NCBI GenBank assembly: GCA_963808235.1
Contig: CAWEEQ010000004.1
Location: forward strand, 1,056,001 to 1,120,000
Length of the DNA: 64,000 bases
Origin: an uncultured delta proteobacterium
GTDB taxonomy: Bacteria; Desulfobacterota; Binatia; Binatales; Binataceae
Reading direction: 5' to 3'
The notes under the pieces are model-generated. The model ran no database searches. It worked only from the letters and a program-made list of their open reading frames with translations, and was not told where the DNA came from. Below, in pieces: positions 1 to 64,000 of the stretch (within the stretch, counting starts at the first letter, position 1; each line of letters opens with the position of its first letter). The position numbers and the translations under genes were made by a program.

Positions 1-24
1 GTCCGGAGACGGCATCACCTGTCA

Positions 25-687
25 TTATTTTTTGCGCACGATCGTGAGGCCGTCGGCGATTCCGAGCATCACCGCTTCGACCCGGGTGTCCTTCGCGACG
101 AAGTCGTTGACCGCGCGCAGCGCGAGAGTGTTTTCGTCCTTTTTGGATTCATCGATGATCGCGCCGCTCCACAACACGTTGTCCAACAAGATGAGCCCGT
201 CCGGACGCATGCGTCTCAGTATTTCCTCGTAATAGACCAGGTAGTTCGATTTGTCGGCGTCGATGAATGCGAAGTCGAAGGTGTGCGACGCGGGCAGCGC
301 CTTCAGGGTGTCGGCGGCGGGCGCGAGCTTGAGCGTGATCTTGTTCGCGACTCCGGCGCGTTCCCAGTAGCGGCGTGCGACGCTGGTCCATTCTTCGTTC
401 ACGTCGCAGCAGAGCATCCGGCCGTCCGCGGGGATCGCGCGCGCCACGCAGAGCGCGCTGTAGCCGGTGAAGGTGCCGACCTCGACCGCCGAGCGTGCGC
501 CGATCGCGGCCGCCAGGATCGCCATGAAGGTTCCCTGCTCGGCGGCAATTTGCATCCCGGCGATTGCTCCGAGTTTCGCCGTTTCGATTGCGAGTTCCGC
601 GCGGATCGGATCGCCATTATGGCCGTGCGCGACGGCGTATTCGTAGAGTTTCGGCGTTAACGCGACAAATTTCAGGTGTTCTGCCAT
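25..687 (-). CDS. SAM-dependent O-methyltransferase (caffeoyl-CoA OMT-like)
   Basis: EVGTFTGYSAL, FDFAFIDADK and LLDNVLWSG motifs. Confidence 0.9.
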   Translation of the reverse strand: MAEHLKFVALTPKLYEYAVAHGHNGDPIRAELAIETAKLGAIAGMQIAAEQGTFMAILAAAIGARSAVEVGTFTGYSALCVARAIPADGRMLCCDVNEEWTSVARRYWERAGVANKITLKLAPAADTLKALPASHTFDFAFIDADKSNYLVYYEEILRRMRPDGLILLDNVLWSGAIIDESKKDENTLALRAVNDFVAKDTRVEAVMLGIADGLTIVRKK

Positions 688-726
688 GCGGCTAACATGG
701 CAGGAAGGAAGGTTTCAGAAAAGTGC

Positions 727-2004
727 TTAGCGGCCGCCCAGGTACGCGAAGTCGCCGTGCTGGTTCACGGTCAGCGTGCCGGTGAAGATCGAGTGATGCT
801 TCGACGGAGCCAGCGCGATTCGATAGATCAGTTCGGGCTCGCCCACTTCGAAGAACGCGTCGTCGCCGGACAGGACGAAGAGTTTTTCGTGATCGTCGGA
901 ATCGGTCGCGCCGACGAACATCGCGCCTGACCCGGTGAGGACTGGGTCCCCTAGCGACTCGAGTTCAGTGCCGAAAGGTGTGAGCTGGCCGCGCTGAATC
1001 CGCAGATCGAGGCGCTGGCTCCTCAGCCGGAAGATCGCCGGCGTGTGAGCGCATCCCGCGAGCACCGCGGTTGTTCCATCAGCCATCAGGCCCGGTCGTC
1101 CCGGTGACAGATATGTTACCGGACCGAGCGAAGTCAGAGTGCCGGTCGGCAGTACTCGAGCCATCGAACCGCCGCTATAAACGAACAGCGCGGCGCCGCT
1201 TGGCGATTTTGCCGTGAACGCGACCAACGTACCGAGTGGTGAAGGCAGTGCGGCCGGCAATCCGAACGGCCGCTGGTAGAGCGTATGATTCGGTCCGTAT
1301 TCTCCCTCGACCGCAAGCTCGCTAACGCCGTGGGCCGGAGTGGCCATCAGAAGGGCCTGCCGATGCCCGGCAGTTGATCCCTTCGACTCACCGAGAAACG
1401 CGTTGAACACGACCTGGCCACCGTCGCCCATTTGCGGGCTGCCGAAGCTGAGGACGGCCATCTCGTGTCCTTCGTTGGTCTCGGTGCCGGCCTTCGCCAG
1501 GCAATTGAGGACGCCGTGTGAGTAGAAGAACAATGCGTCGCGGCCATGCGGAACCGTCGACATGAAGGCAATATTTCCGTCCATGTCGGCGACTGGGTAC
1601 GGATCGCCTTTGAACGCCGGTATGCAATCGCCGACGAAGGATTTGGGATTGAGCGCGGTGATTACGCGATGGCTCGGAACGGCGTCGGCATTGCCGATGA
1701 AGATGTTCCAGCGCGGTTTCAGGTTCGGTTCTTTCGGCTGAGTCTCGGCGCCGAAGATCACGCGCCCGTCAGGCATCATCGCGGGCACGCCGACCTCGGT
1801 TACCATGGCGCCGTCGCGCATACGCATCCCGATTTCTGTGATCAGCGTCGGAACGCCATTGCTATCGCTGGCGTAGACCGCTTGCGTGGCGTCCATCTGC
1901 AGGTTGGCGCTGGTTCCATTGAGACTCAGCGAGACTGCGTGCGCACTCAGCGGCGCGGCGAACACAATGGCGAATGCAGAAGCAAATGCCTTGAACTTCA
2001 TCAT
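727..2004 (-). CDS. Secreted protein with repeated GxVxF beta-strand units (beta-propeller-like)
   Basis: Signal peptide ending AHA; recurring DGRVIF/DGNIAF/GGQVVF/HGDFAY units. Confidence 0.6.
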   Translation of the reverse strand: MMKFKAFASAFAIVFAAPLSAHAVSLSLNGTSANLQMDATQAVYASDSNGVPTLITEIGMRMRDGAMVTEVGVPAMMPDGRVIFGAETQPKEPNLKPRWNIFIGNADAVPSHRVITALNPKSFVGDCIPAFKGDPYPVADMDGNIAFMSTVPHGRDALFFYSHGVLNCLAKAGTETNEGHEMAVLSFGSPQMGDGGQVVFNAFLGESKGSTAGHRQALLMATPAHGVSELAVEGEYGPNHTLYQRPFGLPAALPSPLGTLVAFTAKSPSGAALFVYSGGSMARVLPTGTLTSLGPVTYLSPGRPGLMADGTTAVLAGCAHTPAIFRLRSQRLDLRIQRGQLTPFGTELESLGDPVLTGSGAMFVGATDSDDHEKLFVLSGDDAFFEVGEPELIYRIALAPSKHHSIFTGTLTVNQHGDFAYLGGR

Positions 2005-2120
2005 TTTCCCCCCGCCCTTATCAGCAACTCGAATGCAAAGCCTCCGAAATTCTTATAGTCGCACGGGCCCGGGTGATGCAATGCAATAAAAACGCCAGGT
2101 TCATGGCTTGAGCCGGGAAC

Positions 2121-2576
2121 CTATATGCGAATTGAATCGAGCATCGCGCGCATCCGGACCGGATGCGTCTCGAGCCAGTAGATTCGGCCGCAGCCGTCGC
2201 ACTCGGCGAAGCGATCGTGACTCGCGAAGACATAAGGAGGTACCCGCCGGGCGATTAACTCGCGCGCGACCGGTAACAGAGGACGATTGCATCGCGAGCA
2301 TCGCGTCAGCGCGACCGTGCGCGCGTCGAGGCCGAGCCGCGCGACGACTTCGCGCAGTTGATCGCGAATCGCGTTGCTCCCGAGGAAAATCACGTCGCAT
2401 GCGGTGCGCAGCCGCTTGTCGCGCGTGATCAGGATTCTGTGCTCGGTGCGTGCAACTCTCAGCAGTTCGGCGCCGCTCATTGAGGAATCGGTGACCACGT
2501 CGGCGCCGAGCAATCGGAGCCATCGCGCGAGCCGCGCGAGCATTCGGTCGGTGGCGAGTTTGGGAGTTTCATCCAT
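2121..2576 (-). CDS. Mut7-C RNase (PIN-like) domain protein
   Basis: DRMLARLARWLRLLG, ILITRD, RCSRCN and CDGCGRIYW zinc-ribbon motifs. Confidence 0.88.
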   Translation of the reverse strand: MDETPKLATDRMLARLARWLRLLGADVVTDSSMSGAELLRVARTEHRILITRDKRLRTACDVIFLGSNAIRDQLREVVARLGLDARTVALTRCSRCNRPLLPVARELIARRVPPYVFASHDRFAECDGCGRIYWLETHPVRMRAMLDSIRI

Positions 2577-2664
2577 CGCGATGGACTGTAGTATATCAGC
2601 GAATTAACAAAAACCGTGTTTCGGATAATATAAAGTGACAGTTTAAGTTTTGAGGGAAAGCGCG

Positions 2665-3291
2665 ATGGATGAAAAGCAGGTCAAGTTTCGATCCGGCGAT
2701 CTGACTTTGGAAGGCCTGCTCGCGACTCGCGAGGGCGACGCGCCCGGGGCGGTCGTGTGTCATCCGCATCCGATGTACGGCGGTTCGATGTTCAACAACG
2801 TCGTCGACGCGATCCTGGCAGCGATGTGGCAATCGGGGTACGCGACCTTGCGCTTCAATTTTCGCGGCGTCGGCGCGAGTGAAGGGGAGCACGACGGAGA
2901 CGGCGGCGAAGTCGACGATGCGCGCGCCGCGATGGCCTTCATCCTCATGCAGCCGGGCGTGCGCAAGGACGCCGCGGTGATGGCGGGGTACTCATTCGGC
3001 GCGATGGTCGCGGTGCGCGCCGGCTACAACGACGCGCAAACGTCGCGGATCGTCGCAGTAGCGCTGCCGCTCGGGATGACGCAGACGCAGGTGCCCGCGG
3101 ACGCATCGAAGCCGATCCTGCTGGTTTCGGGAGATCGCGATACTTACTCGCCGGTTGCGCCGCTGACGACACTACAAACCAGGATCGGAAAGTCTGCGCG
3201 GCTGGAGATCATCAAGGGTGCCGATCATTTTTTTGGCGCGTTTGAAGCCGAACTATCTCGAACGATCGCCTCCGCGCTGCGACCTCAATGA
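2665..3291 (+). CDS. Alpha/beta hydrolase
   Basis: CHPHPMYGGSM, RFNFRGVG, GYSFG nucleophile elbow, GADHFF. Confidence 0.9.
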   Translation: MDEKQVKFRSGDLTLEGLLATREGDAPGAVVCHPHPMYGGSMFNNVVDAILAAMWQSGYATLRFNFRGVGASEGEHDGDGGEVDDARAAMAFILMQPGVRKDAAVMAGYSFGAMVAVRAGYNDAQTSRIVAVALPLGMTQTQVPADASKPILLVSGDRDTYSPVAPLTTLQTRIGKSARLEIIKGADHFFGAFEAELSRTIASALRPQ

Positions 3292-4394
3292 CTCGCAGGT
3301 GCGGGCGCGTTCTGGACTACCTGCCAGATCGCATAGAACGGAAAGTCGGGATGCGCCTTGGCGATTGAGATTATCTGCTCGATCGTCGCGCGCAGATCGC
3401 CATGATTCATCCGGTCGAGTGCGGCGAGATTATCGGTATCGTGGAAATAGATAAGGTAGTTCACCAGCACAGCGTTATTCAGCGGCTCCTTGTCGAGATC
3501 GAACCGCTCCAGACCCGACAGTGAGGGTTCGAGTGCCGCGTAGTCTTTCTGGATTGCTGCAAAGGCGGCCTCGCGGCGCTTGCGCTTCTCAGCTTTCGAA
3601 AGATCGCTCACGTAGATATCGAGCAGGCGCGCCTGCTCCTGCAAAAGGAAGCGTGCGAACTTGAGATCGCTATCGAGAACCTCGCGCGCGGCAATCGTAT
3701 CGGGCGCGGAATTGCCCTCCGTCGCCGCGAAGAATGCTACCGCGCCCGCGCTGCCGACATAGGTCGCCGCCGATTCGTTGAACATCGCGTCGCTCGGCAG
3801 ATAGTAGGTGCGATGAAACAGCTCGTGGATGAGCACGCCGGCGAGCTCGACGCGGCTCAGCTTGAGCAAATTAGTAAGCACCGGATCGCTGAAGAAGCCG
3901 AGACTCGAGAACGCGACCGCAGGCCGGATCATCGTGTCGAGTCCGTTAGCCTCCAGCGCCTGAGCTTCCGCGCTCGCTTCAGTCGCGTCGAAGTAGCCGC
4001 GATAAGGCACCCGGCCGACGATCGGGAACCACCATGTGTACGGCTCGAGTGAATCGCGCGGCGCCGCCATCACGACGTGGATCACAGCGCGTTGATCGAC
4101 CGGTGCGAAGCTCCGATAAGCTCCACCGACATTGAGGTCGAGTTGTTCGGCTGCAAACTTGCGCACCGCAAGCACGGTCTCGAGCTTGGCGCGAACGTCT
4201 TCGGACAGATCCTTTCGCGCGAGCGCGTCGTCAATCGGCTTACGCTGCCATAGAATGCGGCCTTCCTCGTACGCAGCACGCGCGAGGTACCCGACGTAGC
4301 ATCCGCTGAGCGCAATCGGCGCGAGCAAAATCCCGAGCGCTATTGCGAACAGTCGAGCCTGCGCCGAAGCGCGTCGGCGCATCATGCGCTCCAC
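3285..4394 (-). CDS. Putative zinc aminopeptidase lipoprotein
   Basis: LSGC lipobox; WWFPIVGRVPYRGYF; HELFH zinc motif; FNESAA. Confidence 0.85.
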   Translation of the reverse strand: MERMMRRRASAQARLFAIALGILLAPIALSGCYVGYLARAAYEEGRILWQRKPIDDALARKDLSEDVRAKLETVLAVRKFAAEQLDLNVGGAYRSFAPVDQRAVIHVVMAAPRDSLEPYTWWFPIVGRVPYRGYFDATEASAEAQALEANGLDTMIRPAVAFSSLGFFSDPVLTNLLKLSRVELAGVLIHELFHRTYYLPSDAMFNESAATYVGSAGAVAFFAATEGNSAPDTIAAREVLDSDLKFARFLLQEQARLLDIYVSDLSKAEKRKRREAAFAAIQKDYAALEPSLSGLERFDLDKEPLNNAVLVNYLIYFHDTDNLAALDRMNHGDLRATIEQIISIAKAHPDFPFYAIWQVVQNAPAPASH

Positions 4395-4405
4395 GACTTC
4401 CCGAG

Positions 4406-6247
4406 TCAGCCCGCCACGAGGCGGTCGTTGTTAGCCATCGCGGCGTACTGCAATTCAAACAGCCGGTAGTAGAGTCCGCGCTGCGCGAGGAGTTCGTCGT
4501 GAGTGCCGCTTTCGCGAAGTATGCCGCCGCCCAGCACCATGATGCGATCGGCGCGCTCGATGGTGGAGAGGCGATGCGCGATGACTACCGCCGTCCGGTC
4601 GGCCAGCAATTCGTTCAAGGCAAGCTGAATCAGGCGCTCGGTCTCGCTGTCCACGCTCGAGGTTGCCTCGTCCATCACGAGAATTCGCGGGTCGTAAGCG
4701 AGCGCCCGGGCAAACGAGAGGAGCTGCCGCTGACCCGCGGAAAGATTAGCGCCGCGCTCGCTGATCTCCTCGGCCAGTCCGTGCGGGAGCCTCTTCACGA
4801 ATCTGAGCGCTTGCGCACGGGTCAACGCGCTGGTCACTTCGCGCTCACCGAGCTCGGTCCGTGACAGCCGGATATTTTCCATCACGTCGCCTGCGAACAG
4901 AAATACGTCCTGCTGCACGTAGCCGATCTCGCGCCTCAATGCGGCCAGATCCCATTCGCGCACGTCGATTCCGTCGACCAGGATTCGCCCGCTGGTAACG
5001 TCGTACGAGCGATTCAGCAGCTTGATGATCGTGGTTTTTCCCGAGCCGGTGGCGCCGACGATTGCGATCTTCATCCCGGGGTCAACGGTGAAGCTCAAAT
5101 CGCGCAGCACCGGCTCGCCGCGTCTATATTCGAAAGTCACGTGGTCGAAAACAATCGCGCCCCGCGACTTGGCCGGTATCCTGGCAATAGCGGGAAGAGA
5201 GAGCGGCTTCTCAGACTGCATCAGCGCGTTGATTCTCTCGATCGAAGCCAGCCCGGATTGGAGTGCGGCGTACTTGGTCGAGATTTCGCGCAGCGGCATG
5301 AAGAATTGCTGTGCGTACTGAATGAAGGCAATCAGGGTGCCCAGCGTGACCGCCCGGCGTATCACGCTGCCGCCGCCAACCCAGAGAATAACCGCGATCG
5401 TGATCGAGCTGACCGCCTCGACCGAAGAGAACTGGGCGGCCTCATAGACGTTACCCATCATCTGCGCGTCGCGGGCACGGATGTTGAGCGCATCGAACTC
5501 CCGGCGGCTTTCGCGTTCGCGGGTAAAAAGCTGCACGACGATCATGCCCGCCAGCGATTCCGACAGATACGCGTTGAGGGCCGCCAGACGGTCGCGAATC
5601 TGCCCGTAGATGATCCGCGACTGGGCGGCCAGATAGTAAATAATCAGGGTGAGCGGCGGAATCGCGCACAGCGCCCACAGCGCGAGCCGGGGACTTTGCG
5701 TGAACATGATGGTCACGATTCCCGCCAGTTGCAGTCCGTCCATGAACAAGGTCAGCGAACCGGCCGCGAACATGTCGTTGATCGCATCGATGTCGGTGGT
5801 CATGCGGCTCACCAGCCGGCCGACCGGCGTGCGGTCGAAAAACGACATCGGTAGGCGCTCGACCTTGCCGAATAGTGCGAGGCGCAAGTCGGAGAGGCTG
5901 TATTGCGCGACCATCATCATCAGGTAGAACTGGCCATAGAAAAATCCGAACTCCCCAATCACCAACAGCAGATACAAAAGGCCCATCACGAACAGGCCGT
6001 GTCCGCCTGACGCTTTGAAGAGTACCGCGAGCCACGCCGGCGGCGTCGCGCCGTGCTTGCCGGAAAGGAATTCGTCGACTGTCAGCTTGATGATGTAAGG
6101 CTGTGCGAGCAGGAAACATATATCCAGCGGCATCATCACCACCGAGGCCCAGAACAGCCGCCGGTACGGACGCACGAATTGCCACACCCATCGCAGCAAT
6201 GCGGTGTCGTAGATTTTGACCAGCGCTTGTTCTTCGGCGACCTGCAT
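4406..6247 (-). CDS. ABC exporter, fused permease/ATPase (MdlB-like)
   Basis: TM domain; GATGSGKT; degenerate LSAGQ signature; DEATSS. Confidence 0.92.
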   Translation of the reverse strand: MQVAEEQALVKIYDTALLRWVWQFVRPYRRLFWASVVMMPLDICFLLAQPYIIKLTVDEFLSGKHGATPPAWLAVLFKASGGHGLFVMGLLYLLLVIGEFGFFYGQFYLMMMVAQYSLSDLRLALFGKVERLPMSFFDRTPVGRLVSRMTTDIDAINDMFAAGSLTLFMDGLQLAGIVTIMFTQSPRLALWALCAIPPLTLIIYYLAAQSRIIYGQIRDRLAALNAYLSESLAGMIVVQLFTRERESRREFDALNIRARDAQMMGNVYEAAQFSSVEAVSSITIAVILWVGGGSVIRRAVTLGTLIAFIQYAQQFFMPLREISTKYAALQSGLASIERINALMQSEKPLSLPAIARIPAKSRGAIVFDHVTFEYRRGEPVLRDLSFTVDPGMKIAIVGATGSGKTTIIKLLNRSYDVTSGRILVDGIDVREWDLAALRREIGYVQQDVFLFAGDVMENIRLSRTELGEREVTSALTRAQALRFVKRLPHGLAEEISERGANLSAGQRQLLSFARALAYDPRILVMDEATSSVDSETERLIQLALNELLADRTAVVIAHRLSTIERADRIMVLGGGILRESGTHDELLAQRGLYYRLFELQYAAMANNDRLVAG

Positions 6248-6249
6248 CG

Positions 6250-8004
6250 TCAGTACCGGGTCAATTCCTCTTCGAGCAACTGGCGGCGGAACAACTCAGC
6301 GTAGATTCCGTGCCGGCCCATCAGCTCCTCATGGGTGCCGCGCTCCGCAATCTCTCCGTCTTCGAGCACGACTATCTGATCGGAATCGCGCACCGTGGAC
6401 GCGCGATGCGCCACCACGATGGTCGTGCGCCCCTGCACACTTTGCTCCAGGCTCTCCAGCACCGCCTTCTCGGTTTCGGTATCGACGCTCGAAAGCGCGT
6501 CGTCCAGCACCACGATTGCGGGGTTGTAGGCGAGCAGTCTCGCGATAGTCACGCGTTGCTTCTGTCCGCCGGAGAGCGACATTCCGCGTTCGCCGACAAT
6601 CGTGTCGTAGCCGTGCGCCAGCGTCGCGATGTCCGGTTCAAGGCCTGCGATCTGTGCCGCCTGCTGAATGTCGCTCGGTTCGGCGTCAACTTTGCCGAAC
6701 GCGATGTTGCGCGCGAGCGTATCGGAAAAAAGCGTAGGCTCCTGCGGGACCATCCCGACCGTCCGCCGCAACGCGCCCAGCGGCAACTCGTGAACGTCGC
6801 GGCCGTCGAGCATCACGCGTCCCTCAGTCGGTTGGAGCAGACGGACGAGCAGCTTCACCATCGTGGATTTTCCCGATCCGGTGCGGCCCACGATCGCCAA
6901 CTTCTCGCCTGCGCCCACCTTCACGTTGATGTTCTTGAGCGCGTAGGGAATTTTGCCATTGCTTCCATCGCCGTCGCCCGCGAAATAGCTGAACGAAACG
7001 TTTTTCCATTCGATCGCGCCGTTCACCACCAGCTTAAGGTCGCTTCCCGCGATGCTGTCTGCGCCGCGCGCGTCGAAGATCTCGTCGAGCCGTTTCATCG
7101 ACGCTTTGCCGCGCTGATATATGGAGAGCATCCAGCCGAGCGAAATCGTCGGCCACGCGAGTTGTCCTAGGTAGCTTAGAAACGCAACCAGCGAGCCGAG
7201 CGACAAGCGCCCATTGATCACCAATGACCCGCCGTATATCAGCACGATCATGGTCGCGCATGCCGACGCGCCGCGGATCATCGGCATCATCGCGCCGCGC
7301 GTCCGCGCCAGCGCCAGCCCCGATTCGTTGTAGGTGTCGTTGATCTTGCGGAACAGTCCCGCCTCGTGCTCTTCGAGCGTGTAGGCTTTTACGACGTGGA
7401 TGCCCGCCAGGCTCTCCTGGACTTTCGCGCCAATCGCGGCGAGGCCTTCCTGGACCTTCAGACTGCGCACCATCATCGCGCGCATCAAAAAAAAGCGGAT
7501 ACCGACAAAGAGCACCAGGTACGGAATGATCGCGAAGAAGGTAAGGCGCCCGTTGAGCGAAGTCATGAATATGAGCGCGAGACCATATATCAGAGGCGTG
7601 TTCGCGATCGTCAACACGAACATCCCGACCATCATTCGCACCGCCGCCAGGTCGTTGATCATCCGCGACATCAGGTCGCCGGTCTTGAAGCGCTGGTAGA
7701 AATCGGCGTTGAGGGTGGTCAGATGCTCGAACAGATCGTTGCGTAGATCGTATTCGATGTCGCGCCCGATATTGAAAATGACGAATCGCGAGAACCATCG
7801 CACGATTCCCAAAACGACCGCGAAGGCGATCATCAGTTCGCTGTAGTACACGACGCGGTCCATACGGTCGGCGCTCATCGCATTGATCGCGTTGCGCAGA
7901 AAGAGCGGGATGACCATAGCGAGCGTCCCGGTTGCGAACGTGCACCCGATTCCGAACGCGTAACGCAGCCAGTAGCGGCGCATGTAGGACAGCAGTCGTT
8001 TCAT
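6250..8004 (-). CDS. ABC exporter, fused permease/ATPase (MdlA-like)
   Basis: TM domain; GRTGSGKS; LSGGQ; LDDALS. Likely heterodimer partner of the adjacent gene. Confidence 0.92.
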   Translation of the reverse strand: MKRLLSYMRRYWLRYAFGIGCTFATGTLAMVIPLFLRNAINAMSADRMDRVVYYSELMIAFAVVLGIVRWFSRFVIFNIGRDIEYDLRNDLFEHLTTLNADFYQRFKTGDLMSRMINDLAAVRMMVGMFVLTIANTPLIYGLALIFMTSLNGRLTFFAIIPYLVLFVGIRFFLMRAMMVRSLKVQEGLAAIGAKVQESLAGIHVVKAYTLEEHEAGLFRKINDTYNESGLALARTRGAMMPMIRGASACATMIVLIYGGSLVINGRLSLGSLVAFLSYLGQLAWPTISLGWMLSIYQRGKASMKRLDEIFDARGADSIAGSDLKLVVNGAIEWKNVSFSYFAGDGDGSNGKIPYALKNINVKVGAGEKLAIVGRTGSGKSTMVKLLVRLLQPTEGRVMLDGRDVHELPLGALRRTVGMVPQEPTLFSDTLARNIAFGKVDAEPSDIQQAAQIAGLEPDIATLAHGYDTIVGERGMSLSGGQKQRVTIARLLAYNPAIVVLDDALSSVDTETEKAVLESLEQSVQGRTTIVVAHRASTVRDSDQIVVLEDGEIAERGTHEELMGRHGIYAELFRRQLLEEELTRY

Positions 8005-8051
8005 GGGCAGTGCACTAAACTATCAGGTCTGACGCGCGAGAAAAGACTGGC

Positions 8052-8813
8052 TCAAAGCGCATCGCGCGATTTCAGCCGGCGTTCGTAGAGCTTCGCGTAT
8101 TTCAAAAATACATAGAACGCCGCCGCCATCGAAGCGTACAAACCGCGGCCGCCGTCGCGAAAGCCGCCGCGAATAAAATAAAAATTGAAAAAGCGCCAGC
8201 ACGGATTTGCGAACATCTTGAACGCGGTCATCGCCGTCGGCTCCTGCTCCAATGCGGCGCGCGAGCTGAAGCGGTTCATCGTAGCGACGTGATCTGAGAT
8301 GTCTCGATAGCTGAAGTGCAGGATCGGATGATCGAGACGCTCGACGCGTCCTTCGACCACCACCTTGTCGTGAGGATCGCGGCCGCCGATATGCCCACGA
8401 TCGCGCCGGAACAATCGCACCGGCGTGTCGGGATAAATGTTGTGCGCGTAGTAGTGGCCGAGGTGATAAAGGATGCGCCGAATCCGGTAGCCGTCGGCCG
8501 GCGCCGGCGACGATACCGCGCGAATGATTTCCTCGCCCAGATCGTGCGTCGCCTGCTCGTCGGCATCCATCAGCAGCACCCAGTCGCCGGTTGCGCGATC
8601 GAGCGCCATCTGCTTCTGCATCACATAGTTGGTGAACTCGTGCTGAATGACGTTGGCGCCGAGGTCGCGCACGATGTCGACGGTCTTATCGGTCGAAAAC
8701 GAATCGATCACGATCTTCTCGTCGCAGAACCACGCGCTCTTCAAGCACTGGCCGATCAGCGCTTCTTCATCGCGAGTGATCGTGATCAGCGAAATCTTTG
8801 GACGGTCGGGCAT
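8052..8813 (-). CDS. Glycosyltransferase family 2 (WaaE/KdtX-like)
   Basis: VIDSFSTDKT, WVLLMDADE, ILHFSY motifs. Confidence 0.88.
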   Translation of the reverse strand: MPDRPKISLITITRDEEALIGQCLKSAWFCDEKIVIDSFSTDKTVDIVRDLGANVIQHEFTNYVMQKQMALDRATGDWVLLMDADEQATHDLGEEIIRAVSSPAPADGYRIRRILYHLGHYYAHNIYPDTPVRLFRRDRGHIGGRDPHDKVVVEGRVERLDHPILHFSYRDISDHVATMNRFSSRAALEQEPTAMTAFKMFANPCWRFFNFYFIRGGFRDGGRGLYASMAAAFYVFLKYAKLYERRLKSRDAL

Positions 8814-8817
8814 CGGC

Positions 8818-9904
8818 TCAAACGCGCGTTGCTCCTTCGGGCGAGACGGTTTGCTTCGGACGATCCAGCTCCTCGATGACCTTCGCCGCGATCGACTGGA
8901 ATACGATGCTCACCGGATGCGTTGGGTTCGCCGCAACGATCGGACTCGCCTCATCGCCGCCCTCGCGAAGTTCGCGCACCAGTGGCAGCTCGCCCAGAAA
9001 CGGAACCCCGAGCGACTGCGCAAGCCGCTCGCCGCCGCCGTGCGCGAAAATTTCGTGGCGATGATTGCACTTGCGGCACTGGTAATAGCTCATGTTCTCG
9101 ACCACGCCGAGCACCGGCACGTGAACTTCCTCGAACATCGCAACTCCGCGCTTAACGTCGAGTAGCGCAATTTCCTGCGGCGTCGTTACGATCACTCCAC
9201 CGGCCAGCGACACCCGCTGCGTGATCGTCAACTGCGCGTCGCCGGTCCCCGGTGGCAGGTCGAGCACCAGGCAATCCAGCTCGCCCCATTCGACGTTGAA
9301 CAGGAACTCGGTCTCAAGCTTTGTGACCATCGGCCCGCGCCAGATGATCGCCGTCTCATCGTTGACGAACAGCGCCATCGAGATGTACCTGATGCCGAAA
9401 CGCTCGAGTGGAATGATCCGGCGCTCGGGCGTGAGCGTGACCGCCTTCTCGACGCCCGACCATCATCGCGACGCTCGGGCCGTAGACGTCTGCGTCCATC
9501 AAGCCGATCCGCCATCCGAGCGCACGCATCGCAAGCGCGAGATTCACCGCAACCGTCGACTTGCCGACTCCGCCCTTGCCGCTGGCGACTGCGACTATAT
9601 GCTTGACGCCGGCAATCGCTCGAGGTCCCGACATCGCGCCGGCCGCTTTGGGAGCCGTTTGCGAAGCCTGCTCGATCGCGACGTTGACCGCCGGCACGTT
9701 CGCCATCGCGCTCACTACCTGCTTGACCTCGGCAACGATTTTCTCGACGACATCCGGCTTCGCAGACGCAATCGTGAGCGTGACCGTGACGCTCGCATAG
9801 GCAACTTCGATATCTTTCACGATACCGAACGACACGATGTCGCGGGTGAAGCCCGGATACTTTACTTTCTTGAGCTCGGCGAGAATTTCATTGGGACTCG
9901 GCAT
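8818..9904 (-). CDS. mrp: Mrp/ApbC Fe-S cluster carrier ATPase, frameshifted near 9455
   Basis: [11 protein letters not shown] and DADVYGPS in one frame; [14 protein letters not shown] and ENMS in another. Confidence 0.88.
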
Positions 9905-10037
9905 CGTGCGGATTGGACCTGGCGTCTTTCGGTTTGGATGTGGCCGCGTTATGAAAGCCTGCGGCTCATGTTATCATTCCGGAACCTCCGGAAAAACGAC
10001 GCTCGGAGTCGTCGGGAAATCTATATCGAGTGAGAAA

Positions 10038-11924
10038 GTGAGAAAAGCCGGCACCAGCGCACGCGCGTACCCGCGAATCCGCTTCAGCAATCGCGATGGT
10101 GAAGTAGCGAATCTCTGTGCTCGCGACCTGACCAGCGGACTTGCCGCGATGCTTGGACGCTCGATCGAGGCATCCGCCGAGGCGTCGCTGGATCGTACGG
10201 AAATCGTGATCGATCTGGGCGACGGCGCCGAATCGGCGCATCCGGAACGTCACGCACTCGAAGGCGACAGCTACGAAGTCTCGCGGCAGGGCGGCGAGTC
10301 CGGATCGATCGCGATCAGATCGGGCACAGAGCGAGGACTTATTCGCGCCGGCACTGATTTGCTCGAAAAGCTCGGCGCCCGATTCGCTCCAGGTGTCGAT
10401 CCGGTGTATCGGCATATCGAAGCTCGGCAGTTCGCCGCCATCGAACCCTTTCGCGTCACGCCCGCGTTCAAGCGCCGCGCCTTCGTGTCCGACATCATGA
10501 CCTGGAACTACAATTTCCCCGACCGCCTCGAATTGCATCTTCGCCACGATCGCGAATTCATCCCCTGGATGGCCCGCCGCGGCATCAACGCCTTCTCCTA
10601 CATCCGCCACGCTCACGACACCCGCCTCAAGATTGACGAGCTCGCGCCCCTGTTCCGCGAGCGCGGAATCAGCGCCGAGTACGGCGGCCACGTCCTCCAA
10701 CTCCTTCTTCCGCGCGATCGCTTCGACACGAATCCCGATTTTTTCCCCGCCGACGAGAACGGCGCGCGTATGCCCCAGGGAAATCTGTGCGTATCAAATC
10801 GTGAGGCACTCGCGATTGTCTGCGAGGGTTCGCTCGCCTACGTGCGCGAGCATCCCGAAAATGAGCTGCTCCACGTCTGGGGTGCCGACGTCCGCAAAGG
10901 CGCGTGGTGCCGATGCGCTCAGTGCCGCGAACTCGCGCCGCAGATCCAATATATGGATGTCGTCAATGCGATCGCCGCGAAACTCGCCGACGCCGACGCG
11001 CCGCCGGTCGCGTACCTCGCCTATCACGACACCATCGATCCGCACCCCGGCTTGAAGCCGCTTCCGAACGTATCGGTCGAATGGGCCCCGCGCGAGCGAT
11101 GCTACAGCCACGCGATTGACGACTCCTCGTGTGAGGTCAACCCGCGCTACCTCGAGTCGCTGAAGCGTTACATCGAAACCTTCGACGGCCGCGCTCACGT
11201 CTTCGAGTACTACGCCGACGCGATCCTGTTCGGCGGCCTCAGCTTCGCAACGCCAGCGGTCGTCGTGCGCGATCTTCGCGCATATCGCGCGCTCGGCATC
11301 ACCAGCATTTCGTGCCTCACCTTCGGCGCCTACAGCGTGATGGCCTATCCCGTGAACCTCGAGGCATTCGTGCGCGCGTCGATCAATCCCAACTTCGAGC
11401 CCGACGCTGCTTCGACCGAGACTGCCGCGGGACGCCATCCGCGATGCTCTCCTGAAATGACCACGGCGTACCGCGCAGTCGAGCGCGCGTCGAAGCTATG
11501 CCTCGACTATGCCGATGTGATGGCGTTCGTGATGCCGCCCGACAAGGCGGCGCGCAAGCGCGACGAGCTCCGCGAGGCGGCTCTGACATTCAACGAGGCT
11601 ATTGCGGCGGCCGATCAGATCGCGCCGAATCTCGACACTCCGCTCGCCGACGCTGAGAAAGAGCTCTGGCGCTACAGCAGTGACGTGCTCTCAGGCCTCT
11701 CCGAATATCTGGCCGCGCGCGAAGACCACACGGACAGGCGTGTCGCGCGCGGCGAGGCCGCGATCGCAAAAGTCAACGCCGCAATCGACCACATCCGCAA
11801 AATCGATCTCGAAATTAAGGGAACCTGGGGCGCGTACGATCTCGAATGGATCCGCGAGATGTGGCTCAACGCGCTCCGACGCGGCCTCGATGGCGCGGCA
11901 AAACCTGCGGAGGCACTATTCTGA
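10038..11924 (+). CDS. DUF4838-like protein (glycoside-hydrolase-like TIM barrel); start uncertain
   Basis: N-terminal GH20/67-like domain; WMARRGIN, NLCVSN, WCRCAQC and YLAYH motifs. Confidence 0.65.
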   Translation: MRKAGTSARAYPRIRFSNRDGEVANLCARDLTSGLAAMLGRSIEASAEASLDRTEIVIDLGDGAESAHPERHALEGDSYEVSRQGGESGSIAIRSGTERGLIRAGTDLLEKLGARFAPGVDPVYRHIEARQFAAIEPFRVTPAFKRRAFVSDIMTWNYNFPDRLELHLRHDREFIPWMARRGINAFSYIRHAHDTRLKIDELAPLFRERGISAEYGGHVLQLLLPRDRFDTNPDFFPADENGARMPQGNLCVSNREALAIVCEGSLAYVREHPENELLHVWGADVRKGAWCRCAQCRELAPQIQYMDVVNAIAAKLADADAPPVAYLAYHDTIDPHPGLKPLPNVSVEWAPRERCYSHAIDDSSCEVNPRYLESLKRYIETFDGRAHVFEYYADAILFGGLSFATPAVVVRDLRAYRALGITSISCLTFGAYSVMAYPVNLEAFVRASINPNFEPDAASTETAAGRHPRCSPEMTTAYRAVERASKLCLDYADVMAFVMPPDKAARKRDELREAALTFNEAIAAADQIAPNLDTPLADAEKELWRYSSDVLSGLSEYLAAREDHTDRRVARGEAAIAKVNAAIDHIRKIDLEIKGTWGAYDLEWIREMWLNALRRGLDGAAKPAEALF

Positions 11925-13081
11925 TGGACACCGGATTCGTATTGTCGCCGGAGCTCGCCGCGCTGCGCGATCAGGTCGGAAAAATAATCCGCGAGGAAAT
12001 TATTCCGATCGAAGCGCGCATCGATCCCGACGCCCCCGAAATCCCCGAGAACGAATACTGGGCGATCGCCCGCAAGATGCAGGCCGCCGGGATGTGGTGC
12101 ATGGGTGCGCCGCGCGAGTACGGCGGCGGCGGCCTCGGCACCTTCGACATGTGCGTCCTCACCGAAGAAATGGCGCAGCATCGGATGGGCCTCTACAACC
12201 CCGGATGCGGCGTTTTCGGGCGCACGCCGCCGCCGGTGATTTACGCCGGCACCGACGAGCAGAAGCGCACTTATGCCGGCGGGACGATCAAAAATGCGTG
12301 GCACACGTTCTTTGCGATCACCGAGCCGTCGGGCGGCTCCGATCCCGCCGGCGCGATCCAGTGTCGCGCCGTCCGCCAGGGCGATACCTACGTCCTGAAC
12401 GGGACCAAGATTTTTATCTCGCACGCGCACGAAGCAGAGTGGGGCGTCGTTTTCACCCGCACCGATCCCAAGGCCGGCCGCAAAGGCATCACCTGCTTCA
12501 TCATCAAGAAGGGCGCCGCTGGATTTACCCCGCGTCCAATTCGCACGCTCAGGACTTCGGCCGTTCCCAACGAAGTACAGTTCGAAGATTGCATCGTTCC
12601 GATTGAGCAACGTCTCGGTCCCGAGGGCGAAGGCTTGAATCTATGCCTCGATCTCCTGACCCGCCTCCGTTTCCCATATTCAGCATGCAATGTCGGCGTC
12701 GGTGTCGCCGCGCTCAAGATGGCGATCGATCACTCCAAACAGCGCAGTACTTTTGGCGAGTTGCTCTCGAAGCGGCAGGCTATCCAGTGGATGCTCGCCG
12801 ACTCGGAAGTCGAGCTCCGTGCCGCGCGATGGCTCACGTGGGAGGGTGCGTGGAAGGCCGATCGCGGCGATGATTTCCGCACCGAGGCGTCGATCGCAAA
12901 GCTCTACTCGAGCGAGGTGCTGGGCCGGGTCATCGATCGCGCGGTGCAGATTCACGGCGGCTACGGCGTCAGCAAAGAGTTCCCGCTCGAGCGATGGTAT
13001 CGCGAGGCGCGCATCCGTCGAATCGGCGAAGGCCCCAGCGAAGTCCATCGCATGGTAATCGCCCGCTCGATCCTCAGATGA
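11924..13081 (+). CDS. Acyl-CoA dehydrogenase
   Basis: FAITEPSGGSD, LNGTKIFIS, AVQIHGGYG, RIGEGPSEV. Confidence 0.95.
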   Translation: MDTGFVLSPELAALRDQVGKIIREEIIPIEARIDPDAPEIPENEYWAIARKMQAAGMWCMGAPREYGGGGLGTFDMCVLTEEMAQHRMGLYNPGCGVFGRTPPPVIYAGTDEQKRTYAGGTIKNAWHTFFAITEPSGGSDPAGAIQCRAVRQGDTYVLNGTKIFISHAHEAEWGVVFTRTDPKAGRKGITCFIIKKGAAGFTPRPIRTLRTSAVPNEVQFEDCIVPIEQRLGPEGEGLNLCLDLLTRLRFPYSACNVGVGVAALKMAIDHSKQRSTFGELLSKRQAIQWMLADSEVELRAARWLTWEGAWKADRGDDFRTEASIAKLYSSEVLGRVIDRAVQIHGGYGVSKEFPLERWYREARIRRIGEGPSEVHRMVIARSILR

Positions 13082-13121
13082 GCTCGTATATAAGGATGAT
13101 GGTCTTAGCAGGAGGCGCTCG

Positions 13122-14306
13122 ATGACTCTGCCGCTCGATAACATCCGCGTGATCGATCTCGGCCAGGTCTACGCGGCGCCGTACTGCACCCTGCAACTCG
13201 CCGCGATGGGCGCTGACATCATCAAGATCGAACCGCCGATCACCGGCGAAGTCCTCCGTCGCCCCGAGCTGCCGCCGGGCGGCGCCGGTTATTCGTTCCT
13301 GATGCTCAACGCCAACAAGCGCTCGGTAACGATCAATCTCAAAGACCGGCGCGGACAGGAAATCGTCCTCAAGCTGCTCGAGGACGCGGACGTCCTGGTC
13401 GAGAACTATCTCGACGGCGTGATGGAATCCTTCGGACTCGGCTACGACCAGATCGCCTCGCGATTTCCCCGGCTCATCTACGCGTCAGGCAAGGGCTACG
13501 GATCGAACAGCCGCTACGCGAAGCTCGGCTCGATGGACAATACGATCCAGGCCTCGTCGGGTTTTATCAGCGTCACCGGATTTCCTGATCAACCGGTGAA
13601 AACCTCGGCGACCTTTATCGATATGGGCACCGGCAGTCATCTGACCAGCGGAATTCTGGCGGCGCTGATTCATCGCGGCAAAACCGGGCGCGGACAGCAT
13701 GTAGAAGTCGCGATGCTCGACGTTGCGATCTCCGCACTCACCAGCGCGGTGGCGCCGGCCCTGCAAGGGATGAAGTTCAAGCGGCTCGGCAATCGTCACT
13801 GGGGCGCATGCCCGACCAACATCTATCCGGCGAGCGACGGCGAGATTTTGATCTTCTGCCTGACCGAGGCGCATTGGCGCACGCTCGCTAAACTGATGGG
13901 CCGCGAAGGGCTGATCGCCGACCCACGATGCAAGAATCACGGCGCGCGGCTTAAGATCGCCGACGAACTCGACGCGATCGTCGCCGACTGGACGCGTCCG
14001 CAGCCGCGCGACGCGATCGTCGACGGACTCATGGTGGCGGGAATTCCTTGCGCGCCGGTTCGCAGCGTCGAGGAAGTGATCGCAGATCCCGAAGTTGTGC
14101 AGCGCCGGATGCTCATCGACAGCGACTATCCGACGCGTGGCGCAATCAAGGTTTCCGGCACCCCGATCAAGCTTTCCGACGCGCGCGACTCGAGCCGCCC
14201 GCTCAAACGCCCGCCCGCGCTCGGCGAGCACACCGCCGAAGTGCTCGCATCGATCGGAATCGGCGCCGACGAACTCGAAAGCCTCAAACGCGACGGAGTC
14301 ATCTAA
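13122..14306 (+). CDS. CaiB/BaiF class III CoA transferase
   Basis: GADIIKIEPP, NANKRSVTINLK, DVLVENY, PPALGEHT. Confidence 0.95.
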   Translation: MTLPLDNIRVIDLGQVYAAPYCTLQLAAMGADIIKIEPPITGEVLRRPELPPGGAGYSFLMLNANKRSVTINLKDRRGQEIVLKLLEDADVLVENYLDGVMESFGLGYDQIASRFPRLIYASGKGYGSNSRYAKLGSMDNTIQASSGFISVTGFPDQPVKTSATFIDMGTGSHLTSGILAALIHRGKTGRGQHVEVAMLDVAISALTSAVAPALQGMKFKRLGNRHWGACPTNIYPASDGEILIFCLTEAHWRTLAKLMGREGLIADPRCKNHGARLKIADELDAIVADWTRPQPRDAIVDGLMVAGIPCAPVRSVEEVIADPEVVQRRMLIDSDYPTRGAIKVSGTPIKLSDARDSSRPLKRPPALGEHTAEVLASIGIGADELESLKRDGVI

Positions 14307-14405
14307 GAGTCTGTGAAAGCGTGAAAAAATTAGAAATTGCGCGGCGGTTCGCGATTGGTGATTGGCCTCGCATGATGTCTTCTTCTTGTGCTTTTCCCGT
14401 TTTCT

Positions 14406-14713
14406 GTCGTCCTGAGCGGAGTCTGCGGAGTCTAACGACCGGAGCCTGCCCTGAGTATTCTCGAAGGGCGAAGCGATTCTCTTTCTTTTCTTCTTTGTGT
14501 CATCCCGAGCGTAGCCGAGGGACCCCGGATCTTTTTCAATGCGCGCAACACCACACCTTGCCCGCACCTCCGACCCGCTCGCCCCGATGGAATCCTGATG
14601 CGCTTCCTCTCTCCGCCATCCACGCGCTCTTTTTGGTCATCCTGAGCGGAGTCTGCGGAGTCGAAGGACCGGAGCCTGCCCTGAGTATTCTCGAAGGGCG
14701 AAGCGATTCTCTT
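14406..14713 (+). repeat. REP-like cluster: two ~78-bp direct repeats flanking a GTCATCCCGAGCGTAGCCGAGGGAC unit
   Basis: 14406-14483 is nearly identical to 14636-14713; the middle unit (14492-14535) recurs at ~45707-45750. Confidence 0.85.
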
Positions 14714-14740
14714 CTGAGCACAACTCTAAACGCGAGTCGG

Positions 14741-15406
14741 ATGCGACGCGCGCGGCTCAATTTCATCGCGCCGATGGCGCTCGCGATCTCGATCGCACTA
14801 TCGGCATGCGGCACCGTCGAACAAACGACGACCTACTATCCACTGAACAATCAAACCGTTCCGACCGGGAAGAACGCGCTCGACGTATCGCCCGCGAAAT
14901 TCACCGCCGACCTGGTCACGCCCGCGGGATTCAAGGTCAATACCAACGGCCAATACAAAACCGCGGAACAGCGGATCGCGGCGGCCGCTGCGATCGATCG
15001 CTACTGGAGCGAAGTCAGCAAGTGCGCGACCGGCGTCGTCGACGCACCGGGCGCCGACAATGCCGCGCAACTCATCTCCGAATTCCCAACTCATCTGTCG
15101 ATCGAAATCGCCAACACCTGGACGATGGTCGAAGGCCCGGCCACTCACCGCCGCATGCAGGCCTTCCCGTCGCTCGCCCGACCCGGCACCTGGTCCACAG
15201 CACGTCGCGAAGAAGACGAACTCTACATCCTGGTGGTCCCGGAACTGAACGGACTAGCCCCGCAGATGGCCGGCGAACTAAACCTCTGGCTCCGCAACCA
15301 AATCACCCTGATGAACAACCTGGCAACCACCTGCTCCTCAGTCCCCTGCATAAAATTCAGCTACAACAACACCCCAAGCCAAGCCTTCAACGAATGCGTC
15401 CAGTAG
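14741..15406 (+). CDS. Hypothetical lipoprotein
   Basis: Basic N-terminus, hydrophobic stretch and LSAC lipobox; the upstream ORF extension runs through repeats. Confidence 0.7.
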   Translation: MRRARLNFIAPMALAISIALSACGTVEQTTTYYPLNNQTVPTGKNALDVSPAKFTADLVTPAGFKVNTNGQYKTAEQRIAAAAAIDRYWSEVSKCATGVVDAPGADNAAQLISEFPTHLSIEIANTWTMVEGPATHRRMQAFPSLARPGTWSTARREEDELYILVVPELNGLAPQMAGELNLWLRNQITLMNNLATTCSSVPCIKFSYNNTPSQAFNECVQ

Positions 15407-15409
15407 AAT

Positions 15410-15560
15410 TCCTACCTCGCCCGTTACTCTACGGGAGAGGAGGCAGGCCGCCTCGCGGCCGGTAGGTGAGGGTTCTGCCGATCCGAAGCACTTGAGCGCC
15501 TCACACACACACTACGACGGTTCCCCTTCCCTCAAGGGAAGGGGTTAGGGGTTAGGTTAG
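15410..15560. repeat. REP-like palindromic elements
   Basis: CCTCGCCCG..CGGGAGAGG..GGTGAGGG unit (also at 44058-44110); ACTACGA..TTCCCCTTCCCTCAAGGGAAGGGGTTAGGGGTTAGG unit (also at ~45650, ~45857 and split at 46921/50302). Confidence 0.8.
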
Positions 15561-15632
15561 CCGGTACAAGTGCGACATGTATGAAGCCGGCCACTTGCCG
15601 ATCGCAAGTATTCAAATGTATCCTCTTTGAAT

Positions 15633-15893
15633 ATGCCCACCGAAAAAACCACCACCGTCCGCATGGAAAGCCGCACCCTCAAACGCGTCGATGGTCTCGC
15701 CAATGCGATGAGCCGCTCGCGGGCATGGGTGATTAATCAGGCCGTCGAACGCTACCTCGACTATGAGGAATGGTTCGTCAGCGAGGTCAAGCAGGCGCTG
15801 AAGGAGGCCGAGCGCGGCCGCCTCCTGGATCACGAGACCGTGGCAAAACGATGGGAGCGCAAGCGTGCGGCTAAAGTGGACGCGCGCCGCTAA
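15633..15893 (+). CDS. CopG/RHH antitoxin
   Basis: TTTVRM..LKRVDGLA..SRSRAWVINQAVERYL ribbon-helix-helix; overlaps the toxin gene. Confidence 0.88.
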   Translation: MPTEKTTTVRMESRTLKRVDGLANAMSRSRAWVINQAVERYLDYEEWFVSEVKQALKEAERGRLLDHETVAKRWERKRAAKVDARR

Positions 15894-16149
15894 CCGCGAC
15901 CTCGATTCGGTCGAGGAATATATCAGCGCCGACAACCCCCGCGCCGCCATCGACACAGTGCTCGAGATCATCCGCCACGTCGGGATGCTCGCCAATCATC
16001 CAGGCATCGGACGCCCCGGCCGCGTCGACGGCACCCGCGAGCTGATAATCGCCGGACTTCCGTACGTGGTCGCATACCTTCATCGCGGCGACACCGTCAC
16101 AGTGCTGCGAGTCCTGCACGCCGCGATGAAATGGCCGAAGCGGTTCTGA
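15865..16149 (+). CDS. RelE/ParE family toxin
   Basis: LKWTRAANRDL, HPGIGRPGRVDGTRELI, VLRVLH. Confidence 0.9.
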   Translation: MRLKWTRAANRDLDSVEEYISADNPRAAIDTVLEIIRHVGMLANHPGIGRPGRVDGTRELIIAGLPYVVAYLHRGDTVTVLRVLHAAMKWPKRF

Positions 16150-16188
16150 CCCTTGCGCCGAGCCTCTAAGTCCGCGCCTTGAGTCATA

Positions 16189-16230
16189 TTGAAGTAGCGA
16201 AAGTACCCGTTGAAGTAGCGAAAGTACCCG
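16189..16230. repeat. 21-bp perfect tandem duplication
   Basis: TTGAAGTAGCGAAAGTACCCG twice. Confidence 0.9.
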
Positions 16231-16406
16231 GCATCGAAACTCGGCTGCGATCTCCTTCTAGCCGTGCCAGGACGATATGACCTTGCTTGCCCTAAGGATG
16301 ACATTGTGTTAGCAGCGATTGCGGCATCGACATGTAGTCGGCAGTTATTTCACTGCCGGAGTTCAAAGGAGCAACTCTCCGCGCGGCGGCTCAGCACCGC
16401 GCGAAA

Positions 16407-17768
16407 GTGATTGAGCGTCGAACTCTGTTCGTATCAAGGGAGGGGCAAATGGACAGGCGAAAGGACAGGCGAACATTCGGTTCTTTCCTAAGCGCTTGCA
16501 GAGAATGGTTCGTGAACGTCTTCAATACCTTTGGCGTCGCTATCCTGACCTGGGCCGTAGTCGGCGTCGCACTATATTTTGGTTCGTACCACAGCAGCGA
16601 TGATAACGCGATTCGTCTTTTCCCGATTACGTACCATACGGCGATCTGGGTCATAGCCTGTCTGTTTCCCCTGACCAGTACCCTCTATCTTATTTTCGAT
16701 TTGCGGCTGCGGCGAAACCAAATCCAGGACGCCGCGGAGCGAGTCCAGCTCCAGTATGTTTATTTTCCGAGCAGCGATTCTGCCGCCGAGGATTTTTCGC
16801 GCTTTCTGCACCTGCGATTTCGAGAGTCCTGCCAGCCATGGGAGTTGGCCATTTTTTCTCTTGTCGCGGCGGGAATCGCTTTTGTAGGCGCCTACCTCGT
16901 TTACTGCGCCACATTCAAATTCCCCAACCTCAAGGATCCCAACGAAGTAAAGGTTCAGAGCGAGGGCGCGATGATCATGTTCGCTGCGTTCTCCGGGTCT
17001 CTTGCTGGCGCATGCATTTTTATCTTCAACAAGTTCCGCACCTTCGACCTCTACCCGTCGACCTACCTGCAAGCCAGCATCGGCTTTGTGTCAGGCACTT
17101 TGGCAGGTACCTTTGTCGGCAGCCTGTATCCTTCCGATAAGTTAAGATTTCTTGCCTTCGCTATCGGATTTCTAACTTCTACAAATGTGAGCTTTCTAGG
17201 CACTCTATTGCGCCGCCAGGTGGCGCAGCTCACCGGAACGACCTTGCCTGAGGATAAGACGGGTGACCTCGATGCGATCATCTCCAACGCGGCGGCCATA
17301 GAGTCTTTGCATAACATCTCCATCTATTCCGTCGCCGACTTGGTCAAGGCAGAACCCTTGATTATTTATCTGAATCTGCCGGCGCATATCGCGGTTATCA
17401 ATGGCTGGATCGACGAAGGACTCGTCTTATATTACTTCGGCCCGGAAACCGTTGCCTTGTTAGCGAAATTCGCGGTCAGACGCTTCACCCAATTACTTGA
17501 GATGGCGGTTGAAACGTGGCCTGCACAAAGCCATCCTGCCAGCGAGATTGTCTGGAGTGATCGCATACCACTGTTGGCCGATTCCGGGATCGAAAACATA
17601 GTAATGACCGAAATGCGCTGCATAGTAGAATCCGGATCACACAATCGCCTGCTCGGAATCTTATCCGATCGATATAGGCTGACGTTCTACCCTGCGGACC
17701 TGCGTGTGGGACATCCGGTCGCAGCCCCAACCGCAACGCGGTTGCAAGCCGTAGGCAGCGAAATGTGA
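16407..17768 (+). CDS. Hypothetical multi-pass membrane protein with soluble C-terminal domain
   Basis: About 6 hydrophobic segments; visibly lower GC than flanks. Confidence 0.75.
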   Translation: MIERRTLFVSREGQMDRRKDRRTFGSFLSACREWFVNVFNTFGVAILTWAVVGVALYFGSYHSSDDNAIRLFPITYHTAIWVIACLFPLTSTLYLIFDLRLRRNQIQDAAERVQLQYVYFPSSDSAAEDFSRFLHLRFRESCQPWELAIFSLVAAGIAFVGAYLVYCATFKFPNLKDPNEVKVQSEGAMIMFAAFSGSLAGACIFIFNKFRTFDLYPSTYLQASIGFVSGTLAGTFVGSLYPSDKLRFLAFAIGFLTSTNVSFLGTLLRRQVAQLTGTTLPEDKTGDLDAIISNAAAIESLHNISIYSVADLVKAEPLIIYLNLPAHIAVINGWIDEGLVLYYFGPETVALLAKFAVRRFTQLLEMAVETWPAQSHPASEIVWSDRIPLLADSGIENIVMTEMRCIVESGSHNRLLGILSDRYRLTFYPADLRVGHPVAAPTATRLQAVGSEM

Positions 17769-17808
17769 TCGGTCGACCGCCGGAAAGCACCGTCGTCTCA
17801 TTCAACAA

Positions 17809-17898
17809 GGTCGCATACCTTCATCGTGGCGACACCGTAACCGTGCTCCGAGTCCTCCACCGCGCGATGAAATGGCCGAAGCCGTCTTGACCCTTGCG
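17809..17898 (+). repeat. Degenerate copy of the toxin gene 3' end
   Basis: Matches 16068-16157 (GGTCGCATACCTTCATCG...ATGAAATGGCCGAAG...TGACCCTTGCG). Confidence 0.9.
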
Positions 17899-18065
17899 TT
17901 GAGCGTCCCGCTCCGCCCCTGGCGCCAGCCGCGCAGGCGAGACTACGATTCCTAGCTCTTTTCCCAACGCTATATCTGGATCGTTTGTTCCGCAGATAAC
18001 ATTTGCTCACTTCTAGTCGCACCAATATGACTTCCTGTGGCTGAATTCCTGATACAATTGACGCG

Positions 18066-20402
18066 ATGGTGTCTGCGAATGAAGTCGGCCGGAAAAACTC
18101 GGCCGCTCGCCGACTCTTCGAACTCGATCCCCTCCCTCCCGAACGATTGAAATTGGAAACCGCGCCGCGGGTCGACACCGTCGCGAGCTTCGTCCTGACC
18201 CGCGCCGCGGAGCACTCATGGCAAGTCCTCAATCAGCATCTCAGTCAGCCCCAAGGTGCGGTCTTCTGGATCGGCGGCCCAGCGGGATGCGGCAAAACCC
18301 ATTTCCTCGACTACGTCATCGCGCTGCAGAGTCAGGCCGGGGCACTCGAGGCCGAAAATGCGCGCCGTCTCATCTGCGGACTGGAGGTTGCCGAGCGAGC
18401 GCATCCCGAGCAACTTGAGCCACATCTGTTGCGCGTGATGGCCGAGCAAATCGGCGCAGATTATCGGTCCGGCAACTTATGGCAAGGCGTGCGCGGAGCG
18501 CCCGGATTGAAAATTGCCCTTGAAAACGCGCGGCGGATCGGCGTCCGCGCGGTCACGGTGGCAATCGATTTCGGACTTTCCGACTGCGAGACCGCGGCCG
18601 ATTTCTTCGCGGTGCTCGCGGAAGTCGCGGCGAAATTCAACCAGGTCAAGTTCACGGTAATCGCGGCGGGACGATCTGCCGCGCCGGCTATGACGCGTCA
18701 TCTCGAGGTGGCGCCGCGCGACTCGAGCGAGGAAATGATCGTCGCGCTCAAGCGCGCCCGCCGACTGACGGCAGATGCGGTACGCGCCGCCGATACTGCC
18801 TATGCCGGAGTCGACATAGCGGGATTCACCCCCGATGCGATCTTCCCATTCCATCCGGTGGCAATATCCGCGCTGAGATCGATTGCGGCTCCTACTCCCG
18901 CTACCATCGCGGCGCTGTCGCGGTTGGCGCGCGAGGCTCTCGCGACTCCGCCTGACGTTGAACATTCGCTCGACCCTCTGGTCTATCCGCCGGATCTCAC
19001 GATGAACCCGGCCATTTCGAAGCTGCTCGAGGTTCGCCTGGCTGAGCCGGCGCGAGCCGCGCTGAAAATTGCCCGCGATGCGCTCGCGCGATCGTTTGAG
19101 GACAATCACGCGGAGCTGGCACGTGAAATAATCGATACGCTGGTGCTCGAGCATGTATGCGGTGGAGCGAAGCCGCTTGCAATCGAAGAGTTGGGCTCGC
19201 GAATTCCAATGCTCGCGCGAAGCGGTCCCGCAGACGCATCGCCGACGGTCCGCTCTGTGCTTTGCCTTCTGGAAGCGCAGACTGGTGGCGTGATCCGGTT
19301 CGATGCGGACGCGGCCAGGTTCGACCCCGAGGCGGCAGGAGCGCCCGAGCTTGCGTCCTTCAACGCGTCGATTGCGCTGGTCCGACACTTCGATCCCATG
19401 CTCACACCCGCGCGTGAAAAGGACGGGCTTGCGAGTCGGCTTGAGCGACTCGAACGCGCACTGGCGCAAGCACTTGAGTCCGCGAATCGCACCCGCGAGA
19501 TGATTTCGGCGGCGCTTGGCGAATCGAATCTGCAGATGCCGGCGGCTCATCGCAATGCGATCGCGCAATATATCGAGCTTGCCGAATCAGGCACGGCCGC
19601 GATGCTCGAGACGATTGCGGATCCCTCTCGCCGTGATACCGCCCTACAGGTGATTGCGAACTACGATGCGCTGGCGGATACCGCCGCCGCAATTCCGCGG
19701 ATGCGTGCGATGCGCGAGTACCTGGCCGCGACCGGTTTGTACGCGTGGTCAGAGGTGGGTCGTCCGAGCGAGTCCGCCGTTGCCGCGCTGGAAACCGAAT
19801 GCGAGCTGCTCGCGGTCGAACTGGGTCCGAGAGTGCTGACCCGCGCGCCGCGAAGTCTCGACGCGCTCGAGGCGCGCTTTCAGCGCTTCAAGTGGACCTA
19901 CGTGCAGTGTTACCTAAGCGCTCACGAAAAGTGGCGAGCGAAGATGGAGCGCCTTGCGCTGCTGGCCGCCGACGCCTCGCGCTATCGCGACGCACTCGGC
20001 CGTCTCAACAAAATCGTCGCGCTCGGTCCGCCCGAAGGCGATGGGCTGTCCGCGCGGGTGACAGAGCTGACCGCGAGCGTGGTCCGATGCGAGCTGGCCG
20101 GTTCACTCGCGCCCGAGACCACGCCGCGATGTTCGAGTTGCGGCTTCATCCTCGGCGCGGCAGGCAAGGGCGCGGAGCTCGACGACGTGATGGAACTGCT
20201 CAAGCGTGGATTGGCGGTCAAGCTCGGCGCGCTATCGCAGAGCATGATCGCGCGGCTGATTCGGGAACATGATCGCGACAACCGGCTCGAAGGATTTCTC
20301 AGGATAACGCAAGCTTCGCAGACCGATGCGCTCGTGCGGGTGCTCGACGAAAACCTCGCCCGCTACCTGGCGCAGGTCCTCGACGACAATCTTAAACGAT
20401 GA
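18066..20402 (+). CDS. Large P-loop protein, divergent BrxC/DUF6079-like
   Basis: GPAGCGKTH Walker A; FPFHP; helical middle region; C-terminal C..CSSCGF. Confidence 0.6.
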   Translation: MVSANEVGRKNSAARRLFELDPLPPERLKLETAPRVDTVASFVLTRAAEHSWQVLNQHLSQPQGAVFWIGGPAGCGKTHFLDYVIALQSQAGALEAENARRLICGLEVAERAHPEQLEPHLLRVMAEQIGADYRSGNLWQGVRGAPGLKIALENARRIGVRAVTVAIDFGLSDCETAADFFAVLAEVAAKFNQVKFTVIAAGRSAAPAMTRHLEVAPRDSSEEMIVALKRARRLTADAVRAADTAYAGVDIAGFTPDAIFPFHPVAISALRSIAAPTPATIAALSRLAREALATPPDVEHSLDPLVYPPDLTMNPAISKLLEVRLAEPARAALKIARDALARSFEDNHAELAREIIDTLVLEHVCGGAKPLAIEELGSRIPMLARSGPADASPTVRSVLCLLEAQTGGVIRFDADAARFDPEAAGAPELASFNASIALVRHFDPMLTPAREKDGLASRLERLERALAQALESANRTREMISAALGESNLQMPAAHRNAIAQYIELAESGTAAMLETIADPSRRDTALQVIANYDALADTAAAIPRMRAMREYLAATGLYAWSEVGRPSESAVAALETECELLAVELGPRVLTRAPRSLDALEARFQRFKWTYVQCYLSAHEKWRAKMERLALLAADASRYRDALGRLNKIVALGPPEGDGLSARVTELTASVVRCELAGSLAPETTPRCSSCGFILGAAGKGAELDDVMELLKRGLAVKLGALSQSMIARLIREHDRDNRLEGFLRITQASQTDALVRVLDENLARYLAQVLDDNLKR

Positions 20403-20412
20403 GCCTGAGAAA

Positions 20413-20661
20413 CTAGGCGGCGGGCGTGCGCTTGCGAGGCCGGCCCGGAGGAAACGCGCTCGCACGTTTGTGGCGCGGCCGCACGTTGAAGCGATCGAGG
20501 ACGCGGAAGTATGCATCGCGGACAATTTCGAGACCCCACAGAAGCGTCAGGCCAAGTGTCCGGCCGACTCCGCCTGCGACTTCCATGAACAACTCGCGAC
20601 CGCGCAGGGACGCCGCTTGAACTTGCACCGGTGCTTTTTCTTCGCGCGTTTCCATTACCAT
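20413..20661 (-). CDS. Small hypothetical protein
   Basis: 82-aa ORF filling the gap between longer genes. Confidence 0.5.
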   Translation of the reverse strand: MVMETREEKAPVQVQAASLRGRELFMEVAGGVGRTLGLTLLWGLEIVRDAYFRVLDRFNVRPRHKRASAFPPGRPRKRTPAA

Positions 20662-20740
20662 CTACAGTAAGTGGCGAAACGCCCGCATGCAACGGGCGCT
20701 TCGCTACTCTTCAGATCGATCCAGGTCGCTGGTTAATTTC

Positions 20741-21538
20741 TCACGGCGATGGTGATGCGGCCGGCGATGCGCTCGCTCCGCCTTCGCTGGAACCGCCCAT
20801 CGGCAAGGTGATCGTCAGGTTGTCGAAACGGGCTTGCGAATCGTCGCTCGCCCACAGTCCGATCCTGCCTTTGGCGATCTTGTTGTCGTCGAAATCAAAT
20901 ATCATCTTGCCGTCGTCGTAACACATGAAGTGTCCGCCCTGCGCGGTGACCTTCAGCTTGTACCAGATGTCTTTGTCGGTCGGGACAACCATTTGCTTCA
21001 GTGTATCGAGTTTGCCATTCGACATCCGCGACAGCGCGAAGTAGTCAGTCGGACATCCCGCCGCTAGTACATAAAAATTCTTGTCGTCGACGTAGCGGAA
21101 AATCAGACCGCCCGAACAATCGAATCGGCCGCCCGCGGACATGAACGAGGCTTCAAGCGTGAAATCTGAATACTCAGTCGGTTCCGTCATCACCGCCATC
21201 GGATAGTACGCGAGCAAGTTGGTGAGCGACTTTATCCAGCTGCCGGTCCCGGTGGTTCCAAAAGTGTTGGGCTTGCTCGGCGCGGTAGGTTCGGGAATCA
21301 CCTGCCAATCGCCTTCGACCGCTTTCCATCCCGCGGGCACTGAGCCGGCTTTGTCGTCATCGAAATTCCAGACGTGAACTTCAGGCGTCGGCGTGGCCGT
21401 CGGCGTCAGCGTGGCAGTCGGCTCGACTGCTTTTCTTTTTGGCTTGGATTGAGCCGGCGGACTGACCACTAGCACGATCACCAATGCACCCGCTCCGACC
21501 ACTGCGGCGCTGCGCAGCCAAGAATTTCCCGTCATCAT
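20741..21538 (-). CDS. Secreted DUF1080 / concanavalin-like beta-sandwich protein
   Basis: Signal anchor, PT linker, GGLIFRYVD, WYKLKV, GRIGLW..ARFDNL. Confidence 0.75.
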   Translation of the reverse strand: MMTGNSWLRSAAVVGAGALVIVLVVSPPAQSKPKRKAVEPTATLTPTATPTPEVHVWNFDDDKAGSVPAGWKAVEGDWQVIPEPTAPSKPNTFGTTGTGSWIKSLTNLLAYYPMAVMTEPTEYSDFTLEASFMSAGGRFDCSGGLIFRYVDDKNFYVLAAGCPTDYFALSRMSNGKLDTLKQMVVPTDKDIWYKLKVTAQGGHFMCYDDGKMIFDFDDNKIAKGRIGLWASDDSQARFDNLTITLPMGGSSEGGASASPAASPSP

Positions 21539-21773
21539 CTATTCTCGCTCCGACCTTTCTTGCTCAAGACGTTAGGTGCTGGATTCAGACCAGAGAATCG
21601 GCGCGAGTTTCGCCAATGAATGCGGTCCCTGTCAAGCTACGGTTCCCGATGCATCTCATATTTCTGCTGCGACCGCTGCGCCGAACTCGCCATTAGCTAG
21701 TTTCGCTTTTTATTCGTCTTACTGGCTATTGCGCTCAATACTCAGTTTATTATCACGCGATGACTCAATTTAC

Positions 21774-21827
21774 TTGACTAGAGTGGGACAGAGTGGGATG
21801 TTGTGGGGAATCGGGGAGGAGTGGGGA
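21774..21827 (+). promoter_or_regulatory. dcw promoter with MraZ boxes
   Basis: TTGACT -35 followed by GTGGG-like units at ~10-bp spacing, directly before the mraZ GTG. Confidence 0.8.
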
Positions 21828-22277
21828 GTGTTCACTGGTCGTTTCGACCATTCGATCGATGAAAAAGGACGGGTGAGTATCCCGGCCCGCTTTCGCGACG
21901 TTCTCCAACGCGAGAATCACGATCGTCTATATATCACAGGTTTTCCGAACGACGGGCAACGTTACCTGGCGCTCTATCCGCCGAGCCAGTGGGACGTGCT
22001 CAACGCCAGTCTCAGAAACAAGCCGCGCTTCGATCCGGCGGTGCAAAGGTTCGAGACCGTGGTTATCGGCGGCGCGCACGAGGTGCCGGTGGACCGGCAG
22101 GGGCGGATCCTCCTTCCGCCGAAGCTTCGATTGTTTGCGGGGCTCGATCGCGAAGTAACTTTTTCGGCGCGGCAGGATCATTTTCAACTTTGGGACAAGA
22201 ATCTCCTCGAGAAAGTTTTGAAAGCGACCGAGGAGAAGATGATGGAACCGGATTTTTACGCGAAGCTGGGTCTCTGA
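21828..22277 (+). CDS. mraZ: Transcriptional regulator MraZ
   Basis: FTGRFDHSIDEKGRVSIP and VDRQGRILLP; first gene of the dcw cluster. Confidence 0.95.
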   Translation: MFTGRFDHSIDEKGRVSIPARFRDVLQRENHDRLYITGFPNDGQRYLALYPPSQWDVLNASLRNKPRFDPAVQRFETVVIGGAHEVPVDRQGRILLPPKLRLFAGLDREVTFSARQDHFQLWDKNLLEKVLKATEEKMMEPDFYAKLGL

Positions 22278-22282
22278 CGAGG

Positions 22283-23203
22283 ATGAGTCTCGCGGCGATA
22301 AACGAAGACGACGCGGCGGACCGGATGCATGTGCCGGTGATGGTGGAGGAGGTGTGCGGGCTGCTGTCCGCACACGGTCCGCTCGCGTTCGTCGACGTGA
22401 CGGTTGGCACTGGAGGGCATGCGGCGGCGATGCTGCGCGCGACCTCGGCACGGATGCTGGGAATCGATCGCGATGCTGCCGCGCTGCAAGCTGCGCGCGA
22501 GCGGCTCGCGGAATTCGGCGATCGCGTCATATTGCAGCGCGCCGACTTCAGCGAAATCTCCGCGGTGATGAAGCAGTCGGGCTTTGACGGCGCCGACGCA
22601 ATACTCGCGGACCTCGGGATGAGCAGCTATGCGCTCGACGATCCGCAACGTGGATTTTCTTTCCGGCTCGACGGGCCGCTCGACATGCGGATGGACGATC
22701 GGCAGACGGTGCGGGCTTACGACATCGTGAACGAAGAGAGCGCCGAGGAACTCGCGCGCATCATCTATACGTACGGCGAGGAGCGTGCGTCGCGGCGGAT
22801 CGCGAAACTGGTTGCCGACGCCCGGCGCAAGCATCCGATCGAGACCACCGGCGAATTGCGCGCAATCGTCGAGCGCGCCCTGGGAGCGCGACGGCGGGGC
22901 GGAGCGCATCCCGCGACCCGCACCTTCCAGGCGCTCCGAATCGCCGTCAATCGCGAGATGGAGAGTCTCGCCGCGCTGCTGCGCGACGGTCCCGCGATGC
23001 TTAATCCGGGCGGCCGGATGCTGTTTATCTCTTACCATTCGCTCGAGGACCGTCCGGTCAAAGAGCGCTTTCGCGAGTTGGTCCGCGCCGGCGGATACAC
23101 CGCGATCGCACGCAAAGTTATAAAGCCTTCCGCGGCGGAAACCGCGCGCAACCCGCGCGCGCGCAGCGCACGGGTCCGATGTATCGAACGGAGCGCATCA
23201 TGA
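22283..23203 (+). CDS. rsmH: 16S rRNA m4C1402 methyltransferase
   Basis: HVPVM, GTGGHA, GPLDMRMD, TFQALRIAVN, HSLED, NPRARSA. Confidence 0.96.
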   Translation: MSLAAINEDDAADRMHVPVMVEEVCGLLSAHGPLAFVDVTVGTGGHAAAMLRATSARMLGIDRDAAALQAARERLAEFGDRVILQRADFSEISAVMKQSGFDGADAILADLGMSSYALDDPQRGFSFRLDGPLDMRMDDRQTVRAYDIVNEESAEELARIIYTYGEERASRRIAKLVADARRKHPIETTGELRAIVERALGARRRGGAHPATRTFQALRIAVNREMESLAALLRDGPAMLNPGGRMLFISYHSLEDRPVKERFRELVRAGGYTAIARKVIKPSAAETARNPRARSARVRCIERSAS

Positions 23204-23487
23204 AAGTGCGGCCCAAACCGACCCGCCGTCCTTCGAAGCTCGTCCCGGCTGTGCTGGGCATGCTGATCGCGGCCGTCGGCTTCACGACCCTGATGGTTCG
23301 CCTCGAATTGACGCGCGAAGGCTACCGGCTTTCAGCGCTGCACGAAGAGATCGCCAGGTTGCAGGACACCAATCGCGGGCTCAGGCTCGAGGCTGCGCAG
23401 CTGAGCTCGCAGGGACGATTGCGCGCACTCGCGCCGAGATATCATCTCGCGCCGCCGGGCCGCGGTCAGGTGGTGATGCTCCCATGA
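23200..23487 (+). CDS. ftsL: Cell division protein FtsL
   Basis: Single TM plus coiled coil, between rsmH and ftsI. Confidence 0.8.
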   Translation: MKVRPKPTRRPSKLVPAVLGMLIAAVGFTTLMVRLELTREGYRLSALHEEIARLQDTNRGLRLEAAQLSSQGRLRALAPRYHLAPPGRGQVVMLP

Positions 23488-25532
23488 ACACATCGTTCAA
23501 GCAGCGGCGCGGGCGAATCGGAGCGCTTACGCTCGTGCTCGCGGGTCTGTTCGCATTCGCGATGATTCGCCTGGTCGTGCTGGTGGCATTCGACGGCGCG
23601 CGACTCAACTCGCTCGCGGTTAACGAGCATAGCGGCGAGACCAGGCTGGCCGCGGTGCGCGGACCGATTGTCGATCGCAACGGCGAGCCGCTGGCGCTCT
23701 CTGCGGAAACGCGATCGGTGTACGCGCGCCCGCATCGAGTGCTCGAGATGAGCACGCCCGAGGAGCGCGCCCGACTCGCGAAGATTCTCGGTCTCAGGCT
23801 GATCGAGCTCAATGAGAAACTGAATACCAATGCGCCATTCGTATGGCTCGAACGGCGGATTGCTCCCGAGCAGGCGCAGGCGGCGGAAGCGCTCGGGATC
23901 GACGGAATCGGCTCGCTTAGCGAATACAAACGGTTTTACCCGGGGAGCAACCTGGCCGCGTCGGTGGTGGGGTTGTCGGGGATGGACGGCCAGGGGCTCT
24001 CCGGCTTGGAGTTGCAATACGATCGGTTGGCGCGCGGCGAGGCTGTCGAGCTGAGCTTCTATCATGATGCCCTGGGGCATCCGATTTTCGACAGCCCGCT
24101 TGCGCTCAAAGCGCCCGAACCTGGCGCGCAGCTCGAACTGACAATCGACTCGTCGATTCAGTCGCTGGCGGAGACCGAGTTGGCGGCTGAAGTTCAGCAG
24201 AGCGGCGCCAAGCGCGGCAGCGCGATCGTGCTCGATCCATTCACCGGCGAGGTGATGGCGATGGCGAACGTCGGCGCCGGTCCCGACAGCGTTCACGATC
24301 GTCTTCACAATCCCGCGGTGCAGGACGCGTTCGAGCCGGGCTCCACGATGAAGGGAATTCTTGGCTCGATCGCGCTCGCGGATCACGCGATCACACTCGA
24401 CAAGCAGATTTTTTGCGAGAATGGCCGCTTCACGATCGATCGGCGCACCATCCATGATCACAGCTCGCATGGATGGCTGAATCTCGGCGGAATTATCGAG
24501 GTGTCGTCGAATATCGGCGCGGCAAAAATCGCGCTGACGCTCGGCTCCGAGCGCTACTACGAAGGGCTGCGCGCATTCGGAATCGGATCGAGGACCGGGA
24601 TCGACCTGCCCGGTGAAGCGGCCGGACTGCTGAACAAACCGGCCGGATGGAAAGAAATAGATCTCGCCAATCATGGATTCGGTCAGGGTGTTGCGGTGAC
24701 GCCGATCCAGCTCGCGGTCGCATACGCGGCAATCGCCAACGGCGGAAATATCGTGCGGCCATATGTCGTGCGGGGCGCCTACGACGCGGAGGGCCGCGCA
24801 CTGTTGACCCATACGCCGCAGGTGATCAATCGCGCGATCGCGCCTGACACGGCTCATCAGATGAACCTGCTGCTGCGCAACGTCGTGATGTCCGACGGCG
24901 GCACCGCCGCGAAGGCCCGCGTCGACGGCTTTATCGTGGCCGGCAAGACCGGCACCGCGCAGATGGTAAATCCGGAAAACGGCACCTATTTTCAGAATCG
25001 GCATGTGTCGTCGTTCGTGGGATTTCTGCCCGCGGACGATCCGCGCCTGCTGATCCTGGTGGTTTTGTACGATGTTGGCCACGAGCATTTCGGCGGCCTG
25101 GTCGCGGCGCCCGTCTTCAGCGAAATCGCTCAAGGTGCGGTTCGCGACCTGAACATTACCGCGCCCGCGCAACCGTACGACGTGGCGAGCGTCATTCCAT
25201 TAGCGGAGTCCAGCGTGAATGCGACGGGCAACATCGTGACACAGCCTTCGACCGAGGTCGACGACTATCTGCCCGTGCTGACCGGATCGAAACTGACTCG
25301 CGCCACTCCGAACTTTTCCGGCCTGAGCTTGCGCAGCGCGATCGATCTCGCGCGCGTCTCGCGGGTCAATGTCGATGTGCACGGCGCCGGTTACGTCGTC
25401 GCGCAAGAACCGGAGGCGGGCAGCGCGCTAAATCACTCGACGATAAAGTTGACACTCGCGACGTCGGCCGAATCGGAAATCGTCAGAGCTTCGTACGCAA
25501 GCAACGGCATCGGCCCGGCCGGGAGAAAGTGA
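23484..25532 (+). CDS. ftsI: Peptidoglycan transpeptidase PBP3 with C-terminal PASTA domain
   Basis: RGPIVDRNG, STMK, SSN and KTG motifs. Confidence 0.95.
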   Translation: MNTSFKQRRGRIGALTLVLAGLFAFAMIRLVVLVAFDGARLNSLAVNEHSGETRLAAVRGPIVDRNGEPLALSAETRSVYARPHRVLEMSTPEERARLAKILGLRLIELNEKLNTNAPFVWLERRIAPEQAQAAEALGIDGIGSLSEYKRFYPGSNLAASVVGLSGMDGQGLSGLELQYDRLARGEAVELSFYHDALGHPIFDSPLALKAPEPGAQLELTIDSSIQSLAETELAAEVQQSGAKRGSAIVLDPFTGEVMAMANVGAGPDSVHDRLHNPAVQDAFEPGSTMKGILGSIALADHAITLDKQIFCENGRFTIDRRTIHDHSSHGWLNLGGIIEVSSNIGAAKIALTLGSERYYEGLRAFGIGSRTGIDLPGEAAGLLNKPAGWKEIDLANHGFGQGVAVTPIQLAVAYAAIANGGNIVRPYVVRGAYDAEGRALLTHTPQVINRAIAPDTAHQMNLLLRNVVMSDGGTAAKARVDGFIVAGKTGTAQMVNPENGTYFQNRHVSSFVGFLPADDPRLLILVVLYDVGHEHFGGLVAAPVFSEIAQGAVRDLNITAPAQPYDVASVIPLAESSVNATGNIVTQPSTEVDDYLPVLTGSKLTRATPNFSGLSLRSAIDLARVSRVNVDVHGAGYVVAQEPEAGSALNHSTIKLTLATSAESEIVRASYASNGIGPAGRK

Positions 25533-27085
25533 AACTTGGTGAATTATTGGCGAGTCTCGACGTCCGTACGGACGGAGACTTAGACGTGGAGATCACGGGC
25601 CTCAGCTACGATTCGCGACAGAGCAGGCCCGGTCATCTGTACTTCTCGATGGCCCGCGATGCGGAGAGGAATCGGGCCAACATTGACGATGCATTAAATC
25701 GCGGAGCGCGCGCAGTGGTGGTGCGAGGTGGAGATGGTGGTGGGCTGGCGCGCCCCGCGGTGACCTTGGTAACGAGCGAGCGGCCGCGCCTGCTGATGGG
25801 CGCGGTCGCGTCGCGTTTTTTCGGCGCGCCGAGCGAACGCGTCGATCTGATCGGGATCACCGGCACTGCCGGCAAGACCACGACCTCATATATTCTCGCG
25901 TCGATCTTCGAAGCGGCGGGGATGCCGGCCGGGATCATCGGCACCATCGGCATTTTCCTCTCGGGAAAGAAAATCTACAGCGGGCTTACGACGCCCGAGT
26001 CGATCGACTTCGAGTCGGCGCTCGCGCGTATGGAAAGCGAGGGCGTGCAACACGTCGCGGCGGAAGTCTCGTCGATTGGAATCGCGGAAGGACGCGTCGA
26101 CGCGCTGCGCTTGCGCGCCTGCATGTTCACCAACCTGGGCCGCGACCATCTCGACTATCACGGCACGATGGAGAATTACTTCGCCGCCAAGTTGCGGCTC
26201 TTCACGGAGATACTTCCACGCGGTCGCGCGAACTCAGTTGCGATAGTTCGCGGCGACGATCCGTATGGCCGGCGCGTGCTCGACGCGGTCAAGACTTCAA
26301 AGCTGAGTTTCGGATTGGATCGGTCGCTCGACGTTCATCCGGAGAATTTCTCGACGGACATGAATGGAATTCACGCGACGCTTTCCGTGCTCGGAAAAAA
26401 AATAGAGATCGATTCGCCGCTGATCGGCGAAATCAACCTGCTCAATATCCTCGGCGCGTCGGCTCTGTCGGCGGCCCTGGGTATCGAATCGGAGGCGGTG
26501 GCGGATGGTGTGCGGCGATGCCCAGGGGCCCCCGGCAGACTCGAAGCGGTTCACGCAAAGCCGGGGGTAACCGTGTTGGTCGACTATGCGCACAAGCCCG
26601 ACTCGCTCGAGGCGGTGCTGGCGACGCTGGTGAAGTTGCGGACCGGCAAGGTCATCTGCGTATTCGGATGCGGCGGCGATCGCGATCGCGGCAAGCGGCC
26701 GATAATGGGCGAAATCGCGGGACGGATTGCCGACCTGCCGGTTCTTACTTCCGACAATCCTCGCAGCGAAGATCCACTTGCGATAATTGCGGAAGTGGAA
26801 GAGGGATTGATCGCGGCAGGCCGCGAACGAATCGACTACCGTGATGCGTCGGCTGAAAAGTTTGCCGAAAAATTCCACCGCTCAGCGGGACGCGGATATA
26901 TCGTGGAGCCGGATCGGCGCAGCGCGATTGCCGCGGCGCTCAGAATCGCGAATCGTGGCGATGCGGTGCTGGTCGCGGGCAAAGGACACGAGGACTACCA
27001 ACTGGTGGGCGGGCGGGTACTCAAATTCGACGACCGGGTAGTGGTCCGCGAGATTGCGGCAGAACTCGGCGGCGGGCAGAGTTGA
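25529..27085 (+). CDS. murE: UDP-MurNAc-dipeptide:meso-DAP ligase
   Basis: GITGTAGKTT, DHLDYH, VDYAH, DNPR, GKGHE. Confidence 0.96.
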   Translation: MKLGELLASLDVRTDGDLDVEITGLSYDSRQSRPGHLYFSMARDAERNRANIDDALNRGARAVVVRGGDGGGLARPAVTLVTSERPRLLMGAVASRFFGAPSERVDLIGITGTAGKTTTSYILASIFEAAGMPAGIIGTIGIFLSGKKIYSGLTTPESIDFESALARMESEGVQHVAAEVSSIGIAEGRVDALRLRACMFTNLGRDHLDYHGTMENYFAAKLRLFTEILPRGRANSVAIVRGDDPYGRRVLDAVKTSKLSFGLDRSLDVHPENFSTDMNGIHATLSVLGKKIEIDSPLIGEINLLNILGASALSAALGIESEAVADGVRRCPGAPGRLEAVHAKPGVTVLVDYAHKPDSLEAVLATLVKLRTGKVICVFGCGGDRDRGKRPIMGEIAGRIADLPVLTSDNPRSEDPLAIIAEVEEGLIAAGRERIDYRDASAEKFAEKFHRSAGRGYIVEPDRRSAIAAALRIANRGDAVLVAGKGHEDYQLVGGRVLKFDDRVVVREIAAELGGGQS

Positions 27086-27106
27086 GAGACTCGGGGGCCG
27101 CGCGCG

Positions 27107-28186
27107 ATGCTCTACCTGCTGCTCTACCCACTGCACAAATATTATTCCGGCTTCAACGCACTTCGATACGAGACGCTCCGTTCGGTGTTGGCCGGCTTGG
27201 CGGCGCTGGCGCTGTCGTTGGCTCTGGGACCGGTCCTGATCGAACGGTTCCGCACGCTGCATATCGGCCAGACGATTCGCGAAGTCGTTCCGCAGGCGCA
27301 TCAGAAGAAAGCCGGCACGCCGACGATGGGCGGTTTGCTGATCGTGGCGTCGATGCTGGCGGCGACCTTTCTGCTCGCCAACATTTTAAATCCGTACGTC
27401 TGGATCGCGATTTTCGTGACGCTGACCTTCGGCGCGATCGGCTTCAGCGACGACTACTTCAAGCTCGCGCGCGGCAAGGGACTCGGGCTGAGCGGCCCGG
27501 CAAAGCTGGTGTGGTCGTTCTCGTGCGCGTTCGTCGCGGCGGCTTGGCTGTTTCTGTATCTCGGCTTCGACACACATCTGACGGTGCCGTTCCTGAAGAA
27601 CGTGCATCCCGATCTGCACACGTGGCTGTATATTCCGTTCGCGATGCTGGTGATCGTGGGATGCTCGCATGCGGTGAATCTGACCGACGGGCTCGACGGT
27701 CTGGCGATTGGGCCGGTGATGACGGTGGCGGCAACCTACTGGGTGTTCACGTGGCTCGCCGGTAACATCAGGCTCGCGGGCTATCTGCAAATCCCATACA
27801 TCGCGAATGTCGGCGAGGTCGCGATTTTCTGTATGTCGATGATCGCAGCATCGCTCGGCTTCCTGTGGTTCAACGCGTACCCGGCTTCGATGATGATGGG
27901 CGACGTCGGCGCGCTCTCACTGGGCGCTGCGATCGGTACGGTCGCGGTGCTCGCGAAGCAGGAGTTGGCGTTGATCTTCGCCGGAGGAGTTTTCGTCGCG
28001 GAGGCGGCGTCAACGATCATTCAGCGCTACTATTTCAAAGCAACGGGTAAACGGTTTTTCCTGATGGCGCCGCTGCACCATCATTTTGAACTCAAGGGCA
28101 TCCCCGAAACCGTGGTCGTGATCAGATTCTGGATCGTATCGATCATCTGCGCGCTGGTCGCGCTGAGTACGCTGAAGCTGCGTTGA
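27107..28186 (+). CDS. mraY: Phospho-MurNAc-pentapeptide transferase
   Basis: KAGTPTMGG, NLTDGLDGL, MAPLHHHFE. Confidence 0.97.
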   Translation: MLYLLLYPLHKYYSGFNALRYETLRSVLAGLAALALSLALGPVLIERFRTLHIGQTIREVVPQAHQKKAGTPTMGGLLIVASMLAATFLLANILNPYVWIAIFVTLTFGAIGFSDDYFKLARGKGLGLSGPAKLVWSFSCAFVAAAWLFLYLGFDTHLTVPFLKNVHPDLHTWLYIPFAMLVIVGCSHAVNLTDGLDGLAIGPVMTVAATYWVFTWLAGNIRLAGYLQIPYIANVGEVAIFCMSMIAASLGFLWFNAYPASMMMGDVGALSLGAAIGTVAVLAKQELALIFAGGVFVAEAASTIIQRYYFKATGKRFFLMAPLHHHFELKGIPETVVVIRFWIVSIICALVALSTLKLR

Positions 28187-29508
28187 TGGAACTTGGGGGA
28201 AAGCGCGTGATGGTAATCGGGCTCGGCGTCACTGGCGCCGCCGCCGCACGCTTTCTCGCGGCGCGTGGCGCGATCGTATCGATGACCGACCGTCGGACCG
28301 ACGTCGATCGGAGCAAGCTTCCGGCCGGCGTGATGCATCTAGGTCCCGAAGATCGCGCGTGGCTCGGAGGAATCAACCTGGTCGTGACGAGTCCGGGAGT
28401 CCCGCGCGAATCGGTGTTGATCCGCGCTGCGGCAGAGCGCGGAATTCCGGTGATCGGCGAGATCGAACTGGCGAGCCGGTTCATCTCTGCGCCGATCGTC
28501 GCGGTGACCGGCACCAACGGCAAGAGCACGGTCGTGGTGCTGCTCGGCGAGATTCTGAAGGCGGCGGGGATGCGCACATTCGTGGGCGGAAATCTCGGCA
28601 CGCCGCTGGTCGAGGCGGTCGGCGGCGAGTATGACGTGGCAGTCGTCGAGGTGTCGAGCTTCCAGTTGGAATCGATCGAAAAATTTCGCGCGCACGTCGG
28701 TGTGCACCTGAATCTGAGCGACGATCACTTCGATCGTTATCGCGATCTCGAAGACTATGGGCGCGCGAAGGCGCGCATATTCGAAAATCAGGATGCGGGC
28801 GATTACGCGATTCTGAATCGCGACGATCCCAACGTCTGGAAGCTGGCGAGCAGTATGCGTGGGCGAGTGATCAGCTTCGGACTCGCGCGAGTCGATGAGA
28901 CCGATTCGCTCTGGCCCGACGGCAACTCAATCCGCTTCGACCTCGGCACCCGGCGCGGGCGCATCAGCCTCGAGACGTTTCGTCTGAGCGGCCGGCACAA
29001 TATCTCCAACGCGATGGCGGCGTCGGCGGCGGCATTGGCGCTTGAGGTTCAGCCGGAAAATATCGAACACGCACTCGCGTCGTTTCGCGGCCTGGCCCAT
29101 CGGATTGAATTCGTCTCCGCGAAAGGTGGCGTCACTTATATCGACGATTCGAAGGGGACCAACGTCGGCGCGGTGGTCGAGGCGATCGACGCGTTGCCGG
29201 CGCCGATAATTCTGATCGCCGGCGGCCTCGACAAGGGCGGGGATTACGCGCCGCTGAGGCGCCCGCTCAAGGAAAAAGTCAGGCTCGCGATTTTGAACGG
29301 TGCGGCCGGTGCCAAAATGCGCGACGCGCTCGACGGTGCGACCGCGCTCGAGCTGGTGGGGACGTTGAAGGAGGCGGTTGATCGTGCGGCGCGCGCGGCC
29401 CGACGGGGCGATACGGTGCTCCTCTCGCCGGCGTGCTCGAGCTTCGATCAATTCAAGGACTATGCGGAACGTGGGAACGTATATAAAGAGCTGGTTCGGG
29501 CGCTTTGA
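28186..29508 (+). CDS. murD: UDP-MurNAc-Ala:D-Glu ligase
   Basis: GTNGKST, EVSSFQL, DDSKGTN, SPACSSFDQF. Confidence 0.97.
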   Translation: MELGGKRVMVIGLGVTGAAAARFLAARGAIVSMTDRRTDVDRSKLPAGVMHLGPEDRAWLGGINLVVTSPGVPRESVLIRAAAERGIPVIGEIELASRFISAPIVAVTGTNGKSTVVVLLGEILKAAGMRTFVGGNLGTPLVEAVGGEYDVAVVEVSSFQLESIEKFRAHVGVHLNLSDDHFDRYRDLEDYGRAKARIFENQDAGDYAILNRDDPNVWKLASSMRGRVISFGLARVDETDSLWPDGNSIRFDLGTRRGRISLETFRLSGRHNISNAMAASAAALALEVQPENIEHALASFRGLAHRIEFVSAKGGVTYIDDSKGTNVGAVVEAIDALPAPIILIAGGLDKGGDYAPLRRPLKEKVRLAILNGAAGAKMRDALDGATALELVGTLKEAVDRAARAARRGDTVLLSPACSSFDQFKDYAERGNVYKELVRAL

Positions 29509-30610
29509 CGCGGTAGGCTACCGGCGCCCCGACCCGTGGCTGTGGCTGCCGGCGGCGGTGCTGCTGTTGCTGGGGCTGCTGATGGTGCTCAACACGACCT
29601 ACTTTCTCGGCATCGAGAAAAAGGGCGACGCGTTCCATTTCTTCAAGCTTCATCTCGCGCATATCGCCGTAGGATTCATGTTCCTGATCCTGCTCTCGCA
29701 GTTTTCACTGGCCGGCTTGCGGCGAATGGCGATGCCGGTGTTTATCGCCTCGGTCGTGATGCTCGTGCTCCTGTACGTCCCCGGGCTCGGCTTGATGAAG
29801 GGCGGCGCGCGGCGATGGCTTAGACTCGGGCCGATCGTCGCTGAGCCTTCCGAGCTGGTGAAATTCGCACTGGTATTCTTTCTCGCCGAGTTCCTGAGCA
29901 AGCGCCAGGCGCGAATCCGCGAGTTCAAGCACGGACCGCTCGCCGTCTTCCTGATCGTTGGACCGATCACGTTGATGATTCTGAAGCAGCCGGACTTCGG
30001 CAGCACAGTGATGATCGCGCTGATCCTGTTTGCGATGCTTTATGCGGCGGGCGCGCGCTGGACTCATCTTGCGGCCGCGGGCAGTGGTGCGGTCGGACTG
30101 TTAGTGCTGCAGGCGGTCGCGAAATCGTATCGGGTGAAGCGGCTGACGACATTTCTCGATCCATGGTCGGTCGCGCGCGGCGCGGGCTTCCAACTGGTGC
30201 AATCGTTCATCGCGCTGGGCGAGGGCGGCAAATGGGGCGTCGGTCTCGGCGCAGGACGCCAGAAAATGTTCTACCTGCCCGAGGCGCACACGGATTTCGT
30301 GTTTGCGGTCGTGGGCGAGGAGTTCGGCCTGGTCGGCGCCGCAGTCGTGGTGGCGCTGTTCCTGGTGATCCTGTTCCGCGGGATGCGGATCGCGCATGAC
30401 GAGCCCGATCCATTCGCGAGCCTGCTCGCAGTGGGCCTGACCGCGCTGCTTTCGATCCAGGCGTTGATAAATTTGTCGGTGGTGATCGGTTTAATTCCGA
30501 CCAAGGGGCTGCCGCTCCCGTTTCTGAGCTACGGCGGAACTTCGATCATCATCGCGATGTGTGCGCTGGGCGCGCTGCTGGCGCTCGGACGACGACCGGC
30601 GGTGCGATGA
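29378..30610 (+). CDS. ftsW: SEDS polymerase FtsW (true start probably further downstream)
   Basis: GARRW, PSELVK, QPDFG, LPEAHTDF, LPFLSYGG. Confidence 0.93.
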   Translation: MIVRRARPDGAIRCSSRRRARASINSRTMRNVGTYIKSWFGRFDAVGYRRPDPWLWLPAAVLLLLGLLMVLNTTYFLGIEKKGDAFHFFKLHLAHIAVGFMFLILLSQFSLAGLRRMAMPVFIASVVMLVLLYVPGLGLMKGGARRWLRLGPIVAEPSELVKFALVFFLAEFLSKRQARIREFKHGPLAVFLIVGPITLMILKQPDFGSTVMIALILFAMLYAAGARWTHLAAAGSGAVGLLVLQAVAKSYRVKRLTTFLDPWSVARGAGFQLVQSFIALGEGGKWGVGLGAGRQKMFYLPEAHTDFVFAVVGEEFGLVGAAVVVALFLVILFRGMRIAHDEPDPFASLLAVGLTALLSIQALINLSVVIGLIPTKGLPLPFLSYGGTSIIIAMCALGALLALGRRPAVR

Positions 30611-31692
30611 AGGTGATAATCGCAGGCGGCGGCACAGGTGGGCATCTTTTTCCGGCGGTTGCGCTGGGCGAGGAAATGATTCGCGAGCGGCCCGGAATCG
30701 AGTTGCTGTTCGTCGGCACGAGTGCCGGGATGGAGGCGAAGTGGCTGCCCACGAGTGGGCTTCGGTACGAACTATTCGAGATGCATGGTATTCGCGGGCA
30801 TAGTGCGATGGAGAGAGCGCGCGCGTCGCTGGAGTTCCTTCGCGGGATCGCGCTGGCGCTGGCGCTGGTCCGGCGGCTTCGACCAAGTCTGGTCGTGAGC
30901 GCGGGAGGTTACGCGTCCGCCTCGATGGGCGCCGCAGCGATTATTACCCGCACGCCTCTGGTGTTGATGGAACAGAACACGCGACCGGGTCTCGCGAACC
31001 GGATGTTATGGCGATTCGCCAAAAAGATATGTGTTGGCTTCAGCGACAGCGCCGGTTACTTCAAGTCATCAAAAGTTGAAGTGACGGGGAATCCGACCCG
31101 GCTTCGATATCAGCCTGACCGATCGCGTCGGGAAGGTGCGCCATTACAAATCCTTGTTTTAGGAGGGTCGTCCGGAGCGCACCGTCTGAATTTAGGCGTC
31201 GTAGGGGCTTTCAAAATCTACGGAAAAAGTGTTATAAATTTGCACCTCGTGCACCAGACCGGGGAGGCGGATGTGGGGTTGGTGAGGCAGGCATACAGCG
31301 AAATGCAGTTCAGCGCGGAGGTCGTCCCGTTTATCGACGACGTGCCCGCCGCGATGCATCGCGCCGATCTAATTATATCGCGTTCTGGCGCGATGACGGT
31401 CACAGATATTGTTCTTGCCGCGCGTCCTGCTGTTTTGGTCCCTTATCCGTTCCACAAAGACATGCAGCAACTCCACAACGCGCGCGTGATTGAAAAGCGC
31501 GGCGGGGCGATAATCGTGTCCGACGATGACGCGCTTGCCGCCAATCTCGCGCGAGAGCTCGACGCGCTGCTCCGCAATCCGGCGCGGCTCATCGAGATGG
31601 GCGAGCGAGCGCATCTCGAGGCGCATCCTGACGCCGCGCGCGACGTCGCGCGAATCTGCTTCGAGGTCGCGGGCGTGGAGAATGCCGCGTGA
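30607..31692 (+). CDS. murG: Lipid II GlcNAc transferase
   Basis: GGGTGGH, EQN, GNP, GGSSGA, RSGA. Confidence 0.96.
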   Translation: MKVIIAGGGTGGHLFPAVALGEEMIRERPGIELLFVGTSAGMEAKWLPTSGLRYELFEMHGIRGHSAMERARASLEFLRGIALALALVRRLRPSLVVSAGGYASASMGAAAIITRTPLVLMEQNTRPGLANRMLWRFAKKICVGFSDSAGYFKSSKVEVTGNPTRLRYQPDRSRREGAPLQILVLGGSSGAHRLNLGVVGAFKIYGKSVINLHLVHQTGEADVGLVRQAYSEMQFSAEVVPFIDDVPAAMHRADLIISRSGAMTVTDIVLAARPAVLVPYPFHKDMQQLHNARVIEKRGGAIIVSDDDALAANLARELDALLRNPARLIEMGERAHLEAHPDAARDVARICFEVAGVENAA

Positions 31693-33119
31693 GTGAACTG
31701 AACGCAAATGGTCTGCTGACGCGGCAACGCCGGCTTCACTTCGTCGGAATCGGCGGCGCGGGCATGAGCGGAATCGCGGAGCTGTGCCTCAAGCTCGGCA
31801 TGCGGGTCAGTGGATGCGATCTGAAACCGTCGGCGACCACGAGCCGGCTCGCATCTCTCGGCGCGGAAATCAGCCAGGGCCATCACCCGGCGCATCTGAA
31901 GGAAGAGACGGGCATCGACGCGGTGGTCATTTCGTCGGCGATAAAATTTTCGAATCCCGAGGTCGCGCGTGCGCGCGAGATGAACATCCCGGTGATCGCG
32001 CGCGCGGAAATGCTCGGCGAGCTGCTCCGGATGGCGAAGCTCGGCGTCGCAGTCGCGGGCACTCATGGCAAGACGACCACCACCGGCCTTATCGCGCTGA
32101 TAATGGAGGAGGCCGGCCTCGATCCCACCGTCGCCGTCGGCGGTAATATCCGCAACACCGGCACCAACGTGCGCCTCGGACGCGGCGATTTTATGGTCGC
32201 GGAAGCGGACGAGAGCGATGCGTCTTTTCTACTTTTGATTCCGACCATCGCAGTGGTGACCAATATCGATCCCGAGCATCTCGATCATTACGGCACGATG
32301 GATCGGGTGCGCGAGGCGTTCCTGGATTTCATCAACCGGGTGCCGTTCTATGGCGTCTGCGTGCTCGGAATCGACAGTGTCAACGTGCGCGGGCTGGTCG
32401 CGTCGATACGCAAGCCGATGGTGACCTACGGAGTTGCGCAGGACGCGGATTTGCGCGCCGAGAAGATCGTGATCGACGGACTCTCGACGACCTTCGAGGT
32501 AGTTGCGCGGGGCGAGCGGCTCGGCACAGTGACGATTCCGACGCCCGGGATTCACGTTGCGTTGAATTCGATTGCGGCGATCGCGGTTGCGATGGAAATT
32601 GGAATCAGTTTCGAGCAGGCGAGGGCGGCGCTCGCGAAGTTTGGCGGAATCAGCCGGCGCTTCGAGATCAAGGGCGAGGCCGCGGGACGAATCGTGCTCG
32701 ACGACTATGCGCATCATCCGGCAGAAGTCCGCGCGACGCTTGCCGCGGTTCGTGCTTCGTTCAAGCGACGCGTAGTAGCGGTTTTCCAGCCGCATCGGTA
32801 CACGCGGCTGCGCGATCTGTTCGACGATTTTCTTTCCGCCTTCGATGACGCCGACGTTCTCTACCTGTTCGAGGTCTATCCCGCGGGCGAAGAACCAATC
32901 GCCGACGTCTCCGCGCGCCGCCTTTACGAAGCGCTGCGCGCACGAGGGCATCTCGAGGTTCATTACCTTGGCGCGGAGGAGAATCCCGCGGCACGAATCG
33001 CGGCAGGCTCGCGCGCGGGCGACGTGATCGCGACGCTCGGCGCCGGCGATATCTACCGGATGGGCACCGAGATTCTGGACGCACTTGCCGGCGAGGTCAA
33101 AATCCATGAAGGCGCTTGA
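31689..33119 (+). CDS. murC: UDP-MurNAc:L-Ala ligase
   Basis: GIGGAGMSG, GTHGKTTT, EADESD, DDYAHHP. Confidence 0.97.
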   Translation: MSELNANGLLTRQRRLHFVGIGGAGMSGIAELCLKLGMRVSGCDLKPSATTSRLASLGAEISQGHHPAHLKEETGIDAVVISSAIKFSNPEVARAREMNIPVIARAEMLGELLRMAKLGVAVAGTHGKTTTTGLIALIMEEAGLDPTVAVGGNIRNTGTNVRLGRGDFMVAEADESDASFLLLIPTIAVVTNIDPEHLDHYGTMDRVREAFLDFINRVPFYGVCVLGIDSVNVRGLVASIRKPMVTYGVAQDADLRAEKIVIDGLSTTFEVVARGERLGTVTIPTPGIHVALNSIAAIAVAMEIGISFEQARAALAKFGGISRRFEIKGEAAGRIVLDDYAHHPAEVRATLAAVRASFKRRVVAVFQPHRYTRLRDLFDDFLSAFDDADVLYLFEVYPAGEEPIADVSARRLYEALRARGHLEVHYLGAEENPAARIAAGSRAGDVIATLGAGDIYRMGTEILDALAGEVKIHEGA

Positions 33120-34015
33120 GCAGGAACTCAGCGCGCGCTTCGGTCCTCGCGTGAAGACCGCGATGCCGCTCAAAACGATGACTTCATTTCAGATCGGCGG
33201 ACCGGCGGATTTGTTCGTTACGGTCGAAGACGAAACCGAGTTGATGCACGCCAAGAGCGCCGCGTATCGTGCCAGCGTTCCGTGCTTCTGTCTCGGCGCG
33301 GGAACCAATCTGCTGATTAGCGATCGCGGGATGCGCGGGCTGGTGGTTCGGCTTGGCGACGGTTTCAAAAAAATAAATTTCGATGGCGACGGCGTCAAAG
33401 TAGTCGCGGGAGCCGCGGCGCAGTTCGGAACCCTGGTCGAGAGCGTGGTCGACCGGGGTTTAGAGGGGCTCGAATTCGGCGAAGGGATTCCCGGCACGGT
33501 CGGCGGCGGGCTGGTCATGAATGCGGGCGCGTTCGGCGGCGAGATCGCGAAGGTCGTCACGCTGGTGCATGGCGTGACCGAGGACGGCAGAGCGCTCGCG
33601 CTGACCAGGGACGACGTGAAGTTCGCCTATCGGCGCACCGAGTTGCCGGCCCATTTCACCATCACGCGAGTGGACTTCGCGCTGGTCCACGGCAATCGCG
33701 AACGGCTGATGGCAAGAGTTGCGGAACTCAAGGCCAAGCGTGCGTCGCGGCAGCCGCGCGGGGTTCCGAATGCGGGATCTGATCTTCAAAAATCCTCCCG
33801 GCAATTTTGCGGGACGGTTGCTCGAGGGCGCGGGTTTGAAAGGGACCCGAGTCGGCGGCGCCGCGTTTTCGGATCAGCATGCGAATTTTATCGTGAACCT
33901 CGGCGGCGCGCAGGCGGCCGAAGTTCGCGAACTTATCGAGATGGCGCGGATCAAGGTCAAGGAGCAAAGCGGCGTCTGGCTTGAACCGGAAGTGAAGCTG
34001 GTCGGCGATTGGTGA
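33106..34015 (+). CDS. murB: UDP-N-acetylenolpyruvoylglucosamine reductase, frameshifted near 33780
   Basis: GIPGTVGG and NAGS in one frame; IFKNP, HANFIVN and LEPEV in the next. Confidence 0.92.
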
Positions 34016-34044
34016 GGTCCTGAATTTGAACTGATCGGCGACTG

Positions 34045-34879
34045 GTGAGGAAGGTTGTGGCGGTGGCGAGGCGGAGGGAAGAAAAGGTGGTGGCGGGTTG
34101 GAACGCGCGGATGGGCGGGCTGGTGTTGTGCGCTTTTTTTGCGCTCGGCGTCATGACCGGCTTCAGCACCACCGGTCGCGCGGTCGCGCTCAGAACTTCC
34201 GACACTCTCATTTCGTACCAGGGCCGATTCATGAATTCGATCGCACCGGCGCGCGCCGTTGCGTCGAATTATGCCGCCGTGGTTATCGAGTGGGCAGCGC
34301 GGGCCGGACTTTACCATCGTATCGTTCACAGTCCCGGCGCGGCCGCGATATCGGCGCGCGACATGCGCGATGGAGCGATCGCGATTGTCGAGCGGCGCGA
34401 CGGATTCTACCAACTCTTCGCGGGCGGCGAGCTTCGCGGTCCGGTATCGCCCAGTACGCAGACGGACTTGCCGGTGTTGAGCGGGCCGGCGGTCGAAACG
34501 CGCAACCGGAAATCAGATGGTCGAATACGCCGCGGTTCTGGTCCGCGCGGAGACGCAACTTTCAGAAATAATTTCCGAAATGCAGATCGCCGATGACGGC
34601 ACCGGGTCATTGTTCCTCGAGCGCGAGCGAACCGAAGTTGTGATCGATCTTGATCGCGCGCCGGCGGAACTTCAGCGCGCGATTGAAGTTAGATCGCAGT
34701 GGCAGGGACGCGAGAATCTTCTCGCAGCGCTCGATTTGACCACCCCCGGACAGGTCGTGGTGCGGCTCCATGGCGTCGACGACGCCGCATCGAAGCATCG
34801 CAGCGCGATTCGCAAAGTTTCCAATCTGACTCGTGACGTTGACCAAACTGCGGACGCTGGCTTGCGGAGGAGTCCGTAA
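34045..34879 (+). CDS. ftsQ: Divergent FtsQ-like protein, frameshifted near 34505
   Basis: Position before ftsA; N-terminal TM; DLPVLSG; ISEM..LDL..VVVR C-terminal pattern. Confidence 0.6.
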
Positions 34880-34883
34880 CGCG

Positions 34884-36101
34884 ATGAGAAACCTGCTTAC
34901 CGGACTGGACGTCGGCACCAGCAAAGTCTGCGCACTGATCGGAGAGGCGCTTGCCGACGGACAGCTCGCGACGCTCGGCTACGGAGTCGCGCCGTGCACC
35001 GGCCTGCGCAAGGGCGTGGTGGTCAATATCGAAGCGACCGTCGATGCGATCAAAACGGCGGTCGAGGAAGCGGAGAAGACTTCCGGCGCGCGAATCGGTT
35101 CGGTCGTGGTCGGCGTCGCGGGCCCGCATATCCGGGGCCTCAACAGTCACGGAATCGTCGCGGTGCGCGGCGGAGAGGTTGGCGCGCGCGACGTCGATCG
35201 CGTGATCGACGCTGCTCGCGCGGTCGCGATCCCGCTCGATCGCCAGGTTCTGCATATCCTGCCGCAACAGTTCGCGGTTGACGAACAAGAGGGCGTGCGC
35301 GAGCCGCTCGGGATGGCCGGGGTGCGGCTCGAGGCGCGGATACATATCGTGACCGCCGCGCAGAGTTACGGCCAGAATCTCACCAAGTGCTGCGAGCGCG
35401 CGGGCGTGACGCCGTCGGAGATGGTCTTTCAGCCGCTCGCCTCGGCGGACGCGGCGCTCTTTCCAGAGGAGCGCGAGCTTGGCGTCGCGCTGATCGACAT
35501 CGGCGGCGGCACCACCGACATCATCGTGTTTCACGGTGGCGCCGTGATGCATACCGCGGTGCTGCCAATCGGCGGCAACCATCTTACCAGCGATATCGCG
35601 GCGGGATTGCGCACGCCGATCTCCGATGCGGAGCGGCTCAAGATCACCTACGGCGTCGCCACCAATCTGATCGTTCGGCGCGATGAGATGGTGCAGGTGC
35701 CCGGCGTCGGCGGACGCGAGCCGCGAGTGATCGCGCGCCGGATGCTCGGCGAGATTATCGAGCCGCGGATGGAGGAGATCTTCTCGATGGTCCAGCGCGA
35801 GCTGATGCGCTCGGGCGTGGCCGACGGCCTCGCGTCGGGAATCGTGCTGGTCGGAGGCACTTCGCTGCTCGAAGGCACCCAGGAACTCGCCGAGCGAATC
35901 TTCGGAGTGCCGGTGCGGCGCGGACTTCCGATCAACTTGAAGGGACTGCCCGAAGAGTTGATGAAGCCGATGTACACCACCGCCGCCGGACTGCTGCTTT
36001 ACCAGAGCGCGGCGCGCGGAGTCGGCAACGGCGTTGGCCGCAGCGGGCGCCTTGGCAGGCTGCGATCGCGCCTTAGCGATTGGGTGAGGGACTTCTTTTG
36101 A
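34884..36101 (+). CDS. ftsA: Cell division protein FtsA
   Basis: [21 protein letters not shown]-terminal amphipathic WVRDFF. Confidence 0.97.
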
Positions 36102-36169
36102 GTCGTCGCCATAAACAGAAATTAATTGGGCAACAAATTTTGCCGGTAGGTGCTGGAGGAGGATCTGTG

Positions 36170-37445
36170 ATGATTGAGTTGGTGAGTAATCCCGACCCGG
36201 GTGCAAGGATTAAGGTAATTGGCGCTGGCGGATGCGGCGGCAATGCGGTCAACCACATGATTTCGGTGGGCCTGCGCAACGTCGATTTCTGCGCCGTGAA
36301 TACCGATATCCAGGCGCTCCAGAATAATCATGCGCCGCTCAGAATCCAGATCGGCGATGAAATTACGCGCGGGCGCGGAACCGGCGGCAACCCGGAGATC
36401 GGGCGCAAGGCGGCTCTGGAAGACGAAGAGCGGCTTCGCGAAATCCTCGCCGATGCGGAGATGGTCTTCGTCACCGCCGGGATGGGCGGCGGCACCGGCA
36501 CCGGATCGGCGCCGGTCATCGCGCGGATCGCGCGCGAGCTCGGCGCTCTGACCGTCGGCGTCGTCACCAAGCCGTTCCAGTTCGAGGGACGCCGTCGAAT
36601 GGCGCAGGCCGAAGACGGACTCCGCGAATTGAAAAACGCGGTCGACACGCTGATCACGATCCCGAATCAGCGCCTGCTTTCCGTCGCGAGCAAAAACACC
36701 TCGCTCAAGGAATCGTTCCAGAAAGCCGACGACGTGCTGCTACAGGCGGTGCGCGGAATCTCCGAGCTGGTAACCGTCCACGGGCTCATCAACCTCGATT
36801 TCGCCGACGTGCGATCGATCATGGCGGAGATGGGGATGGCGATGATGGGCGCGGCTACCGCGTCGGGTGAAAACCGCGCGGTCGAGGCGGCCCAGCGCGC
36901 GATCTCCAGCCCACTGCTCGAAGACGTTTCAATCAAGGGCGCGCGCGGCCTGCTGATCAACGTGACCGGCGGCTCGGATCTGGCGCTGTACGAAGTCAAC
37001 GAGGCGGCGAGCCTGATCCAGGAAGAGGCGCACGAAGACGCCAACATCATTTTCGGCGCCGTGATCGACGAAGGCATGAGCGACGAAATCCGCGTCACCG
37101 TAATCGCGACCGGATTCGGCGATTTGGAAAAACATTCGTCGCGCTATTCGCCGTCCGGCGCACCGGTCACCACGCCGATCGCGGCGGCCTCGACCCGGCC
37201 GGTCGATCCGATGGAAGTTAAGCCCGCCGCGCCGGCCGCAAGCAGGTCAGGTCCGGATGTTCCCCGGCAACAAGCCGGTGCGCAAAATGGGGCTGATCGT
37301 CGACGACAACGCGCTCGACATCCCGGCATTCAGACGCCGCGGCGAAGAAGGCCTCGCCGAAGGAGAAAGGCTCGAGCCAAATTCGCTGCTCGACGGCGAC
37401 GACAAACTCGACATCCCAACTTTCTTGAGAAAGCATCTCGACTGA
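36170..37445 (+). CDS. ftsZ: Cell division protein FtsZ, frameshifted near 37255
   Basis: GMGGGTGTG and NLDFAD; the conserved LDIPTFLRK tail is in another frame ending at 37445. Confidence 0.95.
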
Positions 37446-37478
37446 TCGGCGGCAGCGGGTGCGCGACAATCACAGCAC

Positions 37479-37524
37479 CAAAAACGCGGCGCCGCGAGTC
37501 CATCGACTCGCGGCGCCGCGTTTG
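37479..37524. terminator. Hairpin terminator between convergent ftsZ and pckG
   Basis: AAACGCGGCGCCGCGAGTC-cat-cGACTCGCGGCGCCGCGTTT long stem. Confidence 0.8.
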
Positions 37525-37546
37525 CGCCAAAAAATTGAGAACTGTC

Positions 37547-39379
37547 TTACCGGCCGGCTGCGATTCGGCCTTCTGATGGGCCGGCGTTGAGTGCCGCGAG
37601 GATTTTCTTGCGCCGCTCCGTCAATTCTTTCGGCATCGTCGGACCGATCTTTTCGAAAAACTCCGCCGCCGATTCGAGCTCCGCGGTCCATTCCTCGGGA
37701 CGCACTGCGAGCGCTTCTCCCGCACCGCCTTGGGCGCCAGGTCGAGGCCCTTCAGATCGAGGTCAGCTTCGTTGGGCACGATTCCGACCGGCGTCTCGCG
37801 TCCGCCCGCGCGTCCATGGATTCGATCGAGCATCCACTTCAGCACGCGCAGATTTTCGCCATAACCCGGCCAGATGAAATTGCCGTCCGCGCCTTTGCGA
37901 AACCAATTAACCATGAAGATGCGCGGTGGCTTTTTGATCGCAGGCGCGCATCTTGAGCCAATGCGCGAAATAGTCGCCGATGTTGTAGCCGCAGAACGGG
38001 AGCATCGCCATCGGATCGCGGCGCAGCACGCCGACCGCTCCTGAAGCCGCCGCGGTCGTTTCGGAACCCATCGTCGCGCCCATGAAAACGCCCTGCGCCC
38101 AGTCCGTCGACTCGAGTACCAGCGGCACCGTCGAGGCGCGCCGCCCGCCGAAGATGATCGCCGAAATCGGCACACCCTTAGGTTCGTCGGCAGCCGGTGA
38201 CCATGCGGGATTGTTGCGCATCGGAGTCGTGAAGCGGCTATTCGGATGCGCCGCCTTGTCCTTCGACGTTTTGCTCCACGGGCGCCCCTGCCAATCGAGC
38301 ATCCCGTCGACTGCGGGCACGTCCATCCCTTCCCACCACACATCGCCGTCAGCAGTCATCGCGACGTTGGTGAAAATCGAATCGTGCTCGACCATCTTCA
38401 TCGCGTTCAGATTCGATTTCGCGCTGGTTCCTGGCGCCACGCCGAAGTATCCATTTTCCGGATTGATCGCCCACAGACCGCCGTCAGGCCCGACCTTCAG
38501 CCACGCAATATCGTCGCCGACCGTGAAGACCTTCCATCCTTTGAGCTCGGCCGGCGGGGTCAGCATCGCAAGATTGGTCTTGCCGCATGCGCTCGGAAAA
38601 GCCGCCGCGACATAAGTGGTCTCGCCCTCAGGACTTTGCAGGCCGAGGATCAGCATGTGCTCCGCGAGCCATCCCTCGTCGCGTCCGAGCGCACTTGCGA
38701 TTCGAAGCGCGAAACATTTCTTGCTCAGCAGAGCATTGCCGCCGTAGCCGCTGCCCACCGAGATGATCGTATTGTCTTTTGGAAAATGGCAAATCAGCCG
38801 CCGCTCCGGATTCAGGTCGAGCGTGCAATGAATTCCGCGATTGAAATTATTTGACTCGCCGAGTTGCGCGAGCGCCGCGGAGCCCATCCGCGTCATGATT
38901 CGCATGTTCAGCACAACATAGATGCTGTCGGTCAGCTCCACGCCGACCTTCGAGAACGGCGACCCGATCGGGCCCATCACGTACGGCACCACGTACATCG
39001 TGCGCCCGCGCATCGATCCGTCGAGCCATCCACGCAGCTTCGCGTAAGTTTCTTTGGGGTCGGACCAGTTGTTGGTAGGGCCCGCTTCTTCGCGAGTTTC
39101 GGTGCATACGAACGTCAGTTGCTCGGTGCGCGCGACGTCGTTCGGGTTCGATCGATGCAGATAACAGCCGGGACGTTTCGTTTGGTTGAGCGGAATCAGA
39201 ATCCCGGCATCGACAGCTTGCTGCGTCAGGCGATTTCGCTCGGCCTCGGACCCGTCACACCAGACGACGGCATCGGGCCGGGTGAGGAGCGCGACTTCGC
39301 TTACCCAATCGTTGAGCGCTCGGCTGGCTGTCGGAGAATTGTTCTTTTCGGGATTCGGCGTCACTTCGATTCGCTCCAC
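37547..39379 (-). CDS. pckG: GTP-dependent PEP carboxykinase, frameshifts near 37935 and 37715
   Basis: [32 protein letters not shown]; VNWFRK..WPGYGEN in a second frame. Confidence 0.93.
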
Positions 39380-39521
39380 TTGTGCCTCTATTGTAATTAT
39401 TAGCAACCACACGGCAACCAATCTCGGATCGTAATATCTAGATTAGCAGATCGGAAGAATCAAGGGGACTATTATAAGCGGTTCTTCACGGCCCGAGCGC
39501 ATCAAAAAGCGCCTCGGCAGA

Positions 39522-39551
39522 AAAAAACGCCCCGGAATTACCCGAGGCGTC
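39522..39551 (-). terminator. Intrinsic terminator of the ferritin-like operon
   Basis: On the minus strand, ACGCCTCGG..CCGGGGCGT followed by a T-tract. Confidence 0.7.
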
Positions 39552-39582
39552 TCAAAGAGATCGCGATTTGAAACGGCGCCGA

Positions 39583-40353
39583 TCAGTAAGCCGCGCTCTT
39601 GCGCGCCGATTCAATCAGCCGCTGGATCTCTTCTTCGGTGAATCCCGCCAGCATCCGCGCCTCTTTCGCAATCGACACGACTTGTCCGTCGTCGTTCTCG
39701 ATATCTTCCTGCGCGCGCCGTCCGCCGCGGAAGTTGAAGACCGAATCGACCATCTCCTGGAACTCTTGCGCTTTTTTGAGCCGCTCGGGGTCGCCCTCGG
39801 TCAACTTGCGCATCCACTTCGAGCCCATCCGGACGTGAGTGATCTCGTCTGCGAGTACGTAATCCACCGAGCGCTCGATCACTTCGTCGCCGTTGCGCTG
39901 CGCGATCCGAATCAGCTGATCGAAGACGTCGCACGCAAGTCCCTCGAGTCCGCGATTTATTCCGGCGACTCGCGCCGCGGGATCCATCGCCTGGGTGCAT
40001 CGCCACAAAATTTCCGTCTCGACGTAGTCGCCCGGATGCCCTCCCATGTACTCGACCAGGCGCTGGAAAATCTCGCTGTGGCGCGCTTCGTCCCATACCT
40101 GGCGCGCCATGTCGAGCTGGAATTCCCACGGCGCGTCGGGAAAATCGAACAGCGTGCGTCCGGCCGCCTCCATCGCCTGCAACTCGCCGGTGTAAATCCC
40201 ATGCAGGCGCGAGCGCAGCGTTTCCTCGTCGAAGGGCAGGGGACGTCCACCGTCGAGTCCCTGCTCTTCGCGGATTTCGCGGACTTGGCGGCTGCGCATC
40301 ACGACCCAATTGTCGGGCCGCGCGAGGCGATCAACTGGAATGCACTTCTGCAT
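39583..40353 (-). CDS. Ferritin-like diiron protein (DUF455-like)
   Basis: GELQAME / DEARH / GLEGLA / DEITH four-helix ligand set. Confidence 0.8.
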   Translation of the reverse strand: MQKCIPVDRLARPDNWVVMRSRQVREIREEQGLDGGRPLPFDEETLRSRLHGIYTGELQAMEAAGRTLFDFPDAPWEFQLDMARQVWDEARHSEIFQRLVEYMGGHPGDYVETEILWRCTQAMDPAARVAGINRGLEGLACDVFDQLIRIAQRNGDEVIERSVDYVLADEITHVRMGSKWMRKLTEGDPERLKKAQEFQEMVDSVFNFRGGRRAQEDIENDDGQVVSIAKEARMLAGFTEEEIQRLIESARKSAAY

Positions 40354-40378
40354 AATTCATTTCCTCTGATTCGACGCT

Positions 40379-41179
40379 CTAGTATGCCGAGCTTTTGCCG
40401 AAGCCTTTGACGAGCCGGTCGATCTCTTCTTCGGTGAAGCCCGCGAGCAGACGCGCCTCGCGCGCAATCGTGATACCCGAGTCGATTTCGATTTCCTTAT
40501 CGCCGACGCGCTGCTTGATTTGCCCGGCCTGCTCGACAAAGGTGCGGCCGCCGCCGAAGTTGAAAAGATCGTCGATGCTGTTCTGGAAGTCCTGCGCCTT
40601 TTTGAAACGCTCGGGGTCGCCTTCGGTGAGCTGGCGCATCCATTTCGAGCCCATCCGCACGTGCGTGATTTCGTCGGCCAGCACGTAATCCACCGAGCGT
40701 TCGATAATCGGATCGCCCATCTTCTGCGCAAGCCGGATCAGCTGCTCGAAGACGTCGCACGCGAGCCCTTCGAGTCCGCGATTTATTCCCGCCACTCGCG
40801 CCGCCGGATCCTCGGCCTGCGTGCAAGACCACAATACTTCGCCCTCGGGAAATTCGCCGTAGTAGGACCCGACGTATTCGAGCAGCTTCAAATAAATCTC
40901 CGCGTGGCGCGATTCGTCCCACACCTGGCGCGCCATGTCGAGCTGGAATTCCCACGGTGCGTCGGGAAAATCGTAGAGCGTGCGCCCGGCCGCTTCCATC
41001 GCCTGGAACTCGCCGGCGCAGATTCCGTGCAGGCGCGATTTCAGGAAATCCTCCTCGTACGGCATCGCGTTGGCTGCCGCGAGTCCCTGTTCGGTGCGTG
41101 CGTTTCGCAATCGCTGCGCCGGCAGCAGAACGTGGTCCTCGGGCCGCGCGAGTTTGTCGACGGAAATCATTCGCTGCAT
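40379..41179 (-). CDS. Ferritin-like diiron protein (DUF455-like), close paralog of 39583-40353
   Basis: GEFQAME / DESRH / GLEGLA / DEITH; long identical blocks shared with its neighbour. Confidence 0.8.
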   Translation of the reverse strand: MQRMISVDKLARPEDHVLLPAQRLRNARTEQGLAAANAMPYEEDFLKSRLHGICAGEFQAMEAAGRTLYDFPDAPWEFQLDMARQVWDESRHAEIYLKLLEYVGSYYGEFPEGEVLWSCTQAEDPAARVAGINRGLEGLACDVFEQLIRLAQKMGDPIIERSVDYVLADEITHVRMGSKWMRQLTEGDPERFKKAQDFQNSIDDLFNFGGGRTFVEQAGQIKQRVGDKEIEIDSGITIAREARLLAGFTEEEIDRLVKGFGKSSAY

Positions 41180-41194
41180 GATGATGACGCTCCT

Positions 41195-41590
41195 CTACTT
41201 GGTCCAGGCCGATCGCCGGCCGGTCAAATTCAAAACTTCACGCACCGTCCATCTGCCGGCTTCTTCGCCGAGCCGAAATTGAATTGTGAACGGCTCAACG
41301 TCACTGCCGCTTAAGCGCGCCTTCAAAAAATAATGCTTGGCGACGCGTCCGCGCCCGAGCAGCTCGAACTTATCATAGGCGCCCGGCTTGAGCGCACTCG
41401 TGATTCGCGCGATATCCTCGCGCGCTTGCGCAGTCGTCATGCCTTCGACCGCCGCCAGATCGCCGCGCATCATCGCGGTCAGTAGCTGTCCCGCCGCGGC
41501 GAGCATCGCGGCCGGCGGCTCGACTACTTTGCCGATCGGCTGCGGCCCCATCACGTTGCCGCGATCTCCAAGGTCAGGCATTGCCATTCT
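41195..41590 (-). CDS. Small hypothetical protein (NTF2-like pattern); start uncertain
   Basis: Helix-then-strands pattern ending WTVREVLNLTGRRSAW. Confidence 0.6.
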   Translation of the reverse strand, partial: RMAMPDLGDRGNVMGPQPIGKVVEPPAAMLAAAGQLLTAMMRGDLAAVEGMTTAQAREDIARITSALKPGAYDKFELLGRGRVAKHYFLKARLSGSDVEPFTIQFRLGEEAGRWTVREVLNLTGRRSAWTK

Positions 41591-41970
41591 CCGCACGCAC
41601 TTGCGCGGCCGCGGCCGCAAGCGTGGGCACGTCGCTCCACGGCGAGCGCTTGTTGGTCGTGTCCTCGACGCCCGCGATCATCCATGTGCCGCCGGCATCT
41701 TTGCGCCATCGATAGAGCACGCGCCGATGCGCCCCCGTGCCAACGATCCTCAGCTTCGAGATATATTGTCCGCCGATCTTCGCGAGCGCCAGCGTCTCGA
41801 CCGCGAGCGGCTTTTGCAGTCGTGCGATCTCCGCCGCAGCTCTGTCGATACGCATCGATTGCATCGCGATGCGCATATTTCTCGGCCCCGCCGATATCGC
41901 CGTCGGCAATCGCCTTCGCATGCGCCGCGATCGTCTCGCGCAATTCCGTCGTGTCGTAGGGTTGCTTCAT
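41574..41970 (-). CDS. Small hypothetical protein, paralog of 41195-41590, frameshifted near 41850
   Basis: MKQPYDTTEL.. in one frame, continuing AAAEIARL..WMIAGVEDTTNKRSPW in another. Confidence 0.6.
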
Positions 41971-41982
41971 TGGATTCGTAAC

Positions 41983-42609
41983 TTAGCTCCGTCCAACTTT
42001 CCGGCGCGGTTCCGGTGCATCAGTTTCAAAGCCGGTCACTCCGCCCGAAGCGCCGAGCAGACCTTCCAGATGCGATTGCCACTCGGAGGCCCTCCGATGC
42101 TTCTCCTTCGAATCGAGCAACTCCTCCAGCAGCACGTTGCCTCGCTCGACGTGTCCTTTCTCTTCTTCGACCAGCCGCTCCAGGATTCTGAGCGTCGGCG
42201 GCTCGTACACGGGATTCATCGCCGACACGTGAGAGCTGTAATGAGAAATCAGATGCGGCTTCAGCACGCGGTAGATTCCGACCAGCCGCTCGATCGTGTC
42301 CTCCCACTCCTCCTTGTCCTCGATAGCGTTCATGAATGTGACGAACGCTTCGTTAGGCGGCTTGGAGACCTGCGGCTGCGCGCGCAGCTCTGGGAGCCGC
42401 TTTCCGAGCGCGTCGGTATGGAGCGCGTCGTCATACACCTGCTTCGCCATCTCGAGCTTGACCGCGAGTTCCGGCGTCAGCGCGATCCAGCCGGCCATCA
42501 TGCGCATCATCCGTTCTTCGGCGTAGCGGTAATTTTGAATATAGATGACGCTCTGGCGGACGCTGTAAACGCCCTCGAGAGTTCGCCGATCGTATAGTGC
42601 CATGCCCAC
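41983..42609 (-). CDS. Ferritin-like protein with a partial ligand set
   Basis: AEERMM, DDALH and EEKGH motifs at four-helix-bundle spacing. Confidence 0.65.
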   Translation of the reverse strand: MGMALYDRRTLEGVYSVRQSVIYIQNYRYAEERMMRMMAGWIALTPELAVKLEMAKQVYDDALHTDALGKRLPELRAQPQVSKPPNEAFVTFMNAIEDKEEWEDTIERLVGIYRVLKPHLISHYSSHVSAMNPVYEPPTLRILERLVEEEKGHVERGNVLLEELLDSKEKHRRASEWQSHLEGLLGASGGVTGFETDAPEPRRKVGRS

Positions 42610-42645
42610 GACTCCTGCTTTCGATTTCGCGATAGCGCTCGAGTG

Positions 42646-43314
42646 TCAGCGCCCCAATGGCACGGGCGTCCCTGCCCGTGATCCGTTCCCGAAAAAACGT
42701 CCTTCGACGATCGCCGCAATCTCGCGCCAGTAAGTTTCCTTGTCGGTGCCTTTGAGATTGTTCGCGCCCATCGCCCATCCCGCGCACAACATATGAATCG
42801 CATGGACCGCGCTGCGCGCATCTTCAAAATGAATCTCGCCCATTTGCTTTCCGCGCTCGATAATCTCCGCGACCGCGCCCAGGTAGTCGCGGCCGATCTT
42901 CTTCATCGCGGTGCGATACTGCGCGCGGCGCTCCAGGTAGCGCGCCTCATGATGCAACACATTGAACGCCTCGCGGTATTTGTCGATCACGTCCAGGATC
43001 GCGCGCATCACGTCGATAAGCTCGCGACGCGGGTCGCCCGCAGTGCGCGCGCGAATCGCCGGCAGCATCTCGACAAACTCGGCCACCATCGACTCCGCGA
43101 TCAGCGGAATGATCTCGTCCTTGCTGTCGAGATAAAGATAGATCGAACCCGCGGCGAGCCCCGCCTCGAGCGCAAGCTCCTTGACCGAGGCCTCGTGAAA
43201 CGACTTGCGCGCCAGCACCCGGCAAGCAGCCAGAAAAATCTGCCGCCGCCGCGCCTTGACGAGTTTCCCGTCATCCTGCGCGGGCGTCCGTATAGCTTCA
43301 GCAGTTCGCGCCAT
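42646..43314 (-). CDS. TetR/AcrR family regulator
   Basis: SVKELALEAGLAAGSIYLYLDSKDEI helix-turn-helix. Confidence 0.92.
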   Translation of the reverse strand: MARTAEAIRTPAQDDGKLVKARRRQIFLAACRVLARKSFHEASVKELALEAGLAAGSIYLYLDSKDEIIPLIAESMVAEFVEMLPAIRARTAGDPRRELIDVMRAILDVIDKYREAFNVLHHEARYLERRAQYRTAMKKIGRDYLGAVAEIIERGKQMGEIHFEDARSAVHAIHMLCAGWAMGANNLKGTDKETYWREIAAIVEGRFFGNGSRAGTPVPLGR

Positions 43315-43361
43315 CGTAAGTGGTAGAGGCCGATCGCCAAGCGCTCGTCCTCAGTCCCTCA

Positions 43362-43390
43362 AATCTACTGAATGAACGTTCATTTGTCCA
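43362..43390 (-). promoter_or_regulatory. Promoter with palindromic TetR-type operator
   Basis: TGGACA-17nt-TAGATT on the minus strand; the spacer holds the perfect palindrome AATGAACGTTCATT (43371-43384). Confidence 0.7.
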
Positions 43391-43608
43391 GAGGCTTGCC
43401 TCTCCCGCCGGGAGAGGCAAGATTCCCTCTTCACACAACCTTCTAACAGGCGCTCCGCGCCGCATCCTCTTCCTGAATACTGGGTGCAGGGGTCACCCCT
43501 GCCGAAGGAAGTGTGAAACCCACCGCGGGTTTCACATTAAATCAAGTTGTCCCATTCCCTCTCTCCTGCGTTTCTCCCCCGCCGCATCCTTCTTATATGC
43601 TCACCGCT

Positions 43609-44055
43609 ATGCCCGAGAATTTCCAAAAAGAGAGCACTCTCGATCGATTCTTCAACCGCCTGATGGGCCGCCTGCTGCGCCTCGGATTCGCCCCCGGATA
43701 CATGCGACTGCTCGAAGTCCGCGGCAGAAAATCCGGCAAGCTCTTCACCACCCCGGTTAACCTGCTCGAATTCAACGGACGCCGCATCCTCGTCGCCGCT
43801 CGCGGTGAGACCGCATGGGCTCGCAATGCGCGCGCGGCCGGCCGCGTCACTCTCCGCCGCGGCGCCAGTGCTGAATCGCTCACGGTGCGCGAACTCGCCG
43901 ACGCCGACAAGCCCGAAGTCATCAAGGCGTTCCTCGATCGCTTCGCGTCGCAAGTCCAGCGCTTTTTCGAGGTGAAGGCAGGTTCCCCCGCCGCCGATTT
44001 TCGCGCGGTCTGCTCGCGCACTCCGGTATTTGAACTAGTCGCCGACTCCTCCTAA
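43609..44055 (+). CDS. Deazaflavin (F420)-dependent nitroreductase family protein
   Basis: LEVRGRKSGK..TPV, WARNARA, PVFEL. Confidence 0.85.
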   Translation: MPENFQKESTLDRFFNRLMGRLLRLGFAPGYMRLLEVRGRKSGKLFTTPVNLLEFNGRRILVAARGETAWARNARAAGRVTLRRGASAESLTVRELADADKPEVIKAFLDRFASQVQRFFEVKAGSPAADFRAVCSRTPVFELVADSS

Positions 44056-44159
44056 TAGCCTCTCCCTGACAGGGAGAGGTCGCCGCTCGTCTTCGAGCGG
44101 CGGGTGAGGGTCCAAATTCCAAATTCCGCGCAAAGCCCGAAGTCACGAAAAGCTCTCTG

Positions 44160-45464
44160 ATGCCAGAAAACCCCGCGCCCGGCACTTCCGACGATCCCAA
44201 TTACGCGATCGCCGCCGCAAAGCGTGAGCGCGCGACGATGCTCGCGTTACTCGCGATGCTCTTCTACCAGGGCTTCGCTGTCTCCATCGACGCGATCGCC
44301 GCAACCTGGATCGGCAAAAGCTTCAACCTCGACGGCGCCGGAATCGCCCGCCTGTTCGCGTGGATTTCCGTCTCGTCTCTCGGTGCGCTCGCGCTCTCCC
44401 GCATGATCGATCGATTCGGCCGCCGCCGCATGATCCTGTGGTGCATCGCCGCGATGCCGCTATGCAGCCTCGCCTCCGCCGCCGCGACCAACCTGATCGT
44501 CTTCACCTCGTTCCAAATCGCACTCTTCGCGTTCGTCGGCGCCGCCGGCGCGGGATGCATCGTGATGCTCTCCGAGGAACTCCCGATCGCACGCCGCGCA
44601 CAGGGGCAAAGCTTCGGCGGGCTGGCAGCCTCGATAGGAGCCGGAGTCTGCGTATTCCTGATGCCGATCTTCGTCGCCTACGGATGGTCGTGGCGATGGA
44701 TGTTCGTCATCTCCGCTGCGGGAATCGCGATGCTTCCCGCGATGGCCCGCCTGCTGCCCGAGAGCGAGCGATGGGAGCGTTCAGACGCCGCGGGTCACAC
44801 CAGCCGCACGAACTTTTACGACGTCTTTCAGCCGCTTTACCGCAAACGATCGATCACGATGATCCTATGCTCGCTGGCCGCCGCGATCTCGACCACCGCC
44901 GCCAACGCATTCGGCTACTACCACGCGGTTTCGGTGGTAGGCCTGTCAGCAGCAGCTACTAGCACTATGACGATCGTAGCAGGCGGAATAGCCTTGGCAG
45001 GTTTTCCACTAGGCGCATGGACCGCGGAAAGATTCGGCCGCGTGCCGACGGTAGTCAGCTTCGGCATCTTAATCACCGCCGGCCACCTATGGTTCTACTG
45101 GGGACCGCCAACACACTTCGCGTGGCCGCTGATGTGGCTGGCGACCGGCTACTTCTGGTTCAACCTATGCGACAACGGCGCAACGGTAGCGAGTAACGCC
45201 GCCGCCACGGAGCTATTTCCAACCGCACTAAGAGGCACGATGATAGGATGGTTCGCACTGGTAGGTGCCATAGGCGCCATATTATCCAACGCAGCAGTAG
45301 CTATGCTGGCCAACGCGGTGGGCGGTCTATCGATCGTAGTAGGCGCGCTATCTATAGTGGGAATCCCCGCAGCAATCCTGTTCGGCATGGTGATCGAAGA
45401 AACCCGCGGCCTAACCTTAGAGATGGCCTCCAAAGAATCCGAGTTCCACCCCCCAGAACAATAA
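44160..45464 (+). CDS. MFS transporter
   Basis: About 12 TM; DRFGRR, LPES, ERFGR, ELFPTALRG, EETRG. Confidence 0.93.
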   Translation: MPENPAPGTSDDPNYAIAAAKRERATMLALLAMLFYQGFAVSIDAIAATWIGKSFNLDGAGIARLFAWISVSSLGALALSRMIDRFGRRRMILWCIAAMPLCSLASAAATNLIVFTSFQIALFAFVGAAGAGCIVMLSEELPIARRAQGQSFGGLAASIGAGVCVFLMPIFVAYGWSWRWMFVISAAGIAMLPAMARLLPESERWERSDAAGHTSRTNFYDVFQPLYRKRSITMILCSLAAAISTTAANAFGYYHAVSVVGLSAAATSTMTIVAGGIALAGFPLGAWTAERFGRVPTVVSFGILITAGHLWFYWGPPTHFAWPLMWLATGYFWFNLCDNGATVASNAAATELFPTALRGTMIGWFALVGAIGAILSNAAVAMLANAVGGLSIVVGALSIVGIPAAILFGMVIEETRGLTLEMASKESEFHPPEQ

Positions 45465-45499
45465 CGATTTTCGCGTCACTTTGAGAGTTTGTGTCGCTC

Positions 45500-45930
45500 T
45501 GAGTTTGTCGCGTCATTCTGAGTCTTTGTGTCATTCTGGAGTCTTTGTGTCATTCTGAGCAAAGCGAAGAATCCCGGATCTTTCTCAACGTCGATCACCA
45601 CCACACCTAGCGAACGTCAACCGCCACCTCCTAACCGACAACCATAACGCGATTGTTCCCCTTCCCACATGGGAAGGGGATTAGGGGTTGGGTTCCGCGC
45701 CTCGCTCTTTGTGTCATCCCGAGCGTAGCCGAGGGACCCCGAATCTTTCTCGGCTCGGATACGTTCACCTCAGCTTAGGGCTCGCGGAGCCGACTCGCTT
45801 TGAAACTAATTTGAATTGTGTAATCCCGAGCGCAGTCTGCTAAGTCGAGAAAGCAAACTACGATTGTTCCGCTTCTCTCGAGGGAAGGGGTTAGGGGTTA
45901 GGCTCCGCGCCTCGCCCTTCGGGGTGAGGG
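45500..45930. repeat. Mosaic REP-like cluster
   Basis: Tandem GTCATTCTG(G)AGTCTTTGT units, GTCATCCCGAGC units and two GGGAAGGGG(A/T)TAGGGGTT units. Confidence 0.8.
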
Positions 45931-45970
45931 CGCACCCATCCAACTCGATGACGAAAAACCTCACCGCACC

Positions 45971-46534
45971 TCACTCTACACCGCTCGGCGCAGTCGCGGT
46001 CGATGTCGCAGAGGACACAGGGGTTGCGAGGCCTGCCGGAGTGGGGCTCGCCGATGGAACCGGCGTGGACGCGAGAGTCGCCGCCGGCGATGGACTCGCG
46101 GCCTCCGGCGATGGCGTCGGGGTTGGGGTTGCGGACGCCGATGCACTCTGCGGGGTCACGCTCAACAGCGCATCATTCTGGTAGCAGAACCATACCTGCT
46201 TCTTTTCGTTTCTGGTGACGGACTCGGTGGGCGACAGGACGATCTCTGCCAGTCCTATCGTGAAAACATCGGCGGCGAGTTCGGCCACCGCGATTGGCGC
46301 CTTGCCCGCATAGCCGTAGCCGGTGATGTAAAGCAGGTACAAATCGCAGCTCGTGCCGCCGGCGCCGATGCTGGTGGTAACGGGCGTACCCAGCTGATCC
46401 GTGACCGACGCTCGGCTGTCACCGGGATTGAACTTCTGCAGATCGATAGGTGATGGACGCGTCGCCTCCATGTATACGGAGCATCCGGAGAGCACGCACA
46501 AGAGCAGGACGATGTACTTGAGACGCAAACCCAT
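45971..46534 (-). CDS. Hypothetical lipoprotein with Ser/Thr/Pro-rich tail
   Basis: LSGC lipobox after hydrophobic segment. Confidence 0.75.
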   Translation of the reverse strand: MGLRLKYIVLLLCVLSGCSVYMEATRPSPIDLQKFNPGDSRASVTDQLGTPVTTSIGAGGTSCDLYLLYITGYGYAGKAPIAVAELAADVFTIGLAEIVLSPTESVTRNEKKQVWFCYQNDALLSVTPQSASASATPTPTPSPEAASPSPAATLASTPVPSASPTPAGLATPVSSATSTATAPSGVE

Positions 46535-46559
46535 ATCCGCAAAACCCCTCTCTACTGGA

Positions 46560-46853
46560 CTACTGGACACTCAAGTACGGCGGCGCGGCGGAGCCGTCGT
46601 CCGGGACGGTGCCGACGCAAACATAGGAGGGAACATAGCCGAAGCTGAAGATAGTCAGCATGAGCTGCCGGCTGTGCTCCACCATCTTGACGTTCGCATG
46701 CGCGAGCTCATCCAGTCGCGATTGGCATCCGTCGAGACCGTAGGCGGCAGCAGTTACGATCTTCTGATGATTGACCGGATCGTTCCGGACCCCTTCCCAC
46801 GCGCTGCATCCATTCAAACAGAACAGCGCAAGAGACAGGGCTAGCACTCGCAT
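46560..46853 (-). CDS. Small hypothetical lipoprotein
   Basis: MRVLALSLALFCLNGC signal peptide and lipobox. Confidence 0.65.
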   Translation of the reverse strand: MRVLALSLALFCLNGCSAWEGVRNDPVNHQKIVTAAAYGLDGCQSRLDELAHANVKMVEHSRQLMLTIFSFGYVPSYVCVGTVPDDGSAAPPYLSVQ

Positions 46854-47012
46854 GTCCGCAACAGGTTGCCACGGCGATAAACCCAAGACAACACCCGCGC
46901 CCGCGCTTCCGCACGAACACACTACGATTGTTCCCCTTCCCTCAAGGGAAAGGGAAGTATAACGAACTTGACACCAGCCCGCCAACGCGCAATAGTTCGC
47001 CGCTAAGGGGAA

Positions 47013-47459
47013 GTGTATAGTCCTGAGAAGGACGATGCACGAATTGCTCAAAAAGTGCCTACGCAGAAGTACGCCGCGCAGCTGGCCGGTGTTAAGAATT
47101 GTCCGCCCAACACCGCGCGGCCCATTCAACGACGCGCGTTCCGTTGGGTCTCCAATCCGATCGATGACTGGAGCTTTAGCACGCCGGCGCGGCGCTTTCC
47201 CGACCGATTTCCAAGCCCGTGCTGTGCTCCGCACGCACTGTCCATGTTCGAGTCCGCAGATCAGGCCCGAGCCGAATATGCAAGACAGCGCGAGAAGAAT
47301 AAAAAGATCGGCGAAGAGTTGGGAAGTCACTTAGCCGAAGTGTCGCTCACAGTCGCTGACGGCGTTCAAACAAAATCGAACGCTAGAGGTCACTTCGCTA
47401 TCCATGAGTATGCGGGCGTTAACCTGAAGACGGCAGCTGTGCTGATAGGGCCATTGTGA
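47013..47459 (+). CDS. Hypothetical cargo protein
   Basis: CPP..FRW..F..CC..LSMF..GHF pattern; 4-nt overlap with the next gene. Confidence 0.65.
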   Translation: MYSPEKDDARIAQKVPTQKYAAQLAGVKNCPPNTARPIQRRAFRWVSNPIDDWSFSTPARRFPDRFPSPCCAPHALSMFESADQARAEYARQREKNKKIGEELGSHLAEVSLTVADGVQTKSNARGHFAIHEYAGVNLKTAAVLIGPL

Positions 47460-48454
47460 TCGACCTTCGAGAAATTCCCGAAGCCAGAGATGTAGGGGCG
47501 CTGCCCGTGACTTTGGTGCATGTGCGCAACTTGGAAGAGTTTGATGGCCCAAGGCTTGTCCAGTTCAAAAGTTCTCTCGGCGACACTTTTCTGTATCATT
47601 GGTGCGATTTCGACAGGGATCATCGAATGTCTAGATGGATGGTGCTACGCACGCCGCCTCAGAACATAGCTCGGTATCTCGTCAAGGCAATCACACTCAG
47701 AGACCTCATCATCAACTGTCAAGATGGGTTCGTGTATTTAATCGATGTAGATGCGGAGAACCGCACACGTGGCACATTCTTCTTGGGCACGGCCAGTTTG
47801 CCTGATGACTATGTTCCGACCGAGAGATCATACTATGACGCAGAAGCAGAATTATCCACGGAAGCTGAGCAACAGGACATCTTCATAAACGACGATCTAG
47901 CTGTCCAGAAAGTATGGGAAATTCGGCGGAAATACTCTCAGACCTACAATTTTCTTGCCTTGTTTGGTCCTAATGGGCGACCTCAAGAATTACCTAATGA
48001 GAAAATCAGATATAAGATGAAAGGCGGTTGGGTGCGGCATACTCTGTTTTCGGTGTTGGCCAGCTACGTAAAAACAGAAATGCGAGTGTCGTTGGCCGAA
48101 GTTGCAGCAGCTTCTCCTGGGTACGTGCGCTTTCGCGTCCAACCACGGATAGCTTCGGACCTGCGCGATGCTATCACGGACTATCGGAAACCGGACACAC
48201 GTAGGCAGAGTGAACGAACAGCCGAACTACTCAAGGAGTGGCTCAGAGAGAACGAAAAAGGAATGAGCGCGACGTCAGCTCGCAGGCTGTTCCATGAACT
48301 GTGTGCTCCATTCGGGATAAAAAGTGAAAGTTTGCTCGATCACGCAGACATGGACGTAGCGATTAACACGGTGACTGGTTACTTTAATCGGTTAGCCTAT
48401 TTCGACTCCGAAGAGACCGAGCAATCCAGTATGCTTGTAGGTCTGAAGCGCTAG
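47456..48454 (+). CDS. Cargo protein with DUF6575-like N-terminal domain
   Basis: EFDGPRLVQF..FLYHWCD..RWMV..ITLRDL..LPDDYVP; lower GC. Confidence 0.65.
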   Translation: MIDLREIPEARDVGALPVTLVHVRNLEEFDGPRLVQFKSSLGDTFLYHWCDFDRDHRMSRWMVLRTPPQNIARYLVKAITLRDLIINCQDGFVYLIDVDAENRTRGTFFLGTASLPDDYVPTERSYYDAEAELSTEAEQQDIFINDDLAVQKVWEIRRKYSQTYNFLALFGPNGRPQELPNEKIRYKMKGGWVRHTLFSVLASYVKTEMRVSLAEVAAASPGYVRFRVQPRIASDLRDAITDYRKPDTRRQSERTAELLKEWLRENEKGMSATSARRLFHELCAPFGIKSESLLDHADMDVAINTVTGYFNRLAYFDSEETEQSSMLVGLKR

Positions 48455-48591
48455 CGCTTCTTTCGGCGCTTCGCACGCTTCTTTCGTTTTGCTGGATTGA
48501 CCGGCGGAGTCTTGAGCATCCGCGTCAGCACTTCCTCGAAGCTCAGAGGATGCGTAACGACCGGCTTGTCATCTTCTTCTTTTTTTGGCAT
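48451..48591 (-). CDS. 46-aa basic protein downstream of the transposase
   Basis: Manual translation MPKKEEDDKPVVTHPLSFEEVLTRMLKTPPVNPAKRKKRAKRRKKR; GAGG upstream. Confidence 0.55.
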   Translation of the reverse strand: MPKKEEDDKPVVTHPLSFEEVLTRMLKTPPVNPAKRKKRAKRRKKR

Positions 48592-48678
48592 TCAACCACC
48601 TCTGCCGCCGCATAAATCCAAACTCCAATTGTTTCGGACTGGACGCATGATGCAGAAGCGCCCGCCAGTTCGGACGCC

Positions 48679-49608
48679 TCAGCATCCTCTTAGAGCCGAG
48701 ATGAAAATGTCGGGATCTTTGCGATGATTGAACCGCCACTGAAATTCGTTCAGATACAGCGGCAGATATTTCTTGCTGACGTTGTGATAGGTGCCGATGA
48801 TCCCACGTTTCAGTAACGCCCAAAAGGAATCAATGCTTTGCGTATGAATCTCGCCGCGTACGTATTCTCCTTGACTATGAGAAACCACTTGATGCGGGTA
48901 GGGCGCCCACTTGAGATAACGATAGCCGGAGTGTTCATCGGTCGCGATTAGGTCAACCTTGCTGCTGACGGTTTTCGTTACGAACTTCGTTAGCGTCTCT
49001 GTGTCGGTATTCTCGATCATCTTGCAGACAACGTTGCCTTTGCGGGAGATCGCGCCGATGACAGGAATCTTGCCAGCGGTGCCGCTTCCGCTCTGCTTCT
49101 TATCCCAATGGCGGTTTTTGTTCTTTCCGCCGATGTAGGTTTCGTCAACTTCAACCTGACCCATGAGCGGGCCAAACTCTGGATTGTCGAGCATCGCGCG
49201 CACGCGATGGCAGATGTAGAAAGCAGTCTTGTACGCGGTCGGGCGTCCGCTCTCTGTGAGCATCCGCTGAACCTGCATCGCGCTCATTCCCTTTTTGCTC
49301 TGGCAAATCAGATAGATGACTTCAAACCAGACTGGCAGCGGATAGTTCGTATTCTCGAAGACTGTGCCGACCAACGGCGAGAAGCGATAGCCCTGCTTCT
49401 TGCAAATCTTCACTTCGCCCGTCTGCTTGTCGATTGTCTCCGCGCCACTCTTGCAGACCCAATTCCACGCGCGATGTTTGATCTTGAAAACCTTGTCGGT
49501 TCCGCATCGCGGGCATCGAACACCGTCCGGCCAGCGCAAACTGACCAGCAACGCCATGCACTTGTCTTGGGTGTCGAACTGCTTGTGAATCTGTTGAAGG
49601 CTAATCAT
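48679..49608 (-). CDS. IS1595-family DDE transposase
   Basis: RWPDGVRCPRC zinc ribbon, VEVDETYIGG, TDE, HTQSIDSFW, YLNEFQWRFN. Confidence 0.95.
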   Translation of the reverse strand: MISLQQIHKQFDTQDKCMALLVSLRWPDGVRCPRCGTDKVFKIKHRAWNWVCKSGAETIDKQTGEVKICKKQGYRFSPLVGTVFENTNYPLPVWFEVIYLICQSKKGMSAMQVQRMLTESGRPTAYKTAFYICHRVRAMLDNPEFGPLMGQVEVDETYIGGKNKNRHWDKKQSGSGTAGKIPVIGAISRKGNVVCKMIENTDTETLTKFVTKTVSSKVDLIATDEHSGYRYLKWAPYPHQVVSHSQGEYVRGEIHTQSIDSFWALLKRGIIGTYHNVSKKYLPLYLNEFQWRFNHRKDPDIFISALRGC

Positions 49609-49650
49609 AAACGGACTTTACACCAAATACCGGACGGGTGTCAAGTCCGT

Positions 49651-50250
49651 TTACAGAGGTCCAGTGTAGCCGAAACAGAGACGTGCGGCCATCCTATTCA
49701 GATTGTCGGTCGCGTTATTCGCAGTATTGAGCGCATCGTTGTGCGCTGTTGTTCCTCTGGTTGCGCTCTCAGCGTCAGCAGCACGGTCGTATAATTGTTG
49801 TGCTCCGAGCAGGTCGCTACAATCTTGTTGGGGAATCTTTGCGCAGTTTATAGACGGGCACGCAAAAGATGGGCACGCTGAGGGAACTGGCGAAGCCATG
49901 ATTACTGTGGGTCGCGGTTGCTGTTGCTTGATTCGTTTCAGTCTCGCGTTCTCGGTTCTCAATTGAGCGTTTTCTGTCTTGAGTGCCGTCACTTCCATTG
50001 AGTTGATCGGCAATGGTTGTCCCTGTTCGTGAATTACTATCGTCTTCGGCGCAAAATATGGCGCGAACTTCGGAACGGACATCACAGTGAACACGGCAAC
50101 TCCGAAACAAAGCAGAAGAATATCCGGCCACCTCATGACCGCGTACCACTTCTGGAAAAAGCGGATGATCCATCCGCCATACATGACGACCAACGCTGGA
50201 ATATAGAGAACGTTGGCGACTTCCGACCAGCGCGAGATAAAATCGGGCAT
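49651..50250 (-). CDS. Hypothetical membrane-anchored cargo protein
   Basis: Two N-terminal TMs, coiled coil, Cys/Pro-rich segment; lies inside the TIRs. Confidence 0.6.
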   Translation of the reverse strand: MPDFISRWSEVANVLYIPALVVMYGGWIIRFFQKWYAVMRWPDILLLCFGVAVFTVMSVPKFAPYFAPKTIVIHEQGQPLPINSMEVTALKTENAQLRTENARLKRIKQQQPRPTVIMASPVPSACPSFACPSINCAKIPQQDCSDLLGAQQLYDRAADAESATRGTTAHNDALNTANNATDNLNRMAARLCFGYTGPL

Positions 50251-50389
50251 GGCCGGAGTATCACCACGGGTTTACATGGTGTCAAGTTCGTTATACTTCC
50301 CAAGGGAAAGGGGTTAGGGGTTAGGTTTTCGCGGCGCAAGCAAACTTCGCTACCGCCTCTGAGGCGCTATTGTGGCGCGACTTGATGGG

Positions 50390-50842
50390 TTACCTGCGCC
50401 GTAGCACGTGTCTCTTGTGACTCTCGCCGGTCCATTCGATAACCAGTGTCTGCCGCAACAGATACGCGGTATCGGGCTTCGACATCTCGGCGGCAAGCCA
50501 GTTCTTTATCATCGGAAGCACGTCCACCCGGAACTCCTCGGCGGCTTCCGCCGAATAGTCACTCCGACGGACAGGATAAAGGTACAGCTCGGCGCTGCGG
50601 GAGCCGTATAAAACGCCCCGATCGGAAACTCGGTAGTCCATCAAGTTGAGTGCGGCAACGACGGGTCCGGAAAACTTTGGCTGTGGAGAATATCGGGTAT
50701 TCCACCTAAGCGTGATGAAAGATCGTTTCGGTCGGCCAAATCCGACCCAGCCAAGATCGGGCGCCGCGAACGCCGAGCGAACGTCGCGTTCTGAACACGC
50801 AAAGCGCTCGGTCTTTTGAGGTCTGATCGCGCTGATCCGCAC
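50390..50842 (-). CDS. Hypothetical protein
   Basis: 150-aa ORF with protein-like composition; no motif recognised. Confidence 0.55.
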   Translation of the reverse strand: MRISAIRPQKTERFACSERDVRSAFAAPDLGWVGFGRPKRSFITLRWNTRYSPQPKFSGPVVAALNLMDYRVSDRGVLYGSRSAELYLYPVRRSDYSAEAAEEFRVDVLPMIKNWLAAEMSKPDTAYLLRQTLVIEWTGESHKRHVLRRR

Positions 50843-51234
50843 CGGTCATCTCGCAAACGTTCTATCTAATGCACCGAGCGCGATGCGTGAGGTTTCGCAT
50901 TCCGTTTCCGCTGCACGCGCCACCGACCATTAGCAACCGTAATCTTCCAGATAGCCACGAAAGTTCAGGGCTGAACAGTTCAGCCTTACGCAAAACAGGA
51001 CCGCTTGGGACTATGGCTATGTGCATCTGCAAGAAACATCCAACACGCCCAATCTAGCCGACCCAGTACGCTACCCGGCACAGTGGCAAGACGCGGTCGC
51101 ACTCATTTCTACTGAACTATTGAACGTCTCGCCCCAAGGGTTTCACATCGGAACCTCAGCAATCAGCATGGTTTCGGAACAATCATCCGAAATTCCAGCA
51201 CTCCAACTCAGAGCCGGATTCGCAATGATGGCAA

Positions 51235-51705
51235 CTAACGGCAAGCTAGCTGAATTTCGCCAAATTCCTTTTTTTCGGGATCCCACGCGAACGCAGCCGC
51301 GCGCACAAACTTCCCTGATCGAACCGACATCACAATATAAACGGTGTCCGGATAGTCCGGCTCGCTCGGATCAAACGAACAAGCCTGCGCCCGATCTGTC
51401 GCCGAGAAATACGCGTCATGATCGGGATGCGAGTGATAGACGACGCGAAGCTCGAGTTTGCGCCGATCGACTTCGTTCATTACCGCCAGATGCTCCCGCG
51501 GCTCCATCAGGAATGCGGTCCGCGCGTCGCGCGGGAACGCGGCGGGATCCTCGGCATGATTGCGATTCTGGATATTCGTTATCGGGCGGACTTCCTCGGT
51601 CGTCGCGTCGCCGATTACGAAGCCGCAGCACTCGAATGGAAACTCGCGTTCGGCCTGTGCGATCATCGCATCCATGCTCGCGCGGCTTATCGACGCTTCT
51701 TTCAC
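51235..51705 (-). CDS. JAB/MPN metallopeptidase (Mec-like); start uncertain
   Basis: PFECCG and YHSHPDHDAYFSATD JAMM motif. Confidence 0.88.
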   Translation of the reverse strand: MKEASISRASMDAMIAQAEREFPFECCGFVIGDATTEEVRPITNIQNRNHAEDPAAFPRDARTAFLMEPREHLAVMNEVDRRKLELRVVYHSHPDHDAYFSATDRAQACSFDPSEPDYPDTVYIVMSVRSGKFVRAAAFAWDPEKKEFGEIQLACR

Positions 51706-52685
51706 TTTTGCTCCTTGCGCGCGCGTTCGCCCGCTCGAACGAGCCGCGTCAGCATCCGATTGGTCGTTGCGTCGAGGCCGAGCCGCTCCGCCAGCTCGAC
51801 GATCTTTCCGTTCAGCGCGTCTATGTCGGTCCTTCCTCGAACATGAAGATCATGGAGCATGGTCGGGCGATGGTTGAACGTGATCGGAACCAGCTGCTCA
51901 TAGAAAACTTTCAGATATTCTGTATGGCTGGCGAAGGGCATCGCAACGTCGAGCGCGCGCGCGACTGCGAACGCCTCTTCGATCGCGCTATCCATGATCG
52001 GCCGTAATTCGGGATCGGCGGCCAGCGCGCCGTAGTGCAGCTTCAAAATGGCGCCGAGCGGATTCAACGCGACGTTGTAAAGAATCTTGGTCCACAGCAC
52101 CGGCATGATGTCGCCGACGCCGATCGTCGGAATTCCCGCCGCGTCGATCATTTTGGCAATCGCACCGGCACGCAACTCGAGCGCGGCGGAATCCTCGCGA
52201 TGGATTGCGGGCGCCGGACCGATCGCAACCGGCTCGGCGAAAGCGGTCACGTGGGCACTTCCGGGCTGAGGCATTTCGGCGCCGAAGATCACTCGCGCTC
52301 CGAGCACGCGGCGGCGTCCGAATCGATCGATAAGAGCCTCGATATTGCCGAGCCCGTTTTGCATCGAGACGACGACGCCGTCATCGGCCAGATGCTCGGC
52401 GAGCGAGGCCGCGATCGTTTTGGTGTCGTAACTTTTGACGCAGCAGAAGATCACTCGGAAGCGGCGCGTGAGACGAGCGGGATCGTCGGCGAGCGTCATG
52501 CCGGTGACGGTCCGCGCGCCGAGCAACCCGGAAATGTGCAGTCCGTCGCGCGCGATCGCTTCCAGATGAGTGCGGCGGCCGAGCAGGGTCAAGTCGTGAC
52601 CGGCTGCATGAAGCATCCCGCCGATGATCGAGCCGATTGCGCCCGCGCCGGCGATTAGAATGGGAGTGTCGGCCACGTCTTCCAC
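51702..52685 (-). CDS. panE: Ketopantoate reductase family protein
   Basis: GAGAIG, VKSYD, QNGLG, WTK..N..LN, GRTDIDALNG. Confidence 0.88.
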   Translation of the reverse strand: MEDVADTPILIAGAGAIGSIIGGMLHAAGHDLTLLGRRTHLEAIARDGLHISGLLGARTVTGMTLADDPARLTRRFRVIFCCVKSYDTKTIAASLAEHLADDGVVVSMQNGLGNIEALIDRFGRRRVLGARVIFGAEMPQPGSAHVTAFAEPVAIGPAPAIHREDSAALELRAGAIAKMIDAAGIPTIGVGDIMPVLWTKILYNVALNPLGAILKLHYGALAADPELRPIMDSAIEEAFAVARALDVAMPFASHTEYLKVFYEQLVPITFNHRPTMLHDLHVRGRTDIDALNGKIVELAERLGLDATTNRMLTRLVRAGERARKEQK

Positions 52686-52765
52686 GTCTCGAAGTTAGCG
52701 GGCACCGTCGCTGCAAACAACGCCATCGCTTGCCCGCCGCTCATCGCTCGCTGTAGGAAGTAACG

Positions 52766-53609
52766 ATGGAGCGGACTTCGATTCGATTGGGCGGCGTCGA
52801 GATTGCCTCTTCCGTGATGAACGCGTCGGGAGCTCGATCCGCCGAGCGCGGCGAGATCTACGAACTCTGCGCGGTGCATGGCGGAGCCGTGGTCTTCAAG
52901 TCGTGCAACCTCGCGGGACTCGAGATGCCGGAGAACCTGAAGAATCGTGGCGTCGAATATTTTGCGGAGATCGCCGGCGAACTGTCGGCGCGCGGGAAGA
53001 AAATAATCGGCAGCATTGTCGGCACGAGCGAAGAGGAATTCATTGCCGTCGCGAGGACGCTCGATCGTGCGGGCGCGAACATCGTCGAGCTGAACCTGGC
53101 CGACGAATATGTCGGAAATTCGCTGGCGCCGTTCAGCTCGTTCGAGCGTTTGAAATCCCTGCTCGGCCGTATCCGCGGAGAGACACGATGCGTGCTCGCG
53201 GTGAAAGTTCCGCCGCGGGCGCCGTTCGAGCCGCGCGCGGTCGCCGACTTGTTCAAGTCGCTTCGAATCGCGATCGCGGTATGCGCCAACGACCTTCCGA
53301 AAGATCTGGAAATCGAACGTCGCCACCGGCGTGGTGAAGGGTAGGGCGCGAACGCTATCGCAGGCGCATGCTTTCTTTCGCGAGAGTGAAAATCTACTCG
53401 ACGTGGTCGCGGTGGGCGGAATCAACGGCGGGCGCGACGCCTACATCGCGCACCTGGCGGGCGCAAAGGCGGTGCAGGTCGGCTCGGCGCTGATGAAGGA
53501 AGGGGCGGGCGCGCTGGGCAGAATCGATCGCGAGCTCGATTCGATGCTCGCCGAGCATGGCCGCAAATCCGTCTCGGAAATAGTGGGGCAGCTCCGCTTC
53601 GCCGATTGA
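52766..53609 (+). CDS. Short dihydroorotate dehydrogenase-like FMN barrel, frameshifted near 53325
   Basis: MNASG, FKS, ELN, VK; VGGI and AGAKAVQVGSAL in the next frame. Confidence 0.75.
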
Positions 53610-53772
53610 GGTGAGAACGCGTCGCGCAATCGCAGTCGAATCTATCTGGACACGCTTCGCTACTTGCTATGCTTGCTCCGGCTATGCTTGCTCCGGTTCT
53701 TGCGGCTCTGATAGTTTCGGCTGTCCAGCGCGCGCATCGCGCGCGTTCGTACTTTTGGGTCCGACTCTCATC

Positions 53773-53847
53773 GTCCCCGTCGTCTAGCTCGGCCTAGGAC
53801 ACCGGCCTTTCACGTCGGTAACACGGGTTCAAATCCCGTCGGGGACG
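53773..53847 (+). tRNA. tRNA-Glu (TTC)
   Basis: Cloverleaf: GTCCCCG/CGGGGAC acceptor stem, CCGGC-CTTTCAC-GTCGG anticodon arm, GGTTCAAATCC T-loop; CCA not encoded. Confidence 0.95.
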
Positions 53848-53854
53848 CTTTTTA

Positions 53855-53984
53855 AACCTGACGTGCATCTCGCCAGATTCGTTTTTCACATCCTGTGGAT
53901 TGTTCCCGAACGCACGTCACACTCTAGTCGCAAGAAAGAGAATCGCGCCGCTGAGGCCGACTACTCTCGATGCGCACCAGACCG
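53855..53984. repeat. Degenerate copy of 57471-57600 (recurring motif plus the DUF4337 gene 3' end)
   Basis: AACCTGACGTGCATC..TTCCCGAACGCACGTCACACTCT..GGCCGACTACT..CCAGACCG shared. Confidence 0.85.
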
Positions 53985-54107
53985 CGAGCGGCGCCGGCTT
54001 TTTCGGCCTACCCGTTTGGACACCTCAAGCCAGTGGCCGTCGGCGCGAGAATACTGTAATACCATCGCGAATCCGGGGATTCGAAAATATGGTGGGAGGG
54101 AGCTACG

Positions 54108-55025
54108 ATGAACATGAGGGGCGTTCTGATAGCCGCAACGGCGGCCGTGGTAATGTTTGCATCGGTCGGAACCAACGCGCATGCAGCAGGCGGCGGGGCG
54201 AAATGTGTATCGACTTCTGGCGATGTTCCGAAGACGGGAACGGACGGCAGCACATGCGACGCCGATGTCGCGACCGCCCCCGGAAAGGCGACCGCGACCG
54301 CCTCAGGGGATAGTGGTTCCGGGGCCGATGCCAACAACTCAAGTGTCGCGAACGCGACCGCGAAAAACGAGAGCGAAGCTCTAGCAGATGCCAACAACGG
54401 TTCCAAAGCGAAAGCGACCGCCAGTAACAGCAGTGGAGCAGTTGCAGAGGCAGACACTTCCTCCAAGGCTACCGCTACCGCACGAGCCGGCGGTTTTGGT
54501 GACTCGGTTTCCTCTGGCACCTCTTCTGCGGTGACAAACGCATCGGGTACCGGTAGCGAAGCTGAGGCCGACGCAACGACCGGCGGCAAAGCTACCGCGA
54601 CCATCAAGGATAGTGCGGGGTCCTTACACTCGGAAGCCTTCGCCGAGCACGGTGGCACTGTTACGACGAAAGTCACGAGCGGTGGAATCGCCGGGGCAGA
54701 AGCTGACGCGCAATGCAAGGTAACCGCGACCGCCTCAAATGGCGGCATAGTTGGTGAAACAGGCTGCTTAGCATCAGGCGGTTCGGTAGTAGCAACGGCA
54801 AACCAGGGCGGGACTGTAAGTGCTATTTCCACTGCGGCATGCAAAGTAGAAGGTACCGCCAACGGCATCGGCGCGGAGGCATCCGCTGACTGTTCAATTT
54901 CCGGTTCACTGGTGAAAGCCACGGCACCCGCAGGCGGACATGCTTTCGGTTCGGATACCGCGACTTCCGTCTGTACGGGTGGCGGAAAGGTCAAAAGCCC
55001 TTTCGACGGCGGGTGCTCTAGCTGA
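54108..55025 (+). CDS. Secreted Ala/Thr/Ser/Gly-rich repeat protein
   Basis: GGAG RBS, AHA signal peptide, AxAxA..GG repeats, several Cys. Confidence 0.8.
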   Translation: MNMRGVLIAATAAVVMFASVGTNAHAAGGGAKCVSTSGDVPKTGTDGSTCDADVATAPGKATATASGDSGSGADANNSSVANATAKNESEALADANNGSKAKATASNSSGAVAEADTSSKATATARAGGFGDSVSSGTSSAVTNASGTGSEAEADATTGGKATATIKDSAGSLHSEAFAEHGGTVTTKVTSGGIAGAEADAQCKVTATASNGGIVGETGCLASGGSVVATANQGGTVSAISTAACKVEGTANGIGAEASADCSISGSLVKATAPAGGHAFGSDTATSVCTGGGKVKSPFDGGCSS

Positions 55026-55123
55026 CCGAGCGATCCTATCGCTGAACTGAGTGGGGTAAGGGACCGGCGAGGACTCCCAGCGGCATCGATCTTCTTCGGG
55101 ACGATGGGTCGCGCGGCTCGTTG

Positions 55124-55175
55124 GCGCATCGCGCGCGTTCGTACTCTTGGGTCCGACTCTCATCGTCCCCGTCGT
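55124..55175 (+). repeat. 52-bp copy of the tRNA-Glu leader and first 11 nt
   Basis: Matches 53732-53783 with one mismatch. Confidence 0.9.
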
Positions 55176-55490
55176 GCGCGTTTGCGCCCACGGTTCGGGG
55201 CGTGGCTCCTTGCAGGCGTGTACTGGCTCAATCTAAACAGCGGCGCGATACAGGCTCTTACTCCGGTCTTGACGCTTATGAGATTGGCGTCTCGCGCAGC
55301 ACTTGACACGAGCGAGGCTGGTCGGGAAAAGTGGCACCAACGGCGCCGACCGGTCGCCGAGCTTTGGAACATCCGCCCCAGCCGGGGTTCCATTGGCGAA
55401 GGGGAAGCAGCCCTCACGGTCGTCGATATCACAGGCCATCTCTAAATACCGCGTCGCTGGGGGACGAGGGTATAAAGAGGAGGCTTGTCC

Positions 55491-56570
55491 ATGACCAAGC
55501 ACGGCAGTTTCAAGAAGGTTGTCCGGCGCCACGCGCACGACACCGGTCAGCGCTACACCGAAGCGCTCACCGACCTTGAGGGCCTCGGAGAGCCCGGATG
55601 TTCCATCAGCCCGTCGCTGAGCGCCTAGTCGCCCATCTCCGGGATCACTACGGCATCGACGCGGTCGCCGCGACGAAGGTCAGTCAGCACCACGACCACG
55701 TCTTTCGCATCGACCGCCGCGACGGCGACCCCTGGATTGCGCGCGCGTTTCTCGCCGGCTCGCCCGCGGGCCGGCGTTGAAGGCGATGCCGCGATCCTGC
55801 GGTTCCTGGAGCGGCACGACTACCCGGCGGAGCGGCTCGCGATCGACGACGCGGTGTCGGCGTTCGACGACTCGACCGTCCTCGTCACCCGATTCGTCCC
55901 CGGACGGGCCGCTCCCTCGCTGGCCGTCGGCGCGAGGGCAGCGAGAAGTTCGCCATCATGGGTGACCTGCTCGGACGGCTGCATGCCCTGCCATTCGACG
56001 AGTCCGTCAGCCGCCCTGGTGGGGCGAGTGGTGAGGATCCCAGCCGCGAGGGCAGCCCGCGTCAGGACCTGCATGGCGGCGCTCGCGTTCCTCGACGCGG
56101 TCGACACGAAGGTCGCTCCGGCCGATCGCGAGCGATTCGATCGGCTCCGCGACCAGGTGCGCTCGGCCGACGACGGCCAGGGCCTGCCCGAGGCGTTGCT
56201 CCACGGCAACCTCCTCCACGCCCCCGACCACGTGATCGTGAGCGAGCACGGGCCGGTGGCGATCAAGTGGAAGGCGGCCGGGCGCGGCCCGCGCCTCGCC
56301 GACTTCGCCTAGCTGATGTGGGGCACCTGTCTCAATGCGGACTGGATCGACGCTGCCGTGCGCGCATACCGCCAGCACGTCGAGTTGACCGACGATGAGC
56401 TCGACCGGCTCGAGGCGGTGATGTACATACGGCCGCTGTACCTGGTTTGCTTCGGCTACCGGCGTGACCTCGCCAATGGCGGCCCGCCCAGGGAAAGCGA
56501 GTGGTGGTTTGGCAATGGGGTCGAGTACATGAGCAAAGCTGCAGCCGCGATCCGAGCCGCTTGGCGCTGA
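55491..56570 (+). pseudogene. Disrupted APH/homoserine-kinase-like phosphotransferase
   Basis: GAGGAGG RBS; VFRIDR, LLGRLHAL, LLHGNL, GPRLADFA pieces spread over about 4 frameshifts and a TAG at 56310. Confidence 0.75.
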
Positions 56571-56693
56571 TCGCTACTCCCAGTCGCGAGGATCTTTTAA
56601 CCTGATGCGCATCTCGCCCGACTTCGCTTTAACCTGACGCGGATTCGCTTTTCACGGCTTGCCGACAGGACCAGATATGGTCATGATCAGGTC

Positions 56694-56954
56694 ATGAAAC
56701 AGGTGCGCATCGCTCAGCTCAAGTCTCATCTGAGCGAATACCTTCGGGCAGTTCGTGGCGGCCAGACTATCGCGGTACTGGATCGTGAGACCCCAGTCGC
56801 GCACATCGTCCCGATCAGAGAACGAGCGGCCTTGAAGATTCGGATCCCGACGCCCGGTACTCCTCGGCCTAACCGCGTTGCGTTGCCGAAGCCCCTGAAA
56901 ATCCCCATCGACATCGTCGACCTGCTGCTCGAGGAGCGGCAAATCAATCGATGA
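56694..56954 (+). CDS. Phd/YefM antitoxin
   Basis: VRIAQLKSHLSEYLRAVRGGQTI..PVAHIVP; palindrome GACCAGATATGGTC upstream (56669-56682). Confidence 0.9.
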   Translation: MKQVRIAQLKSHLSEYLRAVRGGQTIAVLDRETPVAHIVPIRERAALKIRIPTPGTPRPNRVALPKPLKIPIDIVDLLLEERQINR

Positions 56955-56967
56955 TTGCATACGTGCG

Positions 56968-57384
56968 ATGATTGCATACGTGGACGCGTCGGTTTTGCTG
57001 CGCGTGGTACTTCGCCAGCCGAACGCCTTGCGCGAATGGACGCGAATCGAGCGGGGTGTCTCAAGCACGCTGGTGGTGACAGAGAGTCTCCGCACGCTCG
57101 ATCGTTTGCGACTCCGCGCGCAACTCTCAGATGCCGAAGTCGCATTGCGACGCGAAGCGGTCCTGGCCGTGATCGAGTCGCTCGAACTTATTGAGATCGA
57201 CGCCACCGTGCTTGACCGCGCGGCACAGCCGATGCCGACCGAACTTGGGACGCTCGACGCAATTCATCTGGCCAGTGCGCTCCTTTGGCGAGAGACCACG
57301 GGCGAAACGCTTGCGATGGCGACCCACGATCGGGCGCTTGCGCTCGGAGCGCAGGCACACGGCCTGCGCGTGGTCGGTGTTTAA
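56968..57384 (+). CDS. VapC/PIN toxin
   Basis: YVDAS, E, LGTLDAIHLASA, THD acidic residues. Confidence 0.9.
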   Translation: MIAYVDASVLLRVVLRQPNALREWTRIERGVSSTLVVTESLRTLDRLRLRAQLSDAEVALRREAVLAVIESLELIEIDATVLDRAAQPMPTELGTLDAIHLASALLWRETTGETLAMATHDRALALGAQAHGLRVVGV

Positions 57385-57532
57385 CGTGACGTGCATCTCG
57401 CCAGACTTCGATTGCAGTCCGGCAGGTATGGCTCCTGTCCGCGCACACAGGTTCTTTCCAATAGACCCTTAACCTGACGTGCATCACGCCAGGCGCGTTT
57501 TTCTTAACCTGTCGGTTATTCCCGAACGCACG

Positions 57533-58111
57533 TCACACTCTGGTTGCGAGAAAGAGCGCCGCGCCGCTCAGGCCGACTACTATTGAGGCGTACCAGACCG
57601 GGCGCACCCGGGTGAGTGCTGCCACCGCGCCCAGAGCGATAGCGACCTGGAACAGGGCAACGCTGTTGGCAAATCGGTGATGCTGATGCATCAGATGGTC
57701 GGCTTCGTCTGACTTCTTGTCGCGCTCAGCTTCCTTTTCGCGCGCGACCCGCTCGAGTGCAACCTGCTCGCGCGCGTAGCGCTGGCGCTCGTCTGCAAAT
57801 GACGAGGGCGGCTGCTTGCCAAGCGCGATCCATGACGACTCCGATGCTTGCTGGATCGCGGATTTGATCCCCTTTGCCTGGTAAGCCGCCCAATTGTCGG
57901 AGGCCTCGGCCTGCAGCCGGGTTGCCTCGGTCTTCATTACCAGCGCCTCGTTCACGGTGCTGCCCGCGCGCAAGGCCGCGACAGCCGCAAACGCTGCGAA
58001 GAGTGCGGTACTGAGCGCGATCGCCTTCAGTAGCGAGCCACCCCGGCGTTCGAGTTCCTCGTGAATGTTTTCATCGAGTTTGTCGGTCTCGATTTCTGGT
58101 GTCTCGGGCAC
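57533..58111 (-). CDS. DUF4337-like membrane protein
   Basis: ASDNWAAYQAKGIK, HHRF..LFQVAIALGAVAALT. Confidence 0.8.
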   Translation of the reverse strand: MPETPEIETDKLDENIHEELERRGGSLLKAIALSTALFAAFAAVAALRAGSTVNEALVMKTEATRLQAEASDNWAAYQAKGIKSAIQQASESSWIALGKQPPSSFADERQRYAREQVALERVAREKEAERDKKSDEADHLMHQHHRFANSVALFQVAIALGAVAALTRVRPVWYASIVVGLSGAALFLATRV

Positions 58112-58239
58112 GGATGCACCTCCTGAGTGTCTAACTGGGCTGACCGCATCGCACTTCTGAGCGTAGGCCCGCGGTGCGCGCGCCCGCGGCTTCGAGCTGC
58201 TTTCACCTATTCAGATATCGAAACATCTGCACGTCCGGC

Positions 58240-58800
58240 CTATTGCAGCGCGCTCGTGAAACAGTTCTGCCGGGCAGTGTTCTGTTTGTTGCCGTTGAAC
58301 ATAATCGATCCGAACGAGACGCTTATCGGCTCGTTTTTCTTGAGGCAATCCTTGTACTTGGCGAACGCCTGTTCGTTCGTGGTGCCAGCCGGTAACGCCA
58401 GGTGGTTCACTTGGATTGTCTGCTTGAAGCAGTCCTGCTGGCTCGCCTCCAGCTTCGTCACATCCCAAACAGGGAGCGGAGGAATGCCGTGAATGCAGAC
58501 ATCGTAGGCGTCGAATGGCGGGTTCATCGGAGGCGCCGAGCCTGGACCTACCGGAGTGCCCACCGGACCAGATAGAAGGCAAGCTTCAATCAGGAGTGAC
58601 AAGGTGATGGCCGGAAAGGTTCGGTAAAGGTCCAGGCGCTGCAAGCGACGCCACGGCTGATCATGGTCCAGGCGCTGGAACAAGCGTCGGAGTGGCGCTG
58701 GGATGGCGCTCATATTGCGCTGGATTCTAGGCTGGCAGAGCGTCAAAAAGAAAACGCCCCGCGATTCGATATCGTGGGGCGTCGGAAAATTTCCGCGCAT
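58240..58800 (-). CDS. Hypothetical exported protein; start uncertain
   Basis: The C-terminal ~120 aa look protein-like with spaced Cys; the N-terminal part is doubtful. Confidence 0.4.
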   Translation of the reverse strand: MRGNFPTPHDIESRGVFFLTLCQPRIQRNMSAIPAPLRRLFQRLDHDQPWRRLQRLDLYRTFPAITLSLLIEACLLSGPVGTPVGPGSAPPMNPPFDAYDVCIHGIPPLPVWDVTKLEASQQDCFKQTIQVNHLALPAGTTNEQAFAKYKDCLKKNEPISVSFGSIMFNGNKQNTARQNCFTSALQ

Positions 58801-58860
58801 GCGAGGTCCGCCTCGTTGCGGACGTTCAGCAGCTCGGCATATCGGTTCGATCCGCTGCTC

Positions 58861-59301
58861 TTAGTGTTTGTCCCCACCTCCGTGACTTTCTCCGCCTGCT
58901 GCGTGATTGTCCCCGCCTGCGTGACCGCGACCATCGCGCATTTCGTTTCCTTTGAAGTTGGCCACCTTATCAGGACGCTTTTCCGGCTCAGGCTTTTCGC
59001 CGCGCTTTGGCATTGGGCCCTTATAGCCGGCATGAGGATCGTAATGGTTATCTACGTGGCCTCGGAATTCGGGATGGCCATGAAACCACGGGCCGGCGCC
59101 GACGAACACACCATCAGTAAACCATTCCGGGCCGTAGTAGCCGTAGGGAGCGCAATCGTAAGGAGCGACGTCGTAGTAGCCATAAGGGCATTCGGGGGGT
59201 TCCCCGATGTTGATGGTGACCTGAGCCTTGGCTTCAGGAGCGGTCGCCAGGAAGCAGATTCCGGCCACAGCAAGTATCGCAAGAAATTTGAACCGGTTCA
59301 T
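58861..59301 (-). CDS. Secreted Pro/Tyr/Gly-rich protein
   Basis: AKA-Q signal; CPYGYY..CAPYGYYGPEWF..GAGPWFHG. Confidence 0.8.
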   Translation of the reverse strand: MNRFKFLAILAVAGICFLATAPEAKAQVTINIGEPPECPYGYYDVAPYDCAPYGYYGPEWFTDGVFVGAGPWFHGHPEFRGHVDNHYDPHAGYKGPMPKRGEKPEPEKRPDKVANFKGNEMRDGRGHAGGDNHAAGGESHGGGDKH

Positions 59302-59483
59302 AGACTATCCCTCTATCATTTACGGACGTTGTCGATTGCGTGATTGACCGTACGGAACACATACGGTGTTAAGTACGTGACCATAATACTGTACTACGGT
59401 GCATCGGGGCAAAGACGACGCAGCTTGCTTTCACTACGGCTCTTGGAGTCATCGTGGTAGTGGAATAAATCACGACGAATACT

Positions 59484-60527
59484 ATGAGCATCACGACCGA
59501 CACATATCGCTACGAAGAGATCTATCCATCGTTCAAGGCTGCGACCGACGAAAAGGAAAAGACCGCGCGCATCAATGCGGCGTTTCTGAATACTCTCGCC
59601 AACGAGCGCATCGTGCTGACCGGTAGCGAGGCTATCTCAGTTGCCGATATCGGATGCGGCCCGTGCGATACCCTGGTCAAGTATTTGACCGGGGTGAATT
59701 TCGGGCCGGGATTCAGGATTCGCGCAACTGACTACAGCCTCGAGTATGCAGACGAACGCACGGGCGAGGCGCTCAAGACTCTCGCCGACGCGCAAGCATC
59801 GGGAACGCTTCGGCTGGCCGATTTTTCAGCGCATGCGGGCGACTCATTCGCGGGGCATCTGCTCGACTTGCTGGGACGGCGTGGAACATCGGCCCGCGCG
59901 CGCGAATTTCGAATCGTCTTTGCCTCGCATGTCCTTTACCACTGCGAGACTCCGGGCAGTGCCGAGCGCCTGATCGAGGACGTGACGCAAAATGTCCTCG
60001 CCGACGACGGCATTTGCATCCTGTACCATCTTGCCAAAGTGCCATCGAGCTTCCAGGATTTTCGCGCACGCTACGGCAGCAACTCCGCCGCCGCGGCGCA
60101 CAGCAATACGCCGGCTGTCGCGATCGACGATCCTCCGGCGAAGGTCGTCGAAGTTTGCGCCGCGCGTGGAATCCCATGCCTGGTCATGAACTTCACTGCC
60201 GATCTGCGGTTCGCCATACCAGACGCGAAGATTTGGAGTTTCTTTCGCGATCCTGAAAGGTACGCGCAGCTTTGCACGCTTCATCCCGAGGCGGCGGAAG
60301 ATCTGAAACGACTGATGTTCATAACGCAGCGGGCCCCGAATGAGTTTGCCGCGGATCGTTCGCAGACTGGACTTTCCGCGTATCTCGACGAGATCGGCGA
60401 AGTTCTGAAACGCGGCGGCGGTATTTTGAGACTGGCCGAGTCGATGCAGGTGATCTATCGGCCCCGCGCAGCCGCAGACTTCGGCAAGCGTATCGAAGCC
60501 GTACTAGCCGCTACCCGGCACGGATAG
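59484..60527 (+). CDS. Class I SAM-dependent methyltransferase
   Basis: VADIGCGP, TD and FASHVLYH motifs. Confidence 0.75.
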   Translation: MSITTDTYRYEEIYPSFKAATDEKEKTARINAAFLNTLANERIVLTGSEAISVADIGCGPCDTLVKYLTGVNFGPGFRIRATDYSLEYADERTGEALKTLADAQASGTLRLADFSAHAGDSFAGHLLDLLGRRGTSARAREFRIVFASHVLYHCETPGSAERLIEDVTQNVLADDGICILYHLAKVPSSFQDFRARYGSNSAAAAHSNTPAVAIDDPPAKVVEVCAARGIPCLVMNFTADLRFAIPDAKIWSFFRDPERYAQLCTLHPEAAEDLKRLMFITQRAPNEFAADRSQTGLSAYLDEIGEVLKRGGGILRLAESMQVIYRPRAAADFGKRIEAVLAATRHG

Positions 60528-62014
60528 TGAGAGCCGCCGCGCTCGTTTTTTTTCTCGCCTGTGCATTCGCGTTCGTACTTCCGGCGCGTGCCTTCGCGCA
60601 GCTATCGATTCCCGGCAAGATGCTGACCTACCGAACCGTGGACCTCGATTCGAAAGAGGAATTGCATCGGTCGCGGAACTGGCAGGTGTCCGATGGGCGG
60701 ATTGAGTCGGAGCTGAACGCGACCAGCTATCCGGCCGGGACTCAAGTCTTGAGCGAGTGCGCGTTTGCCAACGGGTTCGCGCATCCGGCAACGTCCTATC
60801 GATCGATCATGATGAGCCGCGGCGGCGAGCTGGAACGCTCCGACTTCGACACCTTCGATCCGAAGTACTATCCGTTTCTCGCATCGTCGATTGCAGCCGA
60901 CATGCAACCCGGAGCGTGCGTCGCCAGGAGTGCGCTCAAATTGCCGGCGCTGGTGCGCGGCGGTGAAACCTCTACCTGGCTATGGTCCGACTCTGGATTG
61001 ATCGGGGTGATTTTGCGTCCGGAAGAAAACGAGGAGGTGACGGTGCCGGCCGGGAGCTTCGATGCGCTCCGGGTGCGTATCGACGTTGACCTGAGCAAAC
61101 TTTTTCCGCACGTGCCGGCGCTGTTCCTGAGCGTGATCAAGCCGCACTTCACAATCTGGATCGGGCGCGCGGAGCCGTACTACCTGCTCAAGATGGTGGG
61201 ATTTGGCGAGCGCGCCAGCAAGCTGCACAAGAACACGGCGATCGAGCTGGTAGCGATTGGCGACCTGAATCCGAATGAGTCGCGCATCCCTGCGGAGCTC
61301 GCGGATACAGATGCTACCGGTCCGCAGCCGCGTCTCGTCACGGTCAACTCGGGTAGTTGGGCGCAGGGAAATCGTGCCGGCCATGTGACGCTGTCGACCT
61401 CGCCAACGCCCACCGGCGAGCTGCTGGTCACTCACGTCGCGTTCAGCAATGGGCTCGCGACCGAGAGCCGCACGCTGGTCGATCGTCGCGCGTCGCCCGC
61501 GACGGTTTACCTGGACGATCGCAGTTTCGCGACCGGCGGCGCGATCGTTCGCAAACACGTGCTGTTCTTTCGCAAGGCCGCTTTCCCCGACGATCCGGAA
61601 AAAGATCTTCCCGCCGATTTGTATGGAGCGGATACGACGCTCGGCGTGCTGCTGCCGCGCCTGCTTCCCGAGGGAAGCGACGAGGCCACTTTTCACGTGA
61701 TGGATTTTTCAGGTGAGGTGAACCAGCTTACCATTCATCGCGAGGGCCTGATGACGGTCGCACTCGGTGCTGACGACGCGCGCGCGATTTACGCGAAGCT
61801 CGAGCCGATCGTCGATATTCCTCTTCTCCTGCGGCCGCTCGCGTATTTCTTCACGCCTTCGTTCGACGCATACTTCGACGCCGATTCGCCGCATCGCGTG
61901 CTCAAGTTCGTGGGACCGCTCGGCCCGCCGGGAGCGCCGAACGCGACGATGCTCGCCGATGAAAAGGTATCCACTTCGGGCGCAGGCCAGTCGCCGGCTT
62001 CCACGCGCCGTTAG
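60527..62014 (+). CDS. Secreted two-domain DUF3108-like protein
   Basis: AFA signal; EEVTVPAGSFDALRV; two related halves ending PYYLLKM / PHRVLKF. Confidence 0.65.
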   Translation: MRAAALVFFLACAFAFVLPARAFAQLSIPGKMLTYRTVDLDSKEELHRSRNWQVSDGRIESELNATSYPAGTQVLSECAFANGFAHPATSYRSIMMSRGGELERSDFDTFDPKYYPFLASSIAADMQPGACVARSALKLPALVRGGETSTWLWSDSGLIGVILRPEENEEVTVPAGSFDALRVRIDVDLSKLFPHVPALFLSVIKPHFTIWIGRAEPYYLLKMVGFGERASKLHKNTAIELVAIGDLNPNESRIPAELADTDATGPQPRLVTVNSGSWAQGNRAGHVTLSTSPTPTGELLVTHVAFSNGLATESRTLVDRRASPATVYLDDRSFATGGAIVRKHVLFFRKAAFPDDPEKDLPADLYGADTTLGVLLPRLLPEGSDEATFHVMDFSGEVNQLTIHREGLMTVALGADDARAIYAKLEPIVDIPLLLRPLAYFFTPSFDAYFDADSPHRVLKFVGPLGPPGAPNATMLADEKVSTSGAGQSPASTRR

Positions 62015-62067
62015 GATCTTCGCGAAAATAATTGGTGACAGAGTGCCTGCAAAGAAAGTGAAAAACG

Positions 62068-63711
62068 TCAGAGCTTCTTCGTCAAGCTCGCGACGACGGT
62101 TACCAGCTCGATCGGTTCAATCGGTTTCGGCACATGCATCTGGTAGCCGGTTGACAGTATCTTGAGACGATCCTGTGTGCGCGCATACGCGGTCAGGGCG
62201 ATCGCGGGAATCTGGCCGCGTTTTTCCGCCGGCAGTGCGCGCAGCTGGCGGATCAGATCGTAGCCGTCCTGGCCCGGCATCCCGATATCCGAAATCAATA
62301 CGTCGGGTTTCCATCGATCGATCAGGTCGAGCGCCTGGGTGACCCCTGCCGCCGATGCCACCTCCGCTCCTGCTTCGAGCAGGATCGCAGAGATGACCTC
62401 CCGCGCATCGATCTCATCGTCAACGACCAGGATTCGCAAACCGTCCAGCGAAGGCGAAGTCATCGCCGCGAGGCTTCCTCCCGCGCTCGGATGAACCCTG
62501 GACTCGTCGCTCGGGCCGCTCGATTGAGTCGAAATCAGTATCGGCAGCTGGATGGTGAATTCCGCACCCTTTCCCTCTCCCTCGCTGCGCGCGCCGACCA
62601 CTCCGCCATGAAGCTCGACCAGGTGGCGCACGATCGCCAGGCCGAGGCCAAGTCCGCCGTACTCACGGGTGGTGGTGCTGTCGGCCTGGCGAAAACGTTC
62701 GAAAATGAATGGCCGCACTTTAGGATCGATTCCCTTGCCCGTGTCGGAGACGACAATTTCGACGTGAGAGTTGACTTGCTGCAAGCGGATCTGAACTTTA
62801 CCGCCGCTCGGAGTGAACTTGACGGCGTTGGAGAGGAGATTCCAGAAAACCTGCTGCAGACGGTCGGGATCGCCAACCACGGGTCCTGCCCGAGGATCGA
62901 GGAAAGACTGGACACTAATGGATTTTGCGGCGGCGCTGGGCCGCACCACTTCAATTGCCGCCTCGATCACGGAAGTGAGCTGAAACGGCCTGATGTTGAG
63001 GCGAAGTTGCCCGGAAACAATCCGCGAGACGTCGAGCAGGTCCGCGATAAGCTGGGTCTGCGTCTGCGCATTGCGCAGGATCGTCTCGACCGCACGCGCC
63101 GTCTGATCGTCGAGCTTGCGCATCTTGAGCAGCGAAGCCCATCCGGTGATCGCGTTCAGTGGAGTGCGCAGCTCGTGCGATACAACGGCGAGGAACTCGT
63201 CCTTAAGGCGGTTAGCCTCTTCGGCCTGTTCACGCGCGGCTTTCTCGGAGGCGAGCAGTCGATCGCGTTCCTGTTCGGCCGCCTTGCGGTCGGTTATATT
63301 GCGCGCGATCTTGGACGCCCCAACAATCGTTCCGGTCTGATCCTTAACTGGAGAGACGGTGAGCGACATATTCAGCAAGCGGCCGTCCTTGGCGCGCCGC
63401 ACCGTTTCAAAATGTTCGACCCGCTGACCGCTACGGATTCGCGCGAGGACCTCGTTTTCTTCGGCCCATCGGTCCGGCGGGATGATCAGCGTGATGTGCT
63501 TGCCGACTGCTTCGGCCTCCGTGTAGCCGAATATCCGCTCGGCGGCGGGATTCCAGGAGGTGATTACGCCGTCGAGGGTTTTGCTGACAATGACGTCGTC
63601 GGAAGATGCGATAATGGCGGCCAGATGCGCCGCCACGTCCAGCGGTCGGTTGGGGTCCCTGGGCTTGTTCGGGTCGCTCAACGGCACTCCTGCGCGGGCA
63701 TGATTTCGCAA
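62068..63711 (-). CDS. Hybrid sensor kinase PAS-HisKA-HATPase-REC
   Basis: SHELRTPL, NLLSNAVKF, DTGKG, GLGLGL, LVVDD, SDIGMP, KP. Confidence 0.95.
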   Translation of the reverse strand: MRNHARAGVPLSDPNKPRDPNRPLDVAAHLAAIIASSDDVIVSKTLDGVITSWNPAAERIFGYTEAEAVGKHITLIIPPDRWAEENEVLARIRSGQRVEHFETVRRAKDGRLLNMSLTVSPVKDQTGTIVGASKIARNITDRKAAEQERDRLLASEKAAREQAEEANRLKDEFLAVVSHELRTPLNAITGWASLLKMRKLDDQTARAVETILRNAQTQTQLIADLLDVSRIVSGQLRLNIRPFQLTSVIEAAIEVVRPSAAAKSISVQSFLDPRAGPVVGDPDRLQQVFWNLLSNAVKFTPSGGKVQIRLQQVNSHVEIVVSDTGKGIDPKVRPFIFERFRQADSTTTREYGGLGLGLAIVRHLVELHGGVVGARSEGEGKGAEFTIQLPILISTQSSGPSDESRVHPSAGGSLAAMTSPSLDGLRILVVDDEIDAREVISAILLEAGAEVASAAGVTQALDLIDRWKPDVLISDIGMPGQDGYDLIRQLRALPAEKRGQIPAIALTAYARTQDRLKILSTGYQMHVPKPIEPIELVTVVASLTKKL

Positions 63712-63939
63712 GCAAACTGGTTGCCAAGACGGTTCGACCGAAATCCTCAGCGAAAATCGCTCGTTAGACGCGGGATAAACGATCCCTACAGAGATGCACT
63801 TTGTGAAAATCGGTAATTCGGTAATATCGTCAGGCCACAGCCGACAGTGGTGCCGATTTCAAAGATTGTGTAATTTTTGCTGTCGCCGACAGTCAGGATC
63901 GGCCGCTCTCGCGACTAGATCGCCGCGATCGGGGAATTA

Positions 63940-64000
63940 ATGGACCTCTTCGAACGCCACCACGAGGCATTGCTGCCGCGCCGCCTGTTCCTATGGCGCA
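63940..64000 (+). CDS. Start of a gene truncated by the window edge
   Basis: GGGGA RBS, then MDLFERHHEALLPRRLFLWR, open to the end. Confidence 0.5.
   Translation, partial: MDLFERHHEALLPRRLFLWR

Follow-up and report, generated by a model that had tools for sequence, protein, structure and literature searches.

A conserved Binataceae operon encoding a candidate multi-subunit di-iron enzyme of the DUF455 family

A six-gene minus-strand operon encoding a TetR-family regulator, a ligand-depleted ferritin-like protein (fer3), two small paralogues (sm1 and sm2), and two DUF455 proteins (parB and parA) was identified in the 4.59-Mb genome of an uncultured Binataceae soil bacterium. The operon probably specifies a di-iron-carboxylate enzyme of the DUF455 family that is inducible and built of several subunits, i.e. 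a PaaAC-like oxidase or oxygenase with NTF2-like accessory proteins and an unlinked electron donor. The DNA analysed is a stretch of 64,000 nucleotides, hereafter the window, to which all coordinates refer (Table 1).

Operon structure, regulatory elements, and conservation

ORF analysis of the window showed that the genes are tightly packed, with intergenic gaps of 12–42 nt, and the layout proposed in the original prediction, namely six packed genes running from a promoter with a perfect palindrome to a terminator, was borne out. The terminator-like hairpin has a folding energy of −26.1 kcal/mol over a 76-nt stretch (z −2.3). This hairpin is absent from the list produced by a simple promoter/terminator scan.

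Both Pfam domains of the regulator score above their cut-offs, which places the protein in the TetR family; no NCBIfam model reached its cut-off, the best being the Bacillus-type FadR (60.5 bits vs 200). The promoter scan of the region returned one site vs 0.8 expected, so that the match is not significant by itself, and the site gains its weight from the conserved palindrome within its spacer. The palindrome AATGAACGTTCATT occurs only once in the genome when up to one mismatch is allowed, and it is perfect in all 12 genus loci that include DNA upstream of the TetR gene; of 85 additional Binataceae loci, 68 also have it in perfect form. It is thus a candidate operator, from which the TetR protein, presumably acting as a repressor, would be released by an inducer, presumably the substrate or a related compound.

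Table 1. Coordinates of the operon, its regulatory elements, and the neighbouring genes in the window
Feature	Position	Strand	Basis
Intrinsic-terminator-like hairpin, 13 pairs and U-run, between parA and PEPCK gene	39520-39553	-	Folding
parA, DUF455 di-iron-type protein (putative), 256 aa, complete ligand set, slower-evolving paralogue	39583-40353	-	Pfam, alignment
parB, DUF455 di-iron-type protein (putative), 266 aa, full E/ExxH/E/ExxH set	40379-41179	-	Pfam, model, alignment
sm2, predicted NTF2-like small protein, about 119 aa, sm1 paralogue	41195-41554 (approximate end)	-	Alignment, AlphaFold2, Foldseek
sm1, predicted NTF2-like small protein, 131 aa in relatives, frameshifted in assembly	41574-41970	-	ORFs, alignment, DNA runs
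fer3, ligand-depleted DUF455 homologue, predicted partner subunit, 206 aa	41983-42603	-	hhalign, ligand alignment, complex prediction
TetR-family regulator, 222 aa	42646-43314	-	TetR_N (N-terminal) 1.4e-9, TetR_C_24 3.3e-7
Promoter-like site, -35 TGGACA, 17-nt spacer, -10 TAGATT	43362-43390	-	Promoter scan
Candidate TetR operator, perfect 14-nt palindrome	43371-43384	.	Inside 17-nt promoter spacer
Deazaflavin (F420H2)-dependent oxidoreductase-like protein, divergent neighbour	43513-44055	+	PF04075 4.3e-10; TIGR00026 52.9 bits vs cut-off 46.35
MFS transporter, neighbour	44160-45464	+	MFS_1 3.4e-28

The co-occurrence of the genes elsewhere, by which the original prediction was to be checked, was found: the six-gene order is kept in 62 of 70 evaluable Binataceae loci. 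The operon is absent from 7 of 24 genomes of the same genus and is therefore dispensable.

The DUF455 proteins and their degenerate partner

Both parA and parB are members of DUF455 (PF04305, ferritin-like clan), with Pfam scores of 93.6 and 105.1 bits, respectively, against a gathering cut-off of 34.3. They share 65% identity, and their earlier description as near-identical was overstated. The full E/ExxH/E/ExxH set that had been recognized in both paralogues (E57, E89, H92, E137, E170, and H173 in parB numbering) is invariant in all 46 aligned DUF455 sequences, which come from three Binatia families and have 85 invariant positions. The difference noted beside the first ligand (GIYTGELQ vs GICAGEFQ) also holds across orthologues: among 19 parB sequences, 17 have C at position 54 and 17 have F at position 58; among 20 parA sequences, 19 have Y or F at position 54 and 17 have L at position 58.

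The predicted model of parB (pLDDT 89.8) is a ferritin-like helical bundle. Its best solved neighbours, with Z values of 12.6–14.5, are di-iron enzymes, namely aldehyde-deformylating oxygenases (ADO), a VlmB homologue, PaaA/PaaC, the R2-like ligand-binding oxidase (R2lox), and monooxygenase hydroxylases; the same Z is also reached by non-enzymatic chains (ferritin, Dps, and bacterioferritin), and in helical bundles a Z of about 13–14 may reflect just a common arrangement. The ligand set and the helical-bundle fold place parA and parB among the ferritin-like di-iron-carboxylate proteins, and from their sequences we infer that they would bind metal and be catalytic.

The tied fold scores bear on a different role, in which a stress-responsive repressor would govern ferritin-like proteins that deal with iron or oxidative stress instead of oxidizing a substrate, for instance by ferroxidase activity, by scavenging peroxide in the manner of rubrerythrin or Dps, or as a manganese-catalase-like protein. 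In the fold search, chains of the Dps-like, bacterioferritin, and manganese catalase types reach scores as high as those of the di-iron oxygenases (Z 13–14.4), and 9 of the 16 fused relatives described below also match Pfam Ferritin. A proteomics study includes a DUF455 protein whose abundance shifted with a metal, lanthanum (PMC9988556). We nevertheless judge this role improbable: parA and parB (256–266 aa) have long conserved extensions past the four-helix core, i.e. an invariant N-terminus and a C-terminal hairpin with helices, vs the storage proteins of roughly 140–180 aa in the same match list; a degenerate partner, NTF2-like proteins, and a TetR-type sensor of small molecules suit an enzyme better; and no Fur- or PerR-type control was seen for the operon.

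By sequence comparison, fer3 is a degenerate, remote homologue of DUF455. It scored 17.4 bits against that family, under the cut-off, and no Pfam family matched above its own cut-off; hhalign related it to the DUF455 alignment with a probability of 97%. The ORF spans 41983–42609, and the ATG at 42603 is the likely start, because homologues are 205–206 aa long. The original prediction that this protein keeps only DxxH and ExxH was right as to both motifs (D59 and H62; E148 and H151) but not as to ‘only’, since Binataceae fer3 proteins also retain E30, with K115 replacing Glu at the fourth-ligand position. Six distant orthologues retain just E30 and H151. Many fer3 homologues are named ‘phenylacetyl-CoA epoxidase catalytic subunit’ by JGI automatic naming, and fer3 itself has no Pfam annotation in public data.

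A DUF455 gene lies next to a fer3-like gene in each of the 14 loci examined within the genus, in 5 loci from different genera of the Binataceae, and in all six loci retrieved from two further Binatia families; in these six distant loci, the pair is the sole gene set common to all. In other phyla, 16 fused proteins of 404–485 aa were found, each consisting of a fer3-like N-terminal domain and a DUF455 C-terminal domain. Two of the eight fused-form clusters looked up bear names (Polyangiaceae and Bacteroidota MAGs). The fused N-terminal domain aligns with fer3 at an hhalign probability of 100% (E 1.6e-51, 191 columns), and the analogy originally drawn with enzymes that combine a catalytic and a ligand-deficient subunit gains support from these fused forms.

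parB and fer3 are also predicted to heterodimerise. The original prediction had turned on whether interfaces would be predicted, and this catalytic/ligand-depleted pair gave an ipSAE of 0.89 in all three runs (best of three controls, 0.00), with at least 98% of contacts agreeing between runs and a partner pLDDT of at least 88. The predicted interface takes in the invariant N-terminus of parB (residues 1–14). In the calibration of the tool, 58 of 80 solved complexes and 2 of 110 mismatched pairs came up to the mark, counts that hold only roughly for parB–fer3 because custom alignments were used, and close cousins of true partners also passed. The prediction could mirror a homodimer-like interface common to any two DUF455 homologues.

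A GG-x-x-G motif (G187, G188, and G191) is invariant at the end of fer3 and all its orthologues, which carry a conserved C-terminal GGVTG tail, and 2 of the 16 fused relatives match MiaE_2 weakly (6.8e-5). These features would fit a DUF455 enzyme that modifies a macromolecule, either a tRNA base in the manner of MiaE or the GGVTG tail of fer3, instead of a free small molecule. We find this very hard to credit, given that the tail lies outside the predicted parB–fer3 contacts, that the MiaE matches are weak and concern a minority of fused relatives, and that the TetR repressor, the MFS transporter, and the NTF2-like proteins all indicate small molecules.

Small proteins and neighbouring genes

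In the window, a single additional base at 41840 puts the two parts of sm1 in different frames, and in relatives sm1 is one ORF. The extra base is probably an assembly error, because it is absent from all three covering DNA runs, which belong to independent soil data sets. sm1 and sm2 are paralogues with 19–28% identity in the alignment, and the common ending originally noted, W..V....RS(A/P)W, was recovered as W...RSxW, with K79, R95, W103, and W118 invariant in both. Neither protein matched a Pfam family. The AlphaFold2 model of sm2 (pLDDT 86.8, pTM 0.78) contains three helices and four long strands, and it gave 31 Foldseek matches at E ≤0.001, mostly NTF2-like chains (TM 0.61–0.64), with 3fka_B as the best (E 9.5e-5, TM 0.61). 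An NTF2-like fold is thus predicted for the small proteins. No NTF2-like gene was found in the six distant loci carrying the DUF455/fer3 pair, and among four distant genomes three had no match and one had a weak match (E 3.6e-4). Being missing from these distant versions, the small proteins are not essential to the core.

The oxidoreductase gene lies upstream of the operon and divergent from it in 47 of 63 evaluable Binataceae loci, and the MFS gene is present in 27 of 63. The best subfamily match of the MFS protein is an aromatic acid/H+ symporter, at 88 vs 418 bits far under the cut-off. The genome also contains the F420 biosynthesis genes CofH (444.8 bits, cut-off 374.1) and CofE (282.7 bits, cut-off 180.65). 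A functional tie of either neighbour to the operon is putative.

These data can be read as the separate enzymes of a short catabolic or detoxification pathway instead of one five-protein complex. In such a pathway, DUF455/fer3 would oxidize a substrate, the NTF2-like proteins would themselves be enzymes acting on the product, as members of other NTF2-like families are (for example, an isomerase, a dehydratase, a cyclase, or an epoxide hydrolase), and both neighbours, the divergent reductase using F420H2 and the transporter, would serve the same route; we consider this reading unlikely. It is favoured by the Foldseek matches of sm2, which include ketosteroid isomerases and bile-acid dehydratases, by the position of the oxidoreductase gene and the presence of CofH and CofE, and by the occurrence of reduced forms, i.e. 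fer3-sm2-parB in three loci and TetR-fer3-sm1-parA in one (L046). Catalytic NTF2-like enzymes typically carry acidic, His, or Tyr residues, however, and no such residue is invariant across the alignment of both small paralogues, the invariants being K, R, W, and W. Synteny with these two neighbours occurs only within a single family, in which the whole region is syntenic, and so may reflect inheritance and not function.

The reduced forms also hint that sm1 works with parA and sm2 with parB. A bolder proposal, which we rate as a long shot, is that DUF455 and its degenerate partner make up a distinct two-subunit or fused class of di-iron oxygenases over several phyla, that the NTF2-like proteins of Binataceae are cognate subunits for substrate delivery or specificity, so that sm1-parA and sm2-parB would be two isoenzymes on a shared scaffold subunit, and that electrons come from F420H2 via the divergent oxidoreductase and not from NAD(P)H and a ferredoxin. 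To our knowledge, no di-iron oxygenase couples to F420H2 via a deazaflavin-dependent oxidoreductase.

Relation to known di-iron systems and implications

A match to an already characterized system was sought, and none was found: the literature searched yielded no characterized DUF455 member, and the Protein Data Bank searches yielded no solved structure of a characterized matching system. The phenylacetyl-CoA 1,2-epoxidase PaaABC(D)E combines a full-site catalytic ferritin-fold subunit with a ligand-deficient homologue, a pairing that is predicted for the operon too; small accessory proteins are encoded alongside in both, and PaaC/PaaA chains are among the best fold matches of parB (3pvr_C, Foldseek E 3e-3; 3pvr_B, Z 12.8). 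A 387-aa public parB homologue (P0016) contains both PF04305 and PF05138 in precomputed data. In contrast, none of the six operon proteins matches PF05138 (PaaA/PaaC) at E ≤0.1; the predicted NTF2-like fold of the small proteins differs from that of PaaB; no PaaD- or PaaE-like gene is present in the operon and no CoA-ligase or paa catabolic genes are nearby; and the catalytic gene is duplicated in Binataceae. Pfam and NCBIfam searches of the operon gave no match to a reductase, ferredoxin, PaaB, or PaaD family, in keeping with the original statement that it encodes no reductase. The absence of reductase, ferredoxin, and regulatory-protein genes from the operon counts against the enzyme proposed here.

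Cyanobacterial ADO, R2lox, and VlmB-type oxidases, which are single-chain di-iron or Mn/Fe enzymes binding hydrophobic ligands, gave the best profile and fold matches (R2lox 7qbk, E 2.2e-4; ADO 5k52, E 7.5e-4; VlmB homologue 6d9f, Z 14.5 over 209 residues), with fold Z values tied with many other ferritin-like chains. However, identities are 12–18%, and these enzymes have neither a degenerate partner subunit nor NTF2-like proteins. Bacterial multicomponent monooxygenases likewise combine a catalytic alpha and a homologous metal-free beta subunit with small accessory proteins, and their hydroxylases are represented among the fold matches (1t0q_B, Z 14.0; 1fyz_A, Z 13.4). They differ in that no Phenol_Hydrox, MmoB/DmpM, or reductase family match was obtained at E ≤0.1 for the six proteins, in that the operon has no reductase or Rieske ferredoxin, and in subunit size (256–266 vs about 500 aa).

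The multi-subunit di-iron enzyme that we favour would have as its core a heterodimer of a catalytic DUF455 protein, parA or parB, and fer3, a diverged homologue that has lost part of the metal site and would be a structural partner as PaaC is to PaaA. In Binataceae, the catalytic gene would have been duplicated and two NTF2-like paralogues added, whose most likely role would be the binding or delivery of a small molecule (hydrophobic and possibly anionic) or that of specificity subunits. The reduced di-iron site would activate O2 and oxidize the substrate, with electrons from a donor whose gene is not part of the operon.

The ferritin-like family DUF455 is widespread and has a complete di-iron site without an assigned reaction, and the operon offers an unusually well-defined handle on it in three respects: a core of a putatively catalytic subunit and its degenerate partner, for which adjacency, gene fusions, and the predicted interface all speak; a dedicated putative repressor with a candidate operator mapped to the base, so that a ligand screen could reveal the substrate; and NTF2-like proteins, specific to the lineage, in which the substrate may be bound. 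Binataceae are described as abundant uncultured soil bacteria and are credited, in a published account, with methylotrophy and alkane degradation (PMC8262859). A new O2-activating enzyme in this family may bear on soil carbon turnover and would widen the repertoire of di-iron biocatalysts.

Organization and control of the operon

The genome holding the window comprises 4.59 Mb in four contigs, and its closest protein relatives carry the public names Candidatus Binatus and Binataceae. Six minus-strand genes, arranged head to tail from 43390 to 39520 with intergenic gaps of 12–42 nt, constitute the operon, which is as tightly packed as originally described. NCBIfam added no name for the operon proteins, and a Pfam search of the six genes revealed neither a reductase nor a ferredoxin, in agreement with the earlier statement that no reductase is encoded in the operon.

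Coordinates of the operon genes and associated features in the window
Feature	Position	Strand	Remarks
Palindrome AATGAACGTTCATT	43371-43384		Candidate TetR operator; inside the 17-nt spacer between TGGACA and TAGATT hexamers
TetR-family regulator	42646-43314	-	Pfam TetR_N and TetR_C_24
fer3	41983-42603	-	Ferritin-like, 206 aa; sub-threshold Pfam DUF455 match (17.4 bits)
GGVTG motif of fer3	about 42031-42045		Residues 187-191
sm1	41574-41970	-	Small protein; no Pfam match
sm2	41195 to about 41554	-	Small protein; no Pfam match
parB	40379-41179	-	266 aa; Pfam DUF455, 105.1 bits (cut-off 34.3)
parA	39583-40353	-	256 aa; Pfam DUF455, 93.6 bits (cut-off 34.3)
GTP-type PEPCK gene	37621-39421	-	Downstream gene; appears split
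PEPCK, 504-aa ORF	37907-39421		Stops early
PEPCK, second ORF	37621-38343		Other frame; apparent C-terminal region (...NWFRKG...)

The palindrome takes up most of the spacer between the two hexamers. One promoter-like site was found in 4 kb, which is as many as shuffled sequences give, so the hexamers alone prove nothing. The palindrome itself is present in a single copy in the whole genome when up to one mismatch is allowed (reversed control pattern, no copies) and is perfect in all 12 same-genus loci that include DNA upstream of the TetR gene and in 68 of 85 further Binataceae loci. The 17 exceptions are mostly one-mismatch variants, loci cut short upstream, or reduced forms without TetR. A hairpin of 13 pairs followed by a U-run is located between parA and the PEPCK gene. 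The arrangement originally described, a promoter-like site with a perfect palindrome and a terminator, was recovered, with a palindrome that is both conserved and unique in the genome. As read from the DNA, these elements are arranged as in a repressor-controlled operon, with putative binding of the TetR protein to the palindrome.

In this assembly, sm1 shifts frame between its first 44 codons and its final 88 or so, and the gene contains one extra base relative to three relatives. An intact sm1 ORF of at least 130 aa is present in all 14 genus loci, and the base at 41840 is absent from every covering contig in three soil DNA runs from three studies, one of these contigs (455 letters) showing a single other difference from the window. 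For both reasons, the frameshift reads as an assembly error and not as a pseudogene. Of the 70 related loci that could be evaluated, 7 (L065, L072, L074, L087, L089, L106, and L113) likewise show split gene matches, with at least one operon gene broken into two or three pieces that differ in frame; most of these loci come from a single set of MAG assemblies. Indel errors thus seem to be common in these assemblies, and their gene calls should be read with care. The split PEPCK gene is probably the result of another single-base assembly error, as at 41840.

The DUF455 paralogues and their small companions

The two DUF455 paralogues, parA and parB, had been described as near-identical, but they share only 65% identity. 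In an alignment of 46 DUF455 sequences (20 parA-type, 19 parB-type, and 7 single-copy genes from other Binatia families), all six canonical di-iron ligands are invariant, among 85 invariant positions in total. The full ligand set attributed to both paralogues is thus confirmed, and the difference noted next to the first ligand proved, on orthologue counts, to be a true paralogue signature, i.e. Cys54 and Phe58 in 17 of 19 parB-type sequences, and Tyr/Phe54 (19 of 20) and Leu58 (17 of 20) in the parA type. Because the single-copy relatives show the parA state, parB is, by these residues, the derived copy, with a putatively remodelled pocket. In a quick tree with SH-aLRT supports, parA-type genes from five Binataceae genera cluster as a single clade (98), with the parB-type genes in a weaker group (82), and the duplication therefore appears to be older than these genera. 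A third DUF455 copy was found in one same-genus genome (G011, contig C10, 748871-749635; locus L032); it is 73% identical to parA and located apart from the operon, and no other operon genes are present within 5 kb.

Modelled with AlphaFold2 (pLDDT 89.8), parB takes the form of a ferritin-like bundle that is extended at both its N- and C-termini. A sequence search of the Protein Data Bank with parB alone yielded nothing meaningful (top match, E 0.005, to a repeat protein of which no individual stretch passed), and Foldseek found no match to the model among solved structures at E up to 0.001. A profile search against solved structures reached remote di-iron enzymes only, namely R2lox (2.2e-4) and aldehyde-deformylating oxygenase (7.5e-4), both of which co-purify with fatty acids. 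A wide structural search gave a plateau at Z 12.6-14.5 comprising a VlmB homologue, aldehyde-deformylating oxygenases, monooxygenase hydroxylases, R2, and PaaA/PaaC, together with Dps and bacterioferritins. Judged from its predicted fold, parB is without a close solved structure.

The small proteins sm1 and sm2 can be aligned over their entire length (19–28% identity) with invariant K79, R95, W103, and W118, and are thus paralogues, as had been proposed. The sm2 model (pLDDT 86.8) is a four-stranded curved sheet carrying three helices and resembles NTF2-like proteins in a Foldseek search (31 chains at E up to 0.001; best TM 0.61-0.64). Public relatives of the small proteins fall into Binatota clusters without names, the phylum labels of which derive from few members. 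A small-protein profile detected no homologue at E up to 10 in six distant loci belonging to two other Binatia families; among four distant genomes (92–97% complete), three contained none and the fourth gave one weak match (E 3.6e-4). According to these profile searches, the small proteins are an addition made in Binataceae.

Association of fer3 with DUF455 and distribution of the gene set

An hhalign comparison matches fer3 to the DUF455 profile across helices 2-4 (probability 97%, E 1.1e-10). In public data, fer3 has no Pfam annotation and is called 'hypothetical protein' or, automatically, 'phenylacetyl-CoA epoxidase catalytic subunit'. The original prediction stated that this third protein keeps only DxxH and ExxH; both motifs are indeed kept, but a Glu (E30) is also retained at the first ligand position, with a Lys at the fourth. 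Among the six ligand positions, only E30 and H151 are invariant in 19 fer3 orthologues, and the other four are occupied by Ser, Ala, Met, and Leu in six distant orthologues. Since these four positions vary, there is no constraint across the whole fer3 family to keep a di-metal site.

Gene adjacency, gene fusion, and a predicted complex all link fer3 to DUF455. The fer3 gene is adjacent to a DUF455 gene in all 14 genus loci, in five loci of other Binataceae genera, and in all six loci retrieved from two further families of the class. In the last group, the gene order is reversed (DUF455 followed by the fer3-like gene), and this pair is the only gene set common to all six loci. Among the 150 best representatives of parB relatives, 16 proteins of 404-485 aa were matched in their C-terminal halves; all 16 carry a C-terminal DUF455 domain, and their N-terminal halves correspond to the fer3 profile over its full length (hhalign 100%, E 1.6e-51, 191 columns). 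Two of the eight fusion clusters looked up have names, from Polyangiaceae and Bacteroidota MAGs.

A complex prediction, in the spirit of the check suggested for all five proteins, was run for the parB-fer3 pair and gave an interface to which both proteins contribute helices 1-2 and parB also its invariant N-terminus, with an ipSAE of 0.89 in three of three runs (best of three controls, 0.00), a contact agreement between runs of at least 98%, and a partner pLDDT of at least 88. When the tool was calibrated, 58 of 80 solved complexes attained the mark used, as did 2 of 110 mismatched pairs; these counts are only rough for parB-fer3 because our own alignments were used. As parB and fer3 are homologous, a generic homodimer-like interface could give the same prediction; the modelling supports binding between parB and fer3. 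A C-terminal GG-x-x-G motif of fer3 (GGVTG), located outside the predicted interface, is invariant in 19 of 19 orthologues, and in the fused proteins at least its GG is retained where the fer3-like domain ends.

Clear fer3 orthologues (E up to 1e-30) were identified in 16 of 150 other genomes drawn from the class, nine from Binataceae and seven from two other families. Of 24 same-genus genomes, 17 carry parB and parA in tandem; the pair was not found in the other seven, which are 82-98% complete. The set includes two unpublished genomes, one holder and one non-holder. For a census of loci in species-representative genomes, we used the best 80 of 247 fer3 relatives, nearly all titled Binatus, Binataceae, or 'delta proteobacterium' with few other labels and thus uninformative about other phyla; 70 of the 80 had enough flanking sequence. 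The clean order TetR-fer3-sm1-sm2-parB-parA was found in 55 loci and the same order with at least one split gene in seven, bearing out the expected conservation across genomes. The remaining loci contain fer3-sm2-parB only (three), TetR-fer3-sm1-sm2-parA (two), no detected sm1 with a gap left at its place (two), or no TetR match (one); a further locus, L046, carries TetR-fer3-sm1-parA. The fer3-sm2-parB forms (L071, L073, and L078) lack TetR, sm1, parA, and the palindrome, and in L078 parB is followed directly by the PEPCK gene. The reduced forms suggest that sm2 may be the cognate partner of parB and sm1 that of parA, although two loci depart from this pattern.

Gene neighbourhood and the proposed enzyme

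Divergent from the TetR gene is a deazaflavin-dependent oxidoreductase-like gene (TIGR00026, above cut-off), followed by an MFS transporter gene whose best match, the aromatic-acid symporter subfamily, is far below cut-off. Of 63 evaluable Binataceae loci, 47 have the oxidoreductase gene in this upstream position and 27 contain the transporter gene. CofH and CofE are encoded in the genome, and F420 is thus probably made. Since the whole region is syntenic within the family, the link of both genes to the operon may reflect inheritance rather than function. A Rieske protein was rejected as a conserved electron-carrier partner because it occurs near the pair in only four loci of the g47 genus and not in other distant loci. 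In L037 (genome G144, 3968-10533), a distant-family DUF455/fer3 pair has a different gene setting, with a divergent TetR, a metallo-beta-lactamase-fold protein, a 4HBT thioesterase, a luciferase-like monooxygenase, and a 358-aa protein that has no Pfam match and an ExxH-like motif at its end. The genome that contains the window encodes, outside it, another four ferritin-like proteins of di-iron type (L003, L004, L005, and L006; 332-380 aa) with the shared motifs FLHGEQGA...DEARH...EGLA...QDEARH; one type, of about 338 aa, also occurs in the same-genus genomes without the operon, in six of the seven as an open frame of about that length. One soil metatranscriptome contains contigs with 92% or higher similarity to parts of parA, parB, fer3, and tetR; these come from relatives and are no evidence that the operon described here is transcribed.

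The literature searched contained no characterization of DUF455 or of this operon, consistent with the predicted uncharacterized system. Nothing was found on a combination of ferritin-like, NTF2-like, and diiron proteins, nor, judged by title, anything relevant under PF04305, COG2833, or IPR007402. Three passages that name DUF455 do no more than list the family, and the main text of the main Binatota genomics paper makes no mention of ferritin, diiron, phenylacet, or F420. The operon belongs neither to the PaaA/PaaC family nor to the soluble di-iron monooxygenases, because the Pfam models of both are unmatched and their accessory and reductase components are missing; DUF455 and fer3 are nevertheless proposed to work like PaaA/PaaC or like the monooxygenase alpha/beta pair. 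The feature originally described is real and its interpretation largely sound, apart from the points corrected here. The best-supported reading is that the operon encodes a TetR-repressed di-iron oxidase/oxygenase. Its core would be a DUF455-fer3 heterodimer, with parA and parB as two catalytic isoforms and with NTF2-like accessory proteins that may bind or present a hydrophobic, possibly anionic, substrate, while electrons would be supplied by a donor unlinked to the operon.
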